Positions 1-64,000 of a DNA stretch of 64,000 nt are shown one piece after another. Source of the DNA: Pseudomonadota bacterium. GTDB taxonomy: Bacteria; Desulfobacterota; Syntrophia; Syntrophales; UBA8958. The stretch spans positions 30,561-94,560 of the forward strand of contig JASGUC010000004.1 in NCBI GenBank assembly GCA_030057915.1. The letters run 5' to 3'. Both the position numbers and the translations under genes were made by a program. The first letter of the stretch is position 1, and each line of letters opens with the position of its first letter. A model generated the notes under the pieces. The model saw only the letters and a program-made list of their open reading frames with translations. It had not been told where the DNA came from and did no database searches.

Positions 1-1
1 T

Positions 2-682
2 TTGGGCAAAATTAGCGATGTATCACAAAAGGAAGGACGCACGGTATTGTTTGTCAGTCATAATATGGGTATGATAACATCCTTGTGTAAAAGGGCAGTC
101 CTACTGGATAATGGCTGTATTTTGCAGGAAGGCAATGTTACGGATGTAGTTGCAAGATATTATAATTCAGGCACTAGTTCTCCATATTCGGTTGATTTTA
201 CTAAGCAAGGGAAAAAAGTGGGGGATCAATACGCGACCCTTCTTGAAGTTCATATAGAGGACATGGATGGCAATATCACTGGGGAAGTGGACATTCGAGA
301 GTCCTTCAAACTAAAGATGACCTATAAGCTTCATGGGGCGCCCGTTGCCCCCCGGCCCAATTTTTATGTCATAAGTCCTCAGGGGCAATATGTCTTCGTG
401 ACGGGAGGAGGGGAGAAAGGCAAAGCAATAGATGGGACTTATGAGGCAACCTGCATCATTCCAGGTAATTTGCTCAATAATGAAACATATTCGATCGATG
501 CCGCCCTTCTCTATACAGACACTATTTTTCATTATAGCTTTCATGAACGAGGAGTGGTAATGATTACGGTCATTGATCCCATAGATGAAACAATAGAAGA
601 GACTACCAGGTATGGGATGAGTGGACCGTTGCCGGGGGCCATTCGCCCGAAACTAACATGGGAAGTAAGAAAAATAGCGTAA
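2..682 (+). CDS. wzt: ABC transporter ATP-binding protein, C-terminal part (Wzt/TagH-type polysaccharide exporter with an extra C-terminal domain); 5' end lies outside the window
   Basis: Open from the window edge. H-loop region LFVSHNMGMITSLCKRAVLLDNG is typical of TagH/Wzt NBDs. About 170 aa of non-ABC C-terminal domain follow, as in glycan-binding Wzt proteins. Confidence 0.8.
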   Translation: MGKISDVSQKEGRTVLFVSHNMGMITSLCKRAVLLDNGCILQEGNVTDVVARYYNSGTSSPYSVDFTKQGKKVGDQYATLLEVHIEDMDGNITGEVDIRESFKLKMTYKLHGAPVAPRPNFYVISPQGQYVFVTGGGEKGKAIDGTYEATCIIPGNLLNNETYSIDAALLYTDTIFHYSFHERGVVMITVIDPIDETIEETTRYGMSGPLPGAIRPKLTWEVRKIA

Positions 683-722
683 GTACATGTATTGTTTAAT
701 AAAATAAATTGTAAGGTGAACG

Positions 723-1142
723 TTGATGATCGAAACAATCAGGAATGAAGGTGCTATAGTTGCTATAATTATTTATAGGGACTATTCGGTGGAGGGTATC
801 AAATTTATATCTCCCAATGATTTTTCATTGCAACTTGGTACCATGAGCCGCCCCTCTGGTTACAGAGTTATGCCTCATATTCACAATCCAATCGAGCGGT
901 ATTGCGTGGGCACTCAGGAAGTGCTTTTTATAAAGAGTGGAAAAATCAGGATTGATTTCTATTCCTTTGACAAGGTTTACCTTGAGAGCCGTGAGTTAGC
1001 AGCAGGGGATGTCATATTGCTGGCAGGAGCTGGTCACGGCATAGAGTTTTTGGAAGAAACAACCCTTATAGAGGTCAAAAACGGGCCTTATATCGATGGC
1101 TTTGATAAAGGTAGATTCGAAGGCAAGCGAGTTGAGCAATGA
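723..1142 (+). CDS. Cupin-fold WxcM/FdtA-like sugar-nucleotide ketoisomerase (or related cupin)
   Basis: 139 aa. His pair in MPHIHNPIE and GDVILLAGAGHGIEF are cupin motifs. The 3' end overlaps the next gene start (ATGA). TTG/ATG start. Confidence 0.65.
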   Translation: MMIETIRNEGAIVAIIIYRDYSVEGIKFISPNDFSLQLGTMSRPSGYRVMPHIHNPIERYCVGTQEVLFIKSGKIRIDFYSFDKVYLESRELAAGDVILLAGAGHGIEFLEETTLIEVKNGPYIDGFDKGRFEGKRVEQ

Positions 1143-2263
1143 TACCTGTTAATCAACCACTATTGAATGGCCGTGAACGGGAATTGCTTACCCAATGCAT
1201 TGATACGGGCTGGATATCTTCCGACGGCCCGTTTGTCCAAGAATTCGAAAAACTTTTTTCCAACTATATAGGCGTCGATTACGGAGTTGCTGTCTGCAAT
1301 GGTACAACGGCGCTGGAGACAGCTCTCTATGCAGCCGGTGTTGGTAAAGGTGACGAAGTGATTATGCCGGCTTTTACCATAATATCCTGTGCGTTGGCGG
1401 CGATTCGCCTGGGCGCCGTGCCGGTTTTGTTGGATGCAGAACCTGATACCTGGAATATGGATGTTAACCAGCTAGAATCACGGATCACATCAAGAACCAA
1501 AGTCATTATGCCGGTTCACATTTATGGCCATCCGGTGGATATGGATCCTCTCTTGGAGATTGCAGAACGATACAATCTAATCATCGTTGAGGATGCGGCC
1601 GAGGCGCATGGCGCTGAATGTCGAGGGAAGAAATGTGGGTCGATGGGGCACATCAGCGCCTGGTCTTTTTACGCGAATAAGATCATCACAACCGGTGAGG
1701 GCGGGATGGTCCTGACATCTGATAAAAAGATGGCCGAAAGGGCTTCATCTTACCGAAATCTCTGCTTCGATCCATGCCGGAGGTTTTACCATAAGGAACT
1801 CGGACATAATTTTCGCATGACAAATCTGCAAGCCGCCATTGGAGTGGCTCAGATGGAACGGATTGAAGAATTTGTTCAAATCAAAAGGCGGCTTGGCGCA
1901 TACTATCGAGAGGGATTATCTCAGATTGAAGGTATAAAGTATCAAATTGAGAAGCCATGGGCAAAAATGGTGTACTGGATGTATTGTATAGAGCTTGACC
2001 CGCTGCTGTGCATGGATGCGGAGCAGATGATGATTGAACTTGGGAAAAGAGGCATTGGCACGCGTCCGTTTTTTATTGGCATGCATGAGCAGCCGGTCCT
2101 TCGCGAACTTGGCCTCTTTGTGGGAGAGCGTTATCCGGTAACGGAACGTATCTCCAGACAAGGTTTATATTTGCCTTCCGGATTATCTCTCAAGGAGAGA
2201 CAAATTGACGAGGTTGTTGGATCTGTGAGCGAGGTTGTTAAATTGCGTAGAAGAAAGAACTGA
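1139..2263 (+). CDS. DegT/DnrJ/EryC1-family PLP sugar aminotransferase, GDP-perosamine-synthase-like
   Basis: Motifs: GWISSDGPFVQEFEKLF, VCNGTTALETAL, GDEVIMPAFT, VEDAAEAHGA, and SFYANKIITTGEGGMV containing the PLP lysine. Confidence 0.85.
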   Translation: MIPVNQPLLNGRERELLTQCIDTGWISSDGPFVQEFEKLFSNYIGVDYGVAVCNGTTALETALYAAGVGKGDEVIMPAFTIISCALAAIRLGAVPVLLDAEPDTWNMDVNQLESRITSRTKVIMPVHIYGHPVDMDPLLEIAERYNLIIVEDAAEAHGAECRGKKCGSMGHISAWSFYANKIITTGEGGMVLTSDKKMAERASSYRNLCFDPCRRFYHKELGHNFRMTNLQAAIGVAQMERIEEFVQIKRRLGAYYREGLSQIEGIKYQIEKPWAKMVYWMYCIELDPLLCMDAEQMMIELGKRGIGTRPFFIGMHEQPVLRELGLFVGERYPVTERISRQGLYLPSGLSLKERQIDEVVGSVSEVVKLRRRKN

Positions 2264-2276
2264 GCGGGAGGTTTTG

Positions 2277-3188
2277 GTGAAGTTGCTTAAAAGAGCGGTA
2301 AGCTCATTGCTTAGTCGATTGGGGCTGGAGATATCTCTGCGTAAAAACAAAGAGGCATTTAATGAATTATACCCTCAGTGTTGGCATGACGCCGGTTTTG
2401 TTTACGATGTCTTTGGTCATTTACTCTATCAAAATGTTACGGACCTTATAAATTATAGCGGTCTAATGGGTATTGATCTTGATGAGTATGCGCAGGCGCA
2501 TACGGACGAGATGGCTGTGATTATCAAGAATGTCAAGCCCGGCCAGACAGTAATTGATGTTGGCGCCAATATTGGTCTATACACGCTTTTACTTGCTAAG
2601 TTGGTTGGGGCCGATGGACGGGTTCTTGCCTTTGAGCCGGGGCCGGTCAGTTTTGGCCTGCTGACGGTGAATGTCCATTTAAATCGATACAGGAATGTTA
2701 CCTTGGAGAACAGGGCTGTAACTGACATCAGTGGGACTGAGTATTATTTCACGAATCAAGCGGAAGAAAGGACTAACGAGAGCGGCGGCGTGGTTTTTTC
2801 CTCTAAGCCAAATTTTGACCATGCAAGGGAGATGATGCCTGTGGAAGCTTTAAGCCTGGATGATTATTTCGCCGGGAAGGACTGTAAGGTTGACTATATC
2901 AAGATGGATGTGGAAGGAGGAGAATATGCGGCCCTGAAGGGTATGAAGAATTTGCTGAATGCAAATCCTTCCATCATGCTTACGATAGAATTTGCTCCAT
3001 ATCTACCTCTCTGGGCCGACATCGACACCCAGGAATTTCTTGATTATATTAGATCATTTGGCTTCGAGATCTTCGATTTGCGGAAGAATGATCATGAGCC
3101 GGTAAGCAATACATATTTGAGGGATGCATATCCAAAGCAGGCGGTTGGCAGGTACGCCAACCTACTTCTGAAACGACCCTCATCGTGA
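2277..3188 (+). CDS. FkbM-family SAM-dependent methyltransferase
   Basis: Motifs VIDVGANIGLYTLLLAKLVGADGRVLAFEPGP and DYIKMDVEGGEYAALKG. The track ORF starts at TTG 2235, inside the previous gene. GTG 2277 sits 6 nt after GGGAGG and downstream of the previous stop, so it is preferred. Confidence 0.8.
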   Translation: MKLLKRAVSSLLSRLGLEISLRKNKEAFNELYPQCWHDAGFVYDVFGHLLYQNVTDLINYSGLMGIDLDEYAQAHTDEMAVIIKNVKPGQTVIDVGANIGLYTLLLAKLVGADGRVLAFEPGPVSFGLLTVNVHLNRYRNVTLENRAVTDISGTEYYFTNQAEERTNESGGVVFSSKPNFDHAREMMPVEALSLDDYFAGKDCKVDYIKMDVEGGEYAALKGMKNLLNANPSIMLTIEFAPYLPLWADIDTQEFLDYIRSFGFEIFDLRKNDHEPVSNTYLRDAYPKQAVGRYANLLLKRPSS

Positions 3189-3201
3189 TAATTACAAGGA
3201 G

Positions 3202-4416
3202 ATGCCTATGGAAACCGTGATTCGCAAAACCTGCAGATTGTGCGGTGCGAGTGATTTGAGCGACGTCTTTTCTCTTGGGGTACAATTTATCAACGATTTT
3301 GTTCCTGAAGAAAAGATAGGGCATGGGCTGAAAGCGCCTCTCGATTTAATTATGTGTGATCGATGTTCCCTTTTGCAGCTCAGGCACACGGCACCTCAGG
3401 AACTTCTATACTCACGTCATTATTGGTATCGGTCGGGAGTTACGGATACAATGAGGCGGGCCTTGAGGGATATTGCTGTAGAAATCGAATCAATGGTCGA
3501 CTTGAAACCCGGTGATGTGATCCTGGACATAGGGGCAAATGACGGGACCCTGCTTGCTGCCTATACCGCACCGGATATACGGCGCGTGGGCTGCGAACCT
3601 GCCGACAACTTAGTGGACAGCCTGAGCAAGAATGCCGATTACGTGATGCACGATTTCTGGAACTATGATCGTTATATTAAACTTGCCAATCAGTGGGGTT
3701 TCGGTAAGGCAAGGGTAATTACTGCGATTGGCATGTTTTATGATCTTGATGACCCGAATCGATTCATAAAAGATGCACAGCTTGCCTTGGCTGATGACGG
3801 TATCTTTGTGGCCCAACTAATGTGCATGGCGCCGATGATCGAAAAGAACGATTTGGGGAACATATGTCATGAACATCTTGAATATTACTCTCTCGATTCA
3901 CTGAAATACTTGCTTGAATCGAATGGTCTCGAAATGTTCAAGATCGAGGAAAACGACGTCAATGGCGGCAGTTACAGGATTTTTGCCCGTCATTACAGCG
4001 GGTTGGGAATCGATTATCGAGAAAAATATACATTGGATGACATTTTAGCCTTCGCAAAGCGAATCGAAGATAATCGTGCCCGTTGTGTGGAATTTATCAA
4101 AAATGAAGTTGGCAAGGGAAAGAAAGTTTATGTTTACGGAGCGTCAACAAAAGGGAATGTGATCCTTCAATACTACGGTCTTGATCACCTTTTGATTACT
4201 GCGGCGGCTGAACGTAGCCCCGAAAAGTGGGGTAAATATACCATCGGTTCATGGATTCCTATCGTTTCTGAGGAGGAAGCGAGGAGAGCCAATCCCGATT
4301 ATTTTCTTGTTCTGCCTTGGGCCTTCTTTGATGAATTTTACGAGCGAGAGGCGGAATGGCGTTCCCGAGGAGGAAAATTTATTGTACCTTTACCGGAATT
4401 TAGGGTGGTGCCATGA
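3202..4416 (+). CDS. Sugar-nucleotide C-methyltransferase (TylCIII-like: Zn-ribbon + SAM MT + C-terminal C-methyltransferase domain)
   Basis: CRLCGASDL...CDRCSLLQL cysteine pairs, SAM motif VILDIGANDGTLL, and C-terminal VYVYGASTKGNVILQYYGL. AAGGAG lies at 3196-3201, so ATG 3208 may be the true start. Confidence 0.8.
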   Translation: MPMETVIRKTCRLCGASDLSDVFSLGVQFINDFVPEEKIGHGLKAPLDLIMCDRCSLLQLRHTAPQELLYSRHYWYRSGVTDTMRRALRDIAVEIESMVDLKPGDVILDIGANDGTLLAAYTAPDIRRVGCEPADNLVDSLSKNADYVMHDFWNYDRYIKLANQWGFGKARVITAIGMFYDLDDPNRFIKDAQLALADDGIFVAQLMCMAPMIEKNDLGNICHEHLEYYSLDSLKYLLESNGLEMFKIEENDVNGGSYRIFARHYSGLGIDYREKYTLDDILAFAKRIEDNRARCVEFIKNEVGKGKKVYVYGASTKGNVILQYYGLDHLLITAAAERSPEKWGKYTIGSWIPIVSEEEARRANPDYFLVLPWAFFDEFYEREAEWRSRGGKFIVPLPEFRVVP

Positions 4417-4862
4417 TTCCGAGCGATAAATATGAAAGTATAATGAGAGTCTTACCCATATTGTGCGTGGATATAATTTTAAAGACGAAGAGCGGTAAGT
4501 ACATATTGATAAAACGAAAAAACAGACCATTAAGTGGCAGATGGTGGGTTATCGGAGGGAGGGTGCTCAAGGATGAGACACTAGAACAGGCAGCAAAAAG
4601 GAAAGTGAAAGAAGAGACGGATATCGACATCAAGGAGATCATGCCAATAGGGTACTATGAAGACACCTTCGTTGCCAATCCATTCGGCACTAGATTTCGC
4701 CAACATTCTGTGAGTCTGGTCTTCCTGGCAGTTGTTGAGGACAATAAAAATGTGAAGTTGGACAACCAAAGCGCGGCATGGAAGTACTCGGAAGCGCTTC
4801 CCCGGCGCTTCCACGTTAAACCTTTTGGTTGCCCACAGTCATCACAAAAAGAATCTATTTAG
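4413..4862 (+). CDS. NUDIX hydrolase (GDP-mannose mannosyl hydrolase-like)
   Basis: Near-canonical Nudix box GGRVLKDETLEQAAKRKVKEETDI. ATGA overlap with the upstream gene. Located next to gmd, as in colanic-acid-type loci. Confidence 0.8.
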   Translation: MIPSDKYESIMRVLPILCVDIILKTKSGKYILIKRKNRPLSGRWWVIGGRVLKDETLEQAAKRKVKEETDIDIKEIMPIGYYEDTFVANPFGTRFRQHSVSLVFLAVVEDNKNVKLDNQSAAWKYSEALPRRFHVKPFGCPQSSQKESI

Positions 4863-4881
4863 TGCACGGAAGGATAATGTG

Positions 4882-5874
4882 ATGAAAAAGGCCCTGATTC
4901 TAGGGGTAACCGGTCAGGACGGCAGTTACCTTGCGGACATATTGTTGGATAAAGGATACACTGTATATGGAATGATGAGGCGCTCAGCCACGGGCAATAC
5001 ACGCAATATAGACCATTTGCTCCTAAACCCTAACATTTTCAACAAGCATTTTTTCATTTGCCGTGGCGATTTAGCCGATCCTACTTCACTGCACCGCATC
5101 ATTCAAGATGTGCGTCCTCAAGAGATATATAATGAAGCAGATCAGGACCATGTCGGCTGGAGCTATGACATGGTCGGTTTCTCATTGGATATAACTGGAG
5201 CTGCTGTAGGGCGCATTTTGGAAATAATAAGACAGATTGATCCGGCGATTCGCTTTTTTCAACCGTGCACTTCCAATATGTTCGGAAAAACGGACTGCCC
5301 TGTGCAGAACGAGAACACGCTCTTCAACCCGCAGAGCCCCTATGCCTGTGCAAAAACCATGGCCTATTATCTCACCCGTTATTATCGAGATACCTTTGGT
5401 ATCTTTGCATCCACTGCAATCTTGTATAATCATGAGTCGCCGAGACGAAGCCCTGAATATGTAACACGCAAGGTTACCCGATCAGTTGCAAGGATAGCCC
5501 TTGGTCAACAGGAAAAGCTCAGCCTTGGGGATTTGAGTGCCGTGATTGATTGGGGATACGCAAGAGAATATATGGAAGCTGCTTGGCAGATGATGCAATG
5601 TCAGGAACCGGACGATTTTATCATCGCCACCGGTGAGGCTCATTCTGTTAGAGAATGGGTTGAAGAAGCATTTTCCTCCGTCGGTTTGAATGCAGATGAC
5701 TATTTGGTGATCGACAGGAATCTGTTAAGGCCATCAAACACAAGCACGTTAATCGGCGATATATCAAAAGCTAGAAAAGTCTTCGGATTTGATCCAAAGA
5801 TCAAGTTTTACAAATTGGTAAGGTTGATGGTAGATGCCGACTTAGAAATGGAAAGATCGAGATGGCGTAAATAA
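4882..5874 (+). CDS. gmd: GDP-mannose 4,6-dehydratase
   Basis: ALILGVTGQDGSYLADILLDKGYTVYGMMRRS Rossmann motif, YACAKTMAYYLTRYY (YxxxK) and hallmark LYNHESPRR. The track ORF starts at 4825; ATG 4882 follows GGAAGGA and matches the usual Gmd N-terminus MKKALI. Confidence 0.92.
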   Translation: MKKALILGVTGQDGSYLADILLDKGYTVYGMMRRSATGNTRNIDHLLLNPNIFNKHFFICRGDLADPTSLHRIIQDVRPQEIYNEADQDHVGWSYDMVGFSLDITGAAVGRILEIIRQIDPAIRFFQPCTSNMFGKTDCPVQNENTLFNPQSPYACAKTMAYYLTRYYRDTFGIFASTAILYNHESPRRSPEYVTRKVTRSVARIALGQQEKLSLGDLSAVIDWGYAREYMEAAWQMMQCQEPDDFIIATGEAHSVREWVEEAFSSVGLNADDYLVIDRNLLRPSNTSTLIGDISKARKVFGFDPKIKFYKLVRLMVDADLEMERSRWRK

Positions 5875-5879
5875 TCAGT

Positions 5880-7376
5880 ATGATTCAGTATGGTTTGAGA
5901 AGAGTTCTTTTGATTGCCAATCATGATGCATTTGGCCGACAAATGGCCAGATGGGCTCTCCTGATTAACAAACATTCCGATTGGGAACCGATCATCTATA
6001 TCAGTTATGATTACATAAATCGACATATGGAGTTGTGTCGTGCCGGTGGAATAAGGATCTTGGGACCCCTGCACGGAGAAGCTACGGTGGGGTCTGGAGA
6101 TTCGTTTTCCAGTACGTCAGAAATTTCATTTTGGACATTCTCAAAGGCCATTCTTCGAAGGCCGTCTTTTCTCCAAGTTATTTTGAAGAAGCATCACCAT
6201 TCTCTTTCGCTTTTCAGGTTCCCTGTGATTATGTACTCAATGAAGAAAAACTTGAATACCATACGAACTTTGCTGAAGAACGAACTTATAGATGTCGCCA
6301 TGATATGTGAGAGCAGTCCCGCCTACGAAGCGCCACTTTTCATAGCGGCTGCAAATATGGAAGGAATCCCGATCATAACCGCCCCGATTGAAAAATCTAC
6401 GTCCCGCCATTATGCCGAAAACTATCTTTATGATGTCTCGATGAGTATGACACGATTGTGCAACAAGCTCATCGGGAGACTGTACCCCCGTTGGACAATC
6501 AGCCACAGGGGATACAGCATGTTACGCGTCCAACCGGAACTGCTCTTGTCTTTGGAGCTTTTAGGGATTGCACCGCTAAAGCCTTGGGAGTTGGTGGGAA
6601 ATCAGGAAGATATTGTAGCTGTGGACAGTCAATCAACCTTCGATCATTTTGCCAAAGAGGGCGTCGCGCCGGAACAAATGGCAATTGTCGGCCGGGCAGA
6701 ATATGACATCATGGCCAATATCAAGGCAGAAGCCAAGCAACTGAAGAGAGAATTGTACCAACGATTGGGTTTTGAAAATAGCCATCCCTTGATATTGTCG
6801 CCTTTAGTTCCCGATCATTACATTTCCGGGCGCCCGGAATGTGACTTTCAGGATTATCAGAAACTGGTAGAGTTTTGGGTGCGATCGTTGGGCGAGATCA
6901 AGGATCACAATGCGGTGATCAGTTTACATCCAGGACAAACTTATCAAAAAAAAGCGAATGCCTGGGATTACCTCGAACAGTGGGGAGTAAAAATATCACG
7001 GGAGGATCTGCCAACTCTGATTCCTCTTTGTGACATATATGTGGCGACGGGTTACTCGACAACCGTGCAATGGGCAATTGCATGCGGTAAGCCGGTAGTT
7101 AATTACGATGTCTATCGATATGGACTTCCCATTTATAGCTCTTTTCCCGGTGTGATAGATGTCCAAGAACAACGGGATTTTCTTGAAGCATTGGAGAGAT
7201 TATCCAGTGATCCAAATTATTATTCTATGATCGCCGCGTATCAGCAAAAGGACGCGGAACAATGGGGTAAGTTGGATGGCAAAGCGACGGAAAGATTAAT
7301 AAGCCTGTTTGATCAATTGCTATCTTGTAAAGCCGGCAAGCCCAGTTCGAGAAGCATGATGGCACAGAGGCAATAG
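5880..7376 (+). CDS. Unassigned two-Rossmann (GT-B-like) polysaccharide biosynthesis protein, paralog A
   Basis: 498 aa. The C-terminal half aligns by eye with ORF 9428-10777: LIPLCDIYVATGYSTTVQWAIACGKPVVNYDVYRY...QWGKLDGKATERL versus LVPLCSIYVASVSATIRWAIACGIPVVNYDVYRM...QWGKLDGRSGERM. The architecture recalls KpsS/KpsC-type capsule enzymes, but the family is not established. Confidence 0.6.
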   Translation: MIQYGLRRVLLIANHDAFGRQMARWALLINKHSDWEPIIYISYDYINRHMELCRAGGIRILGPLHGEATVGSGDSFSSTSEISFWTFSKAILRRPSFLQVILKKHHHSLSLFRFPVIMYSMKKNLNTIRTLLKNELIDVAMICESSPAYEAPLFIAAANMEGIPIITAPIEKSTSRHYAENYLYDVSMSMTRLCNKLIGRLYPRWTISHRGYSMLRVQPELLLSLELLGIAPLKPWELVGNQEDIVAVDSQSTFDHFAKEGVAPEQMAIVGRAEYDIMANIKAEAKQLKRELYQRLGFENSHPLILSPLVPDHYISGRPECDFQDYQKLVEFWVRSLGEIKDHNAVISLHPGQTYQKKANAWDYLEQWGVKISREDLPTLIPLCDIYVATGYSTTVQWAIACGKPVVNYDVYRYGLPIYSSFPGVIDVQEQRDFLEALERLSSDPNYYSMIAAYQQKDAEQWGKLDGKATERLISLFDQLLSCKAGKPSSRSMMAQRQ

Positions 7377-7388
7377 TATGGTGCCATA

Positions 7389-8420
7389 ATGTCGTCAGAT
7401 TGGCTCAATAGGTGGAACAGGGCGCTGCGGGAGCAGCATAAACTGCTTTTTGATTACAGCAACAAGAGGATGAAGGATAAATTTGCCCACTATACCGACT
7501 GTCCGGTTTGTGGCGAGAAAGAGGCGAAATTGCATTATGAAAAGGATTGGTTTAAATTTTTCAAATGCCATAATTGTTCCATGGTCTACATGAACCCCCG
7601 GATGAACGTAGCTGCTACACACTCCTTTTATAACAGCAGCGCCAATGCCATTTATAACGAGAGTAAGTTCGATAACCCCTCGGTGACAAGCGATTTCGAT
7701 AATAGTGAAAATATCTCAAATTTGGATGCTATCTATAGATACGGAAAATCTGGGGGGAAGGGGAGATTTCTGGAAATTGGCAGTGCAACGGGACATTTGT
7801 TGGAAAGGGCAAAAAAGCATGGATACGATGTCTACGGTATCGAACTCAACAAGAAAATGTGTCTTCAGTCGCGTTCAGTCCTTGGAGACACTGTGTATGA
7901 TATCGATTTACTTGATGCGCACTTCCCTGCCGAGATGTTCAATGTTATCTACATGCGGGACCTGATACAACACATACCCGATCCGAAAAGTTTTTTACTG
8001 GAGTGTAATCGTATAGCGAAACCCGGCGCAACAATTTTTATTGGAACCCACAATATTGAAGGATTGATCCAGAGAATAGTCAAAGAAAAGTACACTGCGG
8101 TCTTCGGTTTCATGGAGCCCAATCATTTCTCACCCGTTACAATCAGGAAGATCCTCGAGATTGCCGGTTTCGAAGTGAAAGATATTCACTTTCGGTCAAT
8201 TGATGTCACTCTGGGTACTATTATTAGCTACTTTGGCACACCCTCCTTTACGTATGTTTTCCCGCCAGAGCTTGGGAAATTGCGCCGTTTAGTCGTTAAA
8301 TTGTTATATGCCCCGTTTTTCTGTCAGCCCCTTCGCTATTTAGATACTCATATAACCCCATCTATTGCCAACTGGTTTAAACTGGGGAGCTGGATGAATG
8401 TTATTGCCGTAAAAAAATAA
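7389..8420 (+). CDS. Class I SAM-dependent methyltransferase with N-terminal Zn-ribbon
   Basis: CPVCGEKE...CHNCSMVYMNP cysteine pairs and SAM motif FLEIGSATGHLLERAKKHGYDVYGIELN. Confidence 0.8.
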   Translation: MSSDWLNRWNRALREQHKLLFDYSNKRMKDKFAHYTDCPVCGEKEAKLHYEKDWFKFFKCHNCSMVYMNPRMNVAATHSFYNSSANAIYNESKFDNPSVTSDFDNSENISNLDAIYRYGKSGGKGRFLEIGSATGHLLERAKKHGYDVYGIELNKKMCLQSRSVLGDTVYDIDLLDAHFPAEMFNVIYMRDLIQHIPDPKSFLLECNRIAKPGATIFIGTHNIEGLIQRIVKEKYTAVFGFMEPNHFSPVTIRKILEIAGFEVKDIHFRSIDVTLGTIISYFGTPSFTYVFPPELGKLRRLVVKLLYAPFFCQPLRYLDTHITPSIANWFKLGSWMNVIAVKK

Positions 8421-8474
8421 TTTCCGTCGGTGCAATAGTTACTTCGCTTCCGTCAACAAATAGAGGTTATAGGT

Positions 8475-9431
8475 ATGAACGTTAAAAATCGCAACATTTC
8501 TATTTTTCAGGAATACTATGAAGATAAACCGTTAAAAGATCGCTATCTCTCCGAAGCGGATCATGCAATAGATGTAATTATCCCCATAATACATGCAAAT
8601 GAACTTTGGAAAGTGAATCTCAAGTCATTTTACCGGGAGATTCCCATTCACAAGTTATTGATCGGTGATGGAGGATGTATCGATAATTCCATGGATATCG
8701 CCAAGGAATTCCCGCGTGTTCAGATATTTGACCACCGTAGCTATAAATCGCTTGGTTATAGTATCCGTAAACTTATCGAGGCAGTGGAGACCGAGTGGTT
8801 TGCTTACATACATGCGGATGCATACCTGCCTGCGGGATGGTTTGACGCGATGCATAAACACCAGCGGGAATACGAGTGGTTTGGATGTCCGATGCAGCAT
8901 ACGGTAATGATTGAATATAATGTAAGTTACGGAGAACGGCCCTGGGCTGGAACCCAGATGGGACTCAAGAAAGCTTTTGAATCTGGCCTGTCCCGGGTAG
9001 ATGACGATTATGTTTATAGACAGGAAGATTACGTATTTTCAGACATAGTTGCCAAGGCGGGATACAGGGAAGGCAAGGTTTCGGATACCTTCCATTATCA
9101 CCAGACCATGCAGAAACAAACACCTTGGTCGCGCCATATTAAATCAGTCAATTTCGATTTGGAGATAAGTCCGGAAGAGGAGATTCGTACCTGTATGACC
9201 ATGGCTAAGGGGATAGTCAAATATCTCGATCCGCCGGTTCTTGCAGAGGCGGCGGTGCTGAATATCGATCGCTTGGTGGAAATGGGCGTGTTCAGTTGGA
9301 GGGATTTTATGGGCTGGGTCAAGGCAGAAAACCCGGACTGGGTACCGGTGCTGAAACGTCAGCGTTTGGCCATGCTTCCTTACAAGCTCAAGCCGGTATT
9401 GCGCACTATTCGTAATATCCTTGGGAAATGA
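8475..9431 (+). CDS. Glycosyltransferase family 2-like protein
   Basis: N-terminal IDVIIPIIHANELW...LLIGDGGCIDNS...IHADAY pattern, consistent with a GT-A fold with an acidic motif. Sits in an operon with sugar genes. Confidence 0.6.
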   Translation: MNVKNRNISIFQEYYEDKPLKDRYLSEADHAIDVIIPIIHANELWKVNLKSFYREIPIHKLLIGDGGCIDNSMDIAKEFPRVQIFDHRSYKSLGYSIRKLIEAVETEWFAYIHADAYLPAGWFDAMHKHQREYEWFGCPMQHTVMIEYNVSYGERPWAGTQMGLKKAFESGLSRVDDDYVYRQEDYVFSDIVAKAGYREGKVSDTFHYHQTMQKQTPWSRHIKSVNFDLEISPEEEIRTCMTMAKGIVKYLDPPVLAEAAVLNIDRLVEMGVFSWRDFMGWVKAENPDWVPVLKRQRLAMLPYKLKPVLRTIRNILGK

Positions 9432-10777
9432 GAAAAAATGTCCTGATTGCGGTCAGTATTGGAACTCACTTCATAGAGTTATCCCGTGTCGCACGCCTGC
9501 TGAAAGAATCTGACAGATATAATCCAGTTATCTTTTTTCAATACGGGTATAATTCACTTGATCGCGATGTCAGAGTTTGTTCTGAAGAAGGTTGGCAGTA
9601 CTTGGCGCCGCCGAAGAAAGGCAAGAGCCAGAAGCGATTTAGAAGAATCCTTTTACGTTTTACACCTCCCACCCTGCTGTTTCCTCTGCTCTTGTCATGG
9701 AAGCTTGTCGAATACCGATATCAAAGCTATCAGGCTGACCTCTTGCTTGACGAATACAAGCCCGCATTGATGGTGTCATCCGAAGATGTCTATTTGTACA
9801 TTCTGATAAAAACGGCAAGCGCCCGGATGATTCCCTCCGTAATCATTCCGTTTACAATCGCCAACGCCCGAGAACCCGCCGAGGCCTACTTTGACAGGCA
9901 GGACCACATCGTTTCCGCAAGTGTGATAAACAAACTGGTTGCCTGGAAATATCCCCAGTGGGTTTATAATCACCGAGGCAGGAAGCTGCTGCGCAATCCG
10001 GCTTATGATATCGTTGCCATCGAATATTTGGGTTTTGCACCGAACAGCCCCTGGACCTATAATTCTGAAGGTATAGTCATCGCGGCAGAAAATGATTTTA
10101 TGTTACAATATTATAGAAAAGAGGGCTTGGCTCCGGAACGGATGGTTATGACGGGGGCGCTTTATGACGATCTGCTCGTGAAAGTCTGCAAGGATGCGGA
10201 CAGACGCCGAAAGGTCCTTTACAGGGAGCTTGAACTACCCTCAGACCGCCCTCTCCTCTTGTGTGCCCTGCCTCCGAGTCAGTTCCCGAGGAAATGCGAG
10301 TTTCGCGATTATGAACAACTGGTTGGTTTCTGGATGCAGGCATTGGCCTCGCTTTCTGGATGGAACATTGTCGTGCGTCCTCATCCCCGGATGACTGACG
10401 AGGAAATCGAGCCTCTGAGAAAATTCGGTCTGGCAATAACCAAGCGTGATACCGCTTCTTTGGTTCCCCTTTGCAGCATCTATGTGGCCAGCGTTTCGGC
10501 TACCATTCGCTGGGCCATCGCCTGCGGTATCCCGGTGGTGAATTACGATGTGTATCGGATGAATTACGAGGATTATAACGAAGTCGGAGGCGTTGTCACG
10601 GTTGATGATAGGATGTCTTTCTTGTCGGCGATGCGTCGTTTGACAACAGATACTGATTACTATGAAACCGTAGCTGATTTGCAGCGAAGATCTATGGATC
10701 AATGGGGAAAACTTGATGGTAGGTCGGGAGAACGGATGCTGAAACTATTCGATAGCATTATCCAAGAGAACCGCTAA
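9428..10777 (+). CDS. Unassigned two-Rossmann (GT-B-like) polysaccharide biosynthesis protein, paralog B
   Basis: 449 aa, paralog of 5880-7376 (see that entry). ATGA overlap with the upstream gene. Confidence 0.6.
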   Translation: MRKNVLIAVSIGTHFIELSRVARLLKESDRYNPVIFFQYGYNSLDRDVRVCSEEGWQYLAPPKKGKSQKRFRRILLRFTPPTLLFPLLLSWKLVEYRYQSYQADLLLDEYKPALMVSSEDVYLYILIKTASARMIPSVIIPFTIANAREPAEAYFDRQDHIVSASVINKLVAWKYPQWVYNHRGRKLLRNPAYDIVAIEYLGFAPNSPWTYNSEGIVIAAENDFMLQYYRKEGLAPERMVMTGALYDDLLVKVCKDADRRRKVLYRELELPSDRPLLLCALPPSQFPRKCEFRDYEQLVGFWMQALASLSGWNIVVRPHPRMTDEEIEPLRKFGLAITKRDTASLVPLCSIYVASVSATIRWAIACGIPVVNYDVYRMNYEDYNEVGGVVTVDDRMSFLSAMRRLTTDTDYYETVADLQRRSMDQWGKLDGRSGERMLKLFDSIIQENR

Positions 10778-10820
10778 TTGGCTTGAGCAAGATTTTAAAC
10801 AAAAAAGATTTTCAAAAGCA

Positions 10821-12233
10821 ATGATATTTATAATTGTATGCAATGCAACATTTTTATCATTATATTTTTTATTGGAAAATTTTTCCTTCTATCCAATAAT
10901 TATATCCTCTTACATTGGTGGTTTGATAATTATTGCATTAGGTTTAGCTTCATTAAACAAGAACCATCCTGTTGCGAAGATATTCGTAAATTTTCAACTT
11001 TCCCTGTTTATTTTTTCCATTCTGTGTATTTTACTTGATATATTCTTTTATTTTTCTCCGGGTGTATTTCCCATAACTATTCGTAATCTAAAGGATACAG
11101 CTTCTCTTGAAGAACTGCGGCAACAGGTTGTAGAATATCTGCCTTATAGCCCTTATGCAAAGCTCAAGCCAAATGTTTCCGTGAAAGTGCCTGGATACTA
11201 TGGTCCTGATACAGATTTTGTTTATGAATGGAAGACGGATTCCCGTGGATTTAAAAATATGGCGAATGTTGCTCAACTTGATCAGGTTCCTATTGTAGTT
11301 GTTGGTGACAGTTTTACCGAGGGTCTGGGTGTCCGGACAGAAGATACTTGGCCGTCGTTATTGACAAAAAAAGGATTTATAACCTATTCTTTAGGTGTTC
11401 AAGGATATGCGCCTACACAAATGGCAGGAGCATATGACCATTACGGCGTCCCTCTGAAACCAAACTGGGTTGTTATTGGTTACTTGGGGGGAGTGTACCA
11501 ACGGGAAGCTTTCTTTCTGAAAAATGAGGAACAGATAATAAATGAGAAGAAATTTCCAAGCGCAATCGGTAGGCTTGTTGACCAGGACATAACGACTGCT
11601 CGTTCGAGAGAGATCAAAAAGCAATATAAATTCGTAATTACAGCAGTTATGGCATTTATGAGGTGGCAGTGGTCGGGAGGGTTAAAGGGAGGAGTTGCCA
11701 ATCCAGATGAAGATGCTCGCTTCATGTCGGAATCCGAATTGAAACCAAATGAATTAATCCGCATAGGGGCGATGCAGAGATATAGGAGTGAGATTTTTAG
11801 CGTTCGACAGGTAAAACAATCTTCCGCGAAGCTGGAGAATGAGCCTGAATGGAAACAAACATTAACCAAATTCTCTAATATTATTAATGAGGCCCATTCA
11901 ACCGGAGCCAAAGTTGTAATCGTCATGTTTAGATTTCGAGGAGGCATGTATTACGAAAAAGCTACAGGTCAGCAAGTACCTTCAGATTATCTTGAGAATA
12001 TAGAGAGATTGCATTTACAGGAATTCTGCAAGCAAAAGGGGGTCATGTTCCTCGATACAGCAAAGAAAATAAGACCATATGTGGCGAAATTAGATGAAAA
12101 CACCCCTATCAGTGAATACCCGTATTTACGATATGATGGCCACCCGAGTCCTAAAGGACATGAAATAATAGCGGAACAATTAGCCGAGTTTTTTCAGGCG
12201 CAGAAAAATCATTCAAAAACATCTAATAATTAG
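10821..12233 (+). CDS. Membrane-anchored SGNH/GDSL-family hydrolase or O-acetyltransferase
   Basis: About 3 N-terminal TM helices, block I VVVGDSFTEGLGV and block V YLRYDGHPSPKGHEIIAEQL (DxxH). Confidence 0.7.
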   Translation: MIFIIVCNATFLSLYFLLENFSFYPIIISSYIGGLIIIALGLASLNKNHPVAKIFVNFQLSLFIFSILCILLDIFFYFSPGVFPITIRNLKDTASLEELRQQVVEYLPYSPYAKLKPNVSVKVPGYYGPDTDFVYEWKTDSRGFKNMANVAQLDQVPIVVVGDSFTEGLGVRTEDTWPSLLTKKGFITYSLGVQGYAPTQMAGAYDHYGVPLKPNWVVIGYLGGVYQREAFFLKNEEQIINEKKFPSAIGRLVDQDITTARSREIKKQYKFVITAVMAFMRWQWSGGLKGGVANPDEDARFMSESELKPNELIRIGAMQRYRSEIFSVRQVKQSSAKLENEPEWKQTLTKFSNIINEAHSTGAKVVIVMFRFRGGMYYEKATGQQVPSDYLENIERLHLQEFCKQKGVMFLDTAKKIRPYVAKLDENTPISEYPYLRYDGHPSPKGHEIIAEQLAEFFQAQKNHSKTSNN

Positions 12234-12268
12234 TTCTACTTAAAAGCATCATGCATTCAGGTGAAAAA

Positions 12269-13285
12269 ATGAAAACATTGATAATCGGCGCCGGGCGGAT
12301 GGGCCGTCGGCATATTCAGGTCGTCCGTGATTTGGGGTTGAAGTTATCCGGCATCTGCGATCTGAATCCGGAAGCCTTGAACCTGGCGAAGGCGGAGTAC
12401 AGCCTTTCGGATGAACTGTTGTTTGCCGATGTTCAATCGATGTTTAAAGAAATATCGCCGGACTGCGTGATCGTGGCTACGACAGCGCCTACGCACTGCG
12501 ATTACGCCTGTCTGGCCGCAATGGCGGGCGCCGGGTATGTCTTTTGTGAAAAGCCCATGGCTGTGTCCCTTGAGGAATGTGATCGGATGATAGATCTGTG
12601 TGCCCGCAAGGGGGCGAAACTGGCGGTTAATCACCAGATGCGTTTTATGGAGCAGTACCGGGAGCCCAAGCGGATTGTCGAATCGGAAGAATTCGGCGGG
12701 TTATCCAGCATTACCGTTATTGCCGGGAATTTCGGTCTGGCCATGAACGGGACGCACTATTTTGAAATGTTCCGCTTCCTGTGCGAGGAACCTCCCGTGG
12801 AAGTGGCTGCCTGGTTCTCTCCCGGAAAGGTGCCGAATCCCCGGGGGCCGCAGTTTGAAGACCGGGCTGGTTCGGTTCGCCTGGCGTCGAAGTCGGGGAA
12901 ACGTTTTTATATGGAAGTAAATGCCGACCAAGGCCATGGTGTACAAGTGTTGTATGCCGGTCCTTACGGACAATTGACAGTGGATGAATTAGCGGGAAAT
13001 ATGCGATTGATCGTTCGGGATGCGGAATATCGTGATTTGCCTTCCACCCGTTACGGGATGCCGGCCCGGGAGCAACACTTCAAGATAGAGCCGGCCGATG
13101 TCATCGGCCCGTCCCGTGCCGTTTTACAGGCGCTTTTAAATGGGGACAATTTCCCGACCGGCGAAGATGGCCGGTTGGCCGTGTCCGTGCTGGTGGGGGC
13201 CTATGTTTCCCATGAAGAGGGCCATCGTCCGGTACGGATAAATGAAGAGACGCTGCCGCATAAAAGGGTTTTTCCATGGGCATGA
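12269..13285 (+). CDS. Gfo/Idh/MocA-family NAD(P)-dependent oxidoreductase
   Basis: MKTLIIGAGRMGRRHIQ Rossmann N-terminus and the EKPMA motif (FCEKPMAVSLEE). Start trimmed from 12251 to ATG 12269. Confidence 0.8.
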   Translation: MKTLIIGAGRMGRRHIQVVRDLGLKLSGICDLNPEALNLAKAEYSLSDELLFADVQSMFKEISPDCVIVATTAPTHCDYACLAAMAGAGYVFCEKPMAVSLEECDRMIDLCARKGAKLAVNHQMRFMEQYREPKRIVESEEFGGLSSITVIAGNFGLAMNGTHYFEMFRFLCEEPPVEVAAWFSPGKVPNPRGPQFEDRAGSVRLASKSGKRFYMEVNADQGHGVQVLYAGPYGQLTVDELAGNMRLIVRDAEYRDLPSTRYGMPAREQHFKIEPADVIGPSRAVLQALLNGDNFPTGEDGRLAVSVLVGAYVSHEEGHRPVRINEETLPHKRVFPWA

Positions 13286-13286
13286 G

Positions 13287-14009
13287 ATGAAGCGGATAGA
13301 TTTTGCGGCGTCCCATTTGGCATGGCTGACGAAAAAGGAAAGAAGTTATGGTCGCTTTCAAATTGAAGCCGTATGCACTGTCCTTGCAGATCTTCAGGGC
13401 GCCGAGGAGACATTTTGCCTGGCGGCGGCGGTTGTGGCAGGAAATGTCTATGCGGAAAAAGATCTAATAAAGATCCCCCCTTACCTTTTTCAAATTGTCG
13501 CATCAAAAGATAGGCATGTGATATTTAGGACCTCTATTCCCCAACTCGGTCATCATGGTAGCGTCGGCGCTAACGGGGAGTTATTTGCTGAGATGTCGCT
13601 ATGTCTTAAAGAGAGGGAAGCTGTTGTCCTGGATGATTTTGATTATATCGAGGCGGCGGTAAGAAAAGGGGCGGCCCTGTCGGCCCGTATATGCCGTGAA
13701 AAGAGTTCCGTCGGTAAAATTGACATCGAGTTTCCCATCAAGCATATCAATATCAGGAAGGAAACGAGGTTATTCCAGGTAGAAACCGGGCCGATTGCAG
13801 TAATTTCCGAGAGATCAGAAGCCGACGTTCCGTCTCTCGGGTTGGGATTGGTCTTCCAAACGGCTTTTGTACACTTTAATCGCCTGGATAGAGCTGAATT
13901 GGCGATCCATGCACCCGTAAAAGTCGGCAGGGAAGTGGTCTATGCTTTTACAGAGATACAGAAGATCGAAGCCGATATTCAAATAATGGCGGATATGGAT
14001 TGCAAATGA
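13287..14009 (+). CDS. Hypothetical protein (no recognisable motif)
   Basis: 240-aa ORF. ATG 13287 lies just after the stop of the upstream gene. Coding-like composition and operon position between two oxidoreductase genes. Confidence 0.5.
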   Translation: MKRIDFAASHLAWLTKKERSYGRFQIEAVCTVLADLQGAEETFCLAAAVVAGNVYAEKDLIKIPPYLFQIVASKDRHVIFRTSIPQLGHHGSVGANGELFAEMSLCLKEREAVVLDDFDYIEAAVRKGAALSARICREKSSVGKIDIEFPIKHINIRKETRLFQVETGPIAVISERSEADVPSLGLGLVFQTAFVHFNRLDRAELAIHAPVKVGREVVYAFTEIQKIEADIQIMADMDCK

Positions 14010-14028
14010 AGAATATTTCGGAAAGGAC

Positions 14029-14994
14029 ATGATCCTCATGGCAGGGGAAAAGACATGCCAGGTGGCGATTATCGGGGCCGGATATATGGCTGGCGAACAT
14101 ATCCGGGCTTTTCAAGACATCCCCGGGGTGCGTATCACAGGCATTCAAAGCCGTACAAAGGCGCGGGCTGAAGGAATCGCCGCACAATTCGGAATAGCGC
14201 ATGTTTGTGACTCCATTGAAGAATTGTATCATGTAACTCAGGCCGATCTCGTAATCGTCACGGTGCCGGAGTTGGAGATGAACGGGGTAAGCCGCGCCTG
14301 TTTTAAGTATCCCTGGGTGGTGCTGCTGGAAAAGCCAGCCGGATATAACCTCGCCGATGCCCAAGAGATAGAAGTGGCGGCGAGGTCAGCGCATAGTAGG
14401 GTTTTCGTGGCGCTGAATCGTCGTCATTACTCGAGCACCCAGGCCGTCATAGAAGACCTGCAGGGGTTGTCGGGCCCACGCTTCATTCGCGTGGAAGATC
14501 AGGAGGATCAGATACGCGCCCTGGAGGCCGGACAACCGAAACAGGTGGTGGATAACTGGATGTATGCAAATTCTATCCATGTGATCGATTATTTTTTGCT
14601 TATGGGCCGGGGAGAGGTATCCGCCGTGGAGCCCATTGTGCCCTGGCACCCTGACCTGCCGCACTTTGTAGCGGCTAAAATAACATTCGATTCCGGTGAT
14701 GTCGGTCTGTACGAATCCGTATGGAACAGGCCGGGTCCGTGGGCCGTAAGTGTGAGTACGCCGGAAAAACGCTGGGAGATGAGGCCGCTGGAGCAGGCAG
14801 CTTATCAGGATGCGGGGCAACGGAAAATGGTATGTATCGAACCCCACCCTTGGGATCTTCAATTTAAGGCCGGCCTGCGCTTACAGGCAGAGAAAGCCGT
14901 CGCGGCAACTCGGGGCGAGGTTGCAGATTTGCCGACCCTTGAGGAATCTCTAAAAGTGATGCGCCTGGTAAGTGATATTTACAAGCCCCAGTGA
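14029..14994 (+). CDS. Gfo/Idh/MocA-family oxidoreductase
   Basis: CQVAIIGAGYMAGEHIRAF Rossmann motif and LLEKPAGYNLADA (EKP motif). Confidence 0.8.
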   Translation: MILMAGEKTCQVAIIGAGYMAGEHIRAFQDIPGVRITGIQSRTKARAEGIAAQFGIAHVCDSIEELYHVTQADLVIVTVPELEMNGVSRACFKYPWVVLLEKPAGYNLADAQEIEVAARSAHSRVFVALNRRHYSSTQAVIEDLQGLSGPRFIRVEDQEDQIRALEAGQPKQVVDNWMYANSIHVIDYFLLMGRGEVSAVEPIVPWHPDLPHFVAAKITFDSGDVGLYESVWNRPGPWAVSVSTPEKRWEMRPLEQAAYQDAGQRKMVCIEPHPWDLQFKAGLRLQAEKAVAATRGEVADLPTLEESLKVMRLVSDIYKPQ

Positions 14995-16439
14995 ATGTTC
15001 CGGAAACGACGGCAAGGTGGACTTGCCTATCTGAACATGAAGTTGCATCCCTCTTACGGGAAGTGGAGCTTAAGTATGACTTGTTTCGACATGAAGTGGA
15101 TGGCTACAGTGCCTGGCGACTACTGAGATTCTGGTTTGCCGATAGCCTGCAAAATCTTCCCCTTCAAGGCGCTCTTCCAAAGTGGCGTCTTTTTGGATGG
15201 TTAGCCTACCATTGTATAAGAGATCTGCAAAAATTCATTTTTCCCAAGCAAGCGCGTTATGTTGTAAAGACATGTGCGTCCGCCCTCAATGAAAAACGGG
15301 ATGGCTACTGGAAGGACATCTACTTCGACGATATCCTCGAAGAGATTGGCAATTGCTTCAAAATGGATGTCCTCAACAGCCCCCTTTTCTTTGGGAGGCG
15401 TAAACGCGCCCTTATCCCGATATCCGTATCAACTTCTCTGCCCGATCTTATTTCTTCCCTTCTTGCTGCCATCGGGATCCCCAAAGGTATTTCGCAAGTT
15501 ACCCGCGCCATAAAGAAAGATTTGTCATTTACTCCGGGTTTGCCTCCGTTCAACGACGTTGCCGCTGCCTTCCGTTTGCGCCGTTTCTACTGGGCAAAAC
15601 GACTTTATCGATGGCTGCTCAAGCGCGTAAATCCAAGATATGTGTTGTATGAGGATACCGGATCATTTTCCCTGTGTGCGGCGGCGCAGGAACTGGGCAT
15701 CAAGGCCATAGAGTTTCAACATGGCGTTTTCGGTCGGCACCACCCCGCTGTGCTGCCTGCCTGGGCATTGCCGTATAAAGAGAAACTCATCGTTCAGGAC
15801 AAATTATTTCTATATGGTGAATACTGGAAATCAGAAATCGCCGCCAACGGGTTTTACGGAGATGAACTGTGCGCCGTTGGTAGCGCCAGGTTGGATCGAT
15901 ATCGGATTAAAAGGAAAGAATGCAAGTCAAAAGACAAGCTCGGCGGGCCATGCAAGCTTCTCGTTACCACTCAGGGGTTTGCCCTTTACGAACTTGTCGG
16001 CATGCTTTCCCGCTTTCTTTCCCTGGTTCCTAAGGAATTGGATTACCGATTGTTCATCAAACTTCACCCAATCAATGAGCGGGATGTTTACGTCTATGAA
16101 ACGCTTTATCGTGGCAATGACCGTGTCAAGGTATTTTTGGGTACGGAATCGCCTTCTACGTTCGATCTACTTGCCGAGGCGGATTTGCATCTCAGCATAT
16201 CCTCGGCCTGTCATTATGATGCCCTGGGCTTGGGAGTGCCTACCGTCGTACTGGCCCTGCCAAATCATGAAATTGTTATGCATCTGGTTGTTTCCCGCCA
16301 GGCGAGAATCGCGGCAACTCCCGAAGAGATTATTGATATTGTTAAGGAATGCCGTAGTATAACTGTCCCTCCGGATGTCAGCGCCTCTTATTTTCTTCCG
16401 GAGGCCTTGCCAAGAATAAAGGCGGAACTTGCCGTCTGA
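14991..16439 (+). CDS. Hypothetical protein, possible GT-B-like or capsule-type transferase
   Basis: 482 aa with a GTG start overlapping the upstream stop (GTGA). C-terminal KLHPINERD...ADLHLSISSACHYDALGLGVPTVVL resembles the nucleotide-sugar-binding half of GT-B enzymes and of ORFs 5880 and 9428. Confidence 0.5.
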   Translation: MNVPETTARWTCLSEHEVASLLREVELKYDLFRHEVDGYSAWRLLRFWFADSLQNLPLQGALPKWRLFGWLAYHCIRDLQKFIFPKQARYVVKTCASALNEKRDGYWKDIYFDDILEEIGNCFKMDVLNSPLFFGRRKRALIPISVSTSLPDLISSLLAAIGIPKGISQVTRAIKKDLSFTPGLPPFNDVAAAFRLRRFYWAKRLYRWLLKRVNPRYVLYEDTGSFSLCAAAQELGIKAIEFQHGVFGRHHPAVLPAWALPYKEKLIVQDKLFLYGEYWKSEIAANGFYGDELCAVGSARLDRYRIKRKECKSKDKLGGPCKLLVTTQGFALYELVGMLSRFLSLVPKELDYRLFIKLHPINERDVYVYETLYRGNDRVKVFLGTESPSTFDLLAEADLHLSISSACHYDALGLGVPTVVLALPNHEIVMHLVVSRQARIAATPEEIIDIVKECRSITVPPDVSASYFLPEALPRIKAELAV

Positions 16440-16454
16440 TTTGTCTATGGGAAT

Positions 16455-17720
16455 ATGCATATCTGGGTCATAACGGTTGGAGAGCCGGTACCAGTAGATG
16501 TGAACAGTCGTGATCGCCCGCACCGGACCGGCTTGCTAACCAGAAGCCTGGAAAGACGGGGGATAAGAACAACCTGGTGGACATCGTCTTTCGATCACTT
16601 TCGCAAGAAGCATCTAGCATCGGACCATTCCCTTATCAAGCTCGGACCGCTGTTGACCATAAGAATGCTCCGCGGATGCGGATATAGTACAAATATATCC
16701 CTGTCGCGATTGAGGGACCACCGTCAACTTGCCGTTCACTTCGCCCGAGAAGCGGAAAACTCGGAGCCGCCAGGGGTCATCATCTCCGCCTGGCCCACGA
16801 TCGAATTGAGCACTGCGGCGGTGCAATACGGCAAGAGGCACAATGTTCCCGTCATTCTCGACATGAGAGACATGTGGCCGGATATATTCATTGAATCGTT
16901 GCCACCAGGTTTCCGCTATCCAGGGAAGATATTGCTGAAGAGGTTGTTCCGGGAAGCCTCGCGTACCTGTGCTGCTGCCGCCGCTGTTACGGGTATTACG
17001 GATGCGTTCGTTGACTGGGGAGTAAGGAAGGCAGGAAGAAAGAGAACAGTCCGGGATATTTCTTTCCCCATGGGTTATCCCAAAGAGGACTTTTCCAAAG
17101 ATGAAATAAGGGAAGCGGAATCATTTTGGGACGATTTAGGTATCTACGCCGGGAAGGGATTCGTTGCATGTTTTTTGGGGAGCTTCGGGAGACAACTGGA
17201 TGTTGAATGCCTGATCCAGGCTGCGCGCATCCTTAAGAACCGGAGGCGGTCCATAAAATTTGTTCTCTGCGGAGCCGGCGACTATCTGGAAAGGTATCGA
17301 CGGATGGCGGACGATGTTCCCGAGGTCATTTTCCCGGGGTGGATAGACGCCGCGACAATGCATGTTCTGATGCGGCGGTCATCCGTTGGATTGGACCCTC
17401 TGCCGAACCGCTACGATTTCCTCGCGACTATAAACAACAAGGCTATTGAATATATGAGTGCAGGGCTGCCAGTGATTTCCAGTCCCCGAAATGGTGTGTT
17501 GCATGACTTGTTGAAAAGAAAAGCCTGTGGCGCCGGATATGCTTCCGGAAATGCCGAGGAATTGGCAACCCTATTGAGTGCTATCAGAGACTCACCTGAC
17601 CAACTGAAAACATGGTCGCGCAATGCCGCGGCACTTTTTGAAGAAACATTTGTTGCGGAAAAGGTTTACGATCGGATGTCCGCATATTTGGAGGACTTTG
17701 CAACATCGGTGAATCCTTGA
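16455..17720 (+). CDS. Glycosyltransferase family 4 (GT-B, Glycos_transf_1-type)
   Basis: N-terminal MHIWVITVGEPVP and a C-terminal FPGWID...NNKAIEYMSAGLPVISS EX7E-like region. Confidence 0.8.
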   Translation: MHIWVITVGEPVPVDVNSRDRPHRTGLLTRSLERRGIRTTWWTSSFDHFRKKHLASDHSLIKLGPLLTIRMLRGCGYSTNISLSRLRDHRQLAVHFAREAENSEPPGVIISAWPTIELSTAAVQYGKRHNVPVILDMRDMWPDIFIESLPPGFRYPGKILLKRLFREASRTCAAAAAVTGITDAFVDWGVRKAGRKRTVRDISFPMGYPKEDFSKDEIREAESFWDDLGIYAGKGFVACFLGSFGRQLDVECLIQAARILKNRRRSIKFVLCGAGDYLERYRRMADDVPEVIFPGWIDAATMHVLMRRSSVGLDPLPNRYDFLATINNKAIEYMSAGLPVISSPRNGVLHDLLKRKACGAGYASGNAEELATLLSAIRDSPDQLKTWSRNAAALFEETFVAEKVYDRMSAYLEDFATSVNP

Positions 17721-17759
17721 CTGCTAAATGGCTATGAATGCGGATAATTTTTCCACGTC

Positions 17760-18419
17760 GTGAAAAGATTGTTCGACATATGTGTTTCCTTGGGCGGCCT
17801 CTTGCTTTTAAGTCCAATGATTGCCGCTGTTGCCTCGATTATTAGAAAAGACGGCGGCCCCGTTTTCTACCGGGGGGAACGAACTGGCCTGTATGGGAAG
17901 CCCTTTAGGATTTACAAGTTCCGCACGATGGTCGTCGATGCGGAGAAGGTCGGCGGCGCTTCCACGGCGGATGACGACGCCCGCATTACCTCCGTCGGCA
18001 AATTTCTTCGTAAATACAAGCTTGACGAGACGCCCCAACTCATCAACGTCCTCAAGGGGGAGATGAGCATCGTCGGGCCCAGACCGGAGGTGAAGCGTTA
18101 TACGGACATGTTTTCCGATGAGGAAAAGGCCATCTTGACGGTCCGCCCCGGGATCACCGATTGGGCCTCCATCTGGAACGCCGACGAGGGGGCCGTTCTG
18201 GCGGGCGCGGCGGATCCCGATCTTGCCTACCTGGAGCTTATCCGGCCAATGAAATTGAAATTGCAGTTGAAGTATGTTAGGGAGCGTTCTTTCTGGGTGG
18301 ATCTGAAGATCATCTTCCTGACCCTGCTGGCGGTCGTTCAACCGGAAAGCCAGGCGGTGCGGGAGATGAGAAGGGGGCATGAGATGACGATTGCCACGGG
18401 CGTTGAGGGGAAGAGGTGA
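17760..18419 (+). CDS. Small monotopic phosphoglycosyl transferase (PglC/WbaP C-terminal-type bacterial sugar transferase)
   Basis: KRLFDICVSLGGLLLLSPMIAAVASIIRKDGGPVFYRGERTGLYGKPFRIYKFRTM and DETPQLINVLKGEMSIVGPRP hallmarks. GTG start. Confidence 0.9.
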   Translation: MKRLFDICVSLGGLLLLSPMIAAVASIIRKDGGPVFYRGERTGLYGKPFRIYKFRTMVVDAEKVGGASTADDDARITSVGKFLRKYKLDETPQLINVLKGEMSIVGPRPEVKRYTDMFSDEEKAILTVRPGITDWASIWNADEGAVLAGAADPDLAYLELIRPMKLKLQLKYVRERSFWVDLKIIFLTLLAVVQPESQAVREMRRGHEMTIATGVEGKR

Positions 18420-19393
18420 AATACAGGCGCGAACTCCTGAAGGAGCTTTACCTTCGCATGCTGCGGATTCGCCTTTGTGAGGAAGCCTTTGTGGAACCCA
18501 TCCTCACCGGTGAGGTCCGCTGTCCCTGCCATCTGTACAGCGGCGAGGAAGGGGTCGCCGTGGGTGTCTGCGCGGCCCTGACGGAACGGGATTACGTCTT
18601 CGGCAATCATCGTTCCCATGGCCATTACCTTGCCAAGGGCGGGTCGCTACCGGAGATGGTGGCGGAGATTTACTGTCGTGAGAACGGCTGTTCCCGGGGC
18701 CGGGGCGGTTCCATGCACCTCATCGCCCCGGAGGCGGGCATGCTGGGGGCGGCGCCGATCGTCGCGGGGACGGTCTCCCTGGCCCTGGGCGCCGCCCTGG
18801 CGTCGGCCATCAGGAGGGATGGCCGGGTGGCCGTGAGCTTTTTCGGCGACGGGGCCACGGGCGAGGGGGCGCTTCACGAAAGCATGAATTTTGCCGCCCT
18901 GAGGAAGCTGCCGATTATTTTCGCTTGCGAAAACAATTACTACGCCACTCACATGCCGGTCCGGGAATGTCGAGTCGATCGGCATATCTTTGAGATCGCG
19001 ACGCCCTTCGGCATCGAAAGCCGGCAGGTGGAGGGCAACGACGTCCTGGCCGTTTATGACGCCGCAACCGCGGCGGTGGAGAAGTGCCGTCAGGGCGCCG
19101 GTCCCGTATTTCTCGAATTTCTGACCTATCGTTACCGGGGGCATGTGGGCCCGGACGACAATATCCAGGGGGAGCATACGGATATCCGTCCTCCGGAGGA
19201 AATCGACGCCTGGATGAAAAAGGACCCCCTGGCGCTGCTTGGCGACTATCTTCTGGCACAGGGGCTTTTTTCTCCCGGGGAATTGGACGGCATAAGGACG
19301 GAAGTCGAGGCGGAGGTAAGAGAGGCGTTCATTTTTGCCAGGGCCAGCGCCCACCCCAAGACAGAGGAATTGGAGAGATATGTCTTCGCATAG
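18416..19393 (+). CDS. TPP-dependent 2-oxoacid dehydrogenase/decarboxylase E1 component, alpha subunit
   Basis: TPP motif FFGDGATGEGALHESMNFAALRKLPIIFACENNYYA. The GTG start overlaps the transferase stop (GTGA). Confidence 0.88.
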   Translation: MKYRRELLKELYLRMLRIRLCEEAFVEPILTGEVRCPCHLYSGEEGVAVGVCAALTERDYVFGNHRSHGHYLAKGGSLPEMVAEIYCRENGCSRGRGGSMHLIAPEAGMLGAAPIVAGTVSLALGAALASAIRRDGRVAVSFFGDGATGEGALHESMNFAALRKLPIIFACENNYYATHMPVRECRVDRHIFEIATPFGIESRQVEGNDVLAVYDAATAAVEKCRQGAGPVFLEFLTYRYRGHVGPDDNIQGEHTDIRPPEEIDAWMKKDPLALLGDYLLAQGLFSPGELDGIRTEVEAEVREAFIFARASAHPKTEELERYVFA

Positions 19394-20360
19394 GATCCTC
19401 AGTTACAGCCTGGCGATAAATGAAGCCCTCCATCAGACGATGGCGGCAGACCCCGCGGTATTCCTCATCGGCCAGGGGGTGAAGAGCCCCTGGTATGTGG
19501 GCAACACCGCCCAGGGCCTGCGGGAGCGTTTCGGCGACGAACGGGTCATCGACACGCCCGTGTCCGAAAACGCCATGACCGGCGCCGCGGTCGGGGCGGC
19601 CCTGGCGGGGATGCGGCCCGTCGTTGTCCATCCCCGCATGGATTTCATGTTTTACGCCTTCGACCCCATCGTCAACGAGGCGGCGAACTGGCATTACATG
19701 AACGGCGGCCGACTCCCCGTCCCCGTCGTCTTCTGGGGGATCATCAACCGGGGCGGCGAGCAGGCGGCCCAGCATTCCCAGGCCCTGCATGGCATGTTCG
19801 CCCATGTGCCGGGGCTTAAAGTCGTCATGCCGGCCTCTCCCTACGATGCCAAGGGTTTGATGGTGGCGGCGATCCAGGACCGGAATCCGGTGGTCTTCAT
19901 CGACGACCGCTGGCTTTATCGACTGGAAGAACCGGTGCCGGAGGAAATCTATGCCGTGGAGATCGGCCGGGCCCGCATTGCCCGGGTGGGCGCGGATGTC
20001 ACCATAACCGCTTCGTCGTTTATGGTCCGGGAGGCCCTCCAGGCGGCGGAACTGCTGGCGGAGGAGGGAGTGGCGGCGGAGGTCGTCGATCTCCGCACGA
20101 TAAAGCCCCTGGACGAAGCAGCCCTGCTGGCTTCGGTGAGGAAGACCGGCCGCCTTGTCGTCGCCGACGGCGGCTGGCGGTCCTTTGGCGCGGCGGCGGA
20201 GATTGCCGCCCTCGCGGCGGAGCGGGCCTTCGATTCCTTGCGGGCCCCCGTGGTTCGGGTCGCCCTGCCCGATTGCCCGGCCCCGGCCAGTGCCGTGCTG
20301 GAAAAGGCGTACTATCGCACCGGCGAGGACATCATCCGGGCCGTTCGGGGCATTCTCTGA
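19380..20360 (+). CDS. TPP-dependent E1 component, beta subunit (transketolase-like pyrimidine-binding and C-terminal domains)
   Basis: VIDTPVSENAMTGAAVGAALAGMRPVV and EVVDLRTIKPLDEAAL. Start trimmed to ATG 19380 (MSSHRILSY), which overlaps the alpha-subunit stop by 14 nt. Confidence 0.88.
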   Translation: MSSHRILSYSLAINEALHQTMAADPAVFLIGQGVKSPWYVGNTAQGLRERFGDERVIDTPVSENAMTGAAVGAALAGMRPVVVHPRMDFMFYAFDPIVNEAANWHYMNGGRLPVPVVFWGIINRGGEQAAQHSQALHGMFAHVPGLKVVMPASPYDAKGLMVAAIQDRNPVVFIDDRWLYRLEEPVPEEIYAVEIGRARIARVGADVTITASSFMVREALQAAELLAEEGVAAEVVDLRTIKPLDEAALLASVRKTGRLVVADGGWRSFGAAAEIAALAAERAFDSLRAPVVRVALPDCPAPASAVLEKAYYRTGEDIIRAVRGIL

Positions 20361-20382
20361 GGCCGCCATCGTTTCATGATGG

Positions 20383-20503
20383 GAGACCTTGGAAAAATGT
20401 CATTTCGAGGAGCGCGAGCGACGATAAATCCTAATCATGGCAGTTTGTTGAAGATTTCTCCCTTCGGTCGAAATGACGAAAATCGCGGATATTCAAAGCT
20501 CTC
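20383..20503 (+). mobile_element. 121-bp MITE (family 1), copy A
   Basis: Termini GAGACCTTGGAA...TTCAAAGCTCTC are inverted repeats. Internal palindrome GTCATTTCGA...TCGAAATGAC. Flanked by the 5-bp direct repeat GATGG. Near-identical to copies at 28946 and 32452. Confidence 0.85.
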
Positions 20504-20597
20504 GATGGCGAGATTCGGGTGAATCATTGGGGCCGATTGCAAAACCACCGGAAGGCGGCAGGAAAGCGTGGCTTTTCAAGGGGTTCGAGGTTGTCGA

Positions 20598-21947
20598 ATG
20601 GATAGAGAAGTGAAGTTTGTAGAGCCGGCCAAGCTCTACGGGATGATCAAGAAGGAATTGGACGAGGCCTATTTTGAGGTCATGGGCAAGGGCGATCTTA
20701 TCGACCGGGGGCAGTTGCGGCGGTTCGAGGAGAATCTGGCGGCCTTTGTGGGGACTAAATACGCCGTGGGCCTCAACAGCGGCTATGACGCCCTCCACAT
20801 GTCCCTGCGGGCGGCGGGGATCGGCCCCGGCGACGAGGTGGTCGTGCCGGCCCATACATTTGTGGCCACGGCCTCGGCGGTGGTCAATGTGGGCGCAAAG
20901 CCCGTTCTCGTCGATGTGGGGAAGGATTTCAACATCGACTGCGACCGGGTTGAGGAACTCCTGGCGGCGGCGGACCGGGATGGCGGAAGACGGATCAAGG
21001 CCATAATCCCCGTCCATCTCAGCGGCTACATGGCGGATATGGGGCGGATCATGGAGCTGGCGGAGCGATACGGTCTCGTGGTCGTCGAGGATGCCTGTCA
21101 GAGCCTCGGGGCCGGCATGGAAAGGACGCCCGCCGCCGCTTCGCAACCGCCGGCGGAAGGGGACGGGGGGGAGGAGGCGGACGCACGTCGTAAGGCGAGG
21201 CGCGGGCGCGGGAAGTCGGCGGAGCGGAACGTCGATCTTTTTGCAGAAGAAGGGGCGGGCGCCACGCGGCTTGCGGCCATCGCTCCGCGGACCACCGCCC
21301 CTCGCCCGGATGCGCCGGCGCCGGAGGCAATCGGTCCCGCCTGGGTCAAGGCCGGCGCCTGGGGCCTGACGGGCTGCTGGAGCTTTTATCCCTTCAAGAT
21401 CCTCGGCGGTTACGGCGACGGCGGGGCCATCACCACCAACGATCCCGAGGTAGCCCTGTTTGCCACCCGGATGCGCTACAACGGCGAAGACCGGCAGACC
21501 GGGGAATACCACGGGCACGGCTTCACCTGCCTGCTCGACAACCTGCAGGCGGCCTTTCTCGATGTGAAGCTGCGCTATCTCCCCCAGTGGATCACCCGAC
21601 GTCAGGGCATCGCCGCACGGTACCGCGCCGCCCTGTCCGATCTTCCCGATCTCCTCCTCCCCCATTACGACGATCCCCGCCGGGATCATGTCTATCAGAA
21701 CTATACGGTGCGCTCCCGGCAGGGGAACGATTTTTCTCAGTATCTCAAGTCCCGGGGCGTCGAGGTGCTTACCCAGTTCCGGAAGCCCTATTACCGTCAC
21801 GAGGCGCTCAAACTGGAGGATCGGGGCTTCCCCGAAACGGAGGCCCTGAGCCGGGAGGTCTGCTCCCTGCCCATGAACGTGGAGATCGCCGACGAAGAGG
21901 TGGATTATGTCATCTCCGTGGTCCGCTCGTTTTACGGGAAGACTTGA
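20598..21947 (+). CDS. DegT/DnrJ/EryC1-family PLP sugar aminotransferase carrying a ~77-80 aa low-complexity insertion
   Basis: Motifs GLNSGYDALHMSL, GDEVVVPAHTF, VVVEDACQSLGAG, and CWSFYPFKILGGYGDGGAITTND with the PLP lysine. Start trimmed to ATG 20598. Confidence 0.85.
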   Translation: MDREVKFVEPAKLYGMIKKELDEAYFEVMGKGDLIDRGQLRRFEENLAAFVGTKYAVGLNSGYDALHMSLRAAGIGPGDEVVVPAHTFVATASAVVNVGAKPVLVDVGKDFNIDCDRVEELLAAADRDGGRRIKAIIPVHLSGYMADMGRIMELAERYGLVVVEDACQSLGAGMERTPAAASQPPAEGDGGEEADARRKARRGRGKSAERNVDLFAEEGAGATRLAAIAPRTTAPRPDAPAPEAIGPAWVKAGAWGLTGCWSFYPFKILGGYGDGGAITTNDPEVALFATRMRYNGEDRQTGEYHGHGFTCLLDNLQAAFLDVKLRYLPQWITRRQGIAARYRAALSDLPDLLLPHYDDPRRDHVYQNYTVRSRQGNDFSQYLKSRGVEVLTQFRKPYYRHEALKLEDRGFPETEALSREVCSLPMNVEIADEEVDYVISVVRSFYGKT

Positions 21948-22013
21948 GCCCTCCTGACGATGAAGGCCGGAGAGGCCCATAAAGGCGCTGGCCCCGTAAG
22001 AGGTCTTCCCCCC

Positions 22014-22145
22014 GAGACCTTGGAAAATCAGCGCCTTTCGGTCGTCCAGGCAAAACCCGGGGGGCGGGACGCCTGGAAAACACTGAACCCCGGCTTCCGC
22101 CGGCATGGCCTTGAGGTGTCTGACGAGGCATTTTTCAAAGGTCTC
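22014..22145. repeat. ~132-bp terminus-sharing repeat element (MITE-like)
   Basis: Begins GAGACCTTGGAAAATC and ends TTTTTCAAAGGTCTC (inverted termini). Flanked by CCCCC on both sides. Confidence 0.6.
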
Positions 22146-22375
22146 CCCCCGGCATGGGGACGAGCCGAAATCCACCACGTCCGGATCAAGCCGGAGGGTG
22201 GTCTTCCCCCCGGGCATGGGGACGAGCCGCTGATGCCAAGCGATTCGGCCTTTTGGGCGGCGGTCTTCCCCCGGCCTGGGGATGGCCCTGTCGTGCGCGT
22301 TTGGCATGGGGGTCAGAGAAGGGCCGCAGGATTGGCAGCGGATGGCCCCGTCGCGTGCGTTTGGCATCCTGTCCC
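22140..22375. repeat. Degenerate direct repeats in a non-coding spacer
   Basis: GGTCT(T)CCCCCCGG(G)CATGGGGACGAGCCG at about 22140 and 22200, with a degenerate copy at about 22262. GATGGCCCYGTCG(Y)GYGCGTTTGGCAT at about 22281 and 22341. Confidence 0.6.
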
Positions 22376-22532
22376 GAGACCTTGGAAAAACTGTCTCACA
22401 CGTCATGCCGAGCCCCGTATCGTGGTACGGGGCAGGCCCGACCCGGCATCCGGGAAATAGCTGAAAACACTGGATTCCTGCTTACGCGGGAATGGCAATA
22501 TTGAGGCGGGAACGGAGTTTTTCAAAGGTCTC
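22376..22532. repeat. ~157-bp terminus-sharing repeat element
   Basis: Begins GAGACCTTGGAAAAAC and ends TTTTTCAAAGGTCTC. The interior contains a CTGGATTCCTGCTTACGCGGGAATGG-type hairpin module. Confidence 0.6.
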
Positions 22533-22540
22533 ACCGGGAT

Positions 22541-22672
22541 GAGACCTTTGATAATCCACGTTTTCCTTTCGCCCCGGTAAAATCCGGGGTCGGGAACGCC
22601 TTGAAAACACGATATTTTGGCTGCCTCGGGGATGACGAGGGGGACTGGGAAACGGCATTTTTCAAAGGTATC
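22541..22672. repeat. ~132-bp terminus-sharing repeat element
   Basis: Begins GAGACCTTTGATAATC and ends TTTTTCAAAGGTATC. With the previous element it forms the palindrome TCAAAGGTCTCA-ccggga-TGAGACCTTTGA. Confidence 0.6.
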
Positions 22673-22691
22673 GTCCGATAAGCGAGGTTGA

Positions 22692-23852
22692 ATGAATTTA
22701 CGATTGAGTGAACGTCAGGCGTGGGTGCTCCAGTCGGAGATCCGCAATATGTCCATCGAATGCGACCGCCGGGGCGGGATCAACCTCTCCCAGGGCGTCT
22801 GCGACACGGAGGTCCCGGCGGTGGTCCGCCGGGGCGCCCGGGAGGCGATGGATCAGGGGATAAACACCTATACCCGTTACGACGGCCTGGCGGAACTGCG
22901 TCAGGCCATTGCGGACAAACAGCGCCGCTTCACCGGGATGGCCTTCGACCCCGAGGGGGAGATCGTCGTCAGCGCCGGCGCCACGGGGGCCCTGTACTGC
23001 GCCTGCCTGGCCCTTTTGAATCCCGGCGATGAGGTCATCGTCTTCGAACCCTTCTACGGCTACCACATCAGCACCTTGGTCGCTGCGGGGACGACGCCGG
23101 TTTATGTCCCCCTGGGCCCTCCGGACTGGTCCTTCAGCGGGGAGGAACTGGAGCGGGCCTGGACCCCCCGCGTCCGGGCGATCATCGTCAACACCCCCGC
23201 CAACCCTTCGGGAAAGGTCTTCACCCTCGAGGAGCTGCATGCCATCGCCGCCTTTGCCGTCCAGCGCGACCTGTTTGTCTTTACCGACGAGATCTACGAG
23301 CATTTTCTCTACGACGGCAGTCGCCATGTCCCGCCGGCCCTCCTGCCGGGGATGAGGGAGCGGACGATCACGATCTCGGGGCTCTCCAAGACCTTCAGCA
23401 TCACCGGCTGGCGGGTGGGCTACGCCCTGGGCGATGCCCGCTGGATGCAGACCATCGGCCATTTCAACGATCTTGTGTATGTATGCGCCCCGGCGCCCCT
23501 GCAGATCGGGGTGGCCCGGGGTCTCGACGCCCTGGGCGACGATTATTACGAAGATCTGGCCCGACAGTACCTCGTCAAGCGGGACATGATCTGCCGGGCC
23601 CTTGCCGATGCGGGTATGCCGCCCCTCGTTCCCCGGGGGGCCTATTATGTCCTGGCGGATGTCTCTCGGCTCCCGGGGACGACCAGCAAGGAGCGGGCCA
23701 TGTTCCTCCTGGAGAAAACCGGCGTGGCCGCCGTCCCCGGCAGCGCCTTCTATCATGACGAAGGCGGCGAGGGCCTGGCCCGTTTCTGTTTTGCCAAGGA
23801 CGACCCGGTCCTCGCCGAGGCGGCGGACCGACTCCGGACCATAAATGAATAA
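22692..23852 (+). CDS. Class I/II PLP-dependent (amino acid:2-oxoacid) aminotransferase
   Basis: Motifs NLSQGVCD, IVNTPANPSGKVF, and LSKTFSITGWRVGY with the PLP lysine. Confidence 0.85.
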   Translation: MNLRLSERQAWVLQSEIRNMSIECDRRGGINLSQGVCDTEVPAVVRRGAREAMDQGINTYTRYDGLAELRQAIADKQRRFTGMAFDPEGEIVVSAGATGALYCACLALLNPGDEVIVFEPFYGYHISTLVAAGTTPVYVPLGPPDWSFSGEELERAWTPRVRAIIVNTPANPSGKVFTLEELHAIAAFAVQRDLFVFTDEIYEHFLYDGSRHVPPALLPGMRERTITISGLSKTFSITGWRVGYALGDARWMQTIGHFNDLVYVCAPAPLQIGVARGLDALGDDYYEDLARQYLVKRDMICRALADAGMPPLVPRGAYYVLADVSRLPGTTSKERAMFLLEKTGVAAVPGSAFYHDEGGEGLARFCFAKDDPVLAEAADRLRTINE

Positions 23853-25692
23853 GCTGATTCAAAACAAGCATTTCTATTATATGATCCTCATCGATGCCGC
23901 CCTTGTGGCGGCATCCTACATCTGTGCCTATCTCCTCCGCTACGAAGGACGTCTGCCGGACCAGGAATGGCAACAGATCGTCCGGGTCCTGCCCTTTCTG
24001 GCGCCGATGAAACTGATCTGCTTTTCCCTCTTCGGCCTCTACCGGGGGATGTGGCGCTACACCAGCATCGAGGACTTGAAAAGGGTCCTCAAGGCGACGA
24101 CCGCTTCTTCCGCGCTCCTTGCCCTGGCCGTCCTGTACGTCCATCATTTTCAGGGCTACTCCCGGGCGGCCTTCATCATCGACTGGCTTCTCACCCTCCT
24201 TGGCATCGGCGGCGCCCGGATCGGCGTCCGGTTGCTGTTGACGAACAATATGTCCTCCTTCTGGCTGCTGGCCAAAAAAGGGGCCAAGGAAAAGCGCCTC
24301 CTCATCATCGGCGCCGGCGCCGCGGGGGAAAAGGCCGTCCGGGAGATACTGGAGAACCCGGGCTTGAAACTCAATCCCGTGGGCTTCCTCGATGACGATC
24401 CCTTCAAGCAGGGGAAGGCAATCCACGGGGTCCTCATCCTGGGGACGGTGGATGACATGGGCGGCTTGCGGGAGGACTTCGACGAGATCCTCATCGCCAT
24501 CCCCTCGGCCCGGGGGGAGCAGATGCGCCGCATTGTCGCTGCCTGTGAAGAGACGGGCAAGCGTTTCCGCACCATGCCGAGCCTCGGCGAGTTGATCGAT
24601 GGCAAGGTTTCCGTCAAGGCCCTCAGGGAGGTCCGGATCGAGGATATCCTGGGCCGGGACGAGGTGCGTCTCGAAAAAGAGCTTCTAAAAAGATCCTATG
24701 CGGGGAAACGGATTCTGATCACCGGGGCCGGGGGCTCCATCGGAAGCGAACTGGTCCGGCAGGCATGCCAGTATCGCCCCGCCGTCGTCGGTCTTCTGGA
24801 TTTCAGCGAATTCAATCTCTTCCAGATCGAGATGACCCAGCGCCAGTTTTTCCCGGACATCCCCTTTGTCTCCTATCTGACGGACATTCGCGATCTGCCG
24901 GCGGTTCGGAAAACCATCGAGGACTTCCGTCCCGAGATAATTTTTCACGCAGCGGCGTACAAGCATGTCCCGCTTCAGGAGCTGCATCCCCGGGAAACGG
25001 TTTACAACAACGTCCGGGGCACGCGAAACCTTGCCCTGACCGCTTCGGAGGCAGGCGTGGAAAGATTTGTCCTGGTCTCCACGGACAAGGCGGTGCGTCC
25101 CACGAACGTCATGGGAGCGGCCAAACGGGTGGCGGAGATGTTGCTGGCCTCCCTGACCGGCCGGACGGGAACCAATTTCGTCTCTGTGCGTTTTGGCAAT
25201 GTCCTCGGAAGTTCCGGGTCCGTGATCCCGATCTTTCAGCAGCAGATCAGCCAGGGAAAACCGGTGACGGTCACCCACCCGGAGGTCACCCGTTATTTCA
25301 TGAGCATCCCCGAGGCGGCCCAGTTGATCCTCCAGGCCGGGGCCATGGGGCGGGGCGGCGAGATCTTCATCCTCGATATGGGAAAGCCGGTGAAGATCGT
25401 CGATATGGCCCGGGAAGTGATACGCTTGCACGGTTTCGAGCCGGAACGGGATATCCCCATCGAATACATAGGCCTGCGTCCCGGGGAGAAGCTCTTCGAA
25501 GAATTGATCACGGTGGGGGAGGGGATCATGCCTACGTCCCACGAAAAGATCAAGGTTATCAGGGGGAACCAGGGGGATTTTCAGCTTCTCAACGACCAGA
25601 TCGACGCCCTGATCGCCGTGGCCGACTCCTACGACGACAGGGCCATCAAGGAGCAGCTCCAAGCCATCGTTCCCGAATACGTCCCCCAATGA
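23845..25692 (+). CDS. Membrane-bound polysaccharide biosynthesis protein CapD/PglF/WbpM-type (UDP-HexNAc 4,6-dehydratase family)
   Basis: N-terminal TM helices, then ILITGAGGSIGSEL, IFHAAAYKHVPLQE, VLVSTDKAVRPTNVMGAAKRVAE and RFGNVLGSSGSVIPIF. Confidence 0.9.
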   Translation: MNKLIQNKHFYYMILIDAALVAASYICAYLLRYEGRLPDQEWQQIVRVLPFLAPMKLICFSLFGLYRGMWRYTSIEDLKRVLKATTASSALLALAVLYVHHFQGYSRAAFIIDWLLTLLGIGGARIGVRLLLTNNMSSFWLLAKKGAKEKRLLIIGAGAAGEKAVREILENPGLKLNPVGFLDDDPFKQGKAIHGVLILGTVDDMGGLREDFDEILIAIPSARGEQMRRIVAACEETGKRFRTMPSLGELIDGKVSVKALREVRIEDILGRDEVRLEKELLKRSYAGKRILITGAGGSIGSELVRQACQYRPAVVGLLDFSEFNLFQIEMTQRQFFPDIPFVSYLTDIRDLPAVRKTIEDFRPEIIFHAAAYKHVPLQELHPRETVYNNVRGTRNLALTASEAGVERFVLVSTDKAVRPTNVMGAAKRVAEMLLASLTGRTGTNFVSVRFGNVLGSSGSVIPIFQQQISQGKPVTVTHPEVTRYFMSIPEAAQLILQAGAMGRGGEIFILDMGKPVKIVDMAREVIRLHGFEPERDIPIEYIGLRPGEKLFEELITVGEGIMPTSHEKIKVIRGNQGDFQLLNDQIDALIAVADSYDDRAIKEQLQAIVPEYVPQ

Positions 25693-26816
25693 TCGTCGGC
25701 GAAGCATTTAGGTTGCCGGACCGGGTCCGGAAGGTCCTGATCATTCAACTGGGGGATATCGGCGACGTCGTCTGGGCGCTCCCCACCTTCCGGGCGGTGG
25801 GCGCCGCCCTGCCCCGGGCGGAGATCTTTCTTCTGGTCCGGGAGGGGATAGGGGCCCTTTTTGAGGCCGACCCGGTCGTCGCGGGGGTTTTCGAGGTCGA
25901 GAGATTCGCCGGCGATATCGCCGGGCGTCTCCGCCGGCAGGCCGCTTTTCTCCTCCGGGTCCGCAAGGCCCGCTTCGATCTGGTCTTCGATCTGCGGTGC
26001 GACGAACGGGGGGCCTTTATGGCCCGATGGACGGGCGCCCCGTTTCGGGCCTCGCTGGTGGCGACGGACAGCCCCTGGTTCCGGAACCGTCTCTTCACCC
26101 ACCTGGTCTATCCTCCCGATGAAAACGTCCGCGTCCGTCTGGGGGCCAGCGAGCAGACCCTGCGGATCGTCAGGCAATTCGGCATCCCTACCCCCGAAGC
26201 CATCCCCACGCTCACCATTTCCCCGGCGGCGAGGGAGAAAATGAAGGCCGCCCTTGCCGCCCGAGACATCCCCGCCCTCGGCTTCATCACCATGAATCCC
26301 TTTTCCCGCTGGACCTACAAGGAATGGCCGTCCGACCGCTGGCCGGAAATTGCCTCCCGGCTGTTCCGGGAATACGGCCTGCCCGCAGTCCTGGTCGGAT
26401 CTGCGGGGGAGCGTGCCCGGGCCGGGGAGCTGGCGAAGGCCGCCGACGGAGGAATGGTCAACATGACTGGGGAAACGACCCTGGGGGAGCTGGCGGCCCT
26501 GTTGAGTCTCAGCCGTCTCCACATCGGCGTGGACAGCGCCGCCCCCCATGTCGCCGCCGCCGTGGGCACGCCGACCATAACCATCTACGGCCCCTCGGAC
26601 TGGCGGGACTGGGCCCCCGTGGGCGAGGGCCACCAGGTGGTCGTCTCGGACATGGCTTGTTCGCCCTGCCACCGGAAGGGATGCGATGGCCGGGGATGGA
26701 GCCGCTGCCTCGAGAACATCCCCGCCGAGAAGGTCTGGGCGGCGATGGAACAGGCGTTGCGACCCCTGAAAAATGATGCCTTCCCGTCGCCCCGGCGGAC
26801 TTTCCACACCCTATAA
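25689..26816 (+). CDS. Glycosyltransferase family 9 (LPS heptosyltransferase-like)
   Basis: KVLIIQLGDIGDVVWALPTFRAV and LHIGVDSAAPHVAAAVGTPTITIYGPSD. Only the last 375 codons of track ORF 24765-26816 are real. ATG 25689 overlaps the capD stop. Confidence 0.85.
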   Translation: MIVGEAFRLPDRVRKVLIIQLGDIGDVVWALPTFRAVGAALPRAEIFLLVREGIGALFEADPVVAGVFEVERFAGDIAGRLRRQAAFLLRVRKARFDLVFDLRCDERGAFMARWTGAPFRASLVATDSPWFRNRLFTHLVYPPDENVRVRLGASEQTLRIVRQFGIPTPEAIPTLTISPAAREKMKAALAARDIPALGFITMNPFSRWTYKEWPSDRWPEIASRLFREYGLPAVLVGSAGERARAGELAKAADGGMVNMTGETTLGELAALLSLSRLHIGVDSAAPHVAAAVGTPTITIYGPSDWRDWAPVGEGHQVVVSDMACSPCHRKGCDGRGWSRCLENIPAEKVWAAMEQALRPLKNDAFPSPRRTFHTL

Positions 26817-27023
26817 CGGTCAATTTCCATCAATTTCTCCCCAGTTTTATGGTGTGATAAAGACATCGGGGGATACACCCAGGGCCTGAAGAAACTCTTT
26901 TTGCTCCTGTCGCAGTGGCCTCGCATCACTAAGATAAACCAGGTCTCGACAAGCAATGGCCGGCGGTTTTGCAACTGCCGCGAGGGCCTCTTGCAAAGGT
27001 CCCGGGCAAGGAAGAGCCGATTG

Positions 27024-27221
27024 TCAAAGTGTCTCGGTTCCGGCGCTTGGCGGCGGCAGCGGTTTGGCCTCCTCGATGAGCATGATGGGGATGTCGTCCC
27101 GGATCTCGTAGCGGAGCCTGCAGGCATGACAGATCAGCCCGTCTCCGGCCTCCGTGAGGACAATCTCGCCCTTGCACTTGGGACAGGCAAGAATCTCCAG
27201 CAATTCTTTACTTATAGCCAT
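27024..27221 (-). CDS. Trm112/YcaR-family small zinc-ribbon protein
   Basis: LLEILACPKCKGEIVL...LICHACRLRYEIRDDIPIMLIEEA. Confidence 0.85.
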   Translation of the reverse strand: MAISKELLEILACPKCKGEIVLTEAGDGLICHACRLRYEIRDDIPIMLIEEAKPLPPPSAGTETL

Positions 27222-27255
27222 AAATTATCCTCCTTTCTTCTCCCCGCCTTTAGCT

Positions 27256-28308
27256 TCACGCCGTAAGTTTCTCCCTTACCGCCTCCCAAACCTCATCCAC
27301 GCCAATCCCCTCCATGCACTCCCGGGTCGGACAGGTCTTCCGGAAACAGGGGCTGCAGGGCAGCTCCCTCCGGATTACGGCGTGCCCCGGCCCATAGGGA
27401 CCCGTGCGCCGGGGGTCCGTCGGCCCGAACAGGGCGACCACCGGCGTGCCTACCGCCGCGGCGATATGCATCGGGCCGGAATCGGTGGTGACGACCAGAG
27501 ACGCCCGACGGTACAGGCAGGCCAAATCCCGCAGGGATGTCTGGCCGGCGAGGTCGATCGCCCTCCGGGTCTTCAGGTCCCGGACAATGGCGGCGACATA
27601 GCCTTGTTCCTGACGACTGCCGGTGATTACCACGGAAAGATCCAGTTCCCGAACGATGCGCTCGGCCAGGGCGGCAAAGAGATCAGCCCGCCAGAGCTTC
27701 GTCGGCCATAGGGCCACGGGGTTTATCGCCACAAACGGCGCCTCCCCGTCAAGGCCGTTTTCGGCCAAGAGCGCGGTCGTTCCTTGCCGCCGCCGCTCGT
27801 CCCCGGGGATGAAAAACTCCGGCGGCCCAATCGGCGCCTCCCCCGCCTGCCCTGCCAGATAGGCCGGAAAGTCGAGATAGCGATCCACGGCGTGCTTGGA
27901 CATATCCTCCGGGATCCTTTCGTTATAGAACAGGCCGCTCCCCTCCTGTAGGCTGTCATAACCCAGCTTTCGGACGCCGCGGCTCATGCCGGTCAGAACG
28001 GCGCTCTTGAAGAGGCCGTGGAAGTCCACGACCAGATCGTAGCGCCGGGAGCGCAACTCGCGGAGGAACCGACGGATTTCACGGATGGCCTTCGCGATCT
28101 TTCCTGATCGTAACTCCTCCTGCCAGCGCTTGCGGTGGGAGACGAGGACCTGATCCAGGCAGGGATGGCCGCTGATCAGATCGGCCGCGGCCGCTTCGAT
28201 CACCCAGGTGATGTGGGCCCGGGGGTAGAGGCGGCGCAGGGCGGCCAGCGCGGGCAGGGTATGGACCACATCCCCGATGGCGCTCAACTTGATGATCAGG
28301 ATATTCAT
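27256..28308 (-). CDS. waaC: LPS heptosyltransferase I-like (GT9)
   Basis: MNILIIKLSAIGDVVHTLPALAALRR and TTDSGPMHIAAAVGTPVVALFGPTDPRRTGPYG. Confidence 0.8.
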   Translation of the reverse strand: MNILIIKLSAIGDVVHTLPALAALRRLYPRAHITWVIEAAAADLISGHPCLDQVLVSHRKRWQEELRSGKIAKAIREIRRFLRELRSRRYDLVVDFHGLFKSAVLTGMSRGVRKLGYDSLQEGSGLFYNERIPEDMSKHAVDRYLDFPAYLAGQAGEAPIGPPEFFIPGDERRRQGTTALLAENGLDGEAPFVAINPVALWPTKLWRADLFAALAERIVRELDLSVVITGSRQEQGYVAAIVRDLKTRRAIDLAGQTSLRDLACLYRRASLVVTTDSGPMHIAAAVGTPVVALFGPTDPRRTGPYGPGHAVIRRELPCSPCFRKTCPTRECMEGIGVDEVWEAVREKLTA

Positions 28309-28336
28309 GGCGACAGGGTGTCGGAGCAGGGGTTTT

Positions 28337-28927
28337 TCAAGGGTCTCCCTCCCTTCTGGCCAGGATCCAGCGGACGGCGGCGAGGATGTCCGGGGCGATA
28401 TGATCCGGAGTCACTGCGCCGAGGTCCGCGTTTTGGCCGTAACCGGTGCGGACGAGAATGCCCTTGCCCCCCGCCCGCTGTCCCGCCTCCACGTCCTTGG
28501 GCATATCGCCGATCATGTAGGAGCGGGACAGGTCGATGGCCAGCTCCGCCGCGGCCCGCAGCAGCATCCCTGGCGCGGGTTTCCGGCAGGGGCAGGATTG
28601 CCGGTATCCACCGATGCCCTCCGTCGGATGGTGGGGACAGAAATAATAACCATCGATGGCGGCCCCTTCTTTTCGTAACCTGCGCGACATCTCCGCATGC
28701 ACCTCCATCACGAAGGCCTCGTCAAACATCCCTCTCCCGATGCCGGACTGGTTGGTGATGACCACGGCTTTCATCCCGTCCCGATTGATGAGCCGCACGG
28801 CCTCGGCGGCGCCGGGAAGGAGACGGAGCTTGTCCATCCGGTCCAGATAGCCCACTTCCTCGTTGATCGTGCCGTCCCGATCCAGAAAGACGGCGGGGGA
28901 GGGCCTCATTGGCTTGAGTGTTCTCAT
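28337..28927 (-). CDS. gmhB: D-glycero-D-manno-heptose 1,7-bisphosphate phosphatase (HAD-IIIA)
   Basis: Motifs FLDRDGTIN, VVITNQSGIGRG, CPHHP...CPCRKPAPGML (Zn site) and IGDMPKDVEAG. Start trimmed to ATG 28927, because the upstream part of the track ORF reads into a MITE. Confidence 0.88.
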   Translation of the reverse strand: MRTLKPMRPSPAVFLDRDGTINEEVGYLDRMDKLRLLPGAAEAVRLINRDGMKAVVITNQSGIGRGMFDEAFVMEVHAEMSRRLRKEGAAIDGYYFCPHHPTEGIGGYRQSCPCRKPAPGMLLRAAAELAIDLSRSYMIGDMPKDVEAGQRAGGKGILVRTGYGQNADLGAVTPDHIAPDILAAVRWILARREGDP

Positions 28928-28945
28928 GGGTTTCACTTTATTGTC

Positions 28946-29066
28946 GAGACCTTTGAAAGATGTCATTTCGAGGAGCACAAGCGGCGAGAAATCCTAATCA
29001 TGGCAGTTTGTCAAAGATTTCTCCCTTCGGTCGCAATGACAAAAATGGCGGTTATTCAAAGCTCTC
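28946..29066 (+). mobile_element. 121-bp MITE (family 1), copy B
   Basis: Same element as 20383-20503. Flanked by the 5-bp direct repeat TTGTC. Its right end supplies the last codons and the stop of waaF. Confidence 0.85.
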
Positions 29067-30168
29067 TTGTCGTAAATGTCCTCTCCGCGAGGACGTCGTT
29101 TATGGCCGCCGCCACCTCGGCGACATCGATGAGTTTCATGCAGCGAAAGTCCGTTGGACAGACGGTCTTCAGACAGGGGCTGCAATCCACCGGCTTGCGG
29201 ATGATGATGTTCCTCCCGCCGGGAGGGGAGGTCGCATCGGGATTGGTAGAACCGAAGATCGCCACCGTGGGGACGTTCAGGGCGCCGGCGATGTGCATCA
29301 ACCCCGAGTCGTTGGTGAGAAAGACCCGGCACCGGGCGATGACGGCCATGACCTCCCGGACCGAGGTCCGTCCGGCGAGGTTCAGACAGCGGGCCGGCAT
29401 GGTCGCGGCGATGACATCGGTTGCCTCCCGATCCCGTTCGCTGCCGAGGAGGACAATCAGCGCTTCGGGGTAGTCTCGAAGCAAGGTCGCGGCCACGGCG
29501 GCGAAGCGTTCCGCCGGCCATCTCTTGGCGGGGCCGTAGGCGGCCCCCGGGGCCATGCCGACCAGCAGGGAATCCGCCGCCGCTCCGGGAAGCAGTGGGT
29601 CCGCCAGGGTCCTGGTGGCGGGACGGAGGGCGAGGCACAACTCGGGGCCGGTGTCGAGACAGCCCAGGGCCTTGACCATTTCCAGGTAGTAATGGATTTG
29701 ATGTACCCGACGAGCCGCCTTCGTCCGCTGGACGGCATGGGTCAGGAGCCAGCCCCGGGCGTCGGCGTCATAGCCGGCCCGCAGCGGTATCCTTGCCAGG
29801 CGGGCGATAATGGCGGCCTCGATGGCGTTCTGCAGGAGGATGGCCATGGCGTAACGCCGCTCCCGCAATTCCTGGGCGAGCAGCAGCTTGCCCATCGGTC
29901 CGGCGTGCCTGCCCGGTTCCTCGAATATGATCAGGTTGTCCACATCCCCCGCTTCCCGGTAAATGTCGGCTACCCACGGTTTGGCAAGCAGGGCAATCCG
30001 CGCCTGGGGCCAGGTCTTCCGGATGGCGGCCACGGCGGGCAGGGTCATCACCGCGTCGCCGATCCAGTTGGTTCCGCGGATGAGGATTCTATCGACGCCC
30101 TCCCGGGGGAGGCGCTTGTCTCCCCGGACCTTCAGGGGCGCCGCCAGTGCTGGTTTCTCTTTTTGCAT
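29056..30168 (-). CDS. waaF: LPS heptosyltransferase II-like (GT9)
   Basis: RILIRGTNWIGDAVMTLPAVAAIRK and FLTNDSGLMHIAGALNVPTVAIFGSTNP. Start trimmed to ATG 30168 (MQKEKPAL). Confidence 0.85.
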   Translation of the reverse strand: MQKEKPALAAPLKVRGDKRLPREGVDRILIRGTNWIGDAVMTLPAVAAIRKTWPQARIALLAKPWVADIYREAGDVDNLIIFEEPGRHAGPMGKLLLAQELRERRYAMAILLQNAIEAAIIARLARIPLRAGYDADARGWLLTHAVQRTKAARRVHQIHYYLEMVKALGCLDTGPELCLALRPATRTLADPLLPGAAADSLLVGMAPGAAYGPAKRWPAERFAAVAATLLRDYPEALIVLLGSERDREATDVIAATMPARCLNLAGRTSVREVMAVIARCRVFLTNDSGLMHIAGALNVPTVAIFGSTNPDATSPPGGRNIIIRKPVDCSPCLKTVCPTDFRCMKLIDVAEVAAAINDVLAERTFTTREL

Positions 30169-30188
30169 CCCCGTGGTTTCTCCCGTAT

Positions 30189-30322
30189 GAGTCCTTTGAA
30201 AAACGCCCTCTCCGAGTTCGTGTGCCACCCTGCCGGCGGCAGCCGGAATGCTTTGTTCACCAGGCATTCCCGACCCCGGATCATGCCGGGGCGGCGGGAA
30301 ATCGTCGCGTTTCAAAGGTCTC
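30189..30322. repeat. ~134-bp terminus-sharing repeat element
   Basis: Begins GAGTCCTTTGAAAAACG and ends CGTTTCAAAGGTCTC. Fills the waaF to lpxL-like intergenic gap. Confidence 0.6.
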
Positions 30323-30343
30323 GCTCGTAAAAATAGGCCCTCG

Positions 30344-31219
30344 CTACAACTGGCATTGTTTTGTCTTCCAGCGCTGGTGGAGCCAGAACCACTGGTCGGG
30401 GTAGCGTCGGACCATCGCCTCGACGACCTTGGTAAAACGCTGGGTGTTCGTGAATAGGTCGCGCTCGTAATCCCCCGTGTTGTCTATCGGGACGGGCGCC
30501 TGGACGATGAAGCGGTAAGTCCCGTCGGGCATCCGGGGCATGAAGGCGGGGATGACCGGTGCCCCCGTCCGCATGGCCAGCACGGCGAGGCCAACGGCGG
30601 TACAGGCCGGCCGGCCGAAAAAATCGACGAAGACGCCCTCCCGAACCGACACGTTCTGATCGCTCAGGATTCCTAACGCCTTGTTTTCCCCCAGGAGCCG
30701 GGTGATGGTCCTCCCCGAGCCGCCCTTGGGGATCAGGGAGTTGCCGTTGAGGGTCCGGACCCAGGAGGTGAGGTTTTCCAGGACCGGGCTGTCCAGGGGG
30801 CGATAGACGATGTTCATCGGTTGCCGCACCATGGGGAACGCCACGGTCATCATCTCCCAGTTGCCGAAATGGGCGACGATGGACAGCAGCCCCTTCCCCT
30901 TGGCAAGGGTGGCGTCGATGTGTTCCAGGCCTTCAAAGGTTACCCACTTGTGCACATTTTCCCGGTTGATGAAGGGAATCTCGAAAAAATCCGCCGCCAC
31001 CAGCCCCAGATGGCGGTAGGCGCCCTTGGCGATGGCGGTTATCTCCTTCAGGCTCTTCTTCGGGAAGGCGCGGTGGAGGTTGTGGAGGGTGATCAGGCGC
31101 TGTCTGGCCGAGGCGTGGTAGAAAAGGCGAAACAAGCCCCGAAACAGCCAGCGGCGGATCGCCAGGGGGATGGCCTTGAACAGGAAGATGATGATCGTGG
31201 TCGATTTATCCTTCTTCAT
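30344..31219 (-). CDS. Lipid A biosynthesis (Kdo)2-lipid IVA acyltransferase family protein (LpxL/HtrB-like)
   Basis: N-terminal TM segment, HFGNWEMM (HX4E acyltransferase motif) and ILSDQN. ATG 31219 overlaps the lpxK stop (ATGA). The upstream part of the track ORF is out-of-frame overlap. Confidence 0.85.
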   Translation of the reverse strand: MKKDKSTTIIIFLFKAIPLAIRRWLFRGLFRLFYHASARQRLITLHNLHRAFPKKSLKEITAIAKGAYRHLGLVAADFFEIPFINRENVHKWVTFEGLEHIDATLAKGKGLLSIVAHFGNWEMMTVAFPMVRQPMNIVYRPLDSPVLENLTSWVRTLNGNSLIPKGGSGRTITRLLGENKALGILSDQNVSVREGVFVDFFGRPACTAVGLAVLAMRTGAPVIPAFMPRMPDGTYRFIVQAPVPIDNTGDYERDLFTNTQRFTKVVEAMVRRYPDQWFWLHQRWKTKQCQL

Positions 31220-32337
31220 CCTTGCATGCGCTTTATCAGGGCGTCGAAGAAGGTCCCTTCTCCCGGGACCGTCCGGAGTTCGACGCGCAATATGTATATA
31301 TCGTTGTAGAATTCTTGAAAATCGCCAAGCTTTACCCCGTCCTTTTCCGTGGCGACGATCATTTCCGCCCGGAGCGTCCTCGCCTCCGCGGCGATCATCC
31401 GGACATCCCTTGCCTTGTAGAAATAATGGTCGGGGAAGGCAAGGAATTTTAACACCTTTGCGCCCAGGCGCCCGAGGGTGGCGGAAAATTTCTCCGGATT
31501 GGCGATGGCGGTGAAGGCAAGGACCCTCTTGTCCCGGAGGATTTCCGGGGGGAGGACGTCCCCGCCGCCTCCCGCCGTCAGACCGGTGGGATGGTAGCCG
31601 GCCCGGAACAACGGCCGGACGGCGTCGGCAAGACAGGCGGCGGCGTCCGCGGGGGGCCACCCGGCCGCCCCGGCCGTCGGGAAGGGCTCGACGTCCGTCT
31701 TGACCACGATGTCGGCCCGTCCCAGGGCAGGGCGCGGGTCCTCCCGGAGCGGGCCGGCCGGGAGGAGAAGCCGGTTGCCGAAGGGGGTCCGTCCGTCCAG
31801 CAGGAGGATGTCCACGTTGCGGGCCAGGCGGCGGTGCTGAAAGCCATCGTCCAGGAGCAGGACATCCGCGCCGAATCTCTCCACGGCGATCCGCCCGGAG
31901 ACGAAGCGCTCCGGCCCGGTGATGACGGGGACCCCGGGAAGACTGGCGGCAAGCAACGCCGGTTCGTCGCCGCCTTCCCGGGGAGAGAGGAGGCGCCGCG
32001 TCCCGTCGGAAACCACGTTGCCGCTGCCCGGTCGTCGGCCGCCGTACCCCCGGCTCAGCACGGCGGGATGAAAGCCCCTTGCCTGAAGGCCCCGGGCGAT
32101 AAGGATGGTCATGGGCGTCTTCCCCGTGCCGCCCACGGTGATGTTGCCGATGCTGATCACCGGGCGGGAGAGGCGGGCGATTGCGCCGGGATCGGAGTCA
32201 TAGCCCCGGTTGCGCCGGGCCGTGATCGCCCCGTAAACCCAGGAGAGGGGGGTCAGCGCCAGCAGTAGGGCCCGCTGCCGCCCACTGGGATTGCGGCTCT
32301 GCCAGAGATCGGTGAATATCGTCCGCATGGAATTCAT
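31216..32337 (-). CDS. lpxK: Tetraacyldisaccharide 4'-kinase
   Basis: P-loop VISIGNITVGGTGKTPM. Position between msbA and the acyltransferase gene. Confidence 0.9.
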   Translation of the reverse strand: MNSMRTIFTDLWQSRNPSGRQRALLLALTPLSWVYGAITARRNRGYDSDPGAIARLSRPVISIGNITVGGTGKTPMTILIARGLQARGFHPAVLSRGYGGRRPGSGNVVSDGTRRLLSPREGGDEPALLAASLPGVPVITGPERFVSGRIAVERFGADVLLLDDGFQHRRLARNVDILLLDGRTPFGNRLLLPAGPLREDPRPALGRADIVVKTDVEPFPTAGAAGWPPADAAACLADAVRPLFRAGYHPTGLTAGGGGDVLPPEILRDKRVLAFTAIANPEKFSATLGRLGAKVLKFLAFPDHYFYKARDVRMIAAEARTLRAEMIVATEKDGVKLGDFQEFYNDIYILRVELRTVPGEGTFFDALIKRMQG

Positions 32338-32451
32338 GACCCTTCATTATCCCCGCGGTCTCCTGGCGGGCATCCTGGTTTTCATGCCTCCCCGGGATGC
32401 CGTCTCGAGCCCGGCATGACGAGATAGGTCGTTTTTCCAAGCGCTCACGAC

Positions 32452-32572
32452 GAGACCTTGGAAAAATGTCATTTCGAGGAGCGCCAGCGACGAGAAATCC
32501 TAATCATGGCAGTTTGTCAAAGATTTCTCCCTTCGGTCGAAATGACAAAAATGGCGGTTATTCAAAGCTCTC
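32452..32572 (+). mobile_element. 121-bp MITE (family 1), copy C
   Basis: Same element as the other two copies. Flanked by the 5-bp direct repeat ACGAC. Its right end abuts and overlaps the msbA stop codon. Confidence 0.85.
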
Positions 32573-34304
32573 ACGACGGCGTTTCCTCCTCGGTGAACTG
32601 CGCACGGTAGAGCTTGAAGTACTCGCCCCGCTTGGCCAGCAGGGATTCGTGGTTCCCCTCCTCGACGATCCGCCCGTTGACCAGGACGACGATCCGGTCG
32701 GCGTTGCGGATCGTGGAGAGGCGGTGGGCGATGATCAGGGTCGTCCGTCCGGCCATGAGGTTGTCCAGGGCCTTTTGGACCTCGATCTCCGCCTCCGTGT
32801 CCAGGGAGGAGGTGGCCTCGTCTAGGATCAGGATCGGGGCGTCCTTGAGGATTGCCCGGGCGATGGAGATCCGCTGACGCTCCCCGCCGGAGAGCTTCGT
32901 CCCCTGCTCGCCGATGACCGTGTCGTACCCCTTGGGGAGTTGCATGATGAAGTCGTGGGCGTGGGCGGCCCGGGCGGCCCGGACGACCTCTTCCTCGCTC
33001 CGCTGGATGTCCCCGTAGGCGATGTTGTTCCGCACCGTATCGTTGAAGAGGATGGTCTGCTGGGTCACCATGGCGATCTGGCCCCGGAGGGACTCCACGG
33101 TGACGTCCCGGATATCGTGACCGTCGATGGCGATCCGGCCCGAGACGACGTCGTAAAAGCGGGGGATGAGATTCACCAGGGTGGTCTTGCCGCCCCCGCT
33201 CATGCCCACGAAGGCGACGACCTCCCCGGCCCGGATGGAGAGGTTCACGTCCTTCAATACGGGCGTCTCCTCATAGGCGAAGGTGACCTTTTCGATGTCG
33301 ATGCCCCGGGCGATCCTCGGGAGGGGGAGGGCCCCCTCGCGGTTGCCGATCTCCGGCGCCATGTCGATGATGCTGAAGACCCGCTGCGCCCCGGCGATGC
33401 CCTGCTGGATGGTGTTGTTCATGTTGGTGAGACGCTTTACCGGTTCGTAGAGCATGATCAGGGCCGTGAGGAAGGAAAAGAAGGTGCCCGGAGTGGCGCC
33501 GCCCTTGATTACCTGGAAGCCGCCGTAGAGGATGATGGCGGCGATGCCGATGCCGCCCAGAAACTCCATGAAGGGGCTCGCGGCGGCATTGATGGAGACG
33601 GCCTTGATATTCAATTTGAAGAAGCGCTCGTTCTCCTCGCCAAAGCGCTTGTTTTCATATTCCTCCATGCCGAAGGCCTTGACGATCCTCGTCCCGGAGA
33701 TCGTTTCGTGCAGCAGCGTCGTTAGGGCCCCCATGGTGATCTGGGTCCGGGTGGCCACGCTGCGCATCTTCTTGCCGAACTTGGCGATGGGATAGATGAT
33801 CAGCGGGAAGATGAGCATGGCGATGACGGCCAGTTTCCAATCCCGATAGAAGATGACGAAGATCAGGCCGAGGAGGGTGAACGTATCCTTGAACATCGTC
33901 GTCACGGCATCGGAGACGGCCCCCTGGAGGGTGCCGGCGTCGTTGGTGATCCGGGACATGAGGATCCCCGTGGGATGCCGGGTGAAGAAGGACAGGGATT
34001 GCTTCTGGATCTGCCGGTAGAGGCTGGCGCGCAGATCCGCCACGACCCGGAGCCCGATATAGTTCATCAGGACCATCTGTCCATAGCTGCACAGCCCCTT
34101 GGCCAGGTAGATGAAGATCACCGCCAGGGGTATCCAGACGAGCATCTGGGCGTCCTTCTTCAGGAAGATGCCGTCGAGGGCGGGTTTGACGAGAAAGGCC
34201 AGGGCGGAGGTTGACGTTCCGACCACGAGCATGCACAGCATGGCCAGGAGGAAACGCCCACCGTGGGGTTTGGCGAGTCTCAGAAGTCTCTTGAAAACAT
34301 CCAT
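32571..34304 (-). CDS. msbA: Lipid A export ABC transporter (permease/ATPase fusion)
   Basis: Six-TM N-terminal domain, Walker A GMSGGGKTT, signature LSGGERQRISIARA and Walker B ILILDEATS. Confidence 0.9.
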   Translation of the reverse strand: MDVFKRLLRLAKPHGGRFLLAMLCMLVVGTSTSALAFLVKPALDGIFLKKDAQMLVWIPLAVIFIYLAKGLCSYGQMVLMNYIGLRVVADLRASLYRQIQKQSLSFFTRHPTGILMSRITNDAGTLQGAVSDAVTTMFKDTFTLLGLIFVIFYRDWKLAVIAMLIFPLIIYPIAKFGKKMRSVATRTQITMGALTTLLHETISGTRIVKAFGMEEYENKRFGEENERFFKLNIKAVSINAAASPFMEFLGGIGIAAIILYGGFQVIKGGATPGTFFSFLTALIMLYEPVKRLTNMNNTIQQGIAGAQRVFSIIDMAPEIGNREGALPLPRIARGIDIEKVTFAYEETPVLKDVNLSIRAGEVVAFVGMSGGGKTTLVNLIPRFYDVVSGRIAIDGHDIRDVTVESLRGQIAMVTQQTILFNDTVRNNIAYGDIQRSEEEVVRAARAAHAHDFIMQLPKGYDTVIGEQGTKLSGGERQRISIARAILKDAPILILDEATSSLDTEAEIEVQKALDNLMAGRTTLIIAHRLSTIRNADRIVVLVNGRIVEEGNHESLLAKRGEYFKLYRAQFTEEETPS

Positions 34305-35450
34305 TCAAAGCATCTCCAAGGCCAGGCGGGCGGCCCGTCGCGAGGCCCCCGGGGCGCCCAGCTTTTCCCTGATACCGGCCAGTTCCTGTTTGATGCGGTC
34401 CTTCCTTGCCGCGTCGTTGAGGATGGCCAAGATTTCCCTTGCCATCCGGGGCGGATTCACGTCCCGCTGAATGAGTTCCGGGACCACGGTCTTGCCGGCG
34501 ATGATGTTCGCCAGGCCGATGTGGTCCACCTTCACGAATATCCGGCCCATGAGGTAGGTAAACGGCGATATCTTGTAAACGATGATCATGGGCACGCCGA
34601 TCAGGGCCGTTTCCAGGGTCGCCGTTCCCGAGGCTACCATGGCGGCGTCGCAGACGGCAAGCACATCGTAGATTTCGTTGCCGATTACCTTTACATCTAC
34701 TTGTTCCCGCCAGGGCCGGATCATCGCTTCCATGCCGTCCCGGTCCAGCGTGTCGGCAAGGGGCAGGACAAACTGGGCGGCGGGCAGTTCCCCCCTTATG
34801 ATCCCGGCGGCGGCCAGCATTTCCGGGAGGAGCTTCGTCGCCTCGCTGAGTCTGCTCCCCGGTAGGAGACCGATGACGGGGCCTCCCTCCCGAAGATCGA
34901 AGCGGCGGATGGCCTCGCCGCGGGGGCGTCTGGCATGGGCCACATCGAGGAGGGGATGACCCACGAATTCCACCGCCATGCCTTCCTGGCGATAGATCTC
35001 CGCCTCGAAGGGGAGGATTACCGCCATCCGGTCCACCGATTGTCGCAATTGCCTGATCCGGCCCCGCCGCCAGGCCCATACCTGGGGACTGATGTAGTAG
35101 AACACCCGGATGCCCCGCGCCTTTGCCGCTCGGGCCAGGGGCATGTTGAAATCGGGATAGTCGATGAGAATGGCCAGCGCCGGCTTCTCCTCCCTCAGTG
35201 ACCGCTTCAGCCGCCTCATGACGCCCAGGATCATCCCCAGCTTGGAAAAGACCTCCGTCAGGCCCACCACGGCCATGTCTCCGGCCCGGGCCAGGCAGCG
35301 AACCCCGGCCGCTTCCATCTTCGGGCCGCCGATTCCATAGAAAGCCAAACCGGGATCCATCTCCAGCATGCCGCGGACCAGATTGGCGCCGTGCAGGTCC
35401 CCCGAGGCCTCGCCGGCGACGATCAGGACCTTTTTCCCCTGAATTGTCAT
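34305..35450 (-). CDS. lpxB: Lipid-A-disaccharide synthase
   Basis: KVLIVAGEASGDLHGANLV and YISPQVWAWRRGR. Start trimmed to ATG 35450 (MTIQGKK). Confidence 0.9.
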   Translation of the reverse strand: MTIQGKKVLIVAGEASGDLHGANLVRGMLEMDPGLAFYGIGGPKMEAAGVRCLARAGDMAVVGLTEVFSKLGMILGVMRRLKRSLREEKPALAILIDYPDFNMPLARAAKARGIRVFYYISPQVWAWRRGRIRQLRQSVDRMAVILPFEAEIYRQEGMAVEFVGHPLLDVAHARRPRGEAIRRFDLREGGPVIGLLPGSRLSEATKLLPEMLAAAGIIRGELPAAQFVLPLADTLDRDGMEAMIRPWREQVDVKVIGNEIYDVLAVCDAAMVASGTATLETALIGVPMIIVYKISPFTYLMGRIFVKVDHIGLANIIAGKTVVPELIQRDVNPPRMAREILAILNDAARKDRIKQELAGIREKLGAPGASRRAARLALEML

Positions 35451-35604
35451 GTCAACCCAACGCCCGCCTCCGACGGAAACCCTCGGGAAAGAACGGCGGA
35501 GGCGTTTTCGCGCCGACGCCCACGCCCGGGGCGCGGCGCAACGAAAGATGATAATATCCAAGTAGTTGCCGACATGTTCCTTGAAGATACGGGGAGCGCC
35601 CCCG

Positions 35605-36579
35605 CTATTCCCTGTCTTCGCCCTGGAGGGAAAGGAGGAGTTCGTCCTGGGCCTTCTTCATCTCCCGGGAGATGTTCAACGCCAGCGCCAGGGCGTCGCG
35701 CCCGTCCCGACCGGTGACGGGAGGGGCGACGCCGTCTCGGACCGAGGCGACGAAGGCCCGGATCTCCGCCTCGAGGGGATCATGCATCATTACCTCCACG
35801 GCATTGTTGAAGATTTCCACCTTGCCGGCGTCGCTGGTCCTTCTTCCCAGCGAAACGAGGTCCCGCTTGCTGAAATCCACGGCATGATAGCCGTCAACAC
35901 CAAAAAAGCGAATCTTCTGCATCGTCTTCCCGGTCACCCGGCTGGCGGTGATGTTGGCGACGCAGCCGGAGGCGAATTTCAGGCGGACATTGGCGATGTC
36001 CACCTGATCGGAAAGGACGGACACGCCGACGGCGTCGATCGCGGCCACGGGCGATTTTACAAAATGCAGGATGATGTCCAGATCATGGATCATCAAATCC
36101 AGGATGACGTCCACATCCAGTCCCCTTTCGAAGAAGGGGTGGAGACGATGGGCCTCGATGAACAGGGGCCGTTGGATGGTCCCGGCCAGGGCGACAATGG
36201 CGGGGTTGAACCTTTCGATGAAACCTACCTGGAGGACCGCCCGGTTCCTTTCGGCGGCGGCGATCAGGGCGTCCGCCTCCGGGAGGGTCGTCGTGATGGG
36301 CTTTTCCACAAGGGTGGAGACGCCCGCCTCGAGGAACGTGAGGGCCGTTTCGTAATGGGCCGACGTGGGCGTGGCGATGCTCACGGCGTCCACCCGGCCC
36401 AGAAGCTCGCGGTGGTCCTTGAAGGCCAGGCATCCGTATTGGGCGGCGGCCCGTTGCGCCCGTTCCGCCACGATATCGGCGACGGCGACGATGCGACAGT
36501 TCGGGATCAGGGCGTACTTCCGCAGATGATAGTTGCCCAGATGGCCGATGCCGACCACGCCGATGCGGAGTTCGTCCAT
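35605..36579 (-). CDS. Gfo/Idh/MocA-family oxidoreductase embedded in the lpx operon (GnnA-like candidate)
   Basis: [22 protein letters not shown] Rossmann motif and LVEKPITTTLPEA (EKP motif). ATG 36579 overlaps the lpxA stop (TAATG). The rest of track ORF 35605-37191 is out-of-frame. Confidence 0.8.
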   Translation of the reverse strand: MDELRIGVVGIGHLGNYHLRKYALIPNCRIVAVADIVAERAQRAAAQYGCLAFKDHRELLGRVDAVSIATPTSAHYETALTFLEAGVSTLVEKPITTTLPEADALIAAAERNRAVLQVGFIERFNPAIVALAGTIQRPLFIEAHRLHPFFERGLDVDVILDLMIHDLDIILHFVKSPVAAIDAVGVSVLSDQVDIANVRLKFASGCVANITASRVTGKTMQKIRFFGVDGYHAVDFSKRDLVSLGRRTSDAGKVEIFNNAVEVMMHDPLEAEIRAFVASVRDGVAPPVTGRDGRDALALALNISREMKKAQDELLLSLQGEDRE

Positions 36580-37352
36580 TACCGGCAGATCCCGCGCTGA
36601 CTGTTCTGGATGAAGTCGATGAATTGCCGTACTTCCGGGCAATCCGGAACATCCGTCCGGACCTTTTCGAGCGCCGTCTTCAAGAGCAGGGAAGAACGAA
36701 AGACGATCCGATAGGCCAGCTTCAGCGCCTGGATGGTTTCCGGGGCGAAGCTCCTCCTTTTCAGACCGATGAGATTCAGGCCGTAAAGCCTGGCCATGTT
36801 TCCCGAGGCCATGACAAAGGGCGGGATGTCCTTGCCGACGGCGGAGCAGCCGCCGATGATGCAATGGGCGCCGATGCGGGTGAACTGATGGATCCCCGTC
36901 ATGCCGCCGATGATGGCGTTGTCCTCCACGTGGACATGGCCGGCCAGGTTGGCGGCGTTGGCCATGACGATCCGGTTGCCCAGCTTGCAGTTGTGGGCAA
37001 TGTGACAATAGGCCATGATGAGATTGCCGTGCCCCAGGATCGTGACGCCGATATCGGCGGCGGTGGCGCGATGGATCGTGGCGAATTCGCGGATCGTGTT
37101 GTGATCGCCGATGATGGTGCGCGTGATCTCGCCGCGGAACTTGAGGTCCTGGGGCATGGCGCCGATGGAGGCGAACTGAAAGACCCGGCATCCCGCGCCG
37201 ATGTCCGTATGTTCCTCGATGACCACATGGGGTCCGATGACGGTATTCTTGCCGATATTGACATCGGCGGCGATGATGGAATAAGGGCCGATCTCCACCC
37301 CTTCCGCCAGGTTGGCCGCCCCGGAGACGACGGCAGTCGGATGTATCTTCAT
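36579..37352 (-). CDS. lpxA: Acyl-ACP:UDP-GlcNAc O-acyltransferase
   Basis: [27 protein letters not shown], hexapeptide repeats, and a C-terminal [12 protein letters not shown] helical domain. Confidence 0.9.
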
Positions 37353-38404
37353 AGGTCTTTCGTTATCCCTTCCTCTTCCTTGCCGAATCTTTCCAGCGCC
37401 GCGACCCGCCTATTCAGCGAAGCTATTTTGTTCCTCATCTCCGGGAGCTTGGGGATGGAGGCGGCGGCGCGGAGCCACTCCCGATAGGGCTGCTGGGGGG
37501 CGCCGCCGTAAATCTGTCCCGCGGGGACATCCTTGGTGATTCCGGATCGGGCGGCCACCATGGCCCGGTCGCCGATCTCGATATGCCCGACCAGGCCCGC
37601 CTGGCCGCCGATGAGGACGCCCCGGCCGATGCGGGCGCTGCCGGAGATGCCTACCTGGGCCACGATTACGGCATGCTCGCCGATGACGACGTTGTGGGCG
37701 ATCTGGACGAGATTGTCGATCTTGACGCCTTTCTGAATCCAGGTGCGGCCCAGCGTCGCCCGGTCGATGGTCGTATTGGCGCCGATCTCCACGTCGTCGT
37801 CGATCTGGACGATGCCGACCTGGGGTATCTTGCGGTTTTCTCGACCCGGAACGGCATAGCCGAAACCGTCGCCGCCGACCACGACCCCGGCATGGAGGGT
37901 GACGCGCCGACCGATGACGCAGCCCTCATAGACCGTGACGTTGGGATGGAGCACCGAATCCGCGCCGATCACCACGTCGTCTCCGACCACTACTCCGGGA
38001 TGGAGCACCGCCCCGGCGGCGATCCTGGCCCGGGCGCCGACATAGACCTGGGGGTGGATCGTCGCTGACGGATCCACCTCCGCCCCGACGGCGATGAATG
38101 CCCGGGGGTGAATCCCCGGGGTAGGCCGCGGCCGGCGGTGGAACAACTCCAGGGCCTGGCCGAAGGCCGCATAGGGGTCGGCAACGACGAGGAGGTTCTT
38201 TCCGGGACAAGCGACGCCCGCCCTTACCAGCACCGCCCCGGCGCCGGTAGTGAAGAGCTTCTCGTAATACTTGGGATTGGCCAGGAAGGAGAGTTCTTCT
38301 CCCCGGGCCTCGTCAAGGCCGTTGACCCCCTTGATCACCGCCGCGCCGTCCCCGATCACCCGGCCGCCCAGGAGAGCGGCCAACTCGTTCAATGTCGCTT
38401 CCAC
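37349..38404 (-). CDS. lpxD: UDP-3-O-acylglucosamine N-acyltransferase
   Basis: N-terminal [16 protein letters not shown], a long hexapeptide-repeat left-handed helix, and a 3' overlap with lpxA. GTG 38404 is the first in-frame start downstream of the skp stop. Confidence 0.88.
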
Positions 38405-38411
38405 GGTTCCG

Positions 38412-38948
38412 TTATTTGGCTTGTCTGGTCTTGTCGAATTCGTCGATGACCCGTTGGGTGAGGATGTTCCCCTTGGCATGGTAGGCGATGGGGACGGCGC
38501 TCAGGTCGATGATCAACGTGTAGCCCTCCTTCTCTCCGATGGCGTTCACGATCTTGAGGATCTCCGGGACGTTCTTGCCCAGGAATTCCTGACGCCGGAG
38601 CTGCATTTCGTCATTGGCGTCCTTGACCATGTCCTGATAATCCCGAAACTTTTTCTGGTAGGCCTGCTCCCTGTCCCGGAGGGCCTTTTCGGTGAGGACC
38701 GGGCGCTGTTTCTCCAACTCCTCCTTGAGACGCTGCAGTTCCTTCTCCTTGCCCTGTATGTCGGCGCGGTTTTTTTCGTAGTTCTTTTTCAACTCCTCCA
38801 AGACCGCCTTGCCGATCCGGGAGTTCATCAGGACTTCCTCCACATGGAGGAAACCGATCTTCTCCGCCCGCGATGCGGCGGGCGCTGCCAGGAAGATGGA
38901 AAAGGCGACGAGCGCCCCGATGGCCCCTATGGTCTTTTTCATTAACAA
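38412..38948 (-). CDS. skp: Periplasmic chaperone Skp/OmpH
   Basis: Signal peptide plus coiled-coil [37 protein letters not shown]. Canonical position between bamA and lpxD. Confidence 0.88.
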
Positions 38949-38969
38949 CCCTCCGTAATTGGTTTATTT

Positions 38970-41642
38970 CTACATCATCATGCCGATGGTGAACTCCCAC
39001 CGGCTTGGGTCCTCGCCGTCCTTGCGGTCCAGGACGTATCCCCACTCCAGACGCAGCGGCCCCACGGGGGAATACCAGCGGATGCCGGCGCCGGCGGTCT
39101 GGCGCATGTCGTCCAGGTGATAGCCGTTTTCCCAGGCGTTGCCGGTATCGTAAAAGAACACGCCCTTCATGCCGGCATTCTTGATCAGGGGGAAAACGAA
39201 ATCGGCGCTGAACGAAAGCATGGTCTTGCCGCCGATCAGGTCGCCGGTGACCGGGTCCCGGGGTCCGATGTCCCGCAAGCCCCTCAGGCTGTTTATGCCG
39301 CCGAGGTAATATCGTTCATAAACGGGCAGTTCCTTCCCCTCATTGGGTTGCAGAAAACCGATGCGCCCCCGGACGTCGAACACCGTTTCCAGGGGCAGGG
39401 GGAAGAACCAGGCGGAGGTGCCGGTGTATTTTGTGAAGCTCACCGAGCCCCCCAGAAGCCAGCCGGCCTGAAGGATGGTCGCGGCGTTTTTTGAGCCCGT
39501 GGTGGGGAAGAAATCGTCGTCCGTGGAGTCCCGGGAGAGGGTGAAGCCCATGCTGCTCGTCGTGGCATTGCCGGCCTGCTGCTTGATGTAATTCGAGGCA
39601 AATACAGAGACGTTTTTGACGTCTGTGAAGGCCAGGGTATAGGAGACGTAGCCGTTGATCTTCTCCCAGAGCGGATAGCCGAAGACGGCGCCGGCGCCTT
39701 TGGTGTCCAGATCGTACGTGTCGTAGATCCGATTGGAGTTCCAGAGGTCGAACTTGCTCCACAGGGGGATGTCGAAGAGCCAGGGTTCCGTAAAGGATAT
39801 GTCATAGTAGGAGGACACCGACCCGATGTTCGCCTTCAAGCTCAGAATCTGCCCCCGCCCGAAGAGGTTCTGCTGGGAGATCTGGGCCATCACCATGGCC
39901 CTGTCCAGGGCGCTGTAGCCGGCCCCCATGCTCACCATGCCCGTGGGTTTTTCCTTGAGGCGGATATTCACATCCGCCAGGGAATCGTCGGGGCCCTTTT
40001 CCGACTGGAAATCCACCTCCTCGAAGAATCTCAGCCGCATGAGATTCTTGTAGCTGTCCTTCATCTTGGCGCTGCTGTAGAGTTCGCCTTCCGTCATTTC
40101 GAGCGCTCTCCGGACAACCTTGTCCCTGGTCTTGGTGTTGCCGATGAGGGAAATCCTGTTGAAGTAAACAAGATTTCCTTTCTTTATCTCATAGTCGATA
40201 TCCACATCGAGGGCATTTTCGTTCACCTTTGTCATGGGCGTCACTTCCGCGTAGGCGTAGCCCTCGTCATTGCAGGCCTGGGTGAGCAGCTCCATGTCTT
40301 TGATGACCGCGCCCCGATCGAAGTGCCCCTGCTTCCGGATGTTGAGTTTTTCCATCAATTCCGATCGCTTCACCTTCAACTCGTCGCCGGTGACATCCAC
40401 CCGGCCCACCCGGAACCGCTGACCTTCCGTGATGGGGATCTTGATGTAAACCCCTTTTTTGTCATAGCTGATGTCTCCGTCCCCCACCTGGGCGGCGATG
40501 AAGCCGTTGTTCAGATAGAAGGCGTTGAGACGGTTGATGTCCTGCTTCAGCTCCGTCTTTTTCAGAAGGCCCGAGTCGGTGAAGAAATAGAAAAAGCCCT
40601 GTTCCGAGGTCTTCATGATCTTCTTGAGTTCATTGTCCCGAAAGGAACGGTTGCCCTCGAAGGAGATCTTCTTGATGTACAGCCGGGCGTTCTCCTTGAT
40701 GGTAAAGATCACCCGGATGTCCTTCTCCCGCTCCCTTTCAATGGCGTAAGCGATCTCGGCGTTGAAGTAGCCCCTGTCGTCATACAGGGCCTTGATCTTC
40801 TCCACGGAGGCGGCGACCTTTTCCCTGCTCAACGCCTGTCGGGTCTTGAAGGTCAGGACCGCCTCGATGTCCTTGGTGTCCAGCTTTTTGTTGCCCTTGA
40901 TCTGGATATCCGTGATGAGTCCCTTTTCCTTCACGATGAAGGTGATGGTTTTCCCCTCCGGGGCGTCGGCGACATCCGCGGCGACATCGTCGAAGTAGCC
41001 AAGCTTGTAGATCGCCCGGATGTCCTCGTTGAGAGTGGTTTCCGAATAGACCCCCCCGGGGGCGCTTTTGAGGACCTGACTGATGGCGCTGTTCTCGATC
41101 TTCTTGTTTCCCTGGAAGCCGATGGCGGCAATCCTCTGGGTCGCCGAGGTCTTGACGAGGATGTCCCCCCGCAACTGACCGGCGATGGCCGGGATGCTTT
41201 CCGGTCCCTTGCCCTGAGCGGAGCTGGGGGGGAGATGCCTCCCCGCCGCGACGTCGAAGATCCGCAGGTCCACATTGAGGGTTTCCCCTAATTCCGTCAC
41301 CGTTCCCGATACCACATAGCCCGCCCCGACCGCTTTGCCCAGCTCCGTCAACGTCGCCGCGTCGAGCCTCTTTTCGGCGAGAAAGGACAGGGTCCTCTCC
41401 CTATCGACGACCTGGACATTCTTGGATTTTACCAGCTCCCGGGTCAGATGGCCGTAAAAGGAATCCCGCAAAAAATCCCCCGGACCCTTGCTGTGGACCG
41501 TGAAGGGGATTATCGCCACCGTCACCGGCTCGGGCGGGGCCGCCGCCGCCGGACCGATCCACCACAACAAGACGAGCAGCGATCCTGTAAGCAAAGAGGC
41601 CGCGATTTTATGTCTTCGAGATGTCATAAGTCCTTCCATCAC
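38970..41642 (-). CDS. bamA: Outer membrane protein assembly factor BamA with an extra N-terminal domain
   Basis: Five POTRA-like repeats (from IAAIGFQGNKKIEN to NRISLIGNTKTRDKVVRR) and a C-terminal Omp85 barrel. 890 aa. The 5' end overlaps the lolD 3' end by 20-35 nt, depending on the start chosen. Confidence 0.9.
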   Translation of the reverse strand: MMEGLMTSRRHKIAASLLTGSLLVLLWWIGPAAAAPPEPVTVAIIPFTVHSKGPGDFLRDSFYGHLTRELVKSKNVQVVDRERTLSFLAEKRLDAATLTELGKAVGAGYVVSGTVTELGETLNVDLRIFDVAAGRHLPPSSAQGKGPESIPAIAGQLRGDILVKTSATQRIAAIGFQGNKKIENSAISQVLKSAPGGVYSETTLNEDIRAIYKLGYFDDVAADVADAPEGKTITFIVKEKGLITDIQIKGNKKLDTKDIEAVLTFKTRQALSREKVAASVEKIKALYDDRGYFNAEIAYAIEREREKDIRVIFTIKENARLYIKKISFEGNRSFRDNELKKIMKTSEQGFFYFFTDSGLLKKTELKQDINRLNAFYLNNGFIAAQVGDGDISYDKKGVYIKIPITEGQRFRVGRVDVTGDELKVKRSELMEKLNIRKQGHFDRGAVIKDMELLTQACNDEGYAYAEVTPMTKVNENALDVDIDYEIKKGNLVYFNRISLIGNTKTRDKVVRRALEMTEGELYSSAKMKDSYKNLMRLRFFEEVDFQSEKGPDDSLADVNIRLKEKPTGMVSMGAGYSALDRAMVMAQISQQNLFGRGQILSLKANIGSVSSYYDISFTEPWLFDIPLWSKFDLWNSNRIYDTYDLDTKGAGAVFGYPLWEKINGYVSYTLAFTDVKNVSVFASNYIKQQAGNATTSSMGFTLSRDSTDDDFFPTTGSKNAATILQAGWLLGGSVSFTKYTGTSAWFFPLPLETVFDVRGRIGFLQPNEGKELPVYERYYLGGINSLRGLRDIGPRDPVTGDLIGGKTMLSFSADFVFPLIKNAGMKGVFFYDTGNAWENGYHLDDMRQTAGAGIRWYSPVGPLRLEWGYVLDRKDGEDPSRWEFTIGMMM

Positions 41643-42285
41643 GGAGGCCGACCTTTCGTTGCAGACGGTCCGCCAGGTTATTGTTGTGCGTGACCACCAC
41701 CAGGGTTATCCGTTTGGCGACGTTCAGTTCCACGAGCAGGTCTTCTATCTTTTTTCCTGTTTCCGTGTCAAGGTTTCCTGTCGGTTCGTCGGCCAGCAGG
41801 ACATCCGGGGCCATGACCAGCGCCCGGGCCACGGCGCACCGCTGTTGTTCGCCTCCGGAAAGCTCGCCCGATTTATGGGTCAAGCGGTGCGCGAGGCCCA
41901 CGCTCGCCAGGAGGGATTCCGCCCGCTGCCTTGCCTCCCGGCGGGAGACGCCGTGGATCAGGGCCGGCATCATGGCGTTTTCCAGGGCGTTGAATTCCGG
42001 CAGCAGGTTGTGCAACTGAAAGACGAACCCGACCTTCCGGTTGCGGAAATCGGCCAGCTTGTCCTCGTCCCAGGTAAAGATGTTCGTGCCGTCGAAGCGC
42101 ACCTCTCCGGCGGTGGGGCGATCCAGCGCCCCCAGGATGTGGATCAGGGTGCTCTTCCCCGCCCCGGAGACCCCGAGAAGGGCCAGGGACTCCCCCTTCC
42201 GGACGGCGAGGTCCAGGCCCTTCAACACCTCGATGCGGTTCCCGTCCTTGACAAAGGTCTTTTTCAGATCCTTGACCAGAATCAT
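41608..42285 (-). CDS. lolD: Lipoprotein-releasing system ATP-binding protein
   Basis: MILVKDLKKTF, Walker A GVSGAGKST, signature LSGGEQQRCAVARAL and Walker B LLADEPTGNLD. ATG 42285 overlaps the lolC/E stop (ATGA). Confidence 0.88.
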   Translation of the reverse strand: MILVKDLKKTFVKDGNRIEVLKGLDLAVRKGESLALLGVSGAGKSTLIHILGALDRPTAGEVRFDGTNIFTWDEDKLADFRNRKVGFVFQLHNLLPEFNALENAMMPALIHGVSRREARQRAESLLASVGLAHRLTHKSGELSGGEQQRCAVARALVMAPDVLLADEPTGNLDTETGKKIEDLLVELNVAKRITLVVVTHNNNLADRLQRKVGLRDGRTYDISKT

Positions 42286-43562
42286 CAATCGTACCTCAGG
42301 GCCTCCGCGGGATCCATCCTCGCCGCCCGTCGGGAGGGATGGATCGTGGCGAGGAAACAGATCGTCATGGCGCCGATGACGATCATGGCCACGTCGCCAT
42401 AGTTTACCTTGGAGGGAAGCTCCGACAGGTAATAGACATCTCCGGGCAGGATCTTTATCCCCAGCAGGCGCTCGACGAAAAGTGAGATGGCGGCCAGGTT
42501 GAAGGCGATGGCGAGCCCGGCGGCGGCGCCGATGGCCGTGCCGACCGCCCCGATGATCACGCCCTGGAAGATGAATATCTTCATGATATTCCTCGCGGTG
42601 GCCCCCATGGATTTTAAAATGGCGATGTCCTTGCTCTTCTCCATGACCACCATGATCAGGGTGGTGATGATATTGAACGCCGCCACCAGGACGATGAGGC
42701 TCAGGATGACGAACATCACCCGCTTTTCCAGACGCAGGGCGGCAAAGAGGTTCTTGTTCATTTCCATCCAGTTCCGCGCCCAATAGGGATAACCGAGCGT
42801 CTTCTCGATGTCTTTCGCCACCGCGTCGGCCCGGTACAGGTCCTTGACCTTGATCTCCAGGCCCGTGACCAACCCGGGCATGTTGAGGAATTCCTGGGCG
42901 TCCGCGAGGTGGATGTAGGCCAGGGTGGAATCGTATTCATAAAAACCCGAATCGAAGATGCCGACGACCAGAAAGCGCTTCATCTTGGGGACCATGCCCA
43001 TGGGGGTCGAAATCCCCAGGGGCGAAACGATCGTAAGGGTGTCGTGGAGATAAGCCCCCAGCATCTTCGCCAGTTCCTTGCCGATGAGGATGCCGGGGAG
43101 TTCCGCCCGGTCCGGCGGAACGGGGAGGGAGGCCCGGGCCCGGTGATCCAGATGCTCCACCCTGCCCTCCTTGATCTTCCCCAGACTGATGACCCGGAAG
43201 GCGCTTTCCGGCGCCAGGCCCCGGAGGACCACCCCCGTGACGCCGTTTTGACTCTTCAGCATGGCTTGGCTGTAGATGAACGGGGTGGCGGCCACGACAT
43301 CCTCCATGGCCTCCACCTTTTTCGCTACCTCCCGGGGCCCTTTCATCGGGCCTGTGTATTCCATGAGCAGGACATGGGAGTTGATCCCCAGGATCTTGTT
43401 CCGCAGGTCCGTTTCGAAGCCGTTCATCACCGCCAGCACGATGATCAGGGCGGCGACGCCCAGGGCGATGCCGCCGATGGACAGAAAGGCGATTATGGAG
43501 ACGAAGACCTGTTTCCGCTTGGCCTTGAGGTAGCGCAGGCTGATGAAGAGTTCGAAGGACAT
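42285..43562 (-). CDS. lolC: Lipoprotein-releasing system permease (LolC/LolE family, FtsX/MacB-type)
   Basis: MSFELFISLRYLKAKRKQ N-terminus, a periplasmic domain and a C-terminal FtsX-like four-TM region. Confidence 0.85.
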   Translation of the reverse strand: MSFELFISLRYLKAKRKQVFVSIIAFLSIGGIALGVAALIIVLAVMNGFETDLRNKILGINSHVLLMEYTGPMKGPREVAKKVEAMEDVVAATPFIYSQAMLKSQNGVTGVVLRGLAPESAFRVISLGKIKEGRVEHLDHRARASLPVPPDRAELPGILIGKELAKMLGAYLHDTLTIVSPLGISTPMGMVPKMKRFLVVGIFDSGFYEYDSTLAYIHLADAQEFLNMPGLVTGLEIKVKDLYRADAVAKDIEKTLGYPYWARNWMEMNKNLFAALRLEKRVMFVILSLIVLVAAFNIITTLIMVVMEKSKDIAILKSMGATARNIMKIFIFQGVIIGAVGTAIGAAAGLAIAFNLAAISLFVERLLGIKILPGDVYYLSELPSKVNYGDVAMIVIGAMTICFLATIHPSRRAARMDPAEALRYD

Positions 43563-43566
43563 GTAA

Positions 43567-45051
43567 CTACAGTTCGTCCCTGATCCGAAGCTGGGGGAAG
43601 AGGATGACGTCGCGGATCGAGGCGGAGTTCGTCAAGAGCATCACCAGCCGGTCGATCCCGATGCCTTCCCCCGCCGTGGGAGGCATGGCGCTCTCCAGGG
43701 TCTGGACGTAATCCTCGTCCATCACGTGGGCCTCCTCGTCCCCCGCCTCCCGTTCCCGGAGCTGCATCAGGAAACGTTCCCGCTGGTCCTCGGGGTCGTT
43801 GAGTTCGGAGAAGGCGTTGGCGATCTCCCGGCCGTGGACATAGAGTTCGAAACGGTCGGTAAAGTCCGGGTTCCGGGGGTTCCGGCGGGAAAGGGGGGAA
43901 ACCTCCACTGGATACTGGGTGACGAAGGTGGGCTGGATGAGTTCCTTCTCCACCTTTTCCTCGAAGATCGTCATGAGGATCCTGCCCGCCGCCGTATTCT
44001 CCTGCGGTTCCAGGCCCATGTCCGCCGCCAAGGCAAGCAGTCGCCCCCGGTCGTCCAGGGTTCCCGGGGCGATCCCCAGGTGGCGTTCGACCGCCTCCCG
44101 GACGGTGGTCCGTCGCCAGGGGGGGGTCAAATCGATCTCCGTCCCCTGATAGACGAAGCGGGGCCCGCCGAAGAGGTTTTCCGCCAGGAAGAGGAAGAGT
44201 TCCTCGGTGAATTGCATCAGGTCTTCGTAAGTGGCGTAGGCCAGATAGAACTCCATCATGGTGAATTCCGGGTTGTGGAAGGTGGAGATCCCCTCGTTGC
44301 GGAAATTGCGATTGATCTCGTACACCCTTTCCAGCCCCCCGGTTACGAGTCGCTTGAGATAAAGCTCCGGGGCGATGCGGAGGTACAAATCCATGCCCAG
44401 GGTATTGTGAAAGGTCTTGAAGGGCTTGGCGGCGGCCCCGCCGGCCCGGGGCTGCATCATCGGGGTTTCCACCTCGAGGAAGTCGCGGCTGTCCATAAAG
44501 TCCCGGATAAGCTTGATGATCCGGCTCCGCCTATGGAAGGTCTCCCGAACGTCCGGGTTCATGATGAGGTCGAGATGTCGGCGGCGGTATCTCGTCTCCA
44601 CGTCCGTCAGGCCGTGCCATTTCTCCGGCAGGGGGCGCAGGGCCTTGGCCAGAAGGCGAAGCCGCCCGGCCTCGATGGTCAGTTCTCCGGTTTTGGTCTT
44701 GAATATCCTGCCGGCGATATAGATGATGTCCCCCACGTCGAGACGCCGGAAGAGGTCATAATCCGCCTCCGGCAGGGTCTTCTTCTGGATGAAGCCCTGG
44801 AGGCGGCCCTTGCGGTCCTGGATGCTTATGAAGGAGGCCTTGCCGAAATTTCTCACCGCCATGAGCCGGCCGGCGAGGGAAAATGTGTCCTTGATCCCCC
44901 CCAGAGCCTCGTTGTCCAAGGCGCCGAAACGCGCCCGCAACTCCGCCGAGGTATTGTCCACCCGGACCCCGTTGGGATAGGGATCGATGCCCGCGGCCCG
45001 CAGGGCGGAGATCTTTTCCTTCCGTGTCCTCGTCAGTTCGCTCTCTTCCAT
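43567..45051 (-). CDS. lysS: Lysine--tRNA ligase (class II)
   Basis: FLEVETPMMQ (motif 1 region), YLRIAPELYLKRL, NFRNEG and GIGIDRLVMLL (motif 3). Start trimmed to ATG 45051 (MEESELTRTRKEKI). Confidence 0.92.
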   Translation of the reverse strand: MEESELTRTRKEKISALRAAGIDPYPNGVRVDNTSAELRARFGALDNEALGGIKDTFSLAGRLMAVRNFGKASFISIQDRKGRLQGFIQKKTLPEADYDLFRRLDVGDIIYIAGRIFKTKTGELTIEAGRLRLLAKALRPLPEKWHGLTDVETRYRRRHLDLIMNPDVRETFHRRSRIIKLIRDFMDSRDFLEVETPMMQPRAGGAAAKPFKTFHNTLGMDLYLRIAPELYLKRLVTGGLERVYEINRNFRNEGISTFHNPEFTMMEFYLAYATYEDLMQFTEELFLFLAENLFGGPRFVYQGTEIDLTPPWRRTTVREAVERHLGIAPGTLDDRGRLLALAADMGLEPQENTAAGRILMTIFEEKVEKELIQPTFVTQYPVEVSPLSRRNPRNPDFTDRFELYVHGREIANAFSELNDPEDQRERFLMQLREREAGDEEAHVMDEDYVQTLESAMPPTAGEGIGIDRLVMLLTNSASIRDVILFPQLRIRDEL

Positions 45052-45149
45052 GGCCTGTTCGCCTCGTCGTTTAAAAGGGTTCGATTTGCTATCCCTTTTT
45101 CCGTCAATAGTCAAGGATGATTTCCCCCGCGGCGGGCATCCGAATAATG

Positions 45150-45178
45150 TTGCCATCGCGGTGAAACTTATGTATGGT
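45150..45178 (+). promoter_or_regulatory. Putative sigma70-type promoter of ssb
   Basis: TTGCCA, 17-nt spacer, TATGGT, located about 65 nt upstream of the ssb ATG. Sequence match only. Confidence 0.3.
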
Positions 45179-45242
45179 CTCTGAAAAATGAGGCATGGCG
45201 TTCATTGATGGCGGGCGGATAAACGCATATTAAGGAGGGTTT

Positions 45243-45659
45243 ATGATCAACAAAGCTATTCTTGTCGGCAGGCTGGGGAGCGATCCGGAGGTCAGGTTTT
45301 CACCCGATGGGCTGCAGATAACGTCTTTCCGGATAGCCACGGATGAAATCCGCCGGGATAAAAATGGCGAAAGAACGAAGAAGACAGAGTGGCATCGCAT
45401 CGTCACCTTCGGCAAACTGGCTGAAATCTGCGGGAACTATCTCACAAAGGGTAAGCTGGTTTACATCGAGGGGAGCATCCGCACCAATGCCTGGGAAGAC
45501 AAGGAGGGGGTGAAGCGATATACGACCGAAATCACCGCCAACGATATGAAAATGCTCGACCCCAAGGGCCAGCAGCGGGATCAGGCGCCGGCGGCTTCGG
45601 AGGGGACGCCGCCCTATTTCAGTCCGGAATCCCTTCCCGATGACGATGTGCCGTTTTGA
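45243..45659 (+). CDS. ssb: Single-stranded DNA-binding protein
   Basis: MINKAILVGRLGSDPEVRF OB-fold N-terminus and an acidic C-terminal tip DDDVPF. Confidence 0.92.
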   Translation: MINKAILVGRLGSDPEVRFSPDGLQITSFRIATDEIRRDKNGERTKKTEWHRIVTFGKLAEICGNYLTKGKLVYIEGSIRTNAWEDKEGVKRYTTEITANDMKMLDPKGQQRDQAPAASEGTPPYFSPESLPDDDVPF

Positions 45660-45662
45660 GGG

Positions 45663-45848
45663 CTATTTGGGTTCGATTTTTTTGTTATCCGGGGCGGCGT
45701 CTATTTCGTCGGATTCCCGGATCGATCTTTTGAAGTTCTTGATGCCCTTTCCGATGGCGCCGCCGATTTCCGGGAGTTTCCCGGCCCCGAATATTATCAG
45801 GACGATAATCAGAATAACGACCAGTTCCTGCATGCCGATGCCAAACAT
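45663..45848 (-). CDS. tatA: Twin-arginine translocase subunit TatA/E
   Basis: [40 protein letters not shown]. Confidence 0.9.
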
Positions 45849-45936
45849 ATCAGGACTCCTTTCCGGAGAATGAGTTTGTTTCCGCGTCGTCTTTAAAACA
45901 TTGCGCCGGGGTTGTCAAACCTTTCCGCATCCCTTT

Positions 45937-46040
45937 CAGGGTAAATTTGTTCTCAATTTAAGGAGTTGATTTTGAATGATATGCTAAAACTGAGGCACGT
46001 CCTGTTTTCAGCCACTTAGAGATAGAACAAATTTACCTTG
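45937..46040 (+). mobile_element. 104-bp MITE (family 2), copy 1
   Basis: 17-nt TIRs CAGGGTAAATTTGTTCT / AGAACAAATTTACCTTG. Flanked by a perfect 10-bp direct repeat GCATCCCTTT at 45927-45936 and 46041-46050. Confidence 0.8.
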
Positions 46041-46093
46041 GCATCCCTTTGCGGTTCCGCCCGTCCGCGTTTCCGGGGGCCGCGGGGTGACAC

Positions 46094-46227
46094 GAGTCCT
46101 CTGCAAACCCCCGTTTTTTGTCCTCCCATGGTCCCTTCCGGGAAGGTGGGAATCCAGGGTCCGCTACCATTTTCTGGACGCCGTCTCCAGCCCGACAGGG
46201 CATGAGCGACGGTTTTTCAAAGGCCTC
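46094..46227. repeat. ~134-bp terminus-sharing repeat element (degenerate left end)
   Basis: Begins GAGTCCTCTGCAAACC and ends TTTTTCAAAGGCCTC. The interior has a GGGAATCCAGGG module related, in reverse, to the 22376 element. Confidence 0.5.
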
Positions 46228-46244
46228 GAAACGGCGCGATGGCC

Positions 46245-47237
46245 TCACGGCAGTCTCAGACGCTTCACCTCCCCGTGTTTTCCCAATACGGGGAGCGGCT
46301 TTCCCTGGACGAAGACCTGGACCCCCCCGGCGTTGCCAATGGTGACCAGGAAGTATTCCCGGGCCGTGCGTTCCATGACGTCATCCTTCATCAACATCAA
46401 TTCCTCCGCCTTGCCGCCGTCGCTGGCGATCCGGAGCCAGGTCCTCTCCGTGGCCGTGATGCGCAGCCGTTGAGGCGCCGTCGCGGCCCCGGTCGGGGTT
46501 TCCGGGGCGGCCCGGACGGCCGCCGGGACGCCGGGAGGACTCGTGGCGGACCGCCCGGCCAAATTCGGGTCGGCGCCCGTCGAGACCCGCGGCAGGGGCA
46601 TGTCCGCCGGCGCGGCGCCCGGGGGCGCCGGCGGACCGGGCGCGATCGCCTGCCCGGCGGCCGGCGGAGCGGTTGGGGATGCCGCCGGCAGGCTGTCGGG
46701 CGGGGTGACGACGGCCGGCTGAACAGGCGGCGGGGAAGCGACGCCGTCCGCTCGTTCCTGGTCTTTCGCCGGCGGGACGGCGCGATCGTCCCAGGCGGAC
46801 AGGAGAAAAGAGGCCGCGATGCCGAGGACGATCAGCCCGATCAGCATCAGGACCGCACGCCGGAACCTCGGGCCGCCGGCCCGGACGGACGTTTCTTTCC
46901 CCGTCGTCTCGGTTTTCCCCTCCGGCGGGGAGGCCGAAGCCGCCGCCGGTTTGTTCGCCTCTTGCAGATAGTCGGAATAACGGCTCAGGATGGGCAGCGC
47001 ATCCACGCCGATGAACTCGGCGTAGGACTTGATGAAGTTCCTGGCGTAAACGGGTTCCGGCAGCCGGCGGAATTCGCCCCGCTCTATGGCCTCCAGATTG
47101 GCGAGGGTGATTTTTGTCGCGGCGTTGATGTCATGGAGCGTGAATCCTCTTGCCTCTCTGATCCGGGCGAGGTCAAGGGCGCCATCTTCCCTGTTGACGC
47201 CGCCGCCGTCTTCTGTTAACTGTCTCCCGTTTGCCAT
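46245..47237 (-). CDS. rodZ: RodZ-like cytoskeleton protein (HTH + TM + Pro/Ala-rich linker + DUF4115-like C-terminal domain)
   Basis: LARIREARGFTLHDINAATKITLANLEAIERGEF and PEPVYARNFIKSYAEFIG, one TM segment, a PA-rich linker, and C-terminal TWLRIASDGG...FLVTIGNAGGVQVFVQGKPL. Confidence 0.85.
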   Translation of the reverse strand: MANGRQLTEDGGGVNREDGALDLARIREARGFTLHDINAATKITLANLEAIERGEFRRLPEPVYARNFIKSYAEFIGVDALPILSRYSDYLQEANKPAAASASPPEGKTETTGKETSVRAGGPRFRRAVLMLIGLIVLGIAASFLLSAWDDRAVPPAKDQERADGVASPPPVQPAVVTPPDSLPAASPTAPPAAGQAIAPGPPAPPGAAPADMPLPRVSTGADPNLAGRSATSPPGVPAAVRAAPETPTGAATAPQRLRITATERTWLRIASDGGKAEELMLMKDDVMERTAREYFLVTIGNAGGVQVFVQGKPLPVLGKHGEVKRLRLP

Positions 47238-47324
47238 GGCCTGCCCCGACGTCTTTCTTCAACGTGCCGGCCGTCGAAGTCTGATTTGTTCAATCGGTGA
47301 AAAGATCGCCCTCCTAACCAGTGA

Positions 47325-47455
47325 GAGGCCTTTGAAAAACGCCGCCTCGGGCCCCTGTCGTCATGCCGACGCAAGCCGGAAGGCGGTATTCTCAAGAAGT
47401 TCCGACCCCCGAATCCCGCGGAGGCGACGGGAAAGCGTGGATTGTCAAAGGTCTC
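47325..47455. repeat. ~131-bp terminus-sharing repeat element
   Basis: Begins GAGGCCTTTGAAAAACG and ends GATTGTCAAAGGTCTC. Confidence 0.55.
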
Positions 47456-47544
47456 GATGATGGGACGGCGCCCCTGCTTTCAGATGTGGTCGGGATTGAT
47501 GAGAATCCGAACGGTATTGGCAGGCTAACATCTTCTTCGTTTCA

Positions 47545-48378
47545 ATGCAACAGGTTTCGATAATGGAAGAGAGAAACGCAACGCCCGATGGGGCCGCATA
47601 TTTGGAGGATGCCCGAAGTATGGCGTCCGCGGCGGGCGGGTATCTTCGCCTGCACCTGCGGGACCGGCGCCATGTCCGGTTCAAGGGAGCGATAGATATC
47701 GTCACGGAGGCGGACCTGGCGGCGGAGAAACTGATCGTGGACAAGATCCGGTCGCTCTATCCGGGACACGATATCCTGGCCGAGGAGTCTCCCGCCACCA
47801 GCCTCGGCTCGCCATTCCGCTGGATCGTCGATCCTTTGGACGGGACGACCAACTACTCCCACGGCTATCCGGTTTTCTGCGTATCCATCGCCTTGGAGAT
47901 ACAAGGGGTTTGCGTGCTGGGGGTGGTATATGACCCCATGCGGGAGGAGATGTTCACCGCGGTGAAGGGTCAGGGCGCGTTTTTGAATGGCGAGCCGATT
48001 ACCGTATCCCGGACGGAGGAGATATCCCGGAGTCTGCTTGCCACGGGTTTCCCCTATGACATCCGTTCCAGCTCCGAAAACAACATGAATTATTTCTGGG
48101 TGATGGCCATGAATGCCCAGGCGATACGCCGGGCCGGATCGGCGGCCCTGGATCTGGCATATGTGGCCGCGGGCCGCTTCGACGGTTTCTGGGAATTGAA
48201 GTTGAAACCCTGGGATATGGCCGCCGGCTGTCTTCTGGTCAGCGAGGCGGGGGGGCGGGTAACGGATCTGCGCGGGGGAGACTTTGTCCTTGACGCCCCC
48301 CATGTAATGGCGTCCAACGGCGCCATCCATGCCCGGATGCTGGGACTCCTCGCCGCCGCCCCCCGGGCCGTCGGCTAA
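47545..48378 (+). CDS. suhB: Inositol monophosphatase family protein (SuhB-like)
   Basis: Motifs ILAEES, WIVDPLDGTTNY and KPWDMAAGCLLVSEAGG. The start could instead be ATG 47563. Confidence 0.88.
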   Translation: MQQVSIMEERNATPDGAAYLEDARSMASAAGGYLRLHLRDRRHVRFKGAIDIVTEADLAAEKLIVDKIRSLYPGHDILAEESPATSLGSPFRWIVDPLDGTTNYSHGYPVFCVSIALEIQGVCVLGVVYDPMREEMFTAVKGQGAFLNGEPITVSRTEEISRSLLATGFPYDIRSSSENNMNYFWVMAMNAQAIRRAGSAALDLAYVAAGRFDGFWELKLKPWDMAAGCLLVSEAGGRVTDLRGGDFVLDAPHVMASNGAIHARMLGLLAAAPRAVG

Positions 48379-48494
48379 CTGGCGAATCCTCCTGGCGATG
48401 TCACCTTATCTGCCTGTTTTTATGGATGTTCCGCTCGATGCGACGGGAGTCGCGGGCCGGGTGTGATTTAGGTCACGGCAACTTGAAATAATTC

Positions 48495-48523
48495 TTGACT
48501 TTCAGAATTAACTGGCATTTAAT
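48495..48523 (+). promoter_or_regulatory. Putative sigma70-type promoter ahead of the cohesin/dockerin-like cluster
   Basis: TTGACT, 17-nt spacer, TTTAAT, in a locally AT-rich patch about 60 nt upstream of ATG 48585. Sequence match only. Confidence 0.35.
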
Positions 48524-48584
48524 CGGGCCGTAAGGAAGAAGAAGAGGATCACCAAGCCGCTGCTCGGAGGCCGCTGCGCGGGGT

Positions 48585-48995
48585 ATGAAAAGAACAAGCG
48601 CCCTGTTGAACCTGATGCTGGTCATGGCGATCGTTGTCGCCGCCTTCCCGGCGGGCAACCGAGCGTTGGACCTGAATCGCGACAATCGCATCGACCTGGG
48701 CGAGACCATTATTCAGATTCGTCATTTTGCCCGTTCCGCCGAACATCCCGATAGATTCGCCCCGTCCTTGGAAAACGCCCTGACGGCGCTGCAGGTCGCC
48801 GCCGGCCTGAAGCAGGCGATCAGCTCCAAGGACTCGCCCCAGGCCTCGCCTCAACAGCATTTCCTTCTTGTCTATTTGGCGCCGACTGGACAGTTGACGG
48901 CGCCGATGGATGCCCATCCCAACATCGACAAGACAGATCGAAAACCGACATCGGTTGCCTCCCGGCCCGAAACACCCCCCCCGCGTTTCGCGTAA
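48585..48995 (+). CDS. Small secreted protein with one dockerin/EF-hand-like Ca-binding segment
   Basis: Signal peptide MKRTSALLNLMLVMAIVVAAFPAGNRA. The loop DLNRDNRIDLGE has acidic or amide residues at positions 1, 3, 5, 9 and 12 and is followed by the helix TIIQIRHFA. A second helix reads ALTALQVAAGLK. Confidence 0.65.
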   Translation: MKRTSALLNLMLVMAIVVAAFPAGNRALDLNRDNRIDLGETIIQIRHFARSAEHPDRFAPSLENALTALQVAAGLKQAISSKDSPQASPQQHFLLVYLAPTGQLTAPMDAHPNIDKTDRKPTSVASRPETPPPRFA

Positions 48996-49092
48996 CAACG
49001 TGCCATAAAGGGCGGCGGAATGCCGCCGTCCGGTCTTATAGTTTGTTTTCCCGAACAATCAATATTTTATACCCCACGAAGGGAGGCGAATC

Positions 49093-51462
49093 ATGAAATA
49101 TAAGAAGTCGTTTTTGTCCTGTTTTGCGATCGTGGCGGCGTTGCTTTTCGGACTGCTCGCGCCGGCATGGTCCGCCACCGCCCCCGTCCTGGATCTGGTT
49201 CCCAACGGCAGCGCCGTCTTCAGCGCCACGAAGCAGGTGGAATTCAGCCGGGGCAGCGATTTTTATCTAAACGTTACCGTGGACAATATCAACAATATCG
49301 CCGGGGCGGCCTTCACGATCAATTACGATGCCACCTACCTGGAGCCACCGGTCATCGACACGGCAGGTCTTTCCGAAGGCATCAGCTCCCCGCTCTTCAC
49401 GACCTTCACCGATACCCGGGGGACGTCCAACGTTACGGAAACGGTCCGCCGGGGCGGCCAGGGAGTGGGGAAGATCCTCCTGAGCGGCGCCATGATCGAT
49501 TCCTCCACGGGAGGCGCGAAGGTCAACCCCGACAGCAATGGCGTCCTCTTCAAGCTGAAGTTCAAGGTAAAGGAGAATGCCCCCTACAATACGCCCTTTG
49601 CCGTCAGCCTCACCGCGACGACGCTTAACAACACCGCCGCGGGCTATGCCGCGGGCGGCGAGGCGATCCCCCTTCTTGTCGGCGCCGTGGACAAGAGGGA
49701 CCCCAACTGGGGAAACCTGACGGCGGCCTTCCCGGTCCTGCTGGCCTCCCTGGTCCAGCCCCTGTCCCTGTCCTGTAGTGTCGTCGAGGCGCGGACAAGG
49801 ATTCAAGGAGAGATTTCCTATACGGGCAAGCAGGGGGGTACTCTGAAGGTCGGGGCCTACCGGGACAGCGCCCTCACCCAGTTCGTCGAGGGAAGCGGCT
49901 ATTCCGTCGCCTGGCCGGGAACGGGGACCCAGACCTATACGCTCTTCCTGCCCCGGGCCGGCAATTATTACGTGGGCGCGTATATCGACAGCCCGATGCC
50001 CAACGGCAGCGCCGCGAACAACCAGAAGGACGCCTGGGAGGCCCAGGGTCAGTTTGCCTCGGCCATAACCGTGGCCGCCGACGAGACGGTTACGGGCAAG
50101 GACTTCACCCTGGTCGATCCGGATACGGGCGGCGTGGGGCTGCCGGACTGGTGGCGCCTGAAATACGGCGTAGGCGCCGACAACGCCGCGAAACTCGCTT
50201 CGCTCAACGACCGCAACGCGGACTACGACAAAGACGGCTATTCCAACCTCGTGGAATACCAGGGCTACAAGGCGGATGGTACGGGGATGAATCCCACGAC
50301 GGTCCAGGAGGCCCCCGGCGGCTCGGGTTACAACGCCGCCACGGACAACCGGAACTACAATATCGCCGGGACCGTTTATTATACCGGGACCCAGACGGGA
50401 ACTCTCTACGTCAAGGGGTTTGCCGCTTCCGACGTCACCTTCCAGACCCCGCTGTGCGCCGCAACTCCGGCAGTCTGGTCCGGGACGAGCAAGGCCTACA
50501 CCATGTCATGCCGGAACGGTTCCTATGTTGTCCGGGCCTTCATCAACCCCAACGGCCAGGATGTCGTGGACAGCAATATGCCCCAGGGTGTCTCCACGCC
50601 GGTGACCCTGGCGGGAACGGCCCTCAACAACGTAAATCTGACCTTGATCGGTAATGAGCCGACTCAAAAGGTTTACACCAATCCCGCCAATCCTTCTGGA
50701 CGCTCCGGTGGCAGCTTCAGTATGGACGTGATGTACGATACCTCCGACCACAATCAGACTCTGACCGGTCTGGGTCTCCGCATCCACTACGATCCGACGA
50801 AGGTGACTTTCGACAGCTTCAGCAATGTCCTGTCTTCCGGCAACCCGACGCAGGATTCCACCCCGATGGATGATACGCTCGACTACGACAATGATCCAGC
50901 GACGACAAAATACCTGACTATTGCCTGGTCTGATCTCAACGGCGCCTGGCCGGGAACGACCCTCCCCCTGAGGCTTTACACCGTCAAATTCAATGTGCCC
51001 ACCGGTCTGGCGGACAATGTGACGAGCGCCATAAGGTTCAGCGTCAGCTCCAAGGCCGCCGGTTATCTCTTCTCCTATACACCGGCCCTGTTCAAGGTTC
51101 AGTCCTTCAACTATGACGTTGACGCCAATGCCGTGGCCGACGCGCTGACGGATGGTCTGCTGGTCATCCGTTACCTCTTTGGGTTCACTGGGGATACCCT
51201 TATCGGCAAGGCGGTAGCCACTGATGCGACGCGGAAGACGGCAACGGACATCGAGACCTATCTCCAAGGCGGTTTGACCTTGCTGGATGTGGACGGTAAT
51301 GGTGCGGCCGACGCGCTGACGGATGGTCTGCTGGTCATCCGTTACCTCTTTGGGTTCACTGGGGATACCCTTATCAGCAAGGCGGTGGCCACGGATGCGA
51401 CGCGGAAGACGGCAACGGAAATTGAAGCTTACATGCTTCAGTTCATGCCTCCCCAACAATAA
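49093..51462 (+). CDS. Secreted modular protein: cohesin-like 1, Ig-like, TSP3-like linker, Ig-like, cohesin-like 2, two dockerin-like segments
   Basis: Signal peptide ending APAWSA. FYLNVTVDNINNIAGAAFTINYDATYLE (cohesin-like). DPDTGGVGLPDWWRLKYG...NADYDKDGYSNLVEYQ. LTGLGLRIHYDPTKV...DYDNDPATTKYLTIAWSDLNGAWPG. Two copies of D(A/G)N(A/G)xADALTDGLLVIRYLFGFTGDTLI. Confidence 0.8.
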   Translation: MKYKKSFLSCFAIVAALLFGLLAPAWSATAPVLDLVPNGSAVFSATKQVEFSRGSDFYLNVTVDNINNIAGAAFTINYDATYLEPPVIDTAGLSEGISSPLFTTFTDTRGTSNVTETVRRGGQGVGKILLSGAMIDSSTGGAKVNPDSNGVLFKLKFKVKENAPYNTPFAVSLTATTLNNTAAGYAAGGEAIPLLVGAVDKRDPNWGNLTAAFPVLLASLVQPLSLSCSVVEARTRIQGEISYTGKQGGTLKVGAYRDSALTQFVEGSGYSVAWPGTGTQTYTLFLPRAGNYYVGAYIDSPMPNGSAANNQKDAWEAQGQFASAITVAADETVTGKDFTLVDPDTGGVGLPDWWRLKYGVGADNAAKLASLNDRNADYDKDGYSNLVEYQGYKADGTGMNPTTVQEAPGGSGYNAATDNRNYNIAGTVYYTGTQTGTLYVKGFAASDVTFQTPLCAATPAVWSGTSKAYTMSCRNGSYVVRAFINPNGQDVVDSNMPQGVSTPVTLAGTALNNVNLTLIGNEPTQKVYTNPANPSGRSGGSFSMDVMYDTSDHNQTLTGLGLRIHYDPTKVTFDSFSNVLSSGNPTQDSTPMDDTLDYDNDPATTKYLTIAWSDLNGAWPGTTLPLRLYTVKFNVPTGLADNVTSAIRFSVSSKAAGYLFSYTPALFKVQSFNYDVDANAVADALTDGLLVIRYLFGFTGDTLIGKAVATDATRKTATDIETYLQGGLTLLDVDGNGAADALTDGLLVIRYLFGFTGDTLISKAVATDATRKTATEIEAYMLQFMPPQQ
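51136..51419 (+). repeat. Near-perfect 113-nt direct repeat, copies 171 nt (57 codons) apart, encoding the two dockerin-like segments
   Basis: GCCGACGCGCTGACGGATGGTCTGCTGGTCATCCGTTACCTCTTTGGGTTCACTGGGGATACCCTTATC... at 51136-51248 and 51307-51419, differing at only a few positions. Confidence 0.9.
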
Positions 51463-51551
51463 ATTAAAATTATCAGGCATTGACAATCCGGCGTCTTTTG
51501 CGGACGCGAAAGGCGCCGGAAACCAAAACACCGAAATGAAGGAGTCTTGAG

Positions 51552-52082
51552 ATGAAGATAAAAGTGATCAAATCGCTTGGTTTTATCGCCGTTGCCCTTG
51601 CAGTTGTATTCCTCGCCTCCGGCGTTCAGGCCGGCACTCAGTCAGTTGTCATGTCGCCGGGTAATTTGTCGCTTGGGCCGGGGCAGACTGGGGAAATTAC
51701 CTTGAGTTACAATGTAACCTCCGGTCCGTCAAAGACAACAGGCTTGGGAATTAGGATTTGCTATGATTCCAGAGTAATTGAAAAAATTAGCATCGAAGAT
51801 CCATATGGCGAAGGACTTGTCGCTGTTGATGCCGCGCCGGTGGCGGACAGCAAGAATATTGATGAGGTCTTGATTACGGATCAGCATATCGGTGCCGCTT
51901 GGGTGGGCGTGGCCGGAGACTGGCCGGCGATGATGAAACTGCCCGTGCAATTGGGGAAGATCGTTGTCAAGGTCCGGGCAGACGCGGAAGCAGGGAAGAC
52001 GACGGTAGTGAAGATTACGGCCAGTGGTTTGCCGGTGGGTTATACCCTCGATGCGGGCATGACGACAATAGTGGTCAAATAA
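51552..52082 (+). CDS. Secreted single-module cohesin-like protein
   Basis: Signal peptide ending [22 protein letters not shown]...[14 protein letters not shown]...[12 protein letters not shown] matches the signatures of modules in the two neighbouring genes. GAAGGAG RBS. Confidence 0.7.
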
Positions 52083-52125
52083 TTGGATATGCATATTTGC
52101 TGGTGGAAACAATAGGGGGATTAAA

Positions 52126-55100
52126 ATGAGAGCGTTCAAGAGAAGATGGCTGCAGTTTGTCGTAATCGCCTTGGTCTTGCTGCTGGGTGGTGTGGCCTAC
52201 ACACTATTTGCGGCGGCGAACCAGACGATCAATCTTGTTCCCACAACAACCACGCCCAATGTTGGAGACAATTTCTCCGTGTCCGTCCTTTACAACGTCT
52301 CGGATGGGGAAAAGGAATTGACGGGTATTGGCTTCCGCGTCCATTTTGACTCTAAGAAGGTCAATTACGTCAATTATTCAAATCATTTTACCAAGAGTCA
52401 GATGGGCGTTCAGGTTCAGGACGATACCGCGGATTACGACAACGACCCGACAACGGATAAATTTATTTTGGTAGCCTGGGCGGATACCAACGGACAGTGG
52501 CCGGGTACTGATCAGACCCTGCCGCTCGAATTGATAAAATTCAATTATTCGGTGAAGACGGGTCAGGTGGCCAGCAGCTCGAATATCAACGTCAGCAAAA
52601 GGAATACCTCCGCGGGCTATGGCTTCGTCGGGACCAACACGAAAATCGATATCAAGGTTCCCCCCGGCACCATCACCGGGACCATCTCCGGCGCATACAA
52701 GAGCGGGCCCATTTATGTCGGCGCCTACTCCGACGCCCAGTTGACGACGCTGGTCAAGGGGACGACTATCAACGCCCTGGGGGCTTACACGATCGCGGAC
52801 ATCACGCCCGGAGACTATTATGTTGCCGCCTTCAACAGCGTGGACAGCTCCGGCGTCCGTAAACCCACCGATCCGGCGGGGGCCTTCGCCGGGAATCCCG
52901 TCACCGTGGAATCGGGAAAAACAGCGGACAAAAAGGATGTGGTCCTCAAGCAGGCCACCTTGACGATCTCGAAGGCGGGCAATCCCGCCACGGTAAATCT
53001 CGGCGGAGAAATCACCTACACCATCACCTATAAGAACACCGGCACGGCGGCGGCGAACAACGTTGTCATTACCGACACCATCCCGGCGAATACGAGCTTC
53101 AAATCGGCTTCCGACGGCGTATCCCCTGCGGGCGGCGTAGTTACCTGGAATATCGGCACTGTTGATGCGGGTGTAGAGGGCCAGCGGCAGTTGGTCGTCA
53201 CGGTGGCAAACAAGCTGCCGGACCAGACCAATATCGCCAATTCCATTTACAGCATCACGAGCGATCAAACAGGCAAGGTGGAAGGCGCCCAGCCCGTCAG
53301 TACGAAGGTGAACGCCCCGGTCCTCACCGTGGATAAGGTGGCGCCTGTCAGCGTCAAGGCGGGCGGCGAGATTACTTATACAATCAACTACAACAACACG
53401 GGTAACATGGCGGCGACGGGGGTGGTGATTGTCGATACCATTCCGGAAGACACCACCTATGTGGCCAATTCCGCAAGCAACGGCGGCGTCTATGACCCCC
53501 AGGCCAAGACGGTTACCTGGAATATCGCCAGCCTGGCGGCCAATACCAGCGACAGTGTTTCCTTTAAAGTTACGGTGAAGACACCGCTGGCCGACGGGAC
53601 GAAAATCACGAATGCCGCCTACAGCATCCAGAGCACCCAGACGGCGCAAGTGAAGGGCCAGTCCAAAGAGTCAACGGTGGAGAGTAAGCCGGAATTTCAA
53701 CTGACCAAGACGGCGACGCCGAATCCGGTCATCATCGGTAAGGAGCTGACCTATGAACTGACGGTGACCAATGTAGGCACCGCCAATGCCACGGGGGTGG
53801 TGATCCGCGACACCGTGCCCGCCAACACAACCTACAAGGCCGGTTCCGCCTCCGACGGCGGCACCGAGAGCGGCGGGGTGGTGACGTGGAACCTCACCGA
53901 CGGCCTCGCCATGGGGGCCACTAAAAAAGTCACCTTTAAGGTCACCGTGGGTGACGCCCTTTCGGACAAAGCGAAGATCAAGAACGAGACCTATAGCGTG
54001 ACCTGCACCCAGGGGGCCTCGAAAGCCGGCCAGGCCGTGGAGGTGGAGGTCATCCGCCCCGTCCTCGGGATCGCCAAGACGGCTGACAAGACATCGGTGA
54101 ATATTGGAGACACCATTACCTATACGATCACCTACACGAACACGGGGAGCGCGGATGCCCTGAATGCGGTGATAAAGGAGAAGATTCCCGACAACGCGAC
54201 TTATGAGTCTTCCACGCCTTCGGGGACTTACGATAATGGGACGCGGACTGTGACCTGGACGTTAGCCAAGGTAGACAAGACGTCGGGTCAGGGGACGGTA
54301 TCCGTGACAGTGCGGGTGGCGGCTCCCGGGCTGGTCAATGGCGCGCTCATCGTGAACGACACTTACAGCATTCATTCGGAAGAGATCAAGACCCCGGTTC
54401 AGGGGGCAAAGGTGGAGACCCCGGTCAACGCCCCCGTCCTGGCCCTTACCAAGGTGGCGGCGGTCGTCATCGGCCAGACCCTCACGCCGGTGACGGAAGT
54501 CCCCAGCGGCGATGATCTGACCTACATCCTCACCTATAAGAACACTGGTGGCATGGACGCTACCGGCGTCGTCATTACGGATAAGATTCCGGCCAAGACG
54601 ACCTTCGTATCGGCGGACAACGGCGGCGTCCTCAATGCCGGGACGGTGGAGTGGAAGAACCTCACCATCAAGGCCGGAGAAACCAAGACCGTTTCCTTCA
54701 AGGCCACGGTCGGAGGACTCAATGGGGATGTCATCGTCAACGACACCTTTGCTATCGCCAGCAACCAGACGGCTTCCGTGAAGGGCGGGCCGGCGACGAG
54801 CACCAAGGTGGTGGCCAAACCGATCCTCAATATCAATAAAACGGCGGACAAGGCAGCGGTAATTGCCGGTCAGAACCTTGTCTATACAATAACTTACAGC
54901 AACACAGGCAACGCCGATACGGCGAACGTCGTGATCAGCGACACCCTGCCGGCGAATGTAACCTTTGTCTCCGCATCGGACGACGGACAGACAAAGGACG
55001 GCGTGGTCACCTGGGCGATCGGCGCCCTGGCCAAGAAGACGGAGAAGACCGTTACCCTCACCGTGAAGGTGAACGCCGACGTCGCCGACGGCGGCAGTGT

Positions 55101-58100
55101 CGTCAACTCCACCTACACCATAAAGGGTGACGGTGCCGACCAGGCGGCGGGAAAGTCCCTGACCACAGCGGTCATCAAACCGGTCCTCTCGATCTACAAG
55201 ACCGGGACGGCGACGGTGAATGTAGGCGGCAACATCGTCTATACCATCACTTATGAAAACAAGGGCGGCGCCGATGCCACCAATGCGGTGATCAAGGACA
55301 CGCTGCCTACGGGTACGAACTTTGTTTCCGCCACTGGTGGCGGGACGGAGAGCGGCGGGGTTGTCACCTGGAATATCGGCACGGTAGCCAAGAACTCCGG
55401 ACCCCAGACGGTAAGCTTCACCGTGACGGTCCCCAAGGCCGACAAACTGGTCAACGGCGCGGTCATCACGAATGAGACCTACAGCATCGCCTGTGCCGAA
55501 CTGAAGGACCCCGTGGTCGGGACGACGTTGGCGCGCACCACCGTAAACGCCCCGATCCTGACCATCGCCAAGAAGGCGCCGGTATCCGTGGGCGCCGGGG
55601 CCAATCTGACCTATGAAATCAGCTACAGCAACACGGGTGGCATGGATTCCACCGGGGTGGTCATTACCGACACGGTTCCCACCGGGACGACCTTCGTGTC
55701 CGCCACTGGTGGCGGGACGGAGAGCGGCGGGGTTGTCACCTGGACTATCGGCAATCTGGCGAAAGGCGCCACCGCCACCGTGACCTTTACGGTCAAGGCG
55801 CCGGCCTCCGACGGCACGGCGATCAAAAACAGCGGCTATGGCATAGTCTGCAACGAACTCACCGCCAAGGCCACGGGGCCCGATGTCATCACCCTGACCA
55901 CCGGCAAACCGATCCTGACGATCAGCAAGACGACGGACAAGACGGAAGTCAAGCCGGGGGCGGAACTTACCTATACGATTACCTATAACAATACGGGGAA
56001 CGTGGCGGCGACCGCTGTGACAGTGAGTGACGCCATCCCGTTTAATACTGAGTTCAAGTCGGCGACGGGCACCTATACCTATGATGCCGACAAGAAGGTC
56101 GTCATCTGGACGATTGGTAACGTGGCCGCCGGCGGCAGCGCCACCGTTACCTTTACCGTTACGGTCAAGACGACTCTGAACAATGGCGACAAGATCAACA
56201 ACACGACCTACAGCGTCAGCGCCACCAATGCCGATACGGCCTATGGCGCGACGGTGACCGCCACGGTGATCAAGCCCGTCCTGTCCGTCAGCAAGGCGGC
56301 GGATGCGGCCACGGTGGATATCGGCGGTACCATCACCTACACCCTTACCTATGCGAATGCCGGCGGGGCCGATGCCACGGCGACCCTGCTCAAGGATAAG
56401 CTCCCGGTGGGCACGACCTTTGTCTCTGCTACCGGTGGCGGTACGGAGAGCGGCGGGGAGGTGAGCTGGAATCTCGGGACGGTGGCCAAGAATTCGGGGA
56501 ATCAGACCGTTACCCTCACCATCCGGACGCTGACCACGAACCTGGCCGACGGGACGGTCATCACCAACGATACCTACAGCATCTCCTCGGCCGAGGTTAC
56601 TACCGCGGTTCCCGGAACCGACAAGGCGACGACGACGGTGAAATCTCCCCAACTGACCATCGGCAAGACGGGGAACGTCGCCATCGAGGCCGGGAAGGAT
56701 CTGACCTATACCATAACCTACAAGAATGTCGGCAAGAAGGCGGCGACGAATGTGGTGATCACCGATACGGTGCCCACCGGCACGACCTTCAAGTCGGCGA
56801 CAGACGGCGGCTCCAACAGCAGCGGCGTCGTCACCTGGAATATCGGCAGTCTGGCGGCGGGGGCCGGCGGTACGGTTTCCTTCACCGTGACCGTGCCCAC
56901 AGGCACCCCCAACGGCACGGAGATAAAGAACGACAAGTATCAGATCGTCTGCGCTGAGATCACGACCGCGGTTCCTGGCGCCGCCATGGTCAGCCTGGTC
57001 CAGAGCCAGCCGCGGCTGCTTCTCTCCAAGACGGCGGCGCCCTCGCCGGTGGAGGCGGGCAAGACGTTGACCTACACCCTGACTTATGCCAACAAGGGAA
57101 ATGTGAAGGCCACGGGGGTGAAGATCACCGACACCGTGCCGGCGAATACGACCTTCGTCTCCGCCACGGGTGGCGGAACCCAAAGCGGCGGCGTCGTGAC
57201 GTGGGACATCGGCGATCTCGACGTCAATGCCGAAGGCACGGTTACCTTCACCGTTACCGTCAACGCCGCGGTGGCCGATGGAAGCGTAATCACCAACAGC
57301 CGTTACGGTATGACCTCCAAAGAGGTTATCGGCGATCCGACTACGGCGGTGGCCACCACGGTTTACAAGCAAGTGGAAATCAAGAATCCCTCGCCCACCG
57401 TCGCCGCGGGTGGCAGCGTCACCCTCGCCGTGAGCGGTGAAACCGGCGCCGGTTATGCCTGGGAGGTCCAGAAACCGGGCGGCGCCTTCGCCAAATGGGA
57501 GTACGACCGCTCCAACCCGGCCGCGGGCGGCTTCGATAGCGCCACCAATACCTTCCACGCCCCCTCCACGGGAAACTATGCGGGCATCTATAAGGCGAAG
57601 GCCACGGGCGGCGTCCTCAACACCTCGGCGACGACCGAGATCGTCGTCCCCGTGAAGGTTGACGCCGATGCCGGCGGGAAGATTTCGTTCCTCGCTGGTG
57701 ATCCGCTGTCCACCTTTGTGGCCACCGGCGCGGCCAATTACAGCAGCAACTGGGCCATCGTGGCCGCCAGCGGCAAAACGGCGGGCTACGATCCCAGCAC
57801 GACGCCGGAGAACGGCGGCGCCATAAATGCGAGCAGTTATCGCACCACTTACAACAAGGCGGATTTCACCCCTGCGGCGGCGGTTGCCGGCGCGACGACC
57901 CTGCGCTTCAAGGTGACGCCAGTCATCGCCGGCTACACGGCGGAGGAGAATGAGAAGTGCGCCGGTTACAGTCCCAACATCATCGTCTATCCCTCCACCA
58001 AGATTACCGGGAGGATGGTGGACAACGCCGGGACGGGCATCGTTGGTGGGACGGTCCTCCTGATGAAGGGCAAGGGCGATCCCGACAAGGTCACCACAGC

Positions 58101-59661
58101 AGCCGGCGGGGCTTTCGCCTTCACCGTTGCCAACGCGCCAGGCGTCTATCTCCTCAATTGCCAGGCCGATGGTTACATGCCCCAGAAGGTGGAGAATGTG
58201 AGACCCAACAATCCGGTGACCGTCAAAATGGCCCCCAAGAACTACTCCATCGCCGGGACGGTGATCAACAACGGCGGCGAGGTAGTGGCGGGCGCCAAGG
58301 TGGTGGCCTACCGGACGGTTGGAGGGGCGAGGGTATTCACGGATACCTTCGAGACCGACGCCGCCGGGAAGTTCACCGTCGCTACCCAGCAGACCGGCAC
58401 CTACACCCTGGTGGCGACCAAGGACGGTTACCTCCGGACGGAGATGTCGAAGTACATCCGCAGCGACAACTCGGAAGGGACGATCGATTTGCCCGCGCTG
58501 ACCGAACCTGATGTGAACAATATCGACCTGAAGAACAATTACCTGATTATGCGTCAGAAGACGTCGCTCTCCATCATCTACGATCCGGCCACATCGATTC
58601 TGACCTTTATGGCCTCCCCGACCTTTACCGGCACGGGCGAGATCATCCAGCTCAGCGTGGACAAGGGAACCCTGGGGGCCCTGTCCTACAGCGGCGGCCA
58701 AGTGTCCTGCACCTATACGCCCCCGGAGAACACGACGACGGAGACCATCTGGGCCCAGGCCCGGACCGGTGGCGCATCGGCCAGCGAACTGATCGCCTAC
58801 ATCTTCCGTCCCGAGTACAAGACCGAGAAGGCGCCGGTGGACCCGGTAGCGGGCGGCAACGTGGGCAGCAGCGACGTGGTGGCCCAGATCGTCCTCCGGC
58901 CGGGCTCGCTGACGAACGATAAGGCGGCGGGCGTAGTGACCGGAAAGGGTTCCAAGGCTAGTGAAGCGCCGGGTGGCGTCACCCTCCAGTCCGATCCGGT
59001 GGAAATCAACATCATCAACAGCACCGGGGATGTCCTGGGCAACGTCATCAACAAGGACAAGCCCATCGAGATCACCATCACCTACGATCCGCTGACCTTC
59101 AACCCGAATAGCTTCACCATCTACTATCGGGATCGGTTGGCCGACGGCTCCTGGGGTCCCTGGATCGATGGCGTCAAGGATGGTTCGGTGAAGATTTTGA
59201 GCATCGACCCGGTCAACAACACCATCACCTTCAGCTCCACCCACCTGTCCGGGTTCTCCGCCGGTTCTCCCGGGGCCGGCGGCGGCGGCGGTGGAGGCGG
59301 AATTTTAGGCGGCGGTGGCGGGTGCTTCATCGCCACGGCGGCCTATGGATCGATCATGGAACCTCATGTGGAGATTTTGCGGAACTTCAGGGATGTCTAT
59401 CTCATGAACAACGATCTGGGTCGGAGATTCGTGAACCTGTACTACCGGTACTCGCCCCCGATCGCCGCTGTCATCGCCAAGAGCGAACTCCTCAGGCTGG
59501 GGGCGCGGATTGCCCTGGCGCCGGTGGTGGGCTTCAGTTACCTCATGCTCCACACGACCGTCGTCGGGAAGATAGCCCTCCTGCTGGCGTTGATCGGGTT
59601 GTTGGCGACCGGGACCCTGTTCCTGGCCCGCCGGATGAGAAGGATGGGCTATCGGGCATAA
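52126..59661 (+). CDS. Giant (2,511 aa) surface protein: N-terminal signal or anchor, cohesin-like module, Ig-like domain, 12 tandem DUF11-like repeats, Ig-like and CarboxypepD_reg-like domains, poly-Gly, [10 protein letters not shown] domain, C-terminal TM helices
   Basis: [14 protein letters not shown]...[25 protein letters not shown]. Repeats of the type [47 protein letters not shown]...[27 protein letters not shown] and [22 protein letters not shown]-terminal [24 protein letters not shown]...[12 protein letters not shown]. Confidence 0.9.
52960..57375 (+). repeat. 12 tandem coding repeats of ~368 nt (~123 aa, DUF11/'conserved repeat domain'-like)
   Basis: Each unit begins L(T/S/N)(I/V)xK(T/A) and contains (E/T/N)(I/L)TYT(I/L)TYxNTG...(V/A)V(I/V)xDT(I/L/V)P...T(F/Y)(V/K)SA...GVVTW(N/T)IG. 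Counted by eye from the translation. Confidence 0.85.
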
Positions 59662-59707
59662 GCCCGGCCGGCTTGCGGATGCCCTGAAGGGCAGACATAA
59701 ACCATGG

Positions 59708-59750
59708 AAGAAGGGGAGGCGCCGCGCCTCCCCTTCTTACGTTTTTCTTT
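59708..59750. terminator. Bidirectional rho-independent terminator between the giant gene and ORF 59756-60388
   Basis: Perfect stem AAGAAGGGGAGGCG / CGCCTCCCCTTCTT with a 3-nt loop, followed by ACGTTTTTCTTT on the + strand. Confidence 0.6.
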
Positions 59751-59755
59751 CAGGT

Positions 59756-60388
59756 TTACTTTTGCGGTTTGAGGAAGATGTCGGTGGTGATTTGGTTGCC
59801 TTCCGTGCGCTGATCGCTGGTCCGCATGACATATTTGCCGATCTGGAGAAGGCCCGTTTCCGGCAGGAAGGCGATTTTGTCCGTCAATAGGAGATATGGC
59901 TCGGAAAGAACCCGGACGTCGCCTGCCAAGAGGATGTCTCTCTCTTTTATCCTGATGGTTCCCTCCTGGGCGAAGATCTGCGTGGGGGTTTCCTGATTGA
60001 CATGAATCTTGATGGCAATGGGTCTGGCGATGATCACGGCGGCCTTCTCCACGGGCATCGCACGGAAAACCTCCTCGGAGATAGTGTTTTTCAGGGAAAT
60101 TCCCCCCGGTCCTTCCGTGATTCGGGCCCCGTACAGATCCAGATAGGCGTTGTCCAGACGCAGATCGGAACTGCCGAAAAGACCGCGCAGGCCCGAGGCG
60201 GCATGGTGGCGATCCGCCCGGAGGGAGAGGATCTTTTCGCCTTCCCCGCCGGCCTCGAAGCGGAATGGCGCCGCGCCTTTTTTCGCGGTATAGGCGTTCA
60301 TAAAGAGCAGCGCGGCGGCAACTACGGCAATCGATCCGACGACAAGATAGATAATGAGCTTTTTGGAACGGTCCTTATCGGCCAACAT
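59756..60388 (-). CDS. Hypothetical membrane-anchored periplasmic protein (possibly LptC/OstA-like or a secretion accessory protein)
   Basis: N-terminal TM LIIYLVVGSIAVVAAALLF followed by a beta-rich domain (IRIKERDILLAGDVRVLSEPYLLLTDKIAFLPETG). No diagnostic motif. Confidence 0.5.
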   Translation of the reverse strand: MLADKDRSKKLIIYLVVGSIAVVAAALLFMNAYTAKKGAAPFRFEAGGEGEKILSLRADRHHAASGLRGLFGSSDLRLDNAYLDLYGARITEGPGGISLKNTISEEVFRAMPVEKAAVIIARPIAIKIHVNQETPTQIFAQEGTIRIKERDILLAGDVRVLSEPYLLLTDKIAFLPETGLLQIGKYVMRTSDQRTEGNQITTDIFLKPQK

Positions 60389-60618
60389 GATGTCCTCCTT
60401 TGACAGTATTCAAGGTAAGTCGCTGATAAATCGCGGGGAGTATACGTATTGCGTCAATAGGTGTCAAAGCATTTGTTTGCCCCCTGTCGTCAGAAAAAGG
60501 CGCGGCGCGGGGAAATTGGTTCTCCCGGCGGGCGCTTGATTTCCTGAGGCCGCAAACAATGGGCAACCCGATGTCTGCGGCTTATTTCGAGCGGCGTCGA
60601 TTTTCCCGAGGGGCGGCG

Positions 60619-60722
60619 CACGGCAAATTTCTTCTATCTCTGAGTGGCTGAAAACAGGACGTGCCTCAGTTTTAGTAGATCATTCAAGATCAACTACTTA
60701 CATTGAGAACAAATTTGCCCGA
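60619..60722 (-). mobile_element. 104-bp MITE (family 2), copy 2, inverted relative to copy 1
   Basis: The reverse complement aligns with 45937-46040 at about 12 mismatches in 104 (hand alignment), with a perfectly conserved core CTAAAACTGAGGCACGTCCTGTTTTCAGCCACT. Flanked by an imperfect 11-bp direct repeat GAGGGGCGGCG / GAGGCGCGGCG. Confidence 0.75.
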
Positions 60723-60774
60723 GGCGCGGCGACGAGGCGTTGTCTTTAGAGAGGATACATGTTAGAGTGCCCCC

Positions 60775-62010
60775 ATGCCTGTGTACGAATATGTCGCCCT
60801 TGATAGAAAGGGCAATAAAATAAAGGGCATGATCGATGCCGGAAGCCTTGCGTCCGCCCGGGTGAAGCTCCGGGAAACGGAGGTTTATCCCGTCGAAATC
60901 AGGGAGCCGGAGGCCGGACGGGGCCGGGACACCACGGCGGCGTCGGAGGCGGCGGGGGCCGGGTTTTTCAAAAAGGTGGGTCTGCGGGAGGTCGCGGCGA
61001 CCACCAGGCAGCTTTCGACCCTTCTGGGCGCCGGCCTGCCGCTGGTCCCCTCCCTGTCAACCCTGGTGGCCCAGACGACGAATCGGAGTATGAAGGCGAC
61101 CCTGGCGCAGATCCGGGAAAACGTCAACGAGGGAAACAGCCTCACAAGCAGCATGTCCCATTTTCCCCAGATCTTCCCTCCCCTCTATGTGAACATGGTC
61201 CGGGCCGGGGAGGCCTCGGGGACCATTAATCTCGTTTTGGAGCGCCTGGCCGACTTCATGGAGAATCAGCAGGCCCTGCGGGCGAAGATCCGCTCCGCCC
61301 TGGCGTATCCGATCCTGATGTTCATTATTGGAAACCTGGTGCTGTTCTTCCTCATCACCTTCGTCGTTCCCAACATCACGAAGATATTCTCGGAGATGCA
61401 TCAGAATCTCCCCGCCATAACCATCTTCCTTATTGCGGTCAGTGGCTTTTTCAAGAATTTCTGGTGGGGGATCGCCATCGCCGTGACGGCGGCATTCCTT
61501 TTCCTGCGCCATGGGATGCGTAACACCGAAAGCGGGCGATACTGGTGGGATCGCCTTAAGCTCAAGGCGCCGCTTTTCGGCGCCCTGAATCAGAAGCTGG
61601 CCATGGCGCGTTTCAGCAGGACCCTGGGGACCCTGCTCCAGAGCGGCGTGCCCCTCCTGACGGCGATGAACATCGTGAGAAACGTCGTTGACAACCGCAT
61701 CGTCGCCGACGAGATCCTCCATGCCAGCCGGGAGATAGAAGAAGGGCAGAATCTGTCCGCCCCTCTCGCCCGCGGAGGCCTTTTCCCCCCCCTGGCCGTG
61801 GAGATGATCTCGGTGGGCGAGCAGAGCGGCAACCTGGAGACGATGCTCTATCGCATTGCCGATGCCTACGAAAAGGAGGTGGAGGCGAGCGTCATCATGC
61901 TCACCTCCCTGCTGGAGCCGGTCATGATCCTCGTAATGGGCCTGATCGTGGGATTTGTCGTCGTTTCCGTATTGCTGCCGATCTTCGAGATGAATCAACT
62001 GGTCAGATAA
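60775..62010 (+). CDS. gspF: Type II secretion system inner-membrane platform protein F
   Basis: MPVYEYVALDRKGNKIKGMIDA N-terminus and two GspF-type repeats (VRAGEASGTINLVLERLADF and VGEQSGNLETMLYRIADAY). Confidence 0.88.
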   Translation: MPVYEYVALDRKGNKIKGMIDAGSLASARVKLRETEVYPVEIREPEAGRGRDTTAASEAAGAGFFKKVGLREVAATTRQLSTLLGAGLPLVPSLSTLVAQTTNRSMKATLAQIRENVNEGNSLTSSMSHFPQIFPPLYVNMVRAGEASGTINLVLERLADFMENQQALRAKIRSALAYPILMFIIGNLVLFFLITFVVPNITKIFSEMHQNLPAITIFLIAVSGFFKNFWWGIAIAVTAAFLFLRHGMRNTESGRYWWDRLKLKAPLFGALNQKLAMARFSRTLGTLLQSGVPLLTAMNIVRNVVDNRIVADEILHASREIEEGQNLSAPLARGGLFPPLAVEMISVGEQSGNLETMLYRIADAYEKEVEASVIMLTSLLEPVMILVMGLIVGFVVVSVLLPIFEMNQLVR

Positions 62011-62074
62011 TCGTAAATTGTTGATTAAAAGTTACGGCGGTGTTAGATAGCGTCAACAATTCGGAGGGAAGGGC

Positions 62075-62521
62075 ATGAAAAAAAGAATCGGACGGAAAAA
62101 CCGGGGCTTCACGCTCATTGAACTTATGGTCGTTATCGTGATTCTCGGCATTCTGGCCGGCCTGATCATCCCCCGGATCATGGGGCGGCCGGATGAGGCG
62201 CGGCGGGCCAAGGCGCGGGTCCAGATCGAGAGTCTGGGCACGGCCCTCAAGCTCTACAAGCTCGACAACGGCAATTACCCGACCACGGAACAGGGACTGC
62301 GGGCCCTGGTCGAGGCGCCGGCGGCCGGGGCGCTGGCGAGGAACTGGCGACAGGGCGGCTATCTGGAAGGAAGCCGGGTGCCCAAGGATCCCTGGGATCG
62401 GGATTTTGTCTATATCTCTCCGGGCACGCACGGCGATTTCGACCTGAGTTCCCTTGGCGCGGACGGAGAACCGGGTGGCGAAGGCAAGGACAAGGACATC
62501 AACAACTGGGAAACGGACTGA
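62075..62521 (+). CDS. gspG: Type II secretion major pseudopilin
   Basis: Prepilin leader and cleavage motif KNRGFTLIELMVVIVILGILAGL, plus the GspG signature PKDPWDRDFVYISPG...DLSSLGADG. Confidence 0.9.
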   Translation: MKKRIGRKNRGFTLIELMVVIVILGILAGLIIPRIMGRPDEARRAKARVQIESLGTALKLYKLDNGNYPTTEQGLRALVEAPAAGALARNWRQGGYLEGSRVPKDPWDRDFVYISPGTHGDFDLSSLGADGEPGGEGKDKDINNWETD

Positions 62522-63035
62522 TGCCGAGGCCGGCTACACGCTCATCGAACTGATCGTCGTCATCGTCCTCATCGGTATCCTGCTCTCTTTTGCCGTTCCC
62601 CGTCTCCGGGACGATTTGCTCAACGACAGTCTCCACGCGACGGCGCGGCAACTGGTGGGGACGGCCAAGGAACTGCGCAACGACGCGGTAAGAGAACAGG
62701 TCGATTTTATTCTTCATTTCGATATGGGCGCCAATGTTTTCTGGTCCTCCGCCGCCGACATGACGCCGGAGAAGCTCGATGAGAGGAGGCGGGGCGCTTC
62801 CCCTTTCCCGCCGGGCGTCCGGGTCGCCGATATCGAATTCGGCCGGGAGCGGGTGACATCGGACGGAGAGGCGCGGATAGTCTTTTCCCGTCATGGCTAT
62901 GTAAACCCGGCGGTCATCCATATCGCCAAGGGGGGGCGGGTGGTGACCGTGGCCCTGGCCCCCTTCCTCCGCCGCATCGGGATTCATGACCGGCAGGTGG
63001 GTTTCGACGATCTGTTCCCGGCGTCGGCCAGATAG
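62454..63035 (+). CDS. Minor pseudopilin, GspH-like; start codon uncertain
   Basis: GYTLIELIVVIVLIGILLSFAVP followed by a GspH-like beta domain. The only in-frame starts are TTG 62454 and GTG 62475. The ATG at 62521 is in another frame. Confidence 0.7.
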   Translation: MARTENRVAKARTRTSTTGKRTDAEAGYTLIELIVVIVLIGILLSFAVPRLRDDLLNDSLHATARQLVGTAKELRNDAVREQVDFILHFDMGANVFWSSAADMTPEKLDERRRGASPFPPGVRVADIEFGRERVTSDGEARIVFSRHGYVNPAVIHIAKGGRVVTVALAPFLRRIGIHDRQVGFDDLFPASAR

Positions 63036-63182
63036 ATGACGAATCGGGAAAACGGCAACGCCGGCGGGGAAAAATACCCCCGCTCCCGCGTCGAGGCGGG
63101 AATCGGTTGGCTGGGGATATTCATGCCCCAAGGCATGTTTTCATCGCAGGCATTATTCATAACGATAAAGGAGGGTTGGCAG

Positions 63183-64000
63183 ATGAATGGATCGACGTGC
63201 GGTTTTTCGTTCCCAAAGGGTGTCTTTTCCCCGTCACCGAGGGTGGTCGGCGCGACGCTCGCCCTCTTTTTCCTTGTTTGCTCTTCCGTCCCTGCCATTG
63301 CCGGTTCCGGCAGACCCTATCTCCTCCAGGTCGGCTCTTTTGTCCATGAGGACAAAGCGGCCCAGGAGGCGAGGCGGCTTGAGGCTCGCGGGGCCTTCGT
63401 CATGCCGGTGCTGGTTGACGGGGTGAATTGGAGTCGGGTCTATGTGGGGCCGTACCCCGATAAGACGACGGCCCGGAAAAGGGGCGCCCTGATGAAACGG
63501 CGTGGGGAGATCTCGGGATACCTCCTCTGCCCCCAGTTTGCCGGACCGGTGACGATCACGGCGCTGGCCGCCGGGAAAGGCGTTTCCGGCGGCGCCGCGG
63601 GCCTCTCCTCCCCGGCGGCGTCGGCGGCGCCGCGGCTGGAAAGGACCTCCATGGCGGCGTCGGAGGCCCCGAATCCCTCCCCGGTGGTTGCGGTGGCGCC
63701 CGCGCCGGTCAACCCGCCGTCTTCCCCGGTGGTTGCGGTGGCGCCCGCGCCGGTCAACCCGCCGTCTTCCCCGGTGGTCGTGGCGACGGCGCCGGATGGT
63801 TCGGGGACGGCTTCGCCGGGGGCGTCTCCGGCGCTCACCGGCACGGCTGCCGGGCCACAAGGCCGAAACATGTATCTCGCCCAGACCTCGGCGCCCGGAC
63901 AGGAGGCGTCGCCGCCGGCGGGTGTCCGCTACGGCAAGGATGTCCCCGCCGAGTCGAGTTCCCCGTCATCGCTCGATTTACACCCCACGATCGCCTATGG
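63183..64000 (+). CDS. Secreted SPOR-domain protein with Pro/Ala-rich C-terminal region; 3' end lies outside the window
   Basis: Not in the supplied ORF track because it has no stop within the window. AAGGAGG lies 8 nt upstream of ATG 63183. Signal peptide ...SSVPAIAGSG. SPOR-like YLLQVGSFVHEDKAAQEARRLEARGAFVMPVLVDGVNWSRVYVGPYPDKTTARKRG. Open to position 64000. Confidence 0.75.
   Translation, partial: MNGSTCGFSFPKGVFSPSPRVVGATLALFFLVCSSVPAIAGSGRPYLLQVGSFVHEDKAAQEARRLEARGAFVMPVLVDGVNWSRVYVGPYPDKTTARKRGALMKRRGEISGYLLCPQFAGPVTITALAAGKGVSGGAAGLSSPAASAAPRLERTSMAASEAPNPSPVVAVAPAPVNPPSSPVVAVAPAPVNPPSSPVVVATAPDGSGTASPGASPALTGTAAGPQGRNMYLAQTSAPGQEASPPAGVRYGKDVPAESSSPSSLDLHPTIAY
63681..63770 (+). repeat. 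Perfect 45-nt tandem duplication inside the SPOR gene (a partial third unit follows)
   Basis: CCGGTGGTTGCGGTGGCGCCCGCGCCGGTCAACCCGCCGTCTTCC occurs twice back to back and encodes PVVAVAPAPVNPPSS twice. Confidence 0.9.

What the first reader, a model, noticed from the sequence alone, without database searches (positions are those of the whole stretch)
17760..25692. TPP-dependent E1 alpha/beta pair translationally coupled to the initiating phosphoglycosyl transferase: candidate sugar C-branching or acylation module
The E1-alpha GTG overlaps the PglC-like transferase stop (GTGA), and E1-beta overlaps E1-alpha. No E2 (lipoyl) or E3 gene follows. Instead the next genes are a DegT sugar aminotransferase, a class I amino acid:2-oxoacid aminotransferase and a CapD/PglF-type 4,6-dehydratase. 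The E1 pair is therefore unlikely to be a stray pyruvate or acetoin dehydrogenase.
Established precedent, from memory: PDH-E1 alpha/beta homologs in deoxysugar clusters (AviB1/AviB2 in avilamycin) were proposed to attach a two-carbon branch to a keto-sugar, and the TPP enzyme YerE does this for yersiniose.
Inference: the class I aminotransferase supplies a 2-oxoacid, E1 alpha/beta generates the TPP-bound acyl-anion equivalent, and this attacks the 4-keto intermediate made by the CapD-like dehydratase. The product would be a branched or unusually acylated amino sugar used as the first, lipid-linked residue. The set PglF-like + PglE-like + PglC-like without a PglD-type acetyltransferase fits a modified bacillosamine-type route.
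Basis: partly seen in the sequence, partly recalled or inferred. Interest (0 to 1): 0.65.

Follow-up and report, generated by a model that had tools for sequence, protein, structure and literature searches.

The report
Thiamine enzyme module for branched LPS sugar
A pyruvate-dehydrogenase-like enzyme pair sits in a conserved six-gene set in the lipopolysaccharide locus of an anaerobic-digester bacterium (Syntrophales), and most likely adds a two-carbon, then aminated, branch to the first lipid-linked sugar, which would move a reaction known from antibiotic sugars into cell-surface glycans of many phyla.

Summary
On the + strand lie a PglC-like phosphoglycosyl transferase, E1 alpha (GTGA overlap), E1 beta (14-nt overlap), a DegT aminotransferase, a class I aminotransferase and a CapD/PglF 4,6-dehydratase. 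No E2, E3 or PglD-type acetyltransferase was found among the predicted proteins scanned across the 64-kb window.

The order PglC-E1ab-DegT-(class I AT)-CapD recurs in 19 other loci, from Syntrophales, Bacteroidales, Patescibacteria, Nitrospiraceae, Acidobacteria, Planctomycetia and Bdellovibrionota.

Three results tie the parts together:
- E1 beta is fused to DegT in one genome.
- DegT is fused to the class I aminotransferase in two genomes.
- In three loci a split transketolase replaces E1ab in the same slot, twice fused to DegT.

The chemistry the two thiamine enzymes share is transfer of a C2 carbanion to a carbonyl.

Best reading: CapD makes UDP-4-keto-6-deoxy-HexNAc, E1ab adds an acetyl branch from pyruvate, and DegT aminates the branch ketone, as in amycolose of kibdelomycin. 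The class I aminotransferase feeds pyruvate and glutamate, and PglC loads the sugar on undecaprenyl phosphate.

All of this rests on genomic context and has no biochemical support. I rate it a new variant of a known kind: E1-type sugar branching was so far tied to actinomycete antibiotics.

The parts
16455..17720 (+). GT4-family glycosyltransferase. Context gene and variable neighbour, not part of the conserved module.
   Evidence: Glycos_transf_1 / Glyco_trans_1_4. Conserved only in L001 (86%) and weakly in L003, L005 and L017.
17760..18419 (+). Small monotopic phosphoglycosyl transferase (PglC-like, 219 aa). Predicted to load the finished UDP-sugar onto undecaprenyl phosphate.
   Evidence: PF02397 7e-62 over the whole protein. 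The sequence shows LDETPQL (Asp-Glu dyad) and GPRP motifs. Adjacent to E1ab in 19 other loci.
18416..19393 (+). E1 alpha subunit (ThDP-binding, 325 aa). The GTG start overlaps the PglC stop as GTGA.
   Evidence: PF00676 2e-69. Scores 305 bits against TIGR03182, whose cut-off is 394. GDG...ENN ThDP motif present, and 37% identity to human PDHA1. Start position conserved in L001 and L084.
19380..20360 (+). E1 beta subunit (326 aa from ATG 19380). Overlaps E1 alpha by 14 nt.
   Evidence: PF02779 plus PF02780. 42% identity to human PDHB. The ThDP-activating Glu (TPVSEN) and the AQHSQ His are conserved. Junction sequence.
20361..20597 (.). Intergenic spacer holding copies of two dispersed repeats. 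No gene.
   Evidence: Repeat motifs at 20383 and 20399. Logan contigs break here, with word depth 447-14087x against about 9-14x in the flanks.
20598..21947 (+). DegT-family sugar aminotransferase (449 aa). The catalytic Lys is retained (SFYPFKILGGYGDGG). It has a 78-aa low-complexity insert at nt 21114-21348. Predicted to aminate the branch ketone.
   Evidence: PF01041 1e-84 in two stretches. Best PDB relatives are 7b0d, DesV, QdtB and WbpE. Lys versus His census. Insert shown, and confirmed by independent contigs.
21948..22691 (.). Intergenic region filled with tandem and inverted copies of the dispersed repeat TTTTCAAAGGTCTC. No gene, and no Rfam family above its cut-off.
   Evidence: The gap is about 390 bp in L001 and absent in L002.
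22692..23852 (+). Class I (fold type I, KAT/AroAT-like) alpha-amino acid:2-oxoacid aminotransferase (386 aa). Predicted accessory enzyme that couples the 2-oxoacid donor and the amino donor.
   Evidence: PF00155 8e-64. Below every NCBIfam equivalog cut-off. Best PDB relatives are P. horikoshii AroAT/AspAT, Mtb DapC, KAT3 and YbdL. Fused to DegT in L081 and L085.
23845..25692 (+). Membrane-anchored CapD/PglF/WbpM-type UDP-HexNAc 4,6-dehydratase (615 aa). Predicted source of the 4-keto acceptor.
   Evidence: PF02719 1e-110 and PF13727. STDKA catalytic motif visible in the sequence. Follows the aminotransferases in L001-3, L017 and L081-85.
25689..26816 (+). GT9 heptosyltransferase-like gene. Its ATG overlaps the CapD stop (ATGA). 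It links the module to the LPS core and lipid A gene region.
   Evidence: PF01075 2e-33. Overlap shown. The same neighbour occurs in L001, L002, L081, L082 and L084.

Best explanation
The six genes form one pathway that builds an unusual first sugar of the LPS O-chain or adaptor on undecaprenyl phosphate.

Proposed steps:
1. The CapD/PglF-type enzyme converts UDP-GlcNAc to UDP-2-acetamido-2,6-dideoxy-hexos-4-ulose. This follows from family membership.
2. The E1 alpha2beta2 enzyme, working without E2 or E3, decarboxylates pyruvate to hydroxyethylidene-ThDP and adds it to the C4 ketone. The product carries a 4-C-acetyl branch on a tertiary alcohol. This is inferred from context, and the chemistry matches the alphaKADH2 enzymes of antibiotic sugar pathways.
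3. The Lys-containing DegT transaminates the new branch ketone to give a 4-C-(1-aminoethyl) sugar. This is inferred by analogy with amycolose in kibdelomycin.
4. The class I aminotransferase is an accessory enzyme. It converts an amino acid (alanine in the simplest case) plus 2-oxoglutarate into the 2-oxoacid donor for E1 and the glutamate donor for DegT. The net reaction is then keto-sugar + alanine -> aminoethyl-branched sugar + CO2. This is the most speculative step.
5. PglC transfers the sugar 1-phosphate to undecaprenyl phosphate.

In relatives where a split transketolase replaces E1ab, the branch would be hydroxyacetyl instead of acetyl.
For: Anatomy:
- Domain assignments and overlapping start/stop codons link PglC/E1a, E1a/E1b, AT/CapD and CapD/GT9.

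No dehydrogenase partners:
- No E2 or E3 gene was found among the proteins scanned in the window, nor next to E1ab in 80 + 8 related loci.
- E1 alpha scores below the PDH equivalog cut-offs.

Conserved module:
- PglC-E1a-E1b-DegT(-AT)(-CapD) occurs in 19 loci from at least 7 high-level lineages.

Fusions:
- E1beta~DegT: P0121 in L007.
- TktC~DegT: P0326 in L087 and P0123 in L088.
- DegT~class I AT: L081, and P0241 in L085.

Non-orthologous displacement:
- A split transketolase occupies the E1ab slot in L085, L087 and L088.
- The chemistry E1 and transketolase share is transfer of a C2-ThDP carbanion to a carbonyl.

Wider clade:
- More distant E1ab relatives sit with NDP-sugar genes. SDR dehydratases occur in 41 of 80 loci, along with GHMP or HldE kinases and nucleotidyltransferases.
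- In 22 cases they sit beside His-for-Lys, ColD/RfbH-like 3-dehydratases. That is the acceptor-making logic of yersiniose.

Literature:
- E1-type alphaKADH2 enzymes add C2 branches to keto sugars. KbDH-alpha/beta was tested in vitro and uses only pyruvate as donor. The branch ketone is transaminated in kibdelomycin (PMC12247030).
- Amycolose is an alpha-aminoethyl-branched sugar (PMC10055692).

Chemical logic:
- CapD gives only one ketone. If DegT used it first, E1 would have no acceptor.
Against: - There is no biochemical or structural-chemistry evidence. No LPS sugar with a C-(1-aminoethyl) branch turned up in the literature searched.
- The E1 subunits keep all PDH catalytic residues, including the two His used for reductive acylation. 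Sequence alone therefore does not exclude a dehydrogenase-type reaction with an unlinked E2.
- I could not place the E1 subunits in a tree with KbDH, AviB1/B2 or Pau11/12, because no reference sequences were available here.
- DegT enzymes normally act on ring ketones. Amination of an exocyclic ketone by this DegT is assumed, not shown.
- The E1beta~DegT fusion rests on one MAG contig.
- The class I aminotransferase is missing from L007, L047, L048 and L087, so it is not essential, and its substrate is unknown.
- The search for related loci selects by shared peptides, so the 80 loci are not an unbiased sample of E1 relatives.
Confidence: 0.5

Rival explanations
1. Variant bacillosamine or AATGal route. 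DegT acts as a PglE-like C4 aminotransferase on the CapD product. The thiamine enzyme, with the class I aminotransferase, makes or attaches the substituent of the 4-amino group and so replaces the missing PglD acetyltransferase.
For: The set PglF-like + DegT + PglC-like without any acetyltransferase looks like a Pgl pathway with one step swapped. Small PglC-type transferases typically use 4-N-substituted 2,4-diamino-2,4,6-trideoxyhexoses (established knowledge).
Against: N-acylation from hydroxyethyl-ThDP needs a two-electron oxidant, which an E1 without lipoyl-E2 or a flavin lacks. A split transketolase, which cannot make acetyl-ThDP from pyruvate, replaces E1ab in the same slot. The DegT's nearest solved relatives are DesV, QdtB and WbpE rather than PglE or PseC. 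No ligase or acyltransferase is present in any of the loci.
Confidence: 0.15
2. The thiamine enzyme acts on another substrate. It might build a small amino-alcohol or aminoketone substituent from 2-oxoacids and aldehydes, or extend or cleave a sugar chain. That product would later be attached to the glycan, so DegT and E1 would not share an intermediate on C4.
For: E1/acetoin-type enzymes and transketolases both also accept aldehydes and cleave ketols (PMC12247030). Other context types of the clade carry radical SAM enzymes, heptose genes and extra thiamine enzymes, which shows chemical diversity.
Against: The module has no kinase, nucleotidyltransferase, ligase or phosphotransferase to attach a free small molecule. 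Fusion of the beta or C subunit to a nucleotide-sugar aminotransferase argues for a shared nucleotide-sugar intermediate. The only carbonyl that CapD provides is C4.
Confidence: 0.12
3. Co-product removal. DegT uses alanine (or glutamate via the class I aminotransferase) as amino donor, and E1ab simply decarboxylates the 2-oxoacid co-product. This pulls an unfavourable transamination forward in the absence of PglD.
For: It would explain the physical coupling of two aminotransferases with a 2-oxoacid decarboxylase. The same trick is used in transaminase biocatalysis (general knowledge).
Against: A transketolase does not decarboxylate pyruvate or 2-oxoglutarate, yet it substitutes for E1ab. The route would release a free aldehyde. 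In 22 related loci E1ab pairs with a dehydratase-type (His) DegT that does not transaminate.
Confidence: 0.05
4. Stray housekeeping pyruvate, acetoin or branched-chain 2-oxoacid dehydrogenase E1 that works with E2 and E3 encoded elsewhere and lies in the LPS locus by accident.
For: Best structural homologues are PDH E1 (1e-50 and 1e-73). The catalytic residues are intact. E1 beta passes the NCBIfam 'subfamily' PDH-beta cut-off (340.7 against 321).
Against: The same position between PglC and DegT is kept across phyla. Start and stop codons overlap those of the sugar genes. Fusions to DegT exist. No E2/E3 lies next to any of about 88 loci. E1 alpha is below the equivalog cut-offs. The host lineage is a strictly anaerobic syntroph from digesters.
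Confidence: 0.03

Closest known systems
alphaKADH2-type (E1 alpha/beta) sugar C-branching enzymes of actinomycete antibiotics: KbDH-alpha/beta (kibdelomycin/amycolose), AlmDI/DII (aldgamycin), Pau11/12 or Plm8/9 (paulomycin), AviB1/B2 (avilamycin)
   Same: - Two-subunit PDH-E1-like ThDP enzyme without E2 or E3.
- Encoded among NDP-sugar 4,6-dehydratase and aminotransferase genes.
- Pyruvate-derived C2 unit added to a keto sugar.
- In kibdelomycin the branch ketone is then transaminated to an alpha-aminoethyl group (PMC12247030, PMC10055692).
   Different: - Here the module lies in an LPS O-antigen/core locus of Gram-negative anaerobes and other phyla, not in a secondary-metabolite cluster.
- The acceptor would be a UDP-HexNAc-derived 4-ketone, not a dTDP-deoxyhexose.
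- The module is tied to the initiating PglC-type transferase.
- It carries a class I amino acid aminotransferase that is sometimes fused to DegT.
- It is interchangeable with a split transketolase.
- Sequence relationship to KbDH and AviB was not tested.
YerE/YerF pathway for yersiniose A, and YerE-like enzymes (ErwE, MygE, JanthE) in LPS
   Same: ThDP-dependent addition of an acyl-anion equivalent from a 2-oxoacid to the C4 ketone of a nucleotide-activated 6-deoxy-4-keto sugar destined for LPS.
   Different: - YerE is a single-chain decarboxylase/AHAS-type enzyme (PF02776/PF00205/PF02775), not an E1 alpha/beta pair.
- Its acceptor is CDP-3,6-dideoxy-4-keto-glucose.
- The branch is reduced by YerF, not aminated.
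Campylobacter Pgl bacillosamine route (PglF, PglE, PglD, PglC), and the related AATGal route (WcfR/WcfS)
   Same: A membrane-bound UDP-GlcNAc 4,6-dehydratase, a DegT-family aminotransferase and a small monotopic phosphoglycosyl transferase make and load the first, lipid-linked sugar.
   Different: - There is no PglD acetyltransferase.
- A thiamine enzyme and a class I aminotransferase are inserted.
- The DegT is not closest to PglE or PseC among solved structures.
Split-gene transketolases proposed for hydroxyacetyl branching in miharamycin and amipurimycin
   Same: In L085, L087 and L088 a split transketolase takes the place of E1ab next to, or fused with, the same DegT. A C2 ketol transfer to a keto sugar is the expected reaction.
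   Different: The 13 previously predicted cases are reported to be all from Streptomycetes (PMC12247030, section 2.3). These loci are PglC-linked glycan loci of uncultured bacteria, and none has been characterised.

Membership tests
alphaKADH2-type sugar C-branching ThDP enzymes | Separate alpha (PF00676) and beta (PF02779 + PF02780) subunits of the 2-oxoacid dehydrogenase E1 fold | tested here: met
   Pfam E-values 2e-69, 3e-35 and 2e-36. PDB best hits are PDH E1 alpha and beta.
alphaKADH2-type sugar C-branching ThDP enzymes | Intact ThDP site: GDG(X)nNN motif in alpha and the cofactor-activating Glu in beta | tested here: met
   FFGDGATGEG...FACENNYY in alpha and DTPVSEN in beta, aligned to human PDH E1.
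alphaKADH2-type sugar C-branching ThDP enzymes | Encoded without E2/E3, inside a nucleotide-sugar pathway that supplies a keto sugar | tested here: met
   Window annotation. About 88 related loci.
alphaKADH2-type sugar C-branching ThDP enzymes | Phylogenetic grouping with KbDH, AviB1/B2, Pau11/12 or AlmDI/DII rather than with PDH, BCKDH or AcoAB | not tested
   No reference sequences of these enzymes were obtainable with the tools. Only indirect evidence is available: E1 alpha is below the PDH equivalog cut-offs.
alphaKADH2-type sugar C-branching ThDP enzymes | Catalyses pyruvate-to-ketone carboligation that gives a tertiary alpha-hydroxy ketone | not testable with these tools
   Needs enzymology.
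Pyruvate, acetoin or branched-chain 2-oxoacid dehydrogenase complex E1 | Meets curated equivalog score for PDH E1 alpha and beta | tested here: not met
   Alpha: TIGR03182 305.5 against 393.85, and TIGR03181 208.8 against 411.35. Beta: equivalog NF008854 316.8 against 454. Beta passes only the subfamily model NF006667 (340.7 against 321).
Pyruvate, acetoin or branched-chain 2-oxoacid dehydrogenase complex E1 | Lipoyl-bearing E2 (and usually E3) encoded with it | tested here: not met
   None found among the proteins scanned in the 64-kb window, and none flanking E1ab in the related loci. An unlinked E2 elsewhere in the genome cannot be excluded.
Pyruvate, acetoin or branched-chain 2-oxoacid dehydrogenase complex E1 | Active-site His pair used for reductive acylation of lipoamide | tested here: inconclusive
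   Both His are conserved (YRYRGH in alpha, AQHSQ in beta). They also serve general acid/base roles, so they do not discriminate.
Pgl-type bacillosamine pathway | PglF-like membrane-bound UDP-GlcNAc 4,6-dehydratase | tested here: met
   PF02719 1e-110 with an N-terminal membrane/CoA_binding_3 region and the STDKA motif.
Pgl-type bacillosamine pathway | PglE-type C4 aminotransferase | tested here: inconclusive
   The DegT family matches and the catalytic Lys is present. However, the best solved relatives are 7b0d, DesV, QdtB and WbpE, and PglE and PseC are absent from the hits at E <= 1e-25. The best NCBIfam hit is PseC at 185 bits, below its cut-off of 423.5.
Pgl-type bacillosamine pathway | PglD-type (left-handed beta-helix) N-acetyltransferase | tested here: not met
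   No Hexapep or GNAT protein in the locus. The only Hexapep hit in the window is LpxD. None is present in L081-L087 either.
Pgl-type bacillosamine pathway | Small monotopic PglC-type phosphoglycosyl transferase | tested here: met
   PF02397 covers residues 2-193 of 219, and the DE dyad and PRP motif are present.
YerE-like ThDP carboligases (decarboxylase superfamily) | Single chain with TPP_enzyme_N/M/C domains | tested here: not met
   The E1 subunits match PF00676, PF02779 and PF02780 instead. Genuine YerE/AHAS-type genes do occur beside E1ab in L041 and L072.

The most novel reading that the evidence does not exclude
A widespread pathway across phyla makes a class of cell-surface sugar not yet described: a UDP-HexNAc with a C-(1-aminoalkyl) branch at C4, used as the lipid-linked primer of LPS or glycan chains.

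It would work by a closed 'amino-acid transplant'. The class I aminotransferase splits alanine (or serine in the transketolase variant) into a 2-oxoacid and a glutamate-borne amino group. The thiamine enzyme decarboxylates the 2-oxoacid and joins it to C4. DegT then returns the amino group to the same carbon. 2-Oxoglutarate and glutamate cycle within a sometimes fused three-enzyme assembly.
Probability: 0.3. Interest if true: 0.8.

Novelty: new variant of a known kind. Interest (0 to 1): 0.62.

Why it matters
Thiamine-dependent C-branching of sugars by E1-type enzymes and split transketolases has been regarded as a speciality of actinomycete antibiotic pathways. LPS examples were all of the YerE type (PMC12247030).

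If the reading is right:
- E1-type and transketolase-type branching enzymes are common in cell-envelope glycan loci of many uncultured phyla.
- They are wired directly to the initiating phosphoglycosyl transferase.
- They produce a cationic, aminoalkyl-branched primer sugar, which would affect surface charge, phage and immune recognition, and substrate rules for PglC-type transferases.

It would also give biocatalysis new ketone-accepting carboligases, some naturally fused to a transaminase, for making chiral tertiary amino-alcohols. And it offers a clean test case, because E1 and transketolase are interchangeable in one slot.

Tried and rejected
- Literature searches for E1 or PDH genes in O-antigen or capsule clusters, for '1-aminoethyl' branched LPS sugars and for PDB entry 7B0D found nothing relevant. 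The key bioinformatic paper (Krug et al., Angew. Chem. 2024) is not held.
- An explicit phylogeny against AviB1/B2, KbDH and AcoA was not possible, because no reference sequences were available. I did not write any from memory.
- At first I counted 'DegT follows E1 beta in about 40 loci' as support for branch amination. Checking the catalytic residue showed that 22 of these are His-type, ColD-like dehydratases. That support therefore applies only to the PglC-linked type, while the His-type loci support C-branching by the yersiniose logic.
- P0123 first looked like a second E1beta~DegT fusion. BLAST showed it is a transketolase-C~DegT fusion.
- The 745-bp and 237-bp gaps were checked for hidden genes or RNAs. 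Only dispersed repeats and one sub-threshold Rfam hit (isrK, 25.7 against 50 bits) were found. The repeat does not fold better than shuffles.
- The long minus-strand ORFs over the module (for example 20493-22406) were treated as high-GC shadow ORFs, because every + strand gene has strong family matches.
- Structure prediction was not run. The E1 catalytic residues are all conserved, so a model would not separate the hypotheses.

Full report
WHAT IS THERE

The window is a chromosomal segment of an uncultured Syntrophales bacterium. The closest genome records are Syntrophus/Syntrophales MAGs with 88-89% E1 alpha identity. The DNA occurs in anaerobic-digester and wastewater metagenomes.

Genes on the + strand:
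- a GT4 glycosyltransferase, 16455-17720;
- a 219-aa PglC-type phosphoglycosyl transferase, 17760-18419 (Bac_transf 7e-62);
- E1 alpha, 18416-19393 (PF00676 2e-69), whose GTG overlaps the PglC stop as GTGA;
- E1 beta, most likely from ATG 19380 to 20360 (14-nt overlap);
- a DegT aminotransferase, 20598-21947;
- a class I aminotransferase, 22692-23852;
- a 615-aa CapD/PglF-type 4,6-dehydratase, 23845-25692 (8-nt overlap);
- a GT9 heptosyltransferase from 25689 (ATGA overlap).

The E1 alpha start position is conserved in relatives: GTG in L001 and ATG in L084.

Two spacers, 20361-20597 and 21948-22691, contain no gene. They hold dispersed repeats. One motif occurs 15 times in the window against 0 expected, and a second occurs 3 times.

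Independent metagenome contigs reproduce the genes, including the DegT insert, without differences.

WIDER CONTEXT IN THE WINDOW

Upstream, at 44-51% GC against 62% elsewhere, lie a Wzt C-terminal domain, a second DegT, methyltransferases including a sugar C-methyltransferase, a GDP-mannose 4,6-dehydratase, GFO/IDH/MocA oxidoreductases and glycosyltransferases.

Downstream lie two GT9 genes, a lipid A acyltransferase, LpxK, an MsbA-like ABC protein, LpxB, LpxD and BamA.

The module therefore sits at the junction between a variable O-antigen region and the conserved lipid A/core region. No E2, E3, lipoyl protein or PglD-like acetyltransferase was found among the predicted proteins scanned across the window; the scan covered most ORFs of about 250 aa or more, and several smaller ORFs and the 2511-aa ORF were not checked.

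IS THE E1 PAIR A DEHYDROGENASE COMPONENT?

By sequence it is a PDH-E1-like heterotetramer:
- 37% identity (alpha) and 42% identity (beta) to human PDH E1;
- the ThDP motif, the activating Glu and both active-site His are conserved.

Sequence alone therefore does not decide the question. E1 alpha falls below both PDH equivalog cut-offs. E1 beta passes only a subfamily-level model.

Context decides. Eighty related genomic loci (39-89% identity) were fetched. None has an E2 or E3 gene beside E1ab. The recurrent neighbours are nucleotide-sugar genes:

| Neighbour family | Loci (of 80) |
|---|---|
| SDR dehydratases/epimerases | 41 |
| DegT-like proteins | 40 |
| HldE-like kinase/cytidylyltransferases | 22 |
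| GHMP kinases | 16 |
| GmhA-like SIS isomerases | 15 |
| Nucleotidyltransferases | 10 |
| Radical SAM enzymes (SPASM type; B12-binding type) | 17; 13 |

One caveat applies. The locus finder selects by shared peptides, so this is not an unbiased sample of E1 relatives.

THE CONSERVED MODULE

Nineteen loci besides the window carry a PglC-type gene next to E1ab: L001-L012, L017, L047, L048 and L081-L084. They come from Syntrophales, Bacteroidales, Patescibacteria, Nitrospiraceae, Acidobacteria, Planctomycetia and Bdellovibrionota.
- Where the contig continues, a Lys-type DegT follows E1 beta in 15 loci, or precedes E1 alpha in L047 and L048.
- The class I aminotransferase follows in 12 loci.
- CapD follows after that, often with GT9 next.
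- A small SAM methyltransferase is an optional member. No acetyltransferase is ever present.

This DegT is very conserved, at 70-83% identity across many metagenomic clusters.

THREE RESULTS THAT LINK THE PARTS

1. In L007 a single 699-aa ORF encodes E1 beta fused to DegT.
2. In L081 (758 aa) and L085 (770 aa, 57% identical) DegT is fused to the class I aminotransferase.
3. In L085, L087 and L088 the E1 pair is replaced in the same slot by a split transketolase (Transketolase_N 1e-43 to 4e-47, plus a pyr/C subunit).
   - In L087 and L088 the C subunit is fused to the same DegT.
   - So fusion of the thiamine enzyme to DegT arose independently in the E1 and transketolase lineages.

E1 and transketolase share one chemistry: forming a C2 carbanion on ThDP and delivering it to a carbonyl carbon. 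This argues against roles that need pyruvate oxidation (N-acetylation) or simple 2-oxoacid removal.

THE WIDER CLADE SUPPORTS BRANCHING

In 22 loci of a different context type (GHMP kinase-SDR-E1a-E1b-DegT-like-B12 radical SAM), the DegT-like protein has His in place of the catalytic Lys. That is the signature of ColD/RfbH-type PMP-dependent 3-dehydratases (established knowledge).

A 4,6-dehydratase, then a 3-dehydratase, then a thiamine enzyme is the logic of yersiniose biosynthesis. There YerE adds a pyruvate-derived acetyl group to CDP-3,6-dideoxy-4-keto-glucose (PMC9306805, PMC12247030). Some loci even carry a YerE/AHAS-type enzyme or a split transketolase beside E1ab.

MOST LIKELY MECHANISM

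Shown:
- gene content, gene order, fusions and intact cofactor motifs;
- the catalytic Lys of DegT;
- the class I aminotransferase has the SKxxxxxGxRxGY Lys motif and the C-terminal carboxylate-binding Arg of alpha-amino-acid aminotransferases, and its nearest structures are broad-specificity AroAT, KAT and YbdL enzymes.

Inferred:
- CapD makes the UDP-4-keto-6-deoxy-HexNAc.
- E1ab adds hydroxyethylidene-ThDP from pyruvate to C4.
- DegT aminates the new exocyclic ketone to a 4-C-(1-aminoethyl) group.
- PglC transfers the product to undecaprenyl phosphate.

The order E1 then DegT follows from stoichiometry, because CapD provides a single ketone. The precedent is amycolose of kibdelomycin. There an E1-type enzyme (KbDH-alpha/beta, pyruvate-specific in vitro) makes the branch, which is then transaminated to an alpha-aminoethyl group (PMC12247030; PMC10055692).

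The DegT's closest solved relatives are DesV, QdtB and WbpE, not PglE or PseC. This is consistent with a non-PglE substrate.

The class I aminotransferase is dispensable, being absent in L007, L047, L048 and L087. I therefore read it as a supply enzyme. With alanine and 2-oxoglutarate it would give both pyruvate for E1 and glutamate for DegT, which would explain its fusion to DegT. This last step is the least secure.

RIVALS

- PglE-like C4 amination plus thiamine-dependent N-substitution: 0.15.
- Action on a different substrate: 0.12.
- Co-product removal: 0.05.
- Stray housekeeping E1: 0.03.

The reasons are given in the rival section. The transketolase displacement and the lack of any attaching enzyme weigh against the first three. 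Synteny and the fusions weigh against the last.

COMPARISON WITH WHAT IS KNOWN

The enzyme pair works like the alphaKADH2 sugar-branching enzymes of actinomycete antibiotics. It meets every feature of that group that could be tested. Phylogenetic grouping and activity were not testable.

It is not a YerE-type enzyme, and it fails the tests for a PDH-complex E1: equivalog scores, and E2/E3 partners. The locus resembles the Pgl bacillosamine route but lacks PglD.

The review states that YerE-like enzymes serve LPS, while transketolases and alphaKADH2 enzymes mainly serve antimicrobial natural products. It also states that the 13 predicted ketone-accepting split transketolases are all from Streptomycetes. 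On that basis the new elements are:
- the PglC-linked, UDP-HexNAc-based, cross-phylum LPS context;
- the aminotransferase fusions;
- the interchange of E1 and transketolase.

I cannot exclude that the unavailable 2024 survey lists some such loci.

VERDICT

This is a new variant of a known kind. Interest is 0.62, limited by the complete absence of biochemical or structural-chemical evidence.

Noticed in passing
window 20380-20480, 21948-22691, also 28334-28986, 30189-30322, 32452-32492, 46214-47455: Two dispersed intergenic repeat motifs occur together at several sites. TTTTCAAAGGTCTC has 15 hits against 0 expected. GTCATTTCGAGGAGCGCGAGCGACG has 3 hits. In metagenome contigs the word depth at 20294-20647 is 447x, 655x and 14087x against about 9-14x in the flanks, and contigs break there. 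This is a very high-copy MITE/REP-like element. It does not fold better than shuffled sequence.
   Followed up: partly
window 21114-21348 (inside DegT 20598-21947): There is an in-frame 78-aa Ala/Pro/Arg/Gly-rich insert (74.5% GC) just before the catalytic-Lys loop of the DegT. Independent contigs confirm it. It is present with variable length in Syntrophales and Smithella homologues (436-460 aa) and absent from Bacteroidales, Nitrospiraceae and other homologues (about 370-390 aa). Its function is unknown.
   Followed up: partly
L013-L080 (for example L036 11995-13215, L023 11971-13137, L057 11990-13177): In 22 loci the DegT-like gene right after E1 beta has His instead of the catalytic Lys (FSFYYAHH...), as in ColD/RfbH 3-dehydratases. 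It is usually followed by a B12-binding radical SAM gene. This looks like a second, yersiniose-like family of E1-branched 3,6-dideoxy sugars.
   Followed up: partly
L014, L020, L025-L027, L030, L039 and others: A third context type is GmhA-like SIS - HldE-like kinase/cytidylyltransferase - E1 alpha - E1 beta - radical SAM/SPASM, mostly in Gammaproteobacteria and Magnetococcales. It suggests thiamine-dependent modification of nucleotide-activated heptoses. In 9 loci, scattered across the non-PglC context types (L021, L040, L053, L058, L063, L064, L065, L076, L077), E1 alpha and beta are fused into one protein of about 690 aa.
   Followed up: no
L041 12808-14634, L072 12053-13837, L016 12042-12851: A YerE/AHAS-type thiamine enzyme (L041, L072) or a transketolase N subunit (L016) lies directly beside E1ab. 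These loci therefore carry two different thiamine carboligase types.
   Followed up: no
L086 100-2268 (P0245); P0332; P0346; P0251: Further fusions involve the module's enzymes: D-2-hydroxyacid dehydrogenase~class I aminotransferase (722 aa), DegT~SAM methyltransferase (663 aa), SDR~DegT (687 aa), and DegT with a Transketolase_N match (514 aa). The first hints that the aminotransferase's 2-oxoacid can also be made from a 2-hydroxyacid.
   Followed up: partly
window 1-17700: This is a low-GC (44-51%) O-antigen region beside a 62% GC genome. It holds a Wzt C-terminal carbohydrate-binding domain, a second DegT (1139-2263), an FkbM methyltransferase, a sugar C-methyltransferase (3202-4416), a GDP-mannose 4,6-dehydratase (4825-5874), two GFO/IDH/MocA oxidoreductases and several ORFs without any Pfam match. 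It is probably a horizontally acquired serotype-specific part that makes a C-methylated GDP-amino sugar.
   Followed up: partly
window 20591-20740, 23173-23322, 25563-25799: Short contigs from a wastewater metatranscriptome run (X17) match DegT, the class I aminotransferase and the CapD/GT9 junction at low depth. This is weak evidence that the module is transcribed in situ. DNA carry-over cannot be excluded.
   Followed up: no
window 52126-59661: A 2511-aa ORF lies downstream of a cohesin-domain protein (49093-51462). It was not analysed.
   Followed up: no

Follow-up and report, generated by a model that had tools for sequence, protein, structure and literature searches.

A conserved Syntrophales and Desulfobacterales operon with predicted cohesins, dockerin-like modules and a CLIPPER stalk

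Background

Among the described systems closest to the locus reported here are the cellulosomes of Bacillota, of which we compared Ruminococcus flavefaciens ScaA/B/C/E/G, the Acetivibrio cellulolyticus ScaB adaptor and Pseudobacteroides cellulosolvens ScaA; a stand-alone cohesin has been proposed to act as a shuttle (Voronov-Goldman 2015, as cited in PMC6507058). Non-cellulosomal archaeal and bacterial cohesin/dockerin clusters form a second group, and those of ANME and syntrophic sulfate-reducing bacteria (SRB) are proposed to encode adhesins for syntrophic aggregates (PMC9012536, PMC10553843; Peer et al. 2009 as cited there). Earlier publications already consider such adhesins for syntrophic Desulfobacterota. 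Moreover, CLIPPER (DUF11) domains form the stalks of fibrillar adhesins (bioRxiv 10.1101/2025.04.25.650565; PDB 9IFR), and proteins with MYXO-CTERM, JDVT-, Synerg- and CGP-CTERM signals undergo processing by CPBP/Rce1-like myxosortases and display through the type II secretion system (T2SS; PMC11980579; bioRxiv 10.1101/2023.06.07.544157).

We report on four genes, p1 to p4, in a 64-kb stretch of DNA (the window) whose contig measures at least 147 kb. The host is diderm, judging from the BamA, LpxD/K, MsbA, heptosyltransferase and T2SS genes in the window. Like cellulosomes, the operon combines an adaptor carrying cohesins and a dockerin-type module with an anchored cohesin presenter and a stand-alone cohesin; the cohesin fold is shared, one module (A) belongs to Pfam Cohesin and the nearest solved structures are cellulosomal. 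Unlike cellulosomes, it lacks enzymes and CBMs and resides in a diderm member of Desulfobacterota, three of its four cohesins form a divergent subfamily whose members in p2-p4 escape Pfam Cohesin, its dockerin-like units are 50 residues long with a 13-residue loop, arranged in tandem, mostly right behind a cohesin and often internal, and its anchor is a CFI-box-CTERM domain rather than SLH or sortase. With the non-cellulosomal clusters it shares the setting in non-cellulolytic anaerobes, including Desulfobacterota, and the enzyme-free gene content (PMC9012536, PMC10553843). The papers on the ANME/SRB clusters, which work from domain annotation, make no mention of its four-gene order, its cassette of B-type cohesin plus unit pair or its CLIPPER/CFI-box anchor, and its family was found in Syntrophales and Desulfobacterales MAGs. 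On balance we regard it as moderately probable that this conserved operon encodes an envelope fibril without enzymes, whose parts are joined by contacts of the cohesin-dockerin type.

Results and discussion

Gene organisation

The four consecutive same-strand genes described in an earlier note on this DNA were recovered as plus-strand open reading frames, together spanning 48585-59661 (Table 1), with intergenic gaps of 43-97 nt and Shine-Dalgarno-like sequences ahead of p2, p3 and p4.

Table 1. Coordinates of predicted features of the p1-p4 locus within the window
Feature	Position	Strand	Remarks
CRP/FNR-like dyad TGTGA-N6-TCAC	48462..48477	+	centre ~61 bp upstream of inferred transcription start
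Putative sigma-70-type promoter TTGACT-17 nt-TTTAAT	48495..48523	+	conserved in relatives
p1	48585..48995	+	136 aa; N-terminal hydrophobic segment, degenerate dockerin-like core, C-terminal PExPPPR
p1 dockerin-like core	48669..48812	+	12-residue Ca loop + helix, then second helix
p2, secreted adaptor	49093..51462	+	789 aa; signal peptide ...AWS/A
p2 cohesin A, canonical	49180..49737	+	aa about 30-215
p2 spacer	49762..50610	+	two Ig-like beta-sandwiches (aa about 224-341, 413-506) around a helical segment
p2 B-type cohesin	50659..51102	+	aa 523-670; homologous to p3 and p4 N-terminus
p2 tandem pair of 50-residue dockerin/EF-hand-like units	51115..51435	+	aa 675-724, 732-781
p3, stand-alone secreted B-type cohesin	51552..52082	+	176 aa; signal peptide ...VQA/G; module aa 27-176
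p4, stalk and anchor protein	52126..59661	+	2511 aa
p4 N-terminal B-type cohesin	52213..52656	+	aa 30-177
p4 CLIPPER (DUF11/TIGR01451) domains, 12	52954..57384	+	aa about 277-1753
p4 CarboxypepD_reg-like beta-sandwiches, two	57994..58455	+	aa about 1957-2110; boundaries approximate
p4 CFI-box-CTERM sorting domain	59323..59658	+	Gly-rich linker, two hydrophobic segments, Arg-rich tail
Intrinsic terminator	59708..59748	+	14-bp stem (59708-59738), 9 G-C pairs, then T run

As had been claimed, no enzyme is attached: p1-p4 contain no catalytic domain, and because of this an adhesive surface fibril or matrix is likelier than a cellulose-degrading machine. A true cellulosome-like scaffold, whose dockerin-bearing enzymes would be encoded at other places in the genome, appears very improbable. 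It would account for three B-type cohesins facing one unit pair in the operon and for a cohesin A without a proven partner, and our view is limited to 64 kb of the contig; but dockerin-bearing cargo is absent from the window, and neither catalytic nor carbohydrate-binding domains occur in p1-p4, in the window or in the extra cluster genes of relatives, which encode non-enzymatic Ig, CLIPPER or CarboxypepD_reg proteins. Moreover, the Desulfobacterota lineages that host the operon live by syntrophy or sulfate reduction and are not polysaccharide degraders.

Cohesin modules

The domain order of p2 marks it as a putative adaptor, in which cohesin A is followed by a spacer, the B-type cohesin and the tandem Ca-loop units; a search of 5.8 billion proteins gave only 22 homologues. 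Its first module is the canonical cohesin that had been proposed, since aa 52-167 match Pfam Cohesin with E=1.7e-11 and 44.9 bits (cut-off 24.1), and the type II cohesins 2y3n_A and 1tyj were matched in the PDB with E=1e-5. The AF2 model of p2 has beta-sandwiches at cohesin A and at the B-type cohesin. Secondary structure in the spacer was likewise taken from AF2 (pLDDT 75-94), and its helical segment (LPDWW...ADYDKDGYSNLVEYQ, 50140-50262) is TSP3-like, includes a DGYSNLVEY motif that is nearly invariant across the family, and may bind Ca.

The proposed three-module subfamily (p2, p3 and the p4 tip) was borne out: the modules are mutually homologous by BLASTP (E 1e-15 to 1e-33; p4 versus p2, 40% identity, E=2e-33), the p4 module gave an HMM E=9e-55, and the shared motifs lie at 50764-50793 and 50881-50955 in p2, 51738-51767 in p3, and 52321-52350 and 52432-52506 in p4. 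While p3, predicted to be a free B-type cohesin, has no match in Pfam, 21 of the 22 top Foldseek matches of its AF2 model (pLDDT 84.7) to the PDB are cohesins (best 5lxv_C, E=1.3e-7); 4wkz is among the fold matches, and as a stand-alone cohesin p3 resembles ScaG/CohG of cellulosomes. A bridge at the sequence level is provided by a relative, P0037, in which Pfam Cohesin matches three B modules (E=7.9e-13); an hhalign comparison of B-type and A-type cohesin profiles was not significant. The fold of p3 and the P0037 bridge support the assignment of the B modules as likely cohesins, in a family that is unannotated and comprises ~1,800 clusters.

Ca-loop units and p1

Three dockerin-like segments had been claimed, and the Ca-loop-plus-helix motifs are indeed present (48669-48731, 51115-51183 and 51286-51354), but their status as dockerins is less certain. 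The p2 units reach E=0.008 and 16.8 bits against Dockerin_1, under its cut-off of 22.9; hhalign against verified dockerins gave P=5.9e-4, their profile matched dockerins and calmodulins only in the PDB (E 0.13-3.9), and AF2 gave no confident fold for the p2 C-terminus (pLDDT <50). We rejected the idea that the two copies are halves of one dockerin in favour of a tandem pair of 50-residue units, with a period of 57 residues. This pair is carried by 63 of 147 B-cohesin proteins, at most 25 residues behind the B cohesin in 57 of them and C-terminal in only 25.

The p1 sequence is recognisable as that of a small protein with an apparently half-degenerate dockerin. Its only Ca loop has the residues D29, N31, D33, D37 and E40, and the second helix (SLENALTALQVAAGLK) lacks a loop. 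The best four non-signal-peptide matches of the p1 profile in the PDB are all dockerins (E 0.7-1.6), hhalign against three Pfam-verified dockerins gave P=1.7e-3 in an alignment that covers the dockerin from end to end but lacks its second loop, and in Pfam only EF-hand_5 was matched (E=0.089). The C-terminal PExPPPR motif (48966-48992) is conserved. Among related loci with a strongly conserved cohesin-A protein and available upstream DNA, most have a p1 orthologue directly upstream of this protein, including loci without B cohesins and loci in which everything else differs. For this conserved neighbour of cohesin A the role of a partner is better supported than that of the cap suggested earlier.

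Conservation and co-replacement in relatives

Co-occurrence of the four genes, which the earlier note had suggested as a check, extends to 13 distinct loci with the full order p1, p2 (cohesin A, B cohesin, two units), p3 and p4 with its N-terminal B cohesin. These are in MAGs of Syntrophus, Syntrophales, Syntrophaceae, Desulfobacterales and Desulfatibacillaceae, their flanking genes vary, and among the homologue loci found the full operon occurs in no cultured organism. Downstream B-cohesin genes are present only in loci whose p2 has the units. In one lineage (L004-L006), p2, p3 and p4 all carry B modules of another type, 37-47% identical to each other and related to type B only by hhalign (E=1.5e-4), and in the orthologue P0004 of this lineage a canonical Dockerin_1 (25.4 bits) takes the place of the p2 units; P0015 has the same p2 C-terminus. 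Cohesin A, p1 and the stalk remain conserved. This joint replacement of the dockerin and all three B modules suggests that they interact.

These data also bear on the reading as a fibrillar adhesin operon without cohesin-dockerin assembly, in which the cohesin-fold modules would be tips binding glycans or partner-cell surfaces, the 50-residue units structural EF-hand-like elements that stabilise the preceding B module or bind it in cis, and p1 and p3 accessory or regulatory secreted proteins. Because the unit pair directly follows the B cohesin and is often internal, as in a fixed cassette, a cis-binding or purely structural role is possible; the unit profile matches calmodulin and dockerins equally well, the units fall under the Dockerin_1 cut-off, and adhesive tip domains are typical of CLIPPER stalks (bioRxiv 10.1101/2025.04.25.650565). 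However, the cassette is not obligatory, because the B modules of p3 and the p4 tip have no adjacent unit, p1 is conserved beside cohesin A independently, and the exchange of B modules in three proteins together with the Ca module, the latter for a bona fide dockerin, is hard to explain without mutual recognition. We consider an adhesin without assembly unlikely.

Stalk and anchor of p4

The earlier description of p4 as an N-terminal cohesin, 12 Ig-like repeats and C-terminal TM helices holds and can be sharpened to isopeptide-competent CLIPPER domains with a CFI-box-CTERM signal, to which the helices belong. Pfam DUF11 matched 12 stretches (E=5e-172), as did TIGR01451. The Lys/Asp(Glu)/Asn isopeptide triad is intact across the repeats, with K-to-D distances of 33-34 in most (43 in a single repeat, which has an insertion) and D-to-N distances of 53-59, in agreement with PDB 9IFR (bioRxiv 10.1101/2025.04.25.650565). 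CarboxypepD_reg matched three stretches (E=3.4e-15, best aa 2041-2107), and the copy outside the pair in Table 1 probably lies just after the N-terminal cohesin. The C-terminus matched NCBIfam NF041770 with 97 bits (cut-off 40) and has hydrophobic segments at 59497-59550 and 59560-59628; at the C-terminus of p4 orthologues, CFIAAT, CFIDTAA or CLIRT precedes a TM segment and a tail of RRRR. The sequence thus identifies p4 as a predicted fibrillar-adhesin-like protein with a Cys-containing sorting signal, an isopeptide-competent stalk and a distal B-cohesin tip. Its layout of signal peptide, tip domain, tandem stalk and sorting domain is that of CLIPPER adhesins; unlike these, its tip is a cohesin and not one of the known adhesive domains, its anchor is not OmpA-like or LPXTG, and its operon holds proteins with partner modules.

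The Gly-rich spacer, invariant Cys motif, TM helix and Arg-rich tail resemble MYXO-CTERM-type signals, and one p4 orthologue scored 17.5 bits against MYXO-CTERM, under the cut-off of 20; the p4 domain is longer, with 69 residues and two hydrophobic segments. We found no paper on CFI-box-CTERM or its sorting enzyme, and the window ORFs that were scanned showed no sorting protease, CPBP included. Genes of the T2SS, the route of display in MYXO-CTERM systems, are close by: GspF, GspG and a pseudopilin follow the cluster, which agrees with the partial T2SS noted before. This neighbourhood is not conserved in relatives.

A tether or scaffold of p1-p4 within the periplasm or spanning the envelope, with the p4 C-terminal helices and the p1 N-terminal segment in the cytoplasmic membrane, would fit the p4 TM segments and cytoplasmic Arg tail, the lack of a clear signal-peptidase site in p1, the adjoining outer-membrane and LPS biogenesis genes, and the lack of a dedicated exporter conserved beside the cluster. 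By a rough estimate, 12 CLIPPER domains plus the other beta-sandwiches would extend over several tens of nanometres, more than the periplasm, and CLIPPER stalks stabilised by isopeptide bonds typify fibrillar adhesins of the cell surface. Moreover, MYXO-CTERM-like tripartite Cys signals are cleaved and the proteins displayed at the surface via T2SS (PMC11980579), and we judge a location confined to the envelope interior improbable.

A model for assembly

From these features we infer a surface location, reached by putative export across the outer membrane, and all binding between modules. In the favoured assembly by cohesin-dockerin-type contacts, the p2 Ca-loop pair would dock onto B-type cohesins: on the p4 cohesin it would fix p2 at the tip of the stalk, on another p2 it would extend a chain, and on p3 it would make the latter a soluble shuttle or chain terminator, comparable to the stand-alone cohesins of cellulosomes. 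p1 would dock onto cohesin A. Assembly on the cell surface might serve adhesion, matrix building or contact with partner cells, with no organisation of enzymes. The assembly logic first put forward gains indirect support from the co-replacement of B modules and dockerin, but not in its view of p1 as a cap or in the dockerin membership of the units in the window.

Flanking regulatory sequences

The strong terminator said to follow the cluster was confirmed as the sole plus-strand terminator-like site within 48300-60800. As for the promoter placed before it, a simple scan gave no call, but the putative promoter in Table 1 is conserved in four relatives, and neither the -35 hexamer nor the spacing varies between the window, L012, L001 and L004; the consensus scan skipped it on account of the T at position 2 of the -10 hexamer. 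Finally, the CRP/FNR-like dyad, a putative regulator-binding site, is the single match within the window and is invariant among relatives down to 54% protein identity; in L001-L003 it is doubled as an inverted pair.

Organization of the cluster and its transcription signals

By sequence comparison we establish the module anatomy and operon structure of a four-gene cluster encoding the proteins p1 to p4, its conservation across lineages and the co-replacement of some of its modules in relatives. Four consecutive + strand ORFs, as reported in the earlier note, were found when the ORF coordinates were checked, and the strong terminator said to follow them corresponds to a hairpin downstream of p4 (see the table). 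The intergenic gaps p1-p2, p2-p3 and p3-p4 are 97, 89 and 43 nt, respectively, and clear Shine-Dalgarno sequences are present 5' of p2, p3 and p4.

Coordinates of the cluster genes and of predicted signals around them
Feature	Coordinates	Strand	Remark
p1	48585-48995	+	136 aa ORF
p2	49093-51462	+	789 aa ORF
p3	51552-52082	+	176 aa ORF
p4	52126-59661	+	2511 aa ORF
Strong terminator hairpin	59708-59738	+	sole + strand terminator-like hairpin in 48300-60800
Putative promoter TTGACT-17-TTTAAT	48495-48523		upstream of p1; conserved
TGTGA-N6-TCAC dyad	48462-48477		upstream of p1; conserved; sole occurrence in the window

The putative promoter was called because its sequence is conserved; a consensus promoter scan made no call upstream of p1. 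The dyad would fit a CRP/FNR-type site in a class-I-like position. Three related loci (L001-L003) have two copies of this 16-nt site, arranged as a perfect inverted pair with 5 nt between them (L001 9369-9405); in the window, divergence has turned the left one into a different small palindrome, GCGAC-N5-GTCGC. In the loci that carry a swapped module set (L004-L006, discussed below) p1 is directly preceded by an ECF sigma factor gene (L004 2819-4055; L005 3467-4847), and in L005 an anti-sigma (zf-HC2) gene was called beside it. A 1660-aa antisense ORF within p4 (54262-59244, -) and other long shadow ORFs are artefacts of a GC-rich, stop-poor repeat region and not genes; the same interval has an unusually positive AT skew (0.16-0.22).

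Canonical and divergent cohesin modules

The canonical cohesin claimed for p2 (cohesin A, aa 52-167) scores above the gathering cut-off of Pfam Cohesin PF00963 (44.9 vs 24.1 bits, E=1.7e-11) and matches the type II cohesins 2y3n_A and 1tyj (Pseudobacteroides cellulosolvens scaffoldin) at E=1e-5. Three further cohesin-like modules had been proposed, in p2, in p3 and at the p4 N-terminus. These modules, here called B-type, are mutually homologous (E from 1e-15 to 1e-33), and the proposal holds with respect to fold and to a bridging family member but not for the Pfam Cohesin HMM, which matched none of the three at E<=1. Moreover, the B and A profiles are not significantly similar (hhalign E=0.0076, 5% probability).

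The AF2 model of p3 (pLDDT 84.7) is all-beta and matches the nine-stranded beta-sandwich (jelly-roll) fold of solved cohesins; when it was compared with the PDB using Foldseek, 21 of the top 22 matches were type I, II or III cohesins (E 1.3e-7 to 6e-5, TM up to 0.64), with 5lxv_C as the best (E=1.3e-7) and 4wkz among the others. The whole p2 model was discarded as a fold query, returning mostly generic multi-Ig proteins. P0037, a database member of the family, has three B modules (37-184, 194-341 and 351-498) that do pass Pfam Cohesin (3 stretches, 49.2 bits, E=7.9e-13). Because of the model-based fold matches of p3 and the P0037 result we place the B-type modules in the cohesin superfamily. 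The B-type family is large and unannotated, with 1,796 cluster representatives at E<=0.001 and up to seven copies per protein; its members, some of which are found in Thermoguttaceae, Planctomycetaceae and Cocleimonas MAGs, are named hypothetical or after an unrelated domain.

EF-hand/dockerin-like segments of p1 and p2

The three Ca-loop-plus-helix motifs quoted in the earlier note are all present in the sequence, but their dockerin character is less clear. A dockerin was defined as two ~22-residue segments, each consisting of a 12-residue Ca loop and a helix, within about 60-70 residues, and this duplicated arrangement was found neither in p1 nor in the p2 units. Members of the p1 family have a canonical 12-residue Ca loop (D-x-N-x-D-x-x-x-D-x-x-D/E) and a helix, then a loop-less second helix and a conserved C-terminal PExPPPR. 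The p2 C-terminus is made up of two 50-residue units (DxDGNGxxDALTDGLLxxRYLFGF...ATRxTAxxIExYL) with a period of 57 residues and a 13-residue loop in each.

The p2 C-terminus stays below the Dockerin_1 (PF00404) cut-off of 22.9 bits, scoring 16.8 (E=0.008), and E=0.12, in two of seven p1 orthologues, was the best value for that family; the p2 orthologue P0004 passes Dockerin_1 at 25.4 bits in the position orthologous to the p2 units. Aligned using hhalign with three Pfam-verified dockerins, the unit and p1 gave P=5.9e-4 and P=1.7e-3, respectively. PDB profile searches, run for a single unit, for the pair and for the p1 family, returned solely dockerins and calmodulins (E 0.13-3.9), all at E>0.1 and thus too weak to prove the dockerin fold. 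The full-length p2 AF2 model is good elsewhere and has a pLDDT below 50 over aa 672-789. Given that the dockerin scores, the PDB profiles and the p2 fold model are all weak, "EF-hand/dockerin-like" is the accurate label for these p1 and p2 segments, and membership of the dockerin family is not established. Cohesin A has 2y3n_A as its best PDB sequence match, and the p1 profile has 2y3n_B, though not significantly so (E=0.68); the two are chains of one cohesin-dockerin complex, which may be a coincidence.

Conservation in relatives and co-replacement of modules

A large protein search gave just 22 homologues of p2. In a scan of GTDB species representatives the family was present in MAGs of uncultured Syntrophus (86% identity), Syntrophales, Syntrophaceae, Desulfobacterales/Desulfobacteraceae and Desulfatibacillaceae, and the full operon was present in no cultured organism. 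An HMM map of 59 loci revealed the complete order p1, p2 (cohesin A, B cohesin and two units), p3 (B cohesin) and p4 (N-terminal B cohesin) in 13 distinct loci with differing flanking genes, and the four genes thus co-occur in relatives. In most loci with a strongly conserved cohesin-A protein, p1 is found immediately 5' of it, a pairing that is kept even where this protein has other C-terminal domains, e.g. FG-GAP; downstream B cohesin genes are confined to loci in which p2 has the units.

Between p3 and p4, the closest relatives, L012 and L003 (p2 identities of 86% and 80%), carry an additional gene (L012 13300-18126; L003 4164-5708) that is without counterpart in the window. The L003 copy is cut by the contig end, and the complete one in L012 encodes three B cohesins, five CLIPPER (DUF11/TIGR01451) domains and a unit pair. 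In one Syntrophales-related lineage (L010 4900-8571; L011 311-7936) a gene immediately upstream of p1 encodes a giant CarboxypepD_reg-repeat protein that ends in a canonical Dockerin_1 (29 bits), and this protein is possibly a non-enzymatic cargo or a second fibre subunit.

In L004-L006 p2 is 54% identical to the window p2 over 95% of its length, and cohesin A, p1, the spacers and the stalk sequence right after the p4 tip module are conserved. The B modules of p2, p3 and p4 are, however, all of another type, 37-47% identical to one another and marginally related to type B (hhalign E=1.5e-4), and one canonical dockerin, which passes Pfam, stands in for the two 50-residue units. If the modules recognise one another, those of three separate proteins would be expected to be replaced jointly with the Ca module, and this evolutionary pattern, the most informative of our results, indirectly suggests that the B modules and the Ca module or dockerin do so.

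Of the 147 best B-cohesin proteins, 63 carry units, nearly always as a tandem pair. The pair begins within 25 residues after a B cohesin in 57 of these and is C-terminal in just 25, the usual layout being CohB-unit-unit-CohB. Such a fixed cassette of B cohesin and unit pair speaks for a rival reading, according to which the cohesin-fold tips serve to bind ligands from outside, with the Ca units working in cis; the exchange of the modules of three proteins together is what mutual recognition would predict. In the unit search, the best 120 of about 1,000 database matches (P0181-P0300) were all at most 100 aa. Free single-unit proteins were dismissed, since every one of the eight short matches inspected was a truncated gene call with its start within the first unit of a longer protein; the unit pair is systematically mis-called on short metagenomic contigs.

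The p4 stalk and its C-terminal signal

For p4, a stalk of 12 Ig-like repeats had been described, and the DUF11/TIGR01451 HMMs (PF01345, TIGR01451) returned 12 CLIPPER stretches (E=5e-172). An isopeptide triad of Lys, Asp (Glu in one repeat) and Asn is kept in every repeat, with mostly 33-34 residues from K to D (43 in one repeat with an insertion) and 53-59 from D to N. In 9IFR, a solved CLIPPER domain, the corresponding distances are 33 and 58 (bioRxiv 10.1101/2025.04.25.650565), and with this triad and its similar spacing the p4 repeats would be competent to form isopeptide bonds.

The "C-terminal TM helices" of the earlier note are present as hydrophobic segments (aa 2458-2475 and 2479-2501), but they are better described as part of a CFI-box-CTERM sorting domain (NCBIfam NF041770; 97 bits vs a cut-off of 40, aa 2400-2468 of 2511). 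This region consists of a Gly-rich linker, a ten-residue motif, the two hydrophobic segments and the tail RRMRRM, and at the C-terminus of all p4 orthologues a Cys motif (CFIAAT, CFIDTAA or CLIRT) is followed by a TM helix and a cluster of Arg residues. Its predicted tripartite architecture is that of Cys-containing sorting signals. In the MYXO-CTERM case a CPBP-family myxosortase cleaves the signal, and the proteins are displayed by way of the T2SS (PMC11980579; bioRxiv 10.1101/2023.06.07.544157). The resemblance to MYXO-CTERM is architectural only: the window p4 has no MYXO-CTERM HMM match, the L009 orthologue scores 17.5 bits, under the cut-off of 20, and a CPBP-family protease is absent among about 40 window ORFs scanned. 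Our search found no literature on CFI-box-CTERM. A rival to surface display, which the sorting signal would favour, is that p1-p4 form a complex kept in the periplasm.

A possible assembly and its significance

Taken together, these data lead us to propose an assembly in which p4 would be sorted by its C-terminal signal and would carry its B cohesin on the distal tip of a mechanically robust stalk, and the p2 unit pair would bind B cohesins. Binding to p4 would attach p2; binding to another p2 would let a chain grow; binding to p3 would make p3 a shuttle or terminator. The last role is modelled on the idea of a stand-alone cohesin as a shuttle (Voronov-Goldman et al. 2015, as cited in PMC6507058). 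Finally, p1 would bind cohesin A.

In keeping with the earlier statement that no enzyme is attached, we found no catalytic or carbohydrate-binding domain in p1-p4 or the extra cluster genes of relatives, which makes the cluster unlike a cellulosome. The rival explanation that enzymes with dockerins are encoded elsewhere in the genome concerns loci beyond the 64-kb window, which holds no further dockerin-like ORF. Since no enzymes were seen, adhesion, matrix building or partner-cell contact would be the likeliest role of the cluster.

The most far-reaching interpretation, which we consider possible yet rather doubtful as a whole, is that the B-type cohesin and the tandem Ca-loop pair represent an unrecognised, widespread cohesin-dockerin type of diderm bacteria (at least 1,800 protein clusters, all annotated hypothetical; Desulfobacterota, Planctomycetota and Gammaproteobacteria), that the operon, as p2 has both receptor and ligand, encodes a self-polymerising daisy-chain fibre on an isopeptide-locked stalk with free p3 as shuttle or chain terminator, and that syntrophs grip partner cells or matrix by this fibre.

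Cohesin-dockerin systems outside cellulosomes are already known, e.g. in ANME archaea and syntrophic sulfate reducers, where they were proposed to be adhesins (PMC9012536, PMC10553843), and one p2 relative is named "cohesin domain-containing protein" at NCBI. In the literature searched, the four-gene order, the cassette of B-type cohesin and unit pair and its breadth, the co-replaced module sets, and the CLIPPER stalk with a CFI-box-CTERM anchor appear to be undescribed. If the inferred contacts are real, the cluster would constitute a compact enzyme-free cohesin-dockerin system in a Gram-negative syntrophic lineage and a defined molecular candidate for partner attachment or aggregate building by obligately partnered anaerobes, a question raised yet left unsettled by genomic surveys of ANME/SRB consortia. 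If they are not, what remains is a fibrillar adhesin operon that is well conserved but of ordinary interest. The analysis also brings to light a large unannotated module family, the B-type cohesins and the Ca-loop pair, and ties the uncharacterised CFI-box-CTERM signal to a concrete cargo class; the window-type and L004-type module sets, presumably orthogonal by nature, could be used as protein-assembly parts.

Flanking regions

Of the partial T2SS operon noted downstream of the cluster, the genes themselves are present in the window, where a run at 60775-63035 opens with gspF and continues with gspG and a pseudopilin gene, gspD and gspE being absent upstream, but the adjacency is not conserved. 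A conserved T2SS link was rejected because p4 is followed by different genes in L007, L009 and L013, encoding a PD40/Tricorn protein, a Metallophos protein, an OmpA-like barrel and a subtilase. The 210-aa ORF at 59756-60388 (-), which has no family matches, was likewise rejected as a fifth conserved gene, as it is unrelated to the similarly sized and placed ORFs of relatives. This orphan ORF is faced by a near-consensus sigma-70 promoter, TTGACA-17-TATACT (11/12), at 60467-60439 (-).

Positions 1-18000 of the window have 43-52% G+C, vs about 56-64% elsewhere in the window, and carry co-directional sugar/polysaccharide biosynthesis genes (DegT aminotransferase, GDP-mannose-dehydratase-type enzyme, C- and other methyltransferases, GFO/IDH oxidoreductase and GT1 glycosyltransferase); this part has the appearance of an O-antigen or EPS cluster gained by horizontal transfer. 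Outer-membrane/LPS biogenesis and housekeeping genes occupy 18400-48400, and include two GT9 heptosyltransferases, a lipid A acyltransferase, LpxK, an MsbA-like ABC exporter, LpxD, BamA, LolCDE-like MacB/FtsX and ATPase, LysS, RodZ and a SuhB-like inositol monophosphatase. Because BamA, LpxD, LpxK, the lipid A acyltransferase, MsbA, heptosyltransferase and LolCDE-like genes are present in the window, the host must be a diderm with LPS. The stretch from BamA to SuhB is syntenic in L001 and L004.
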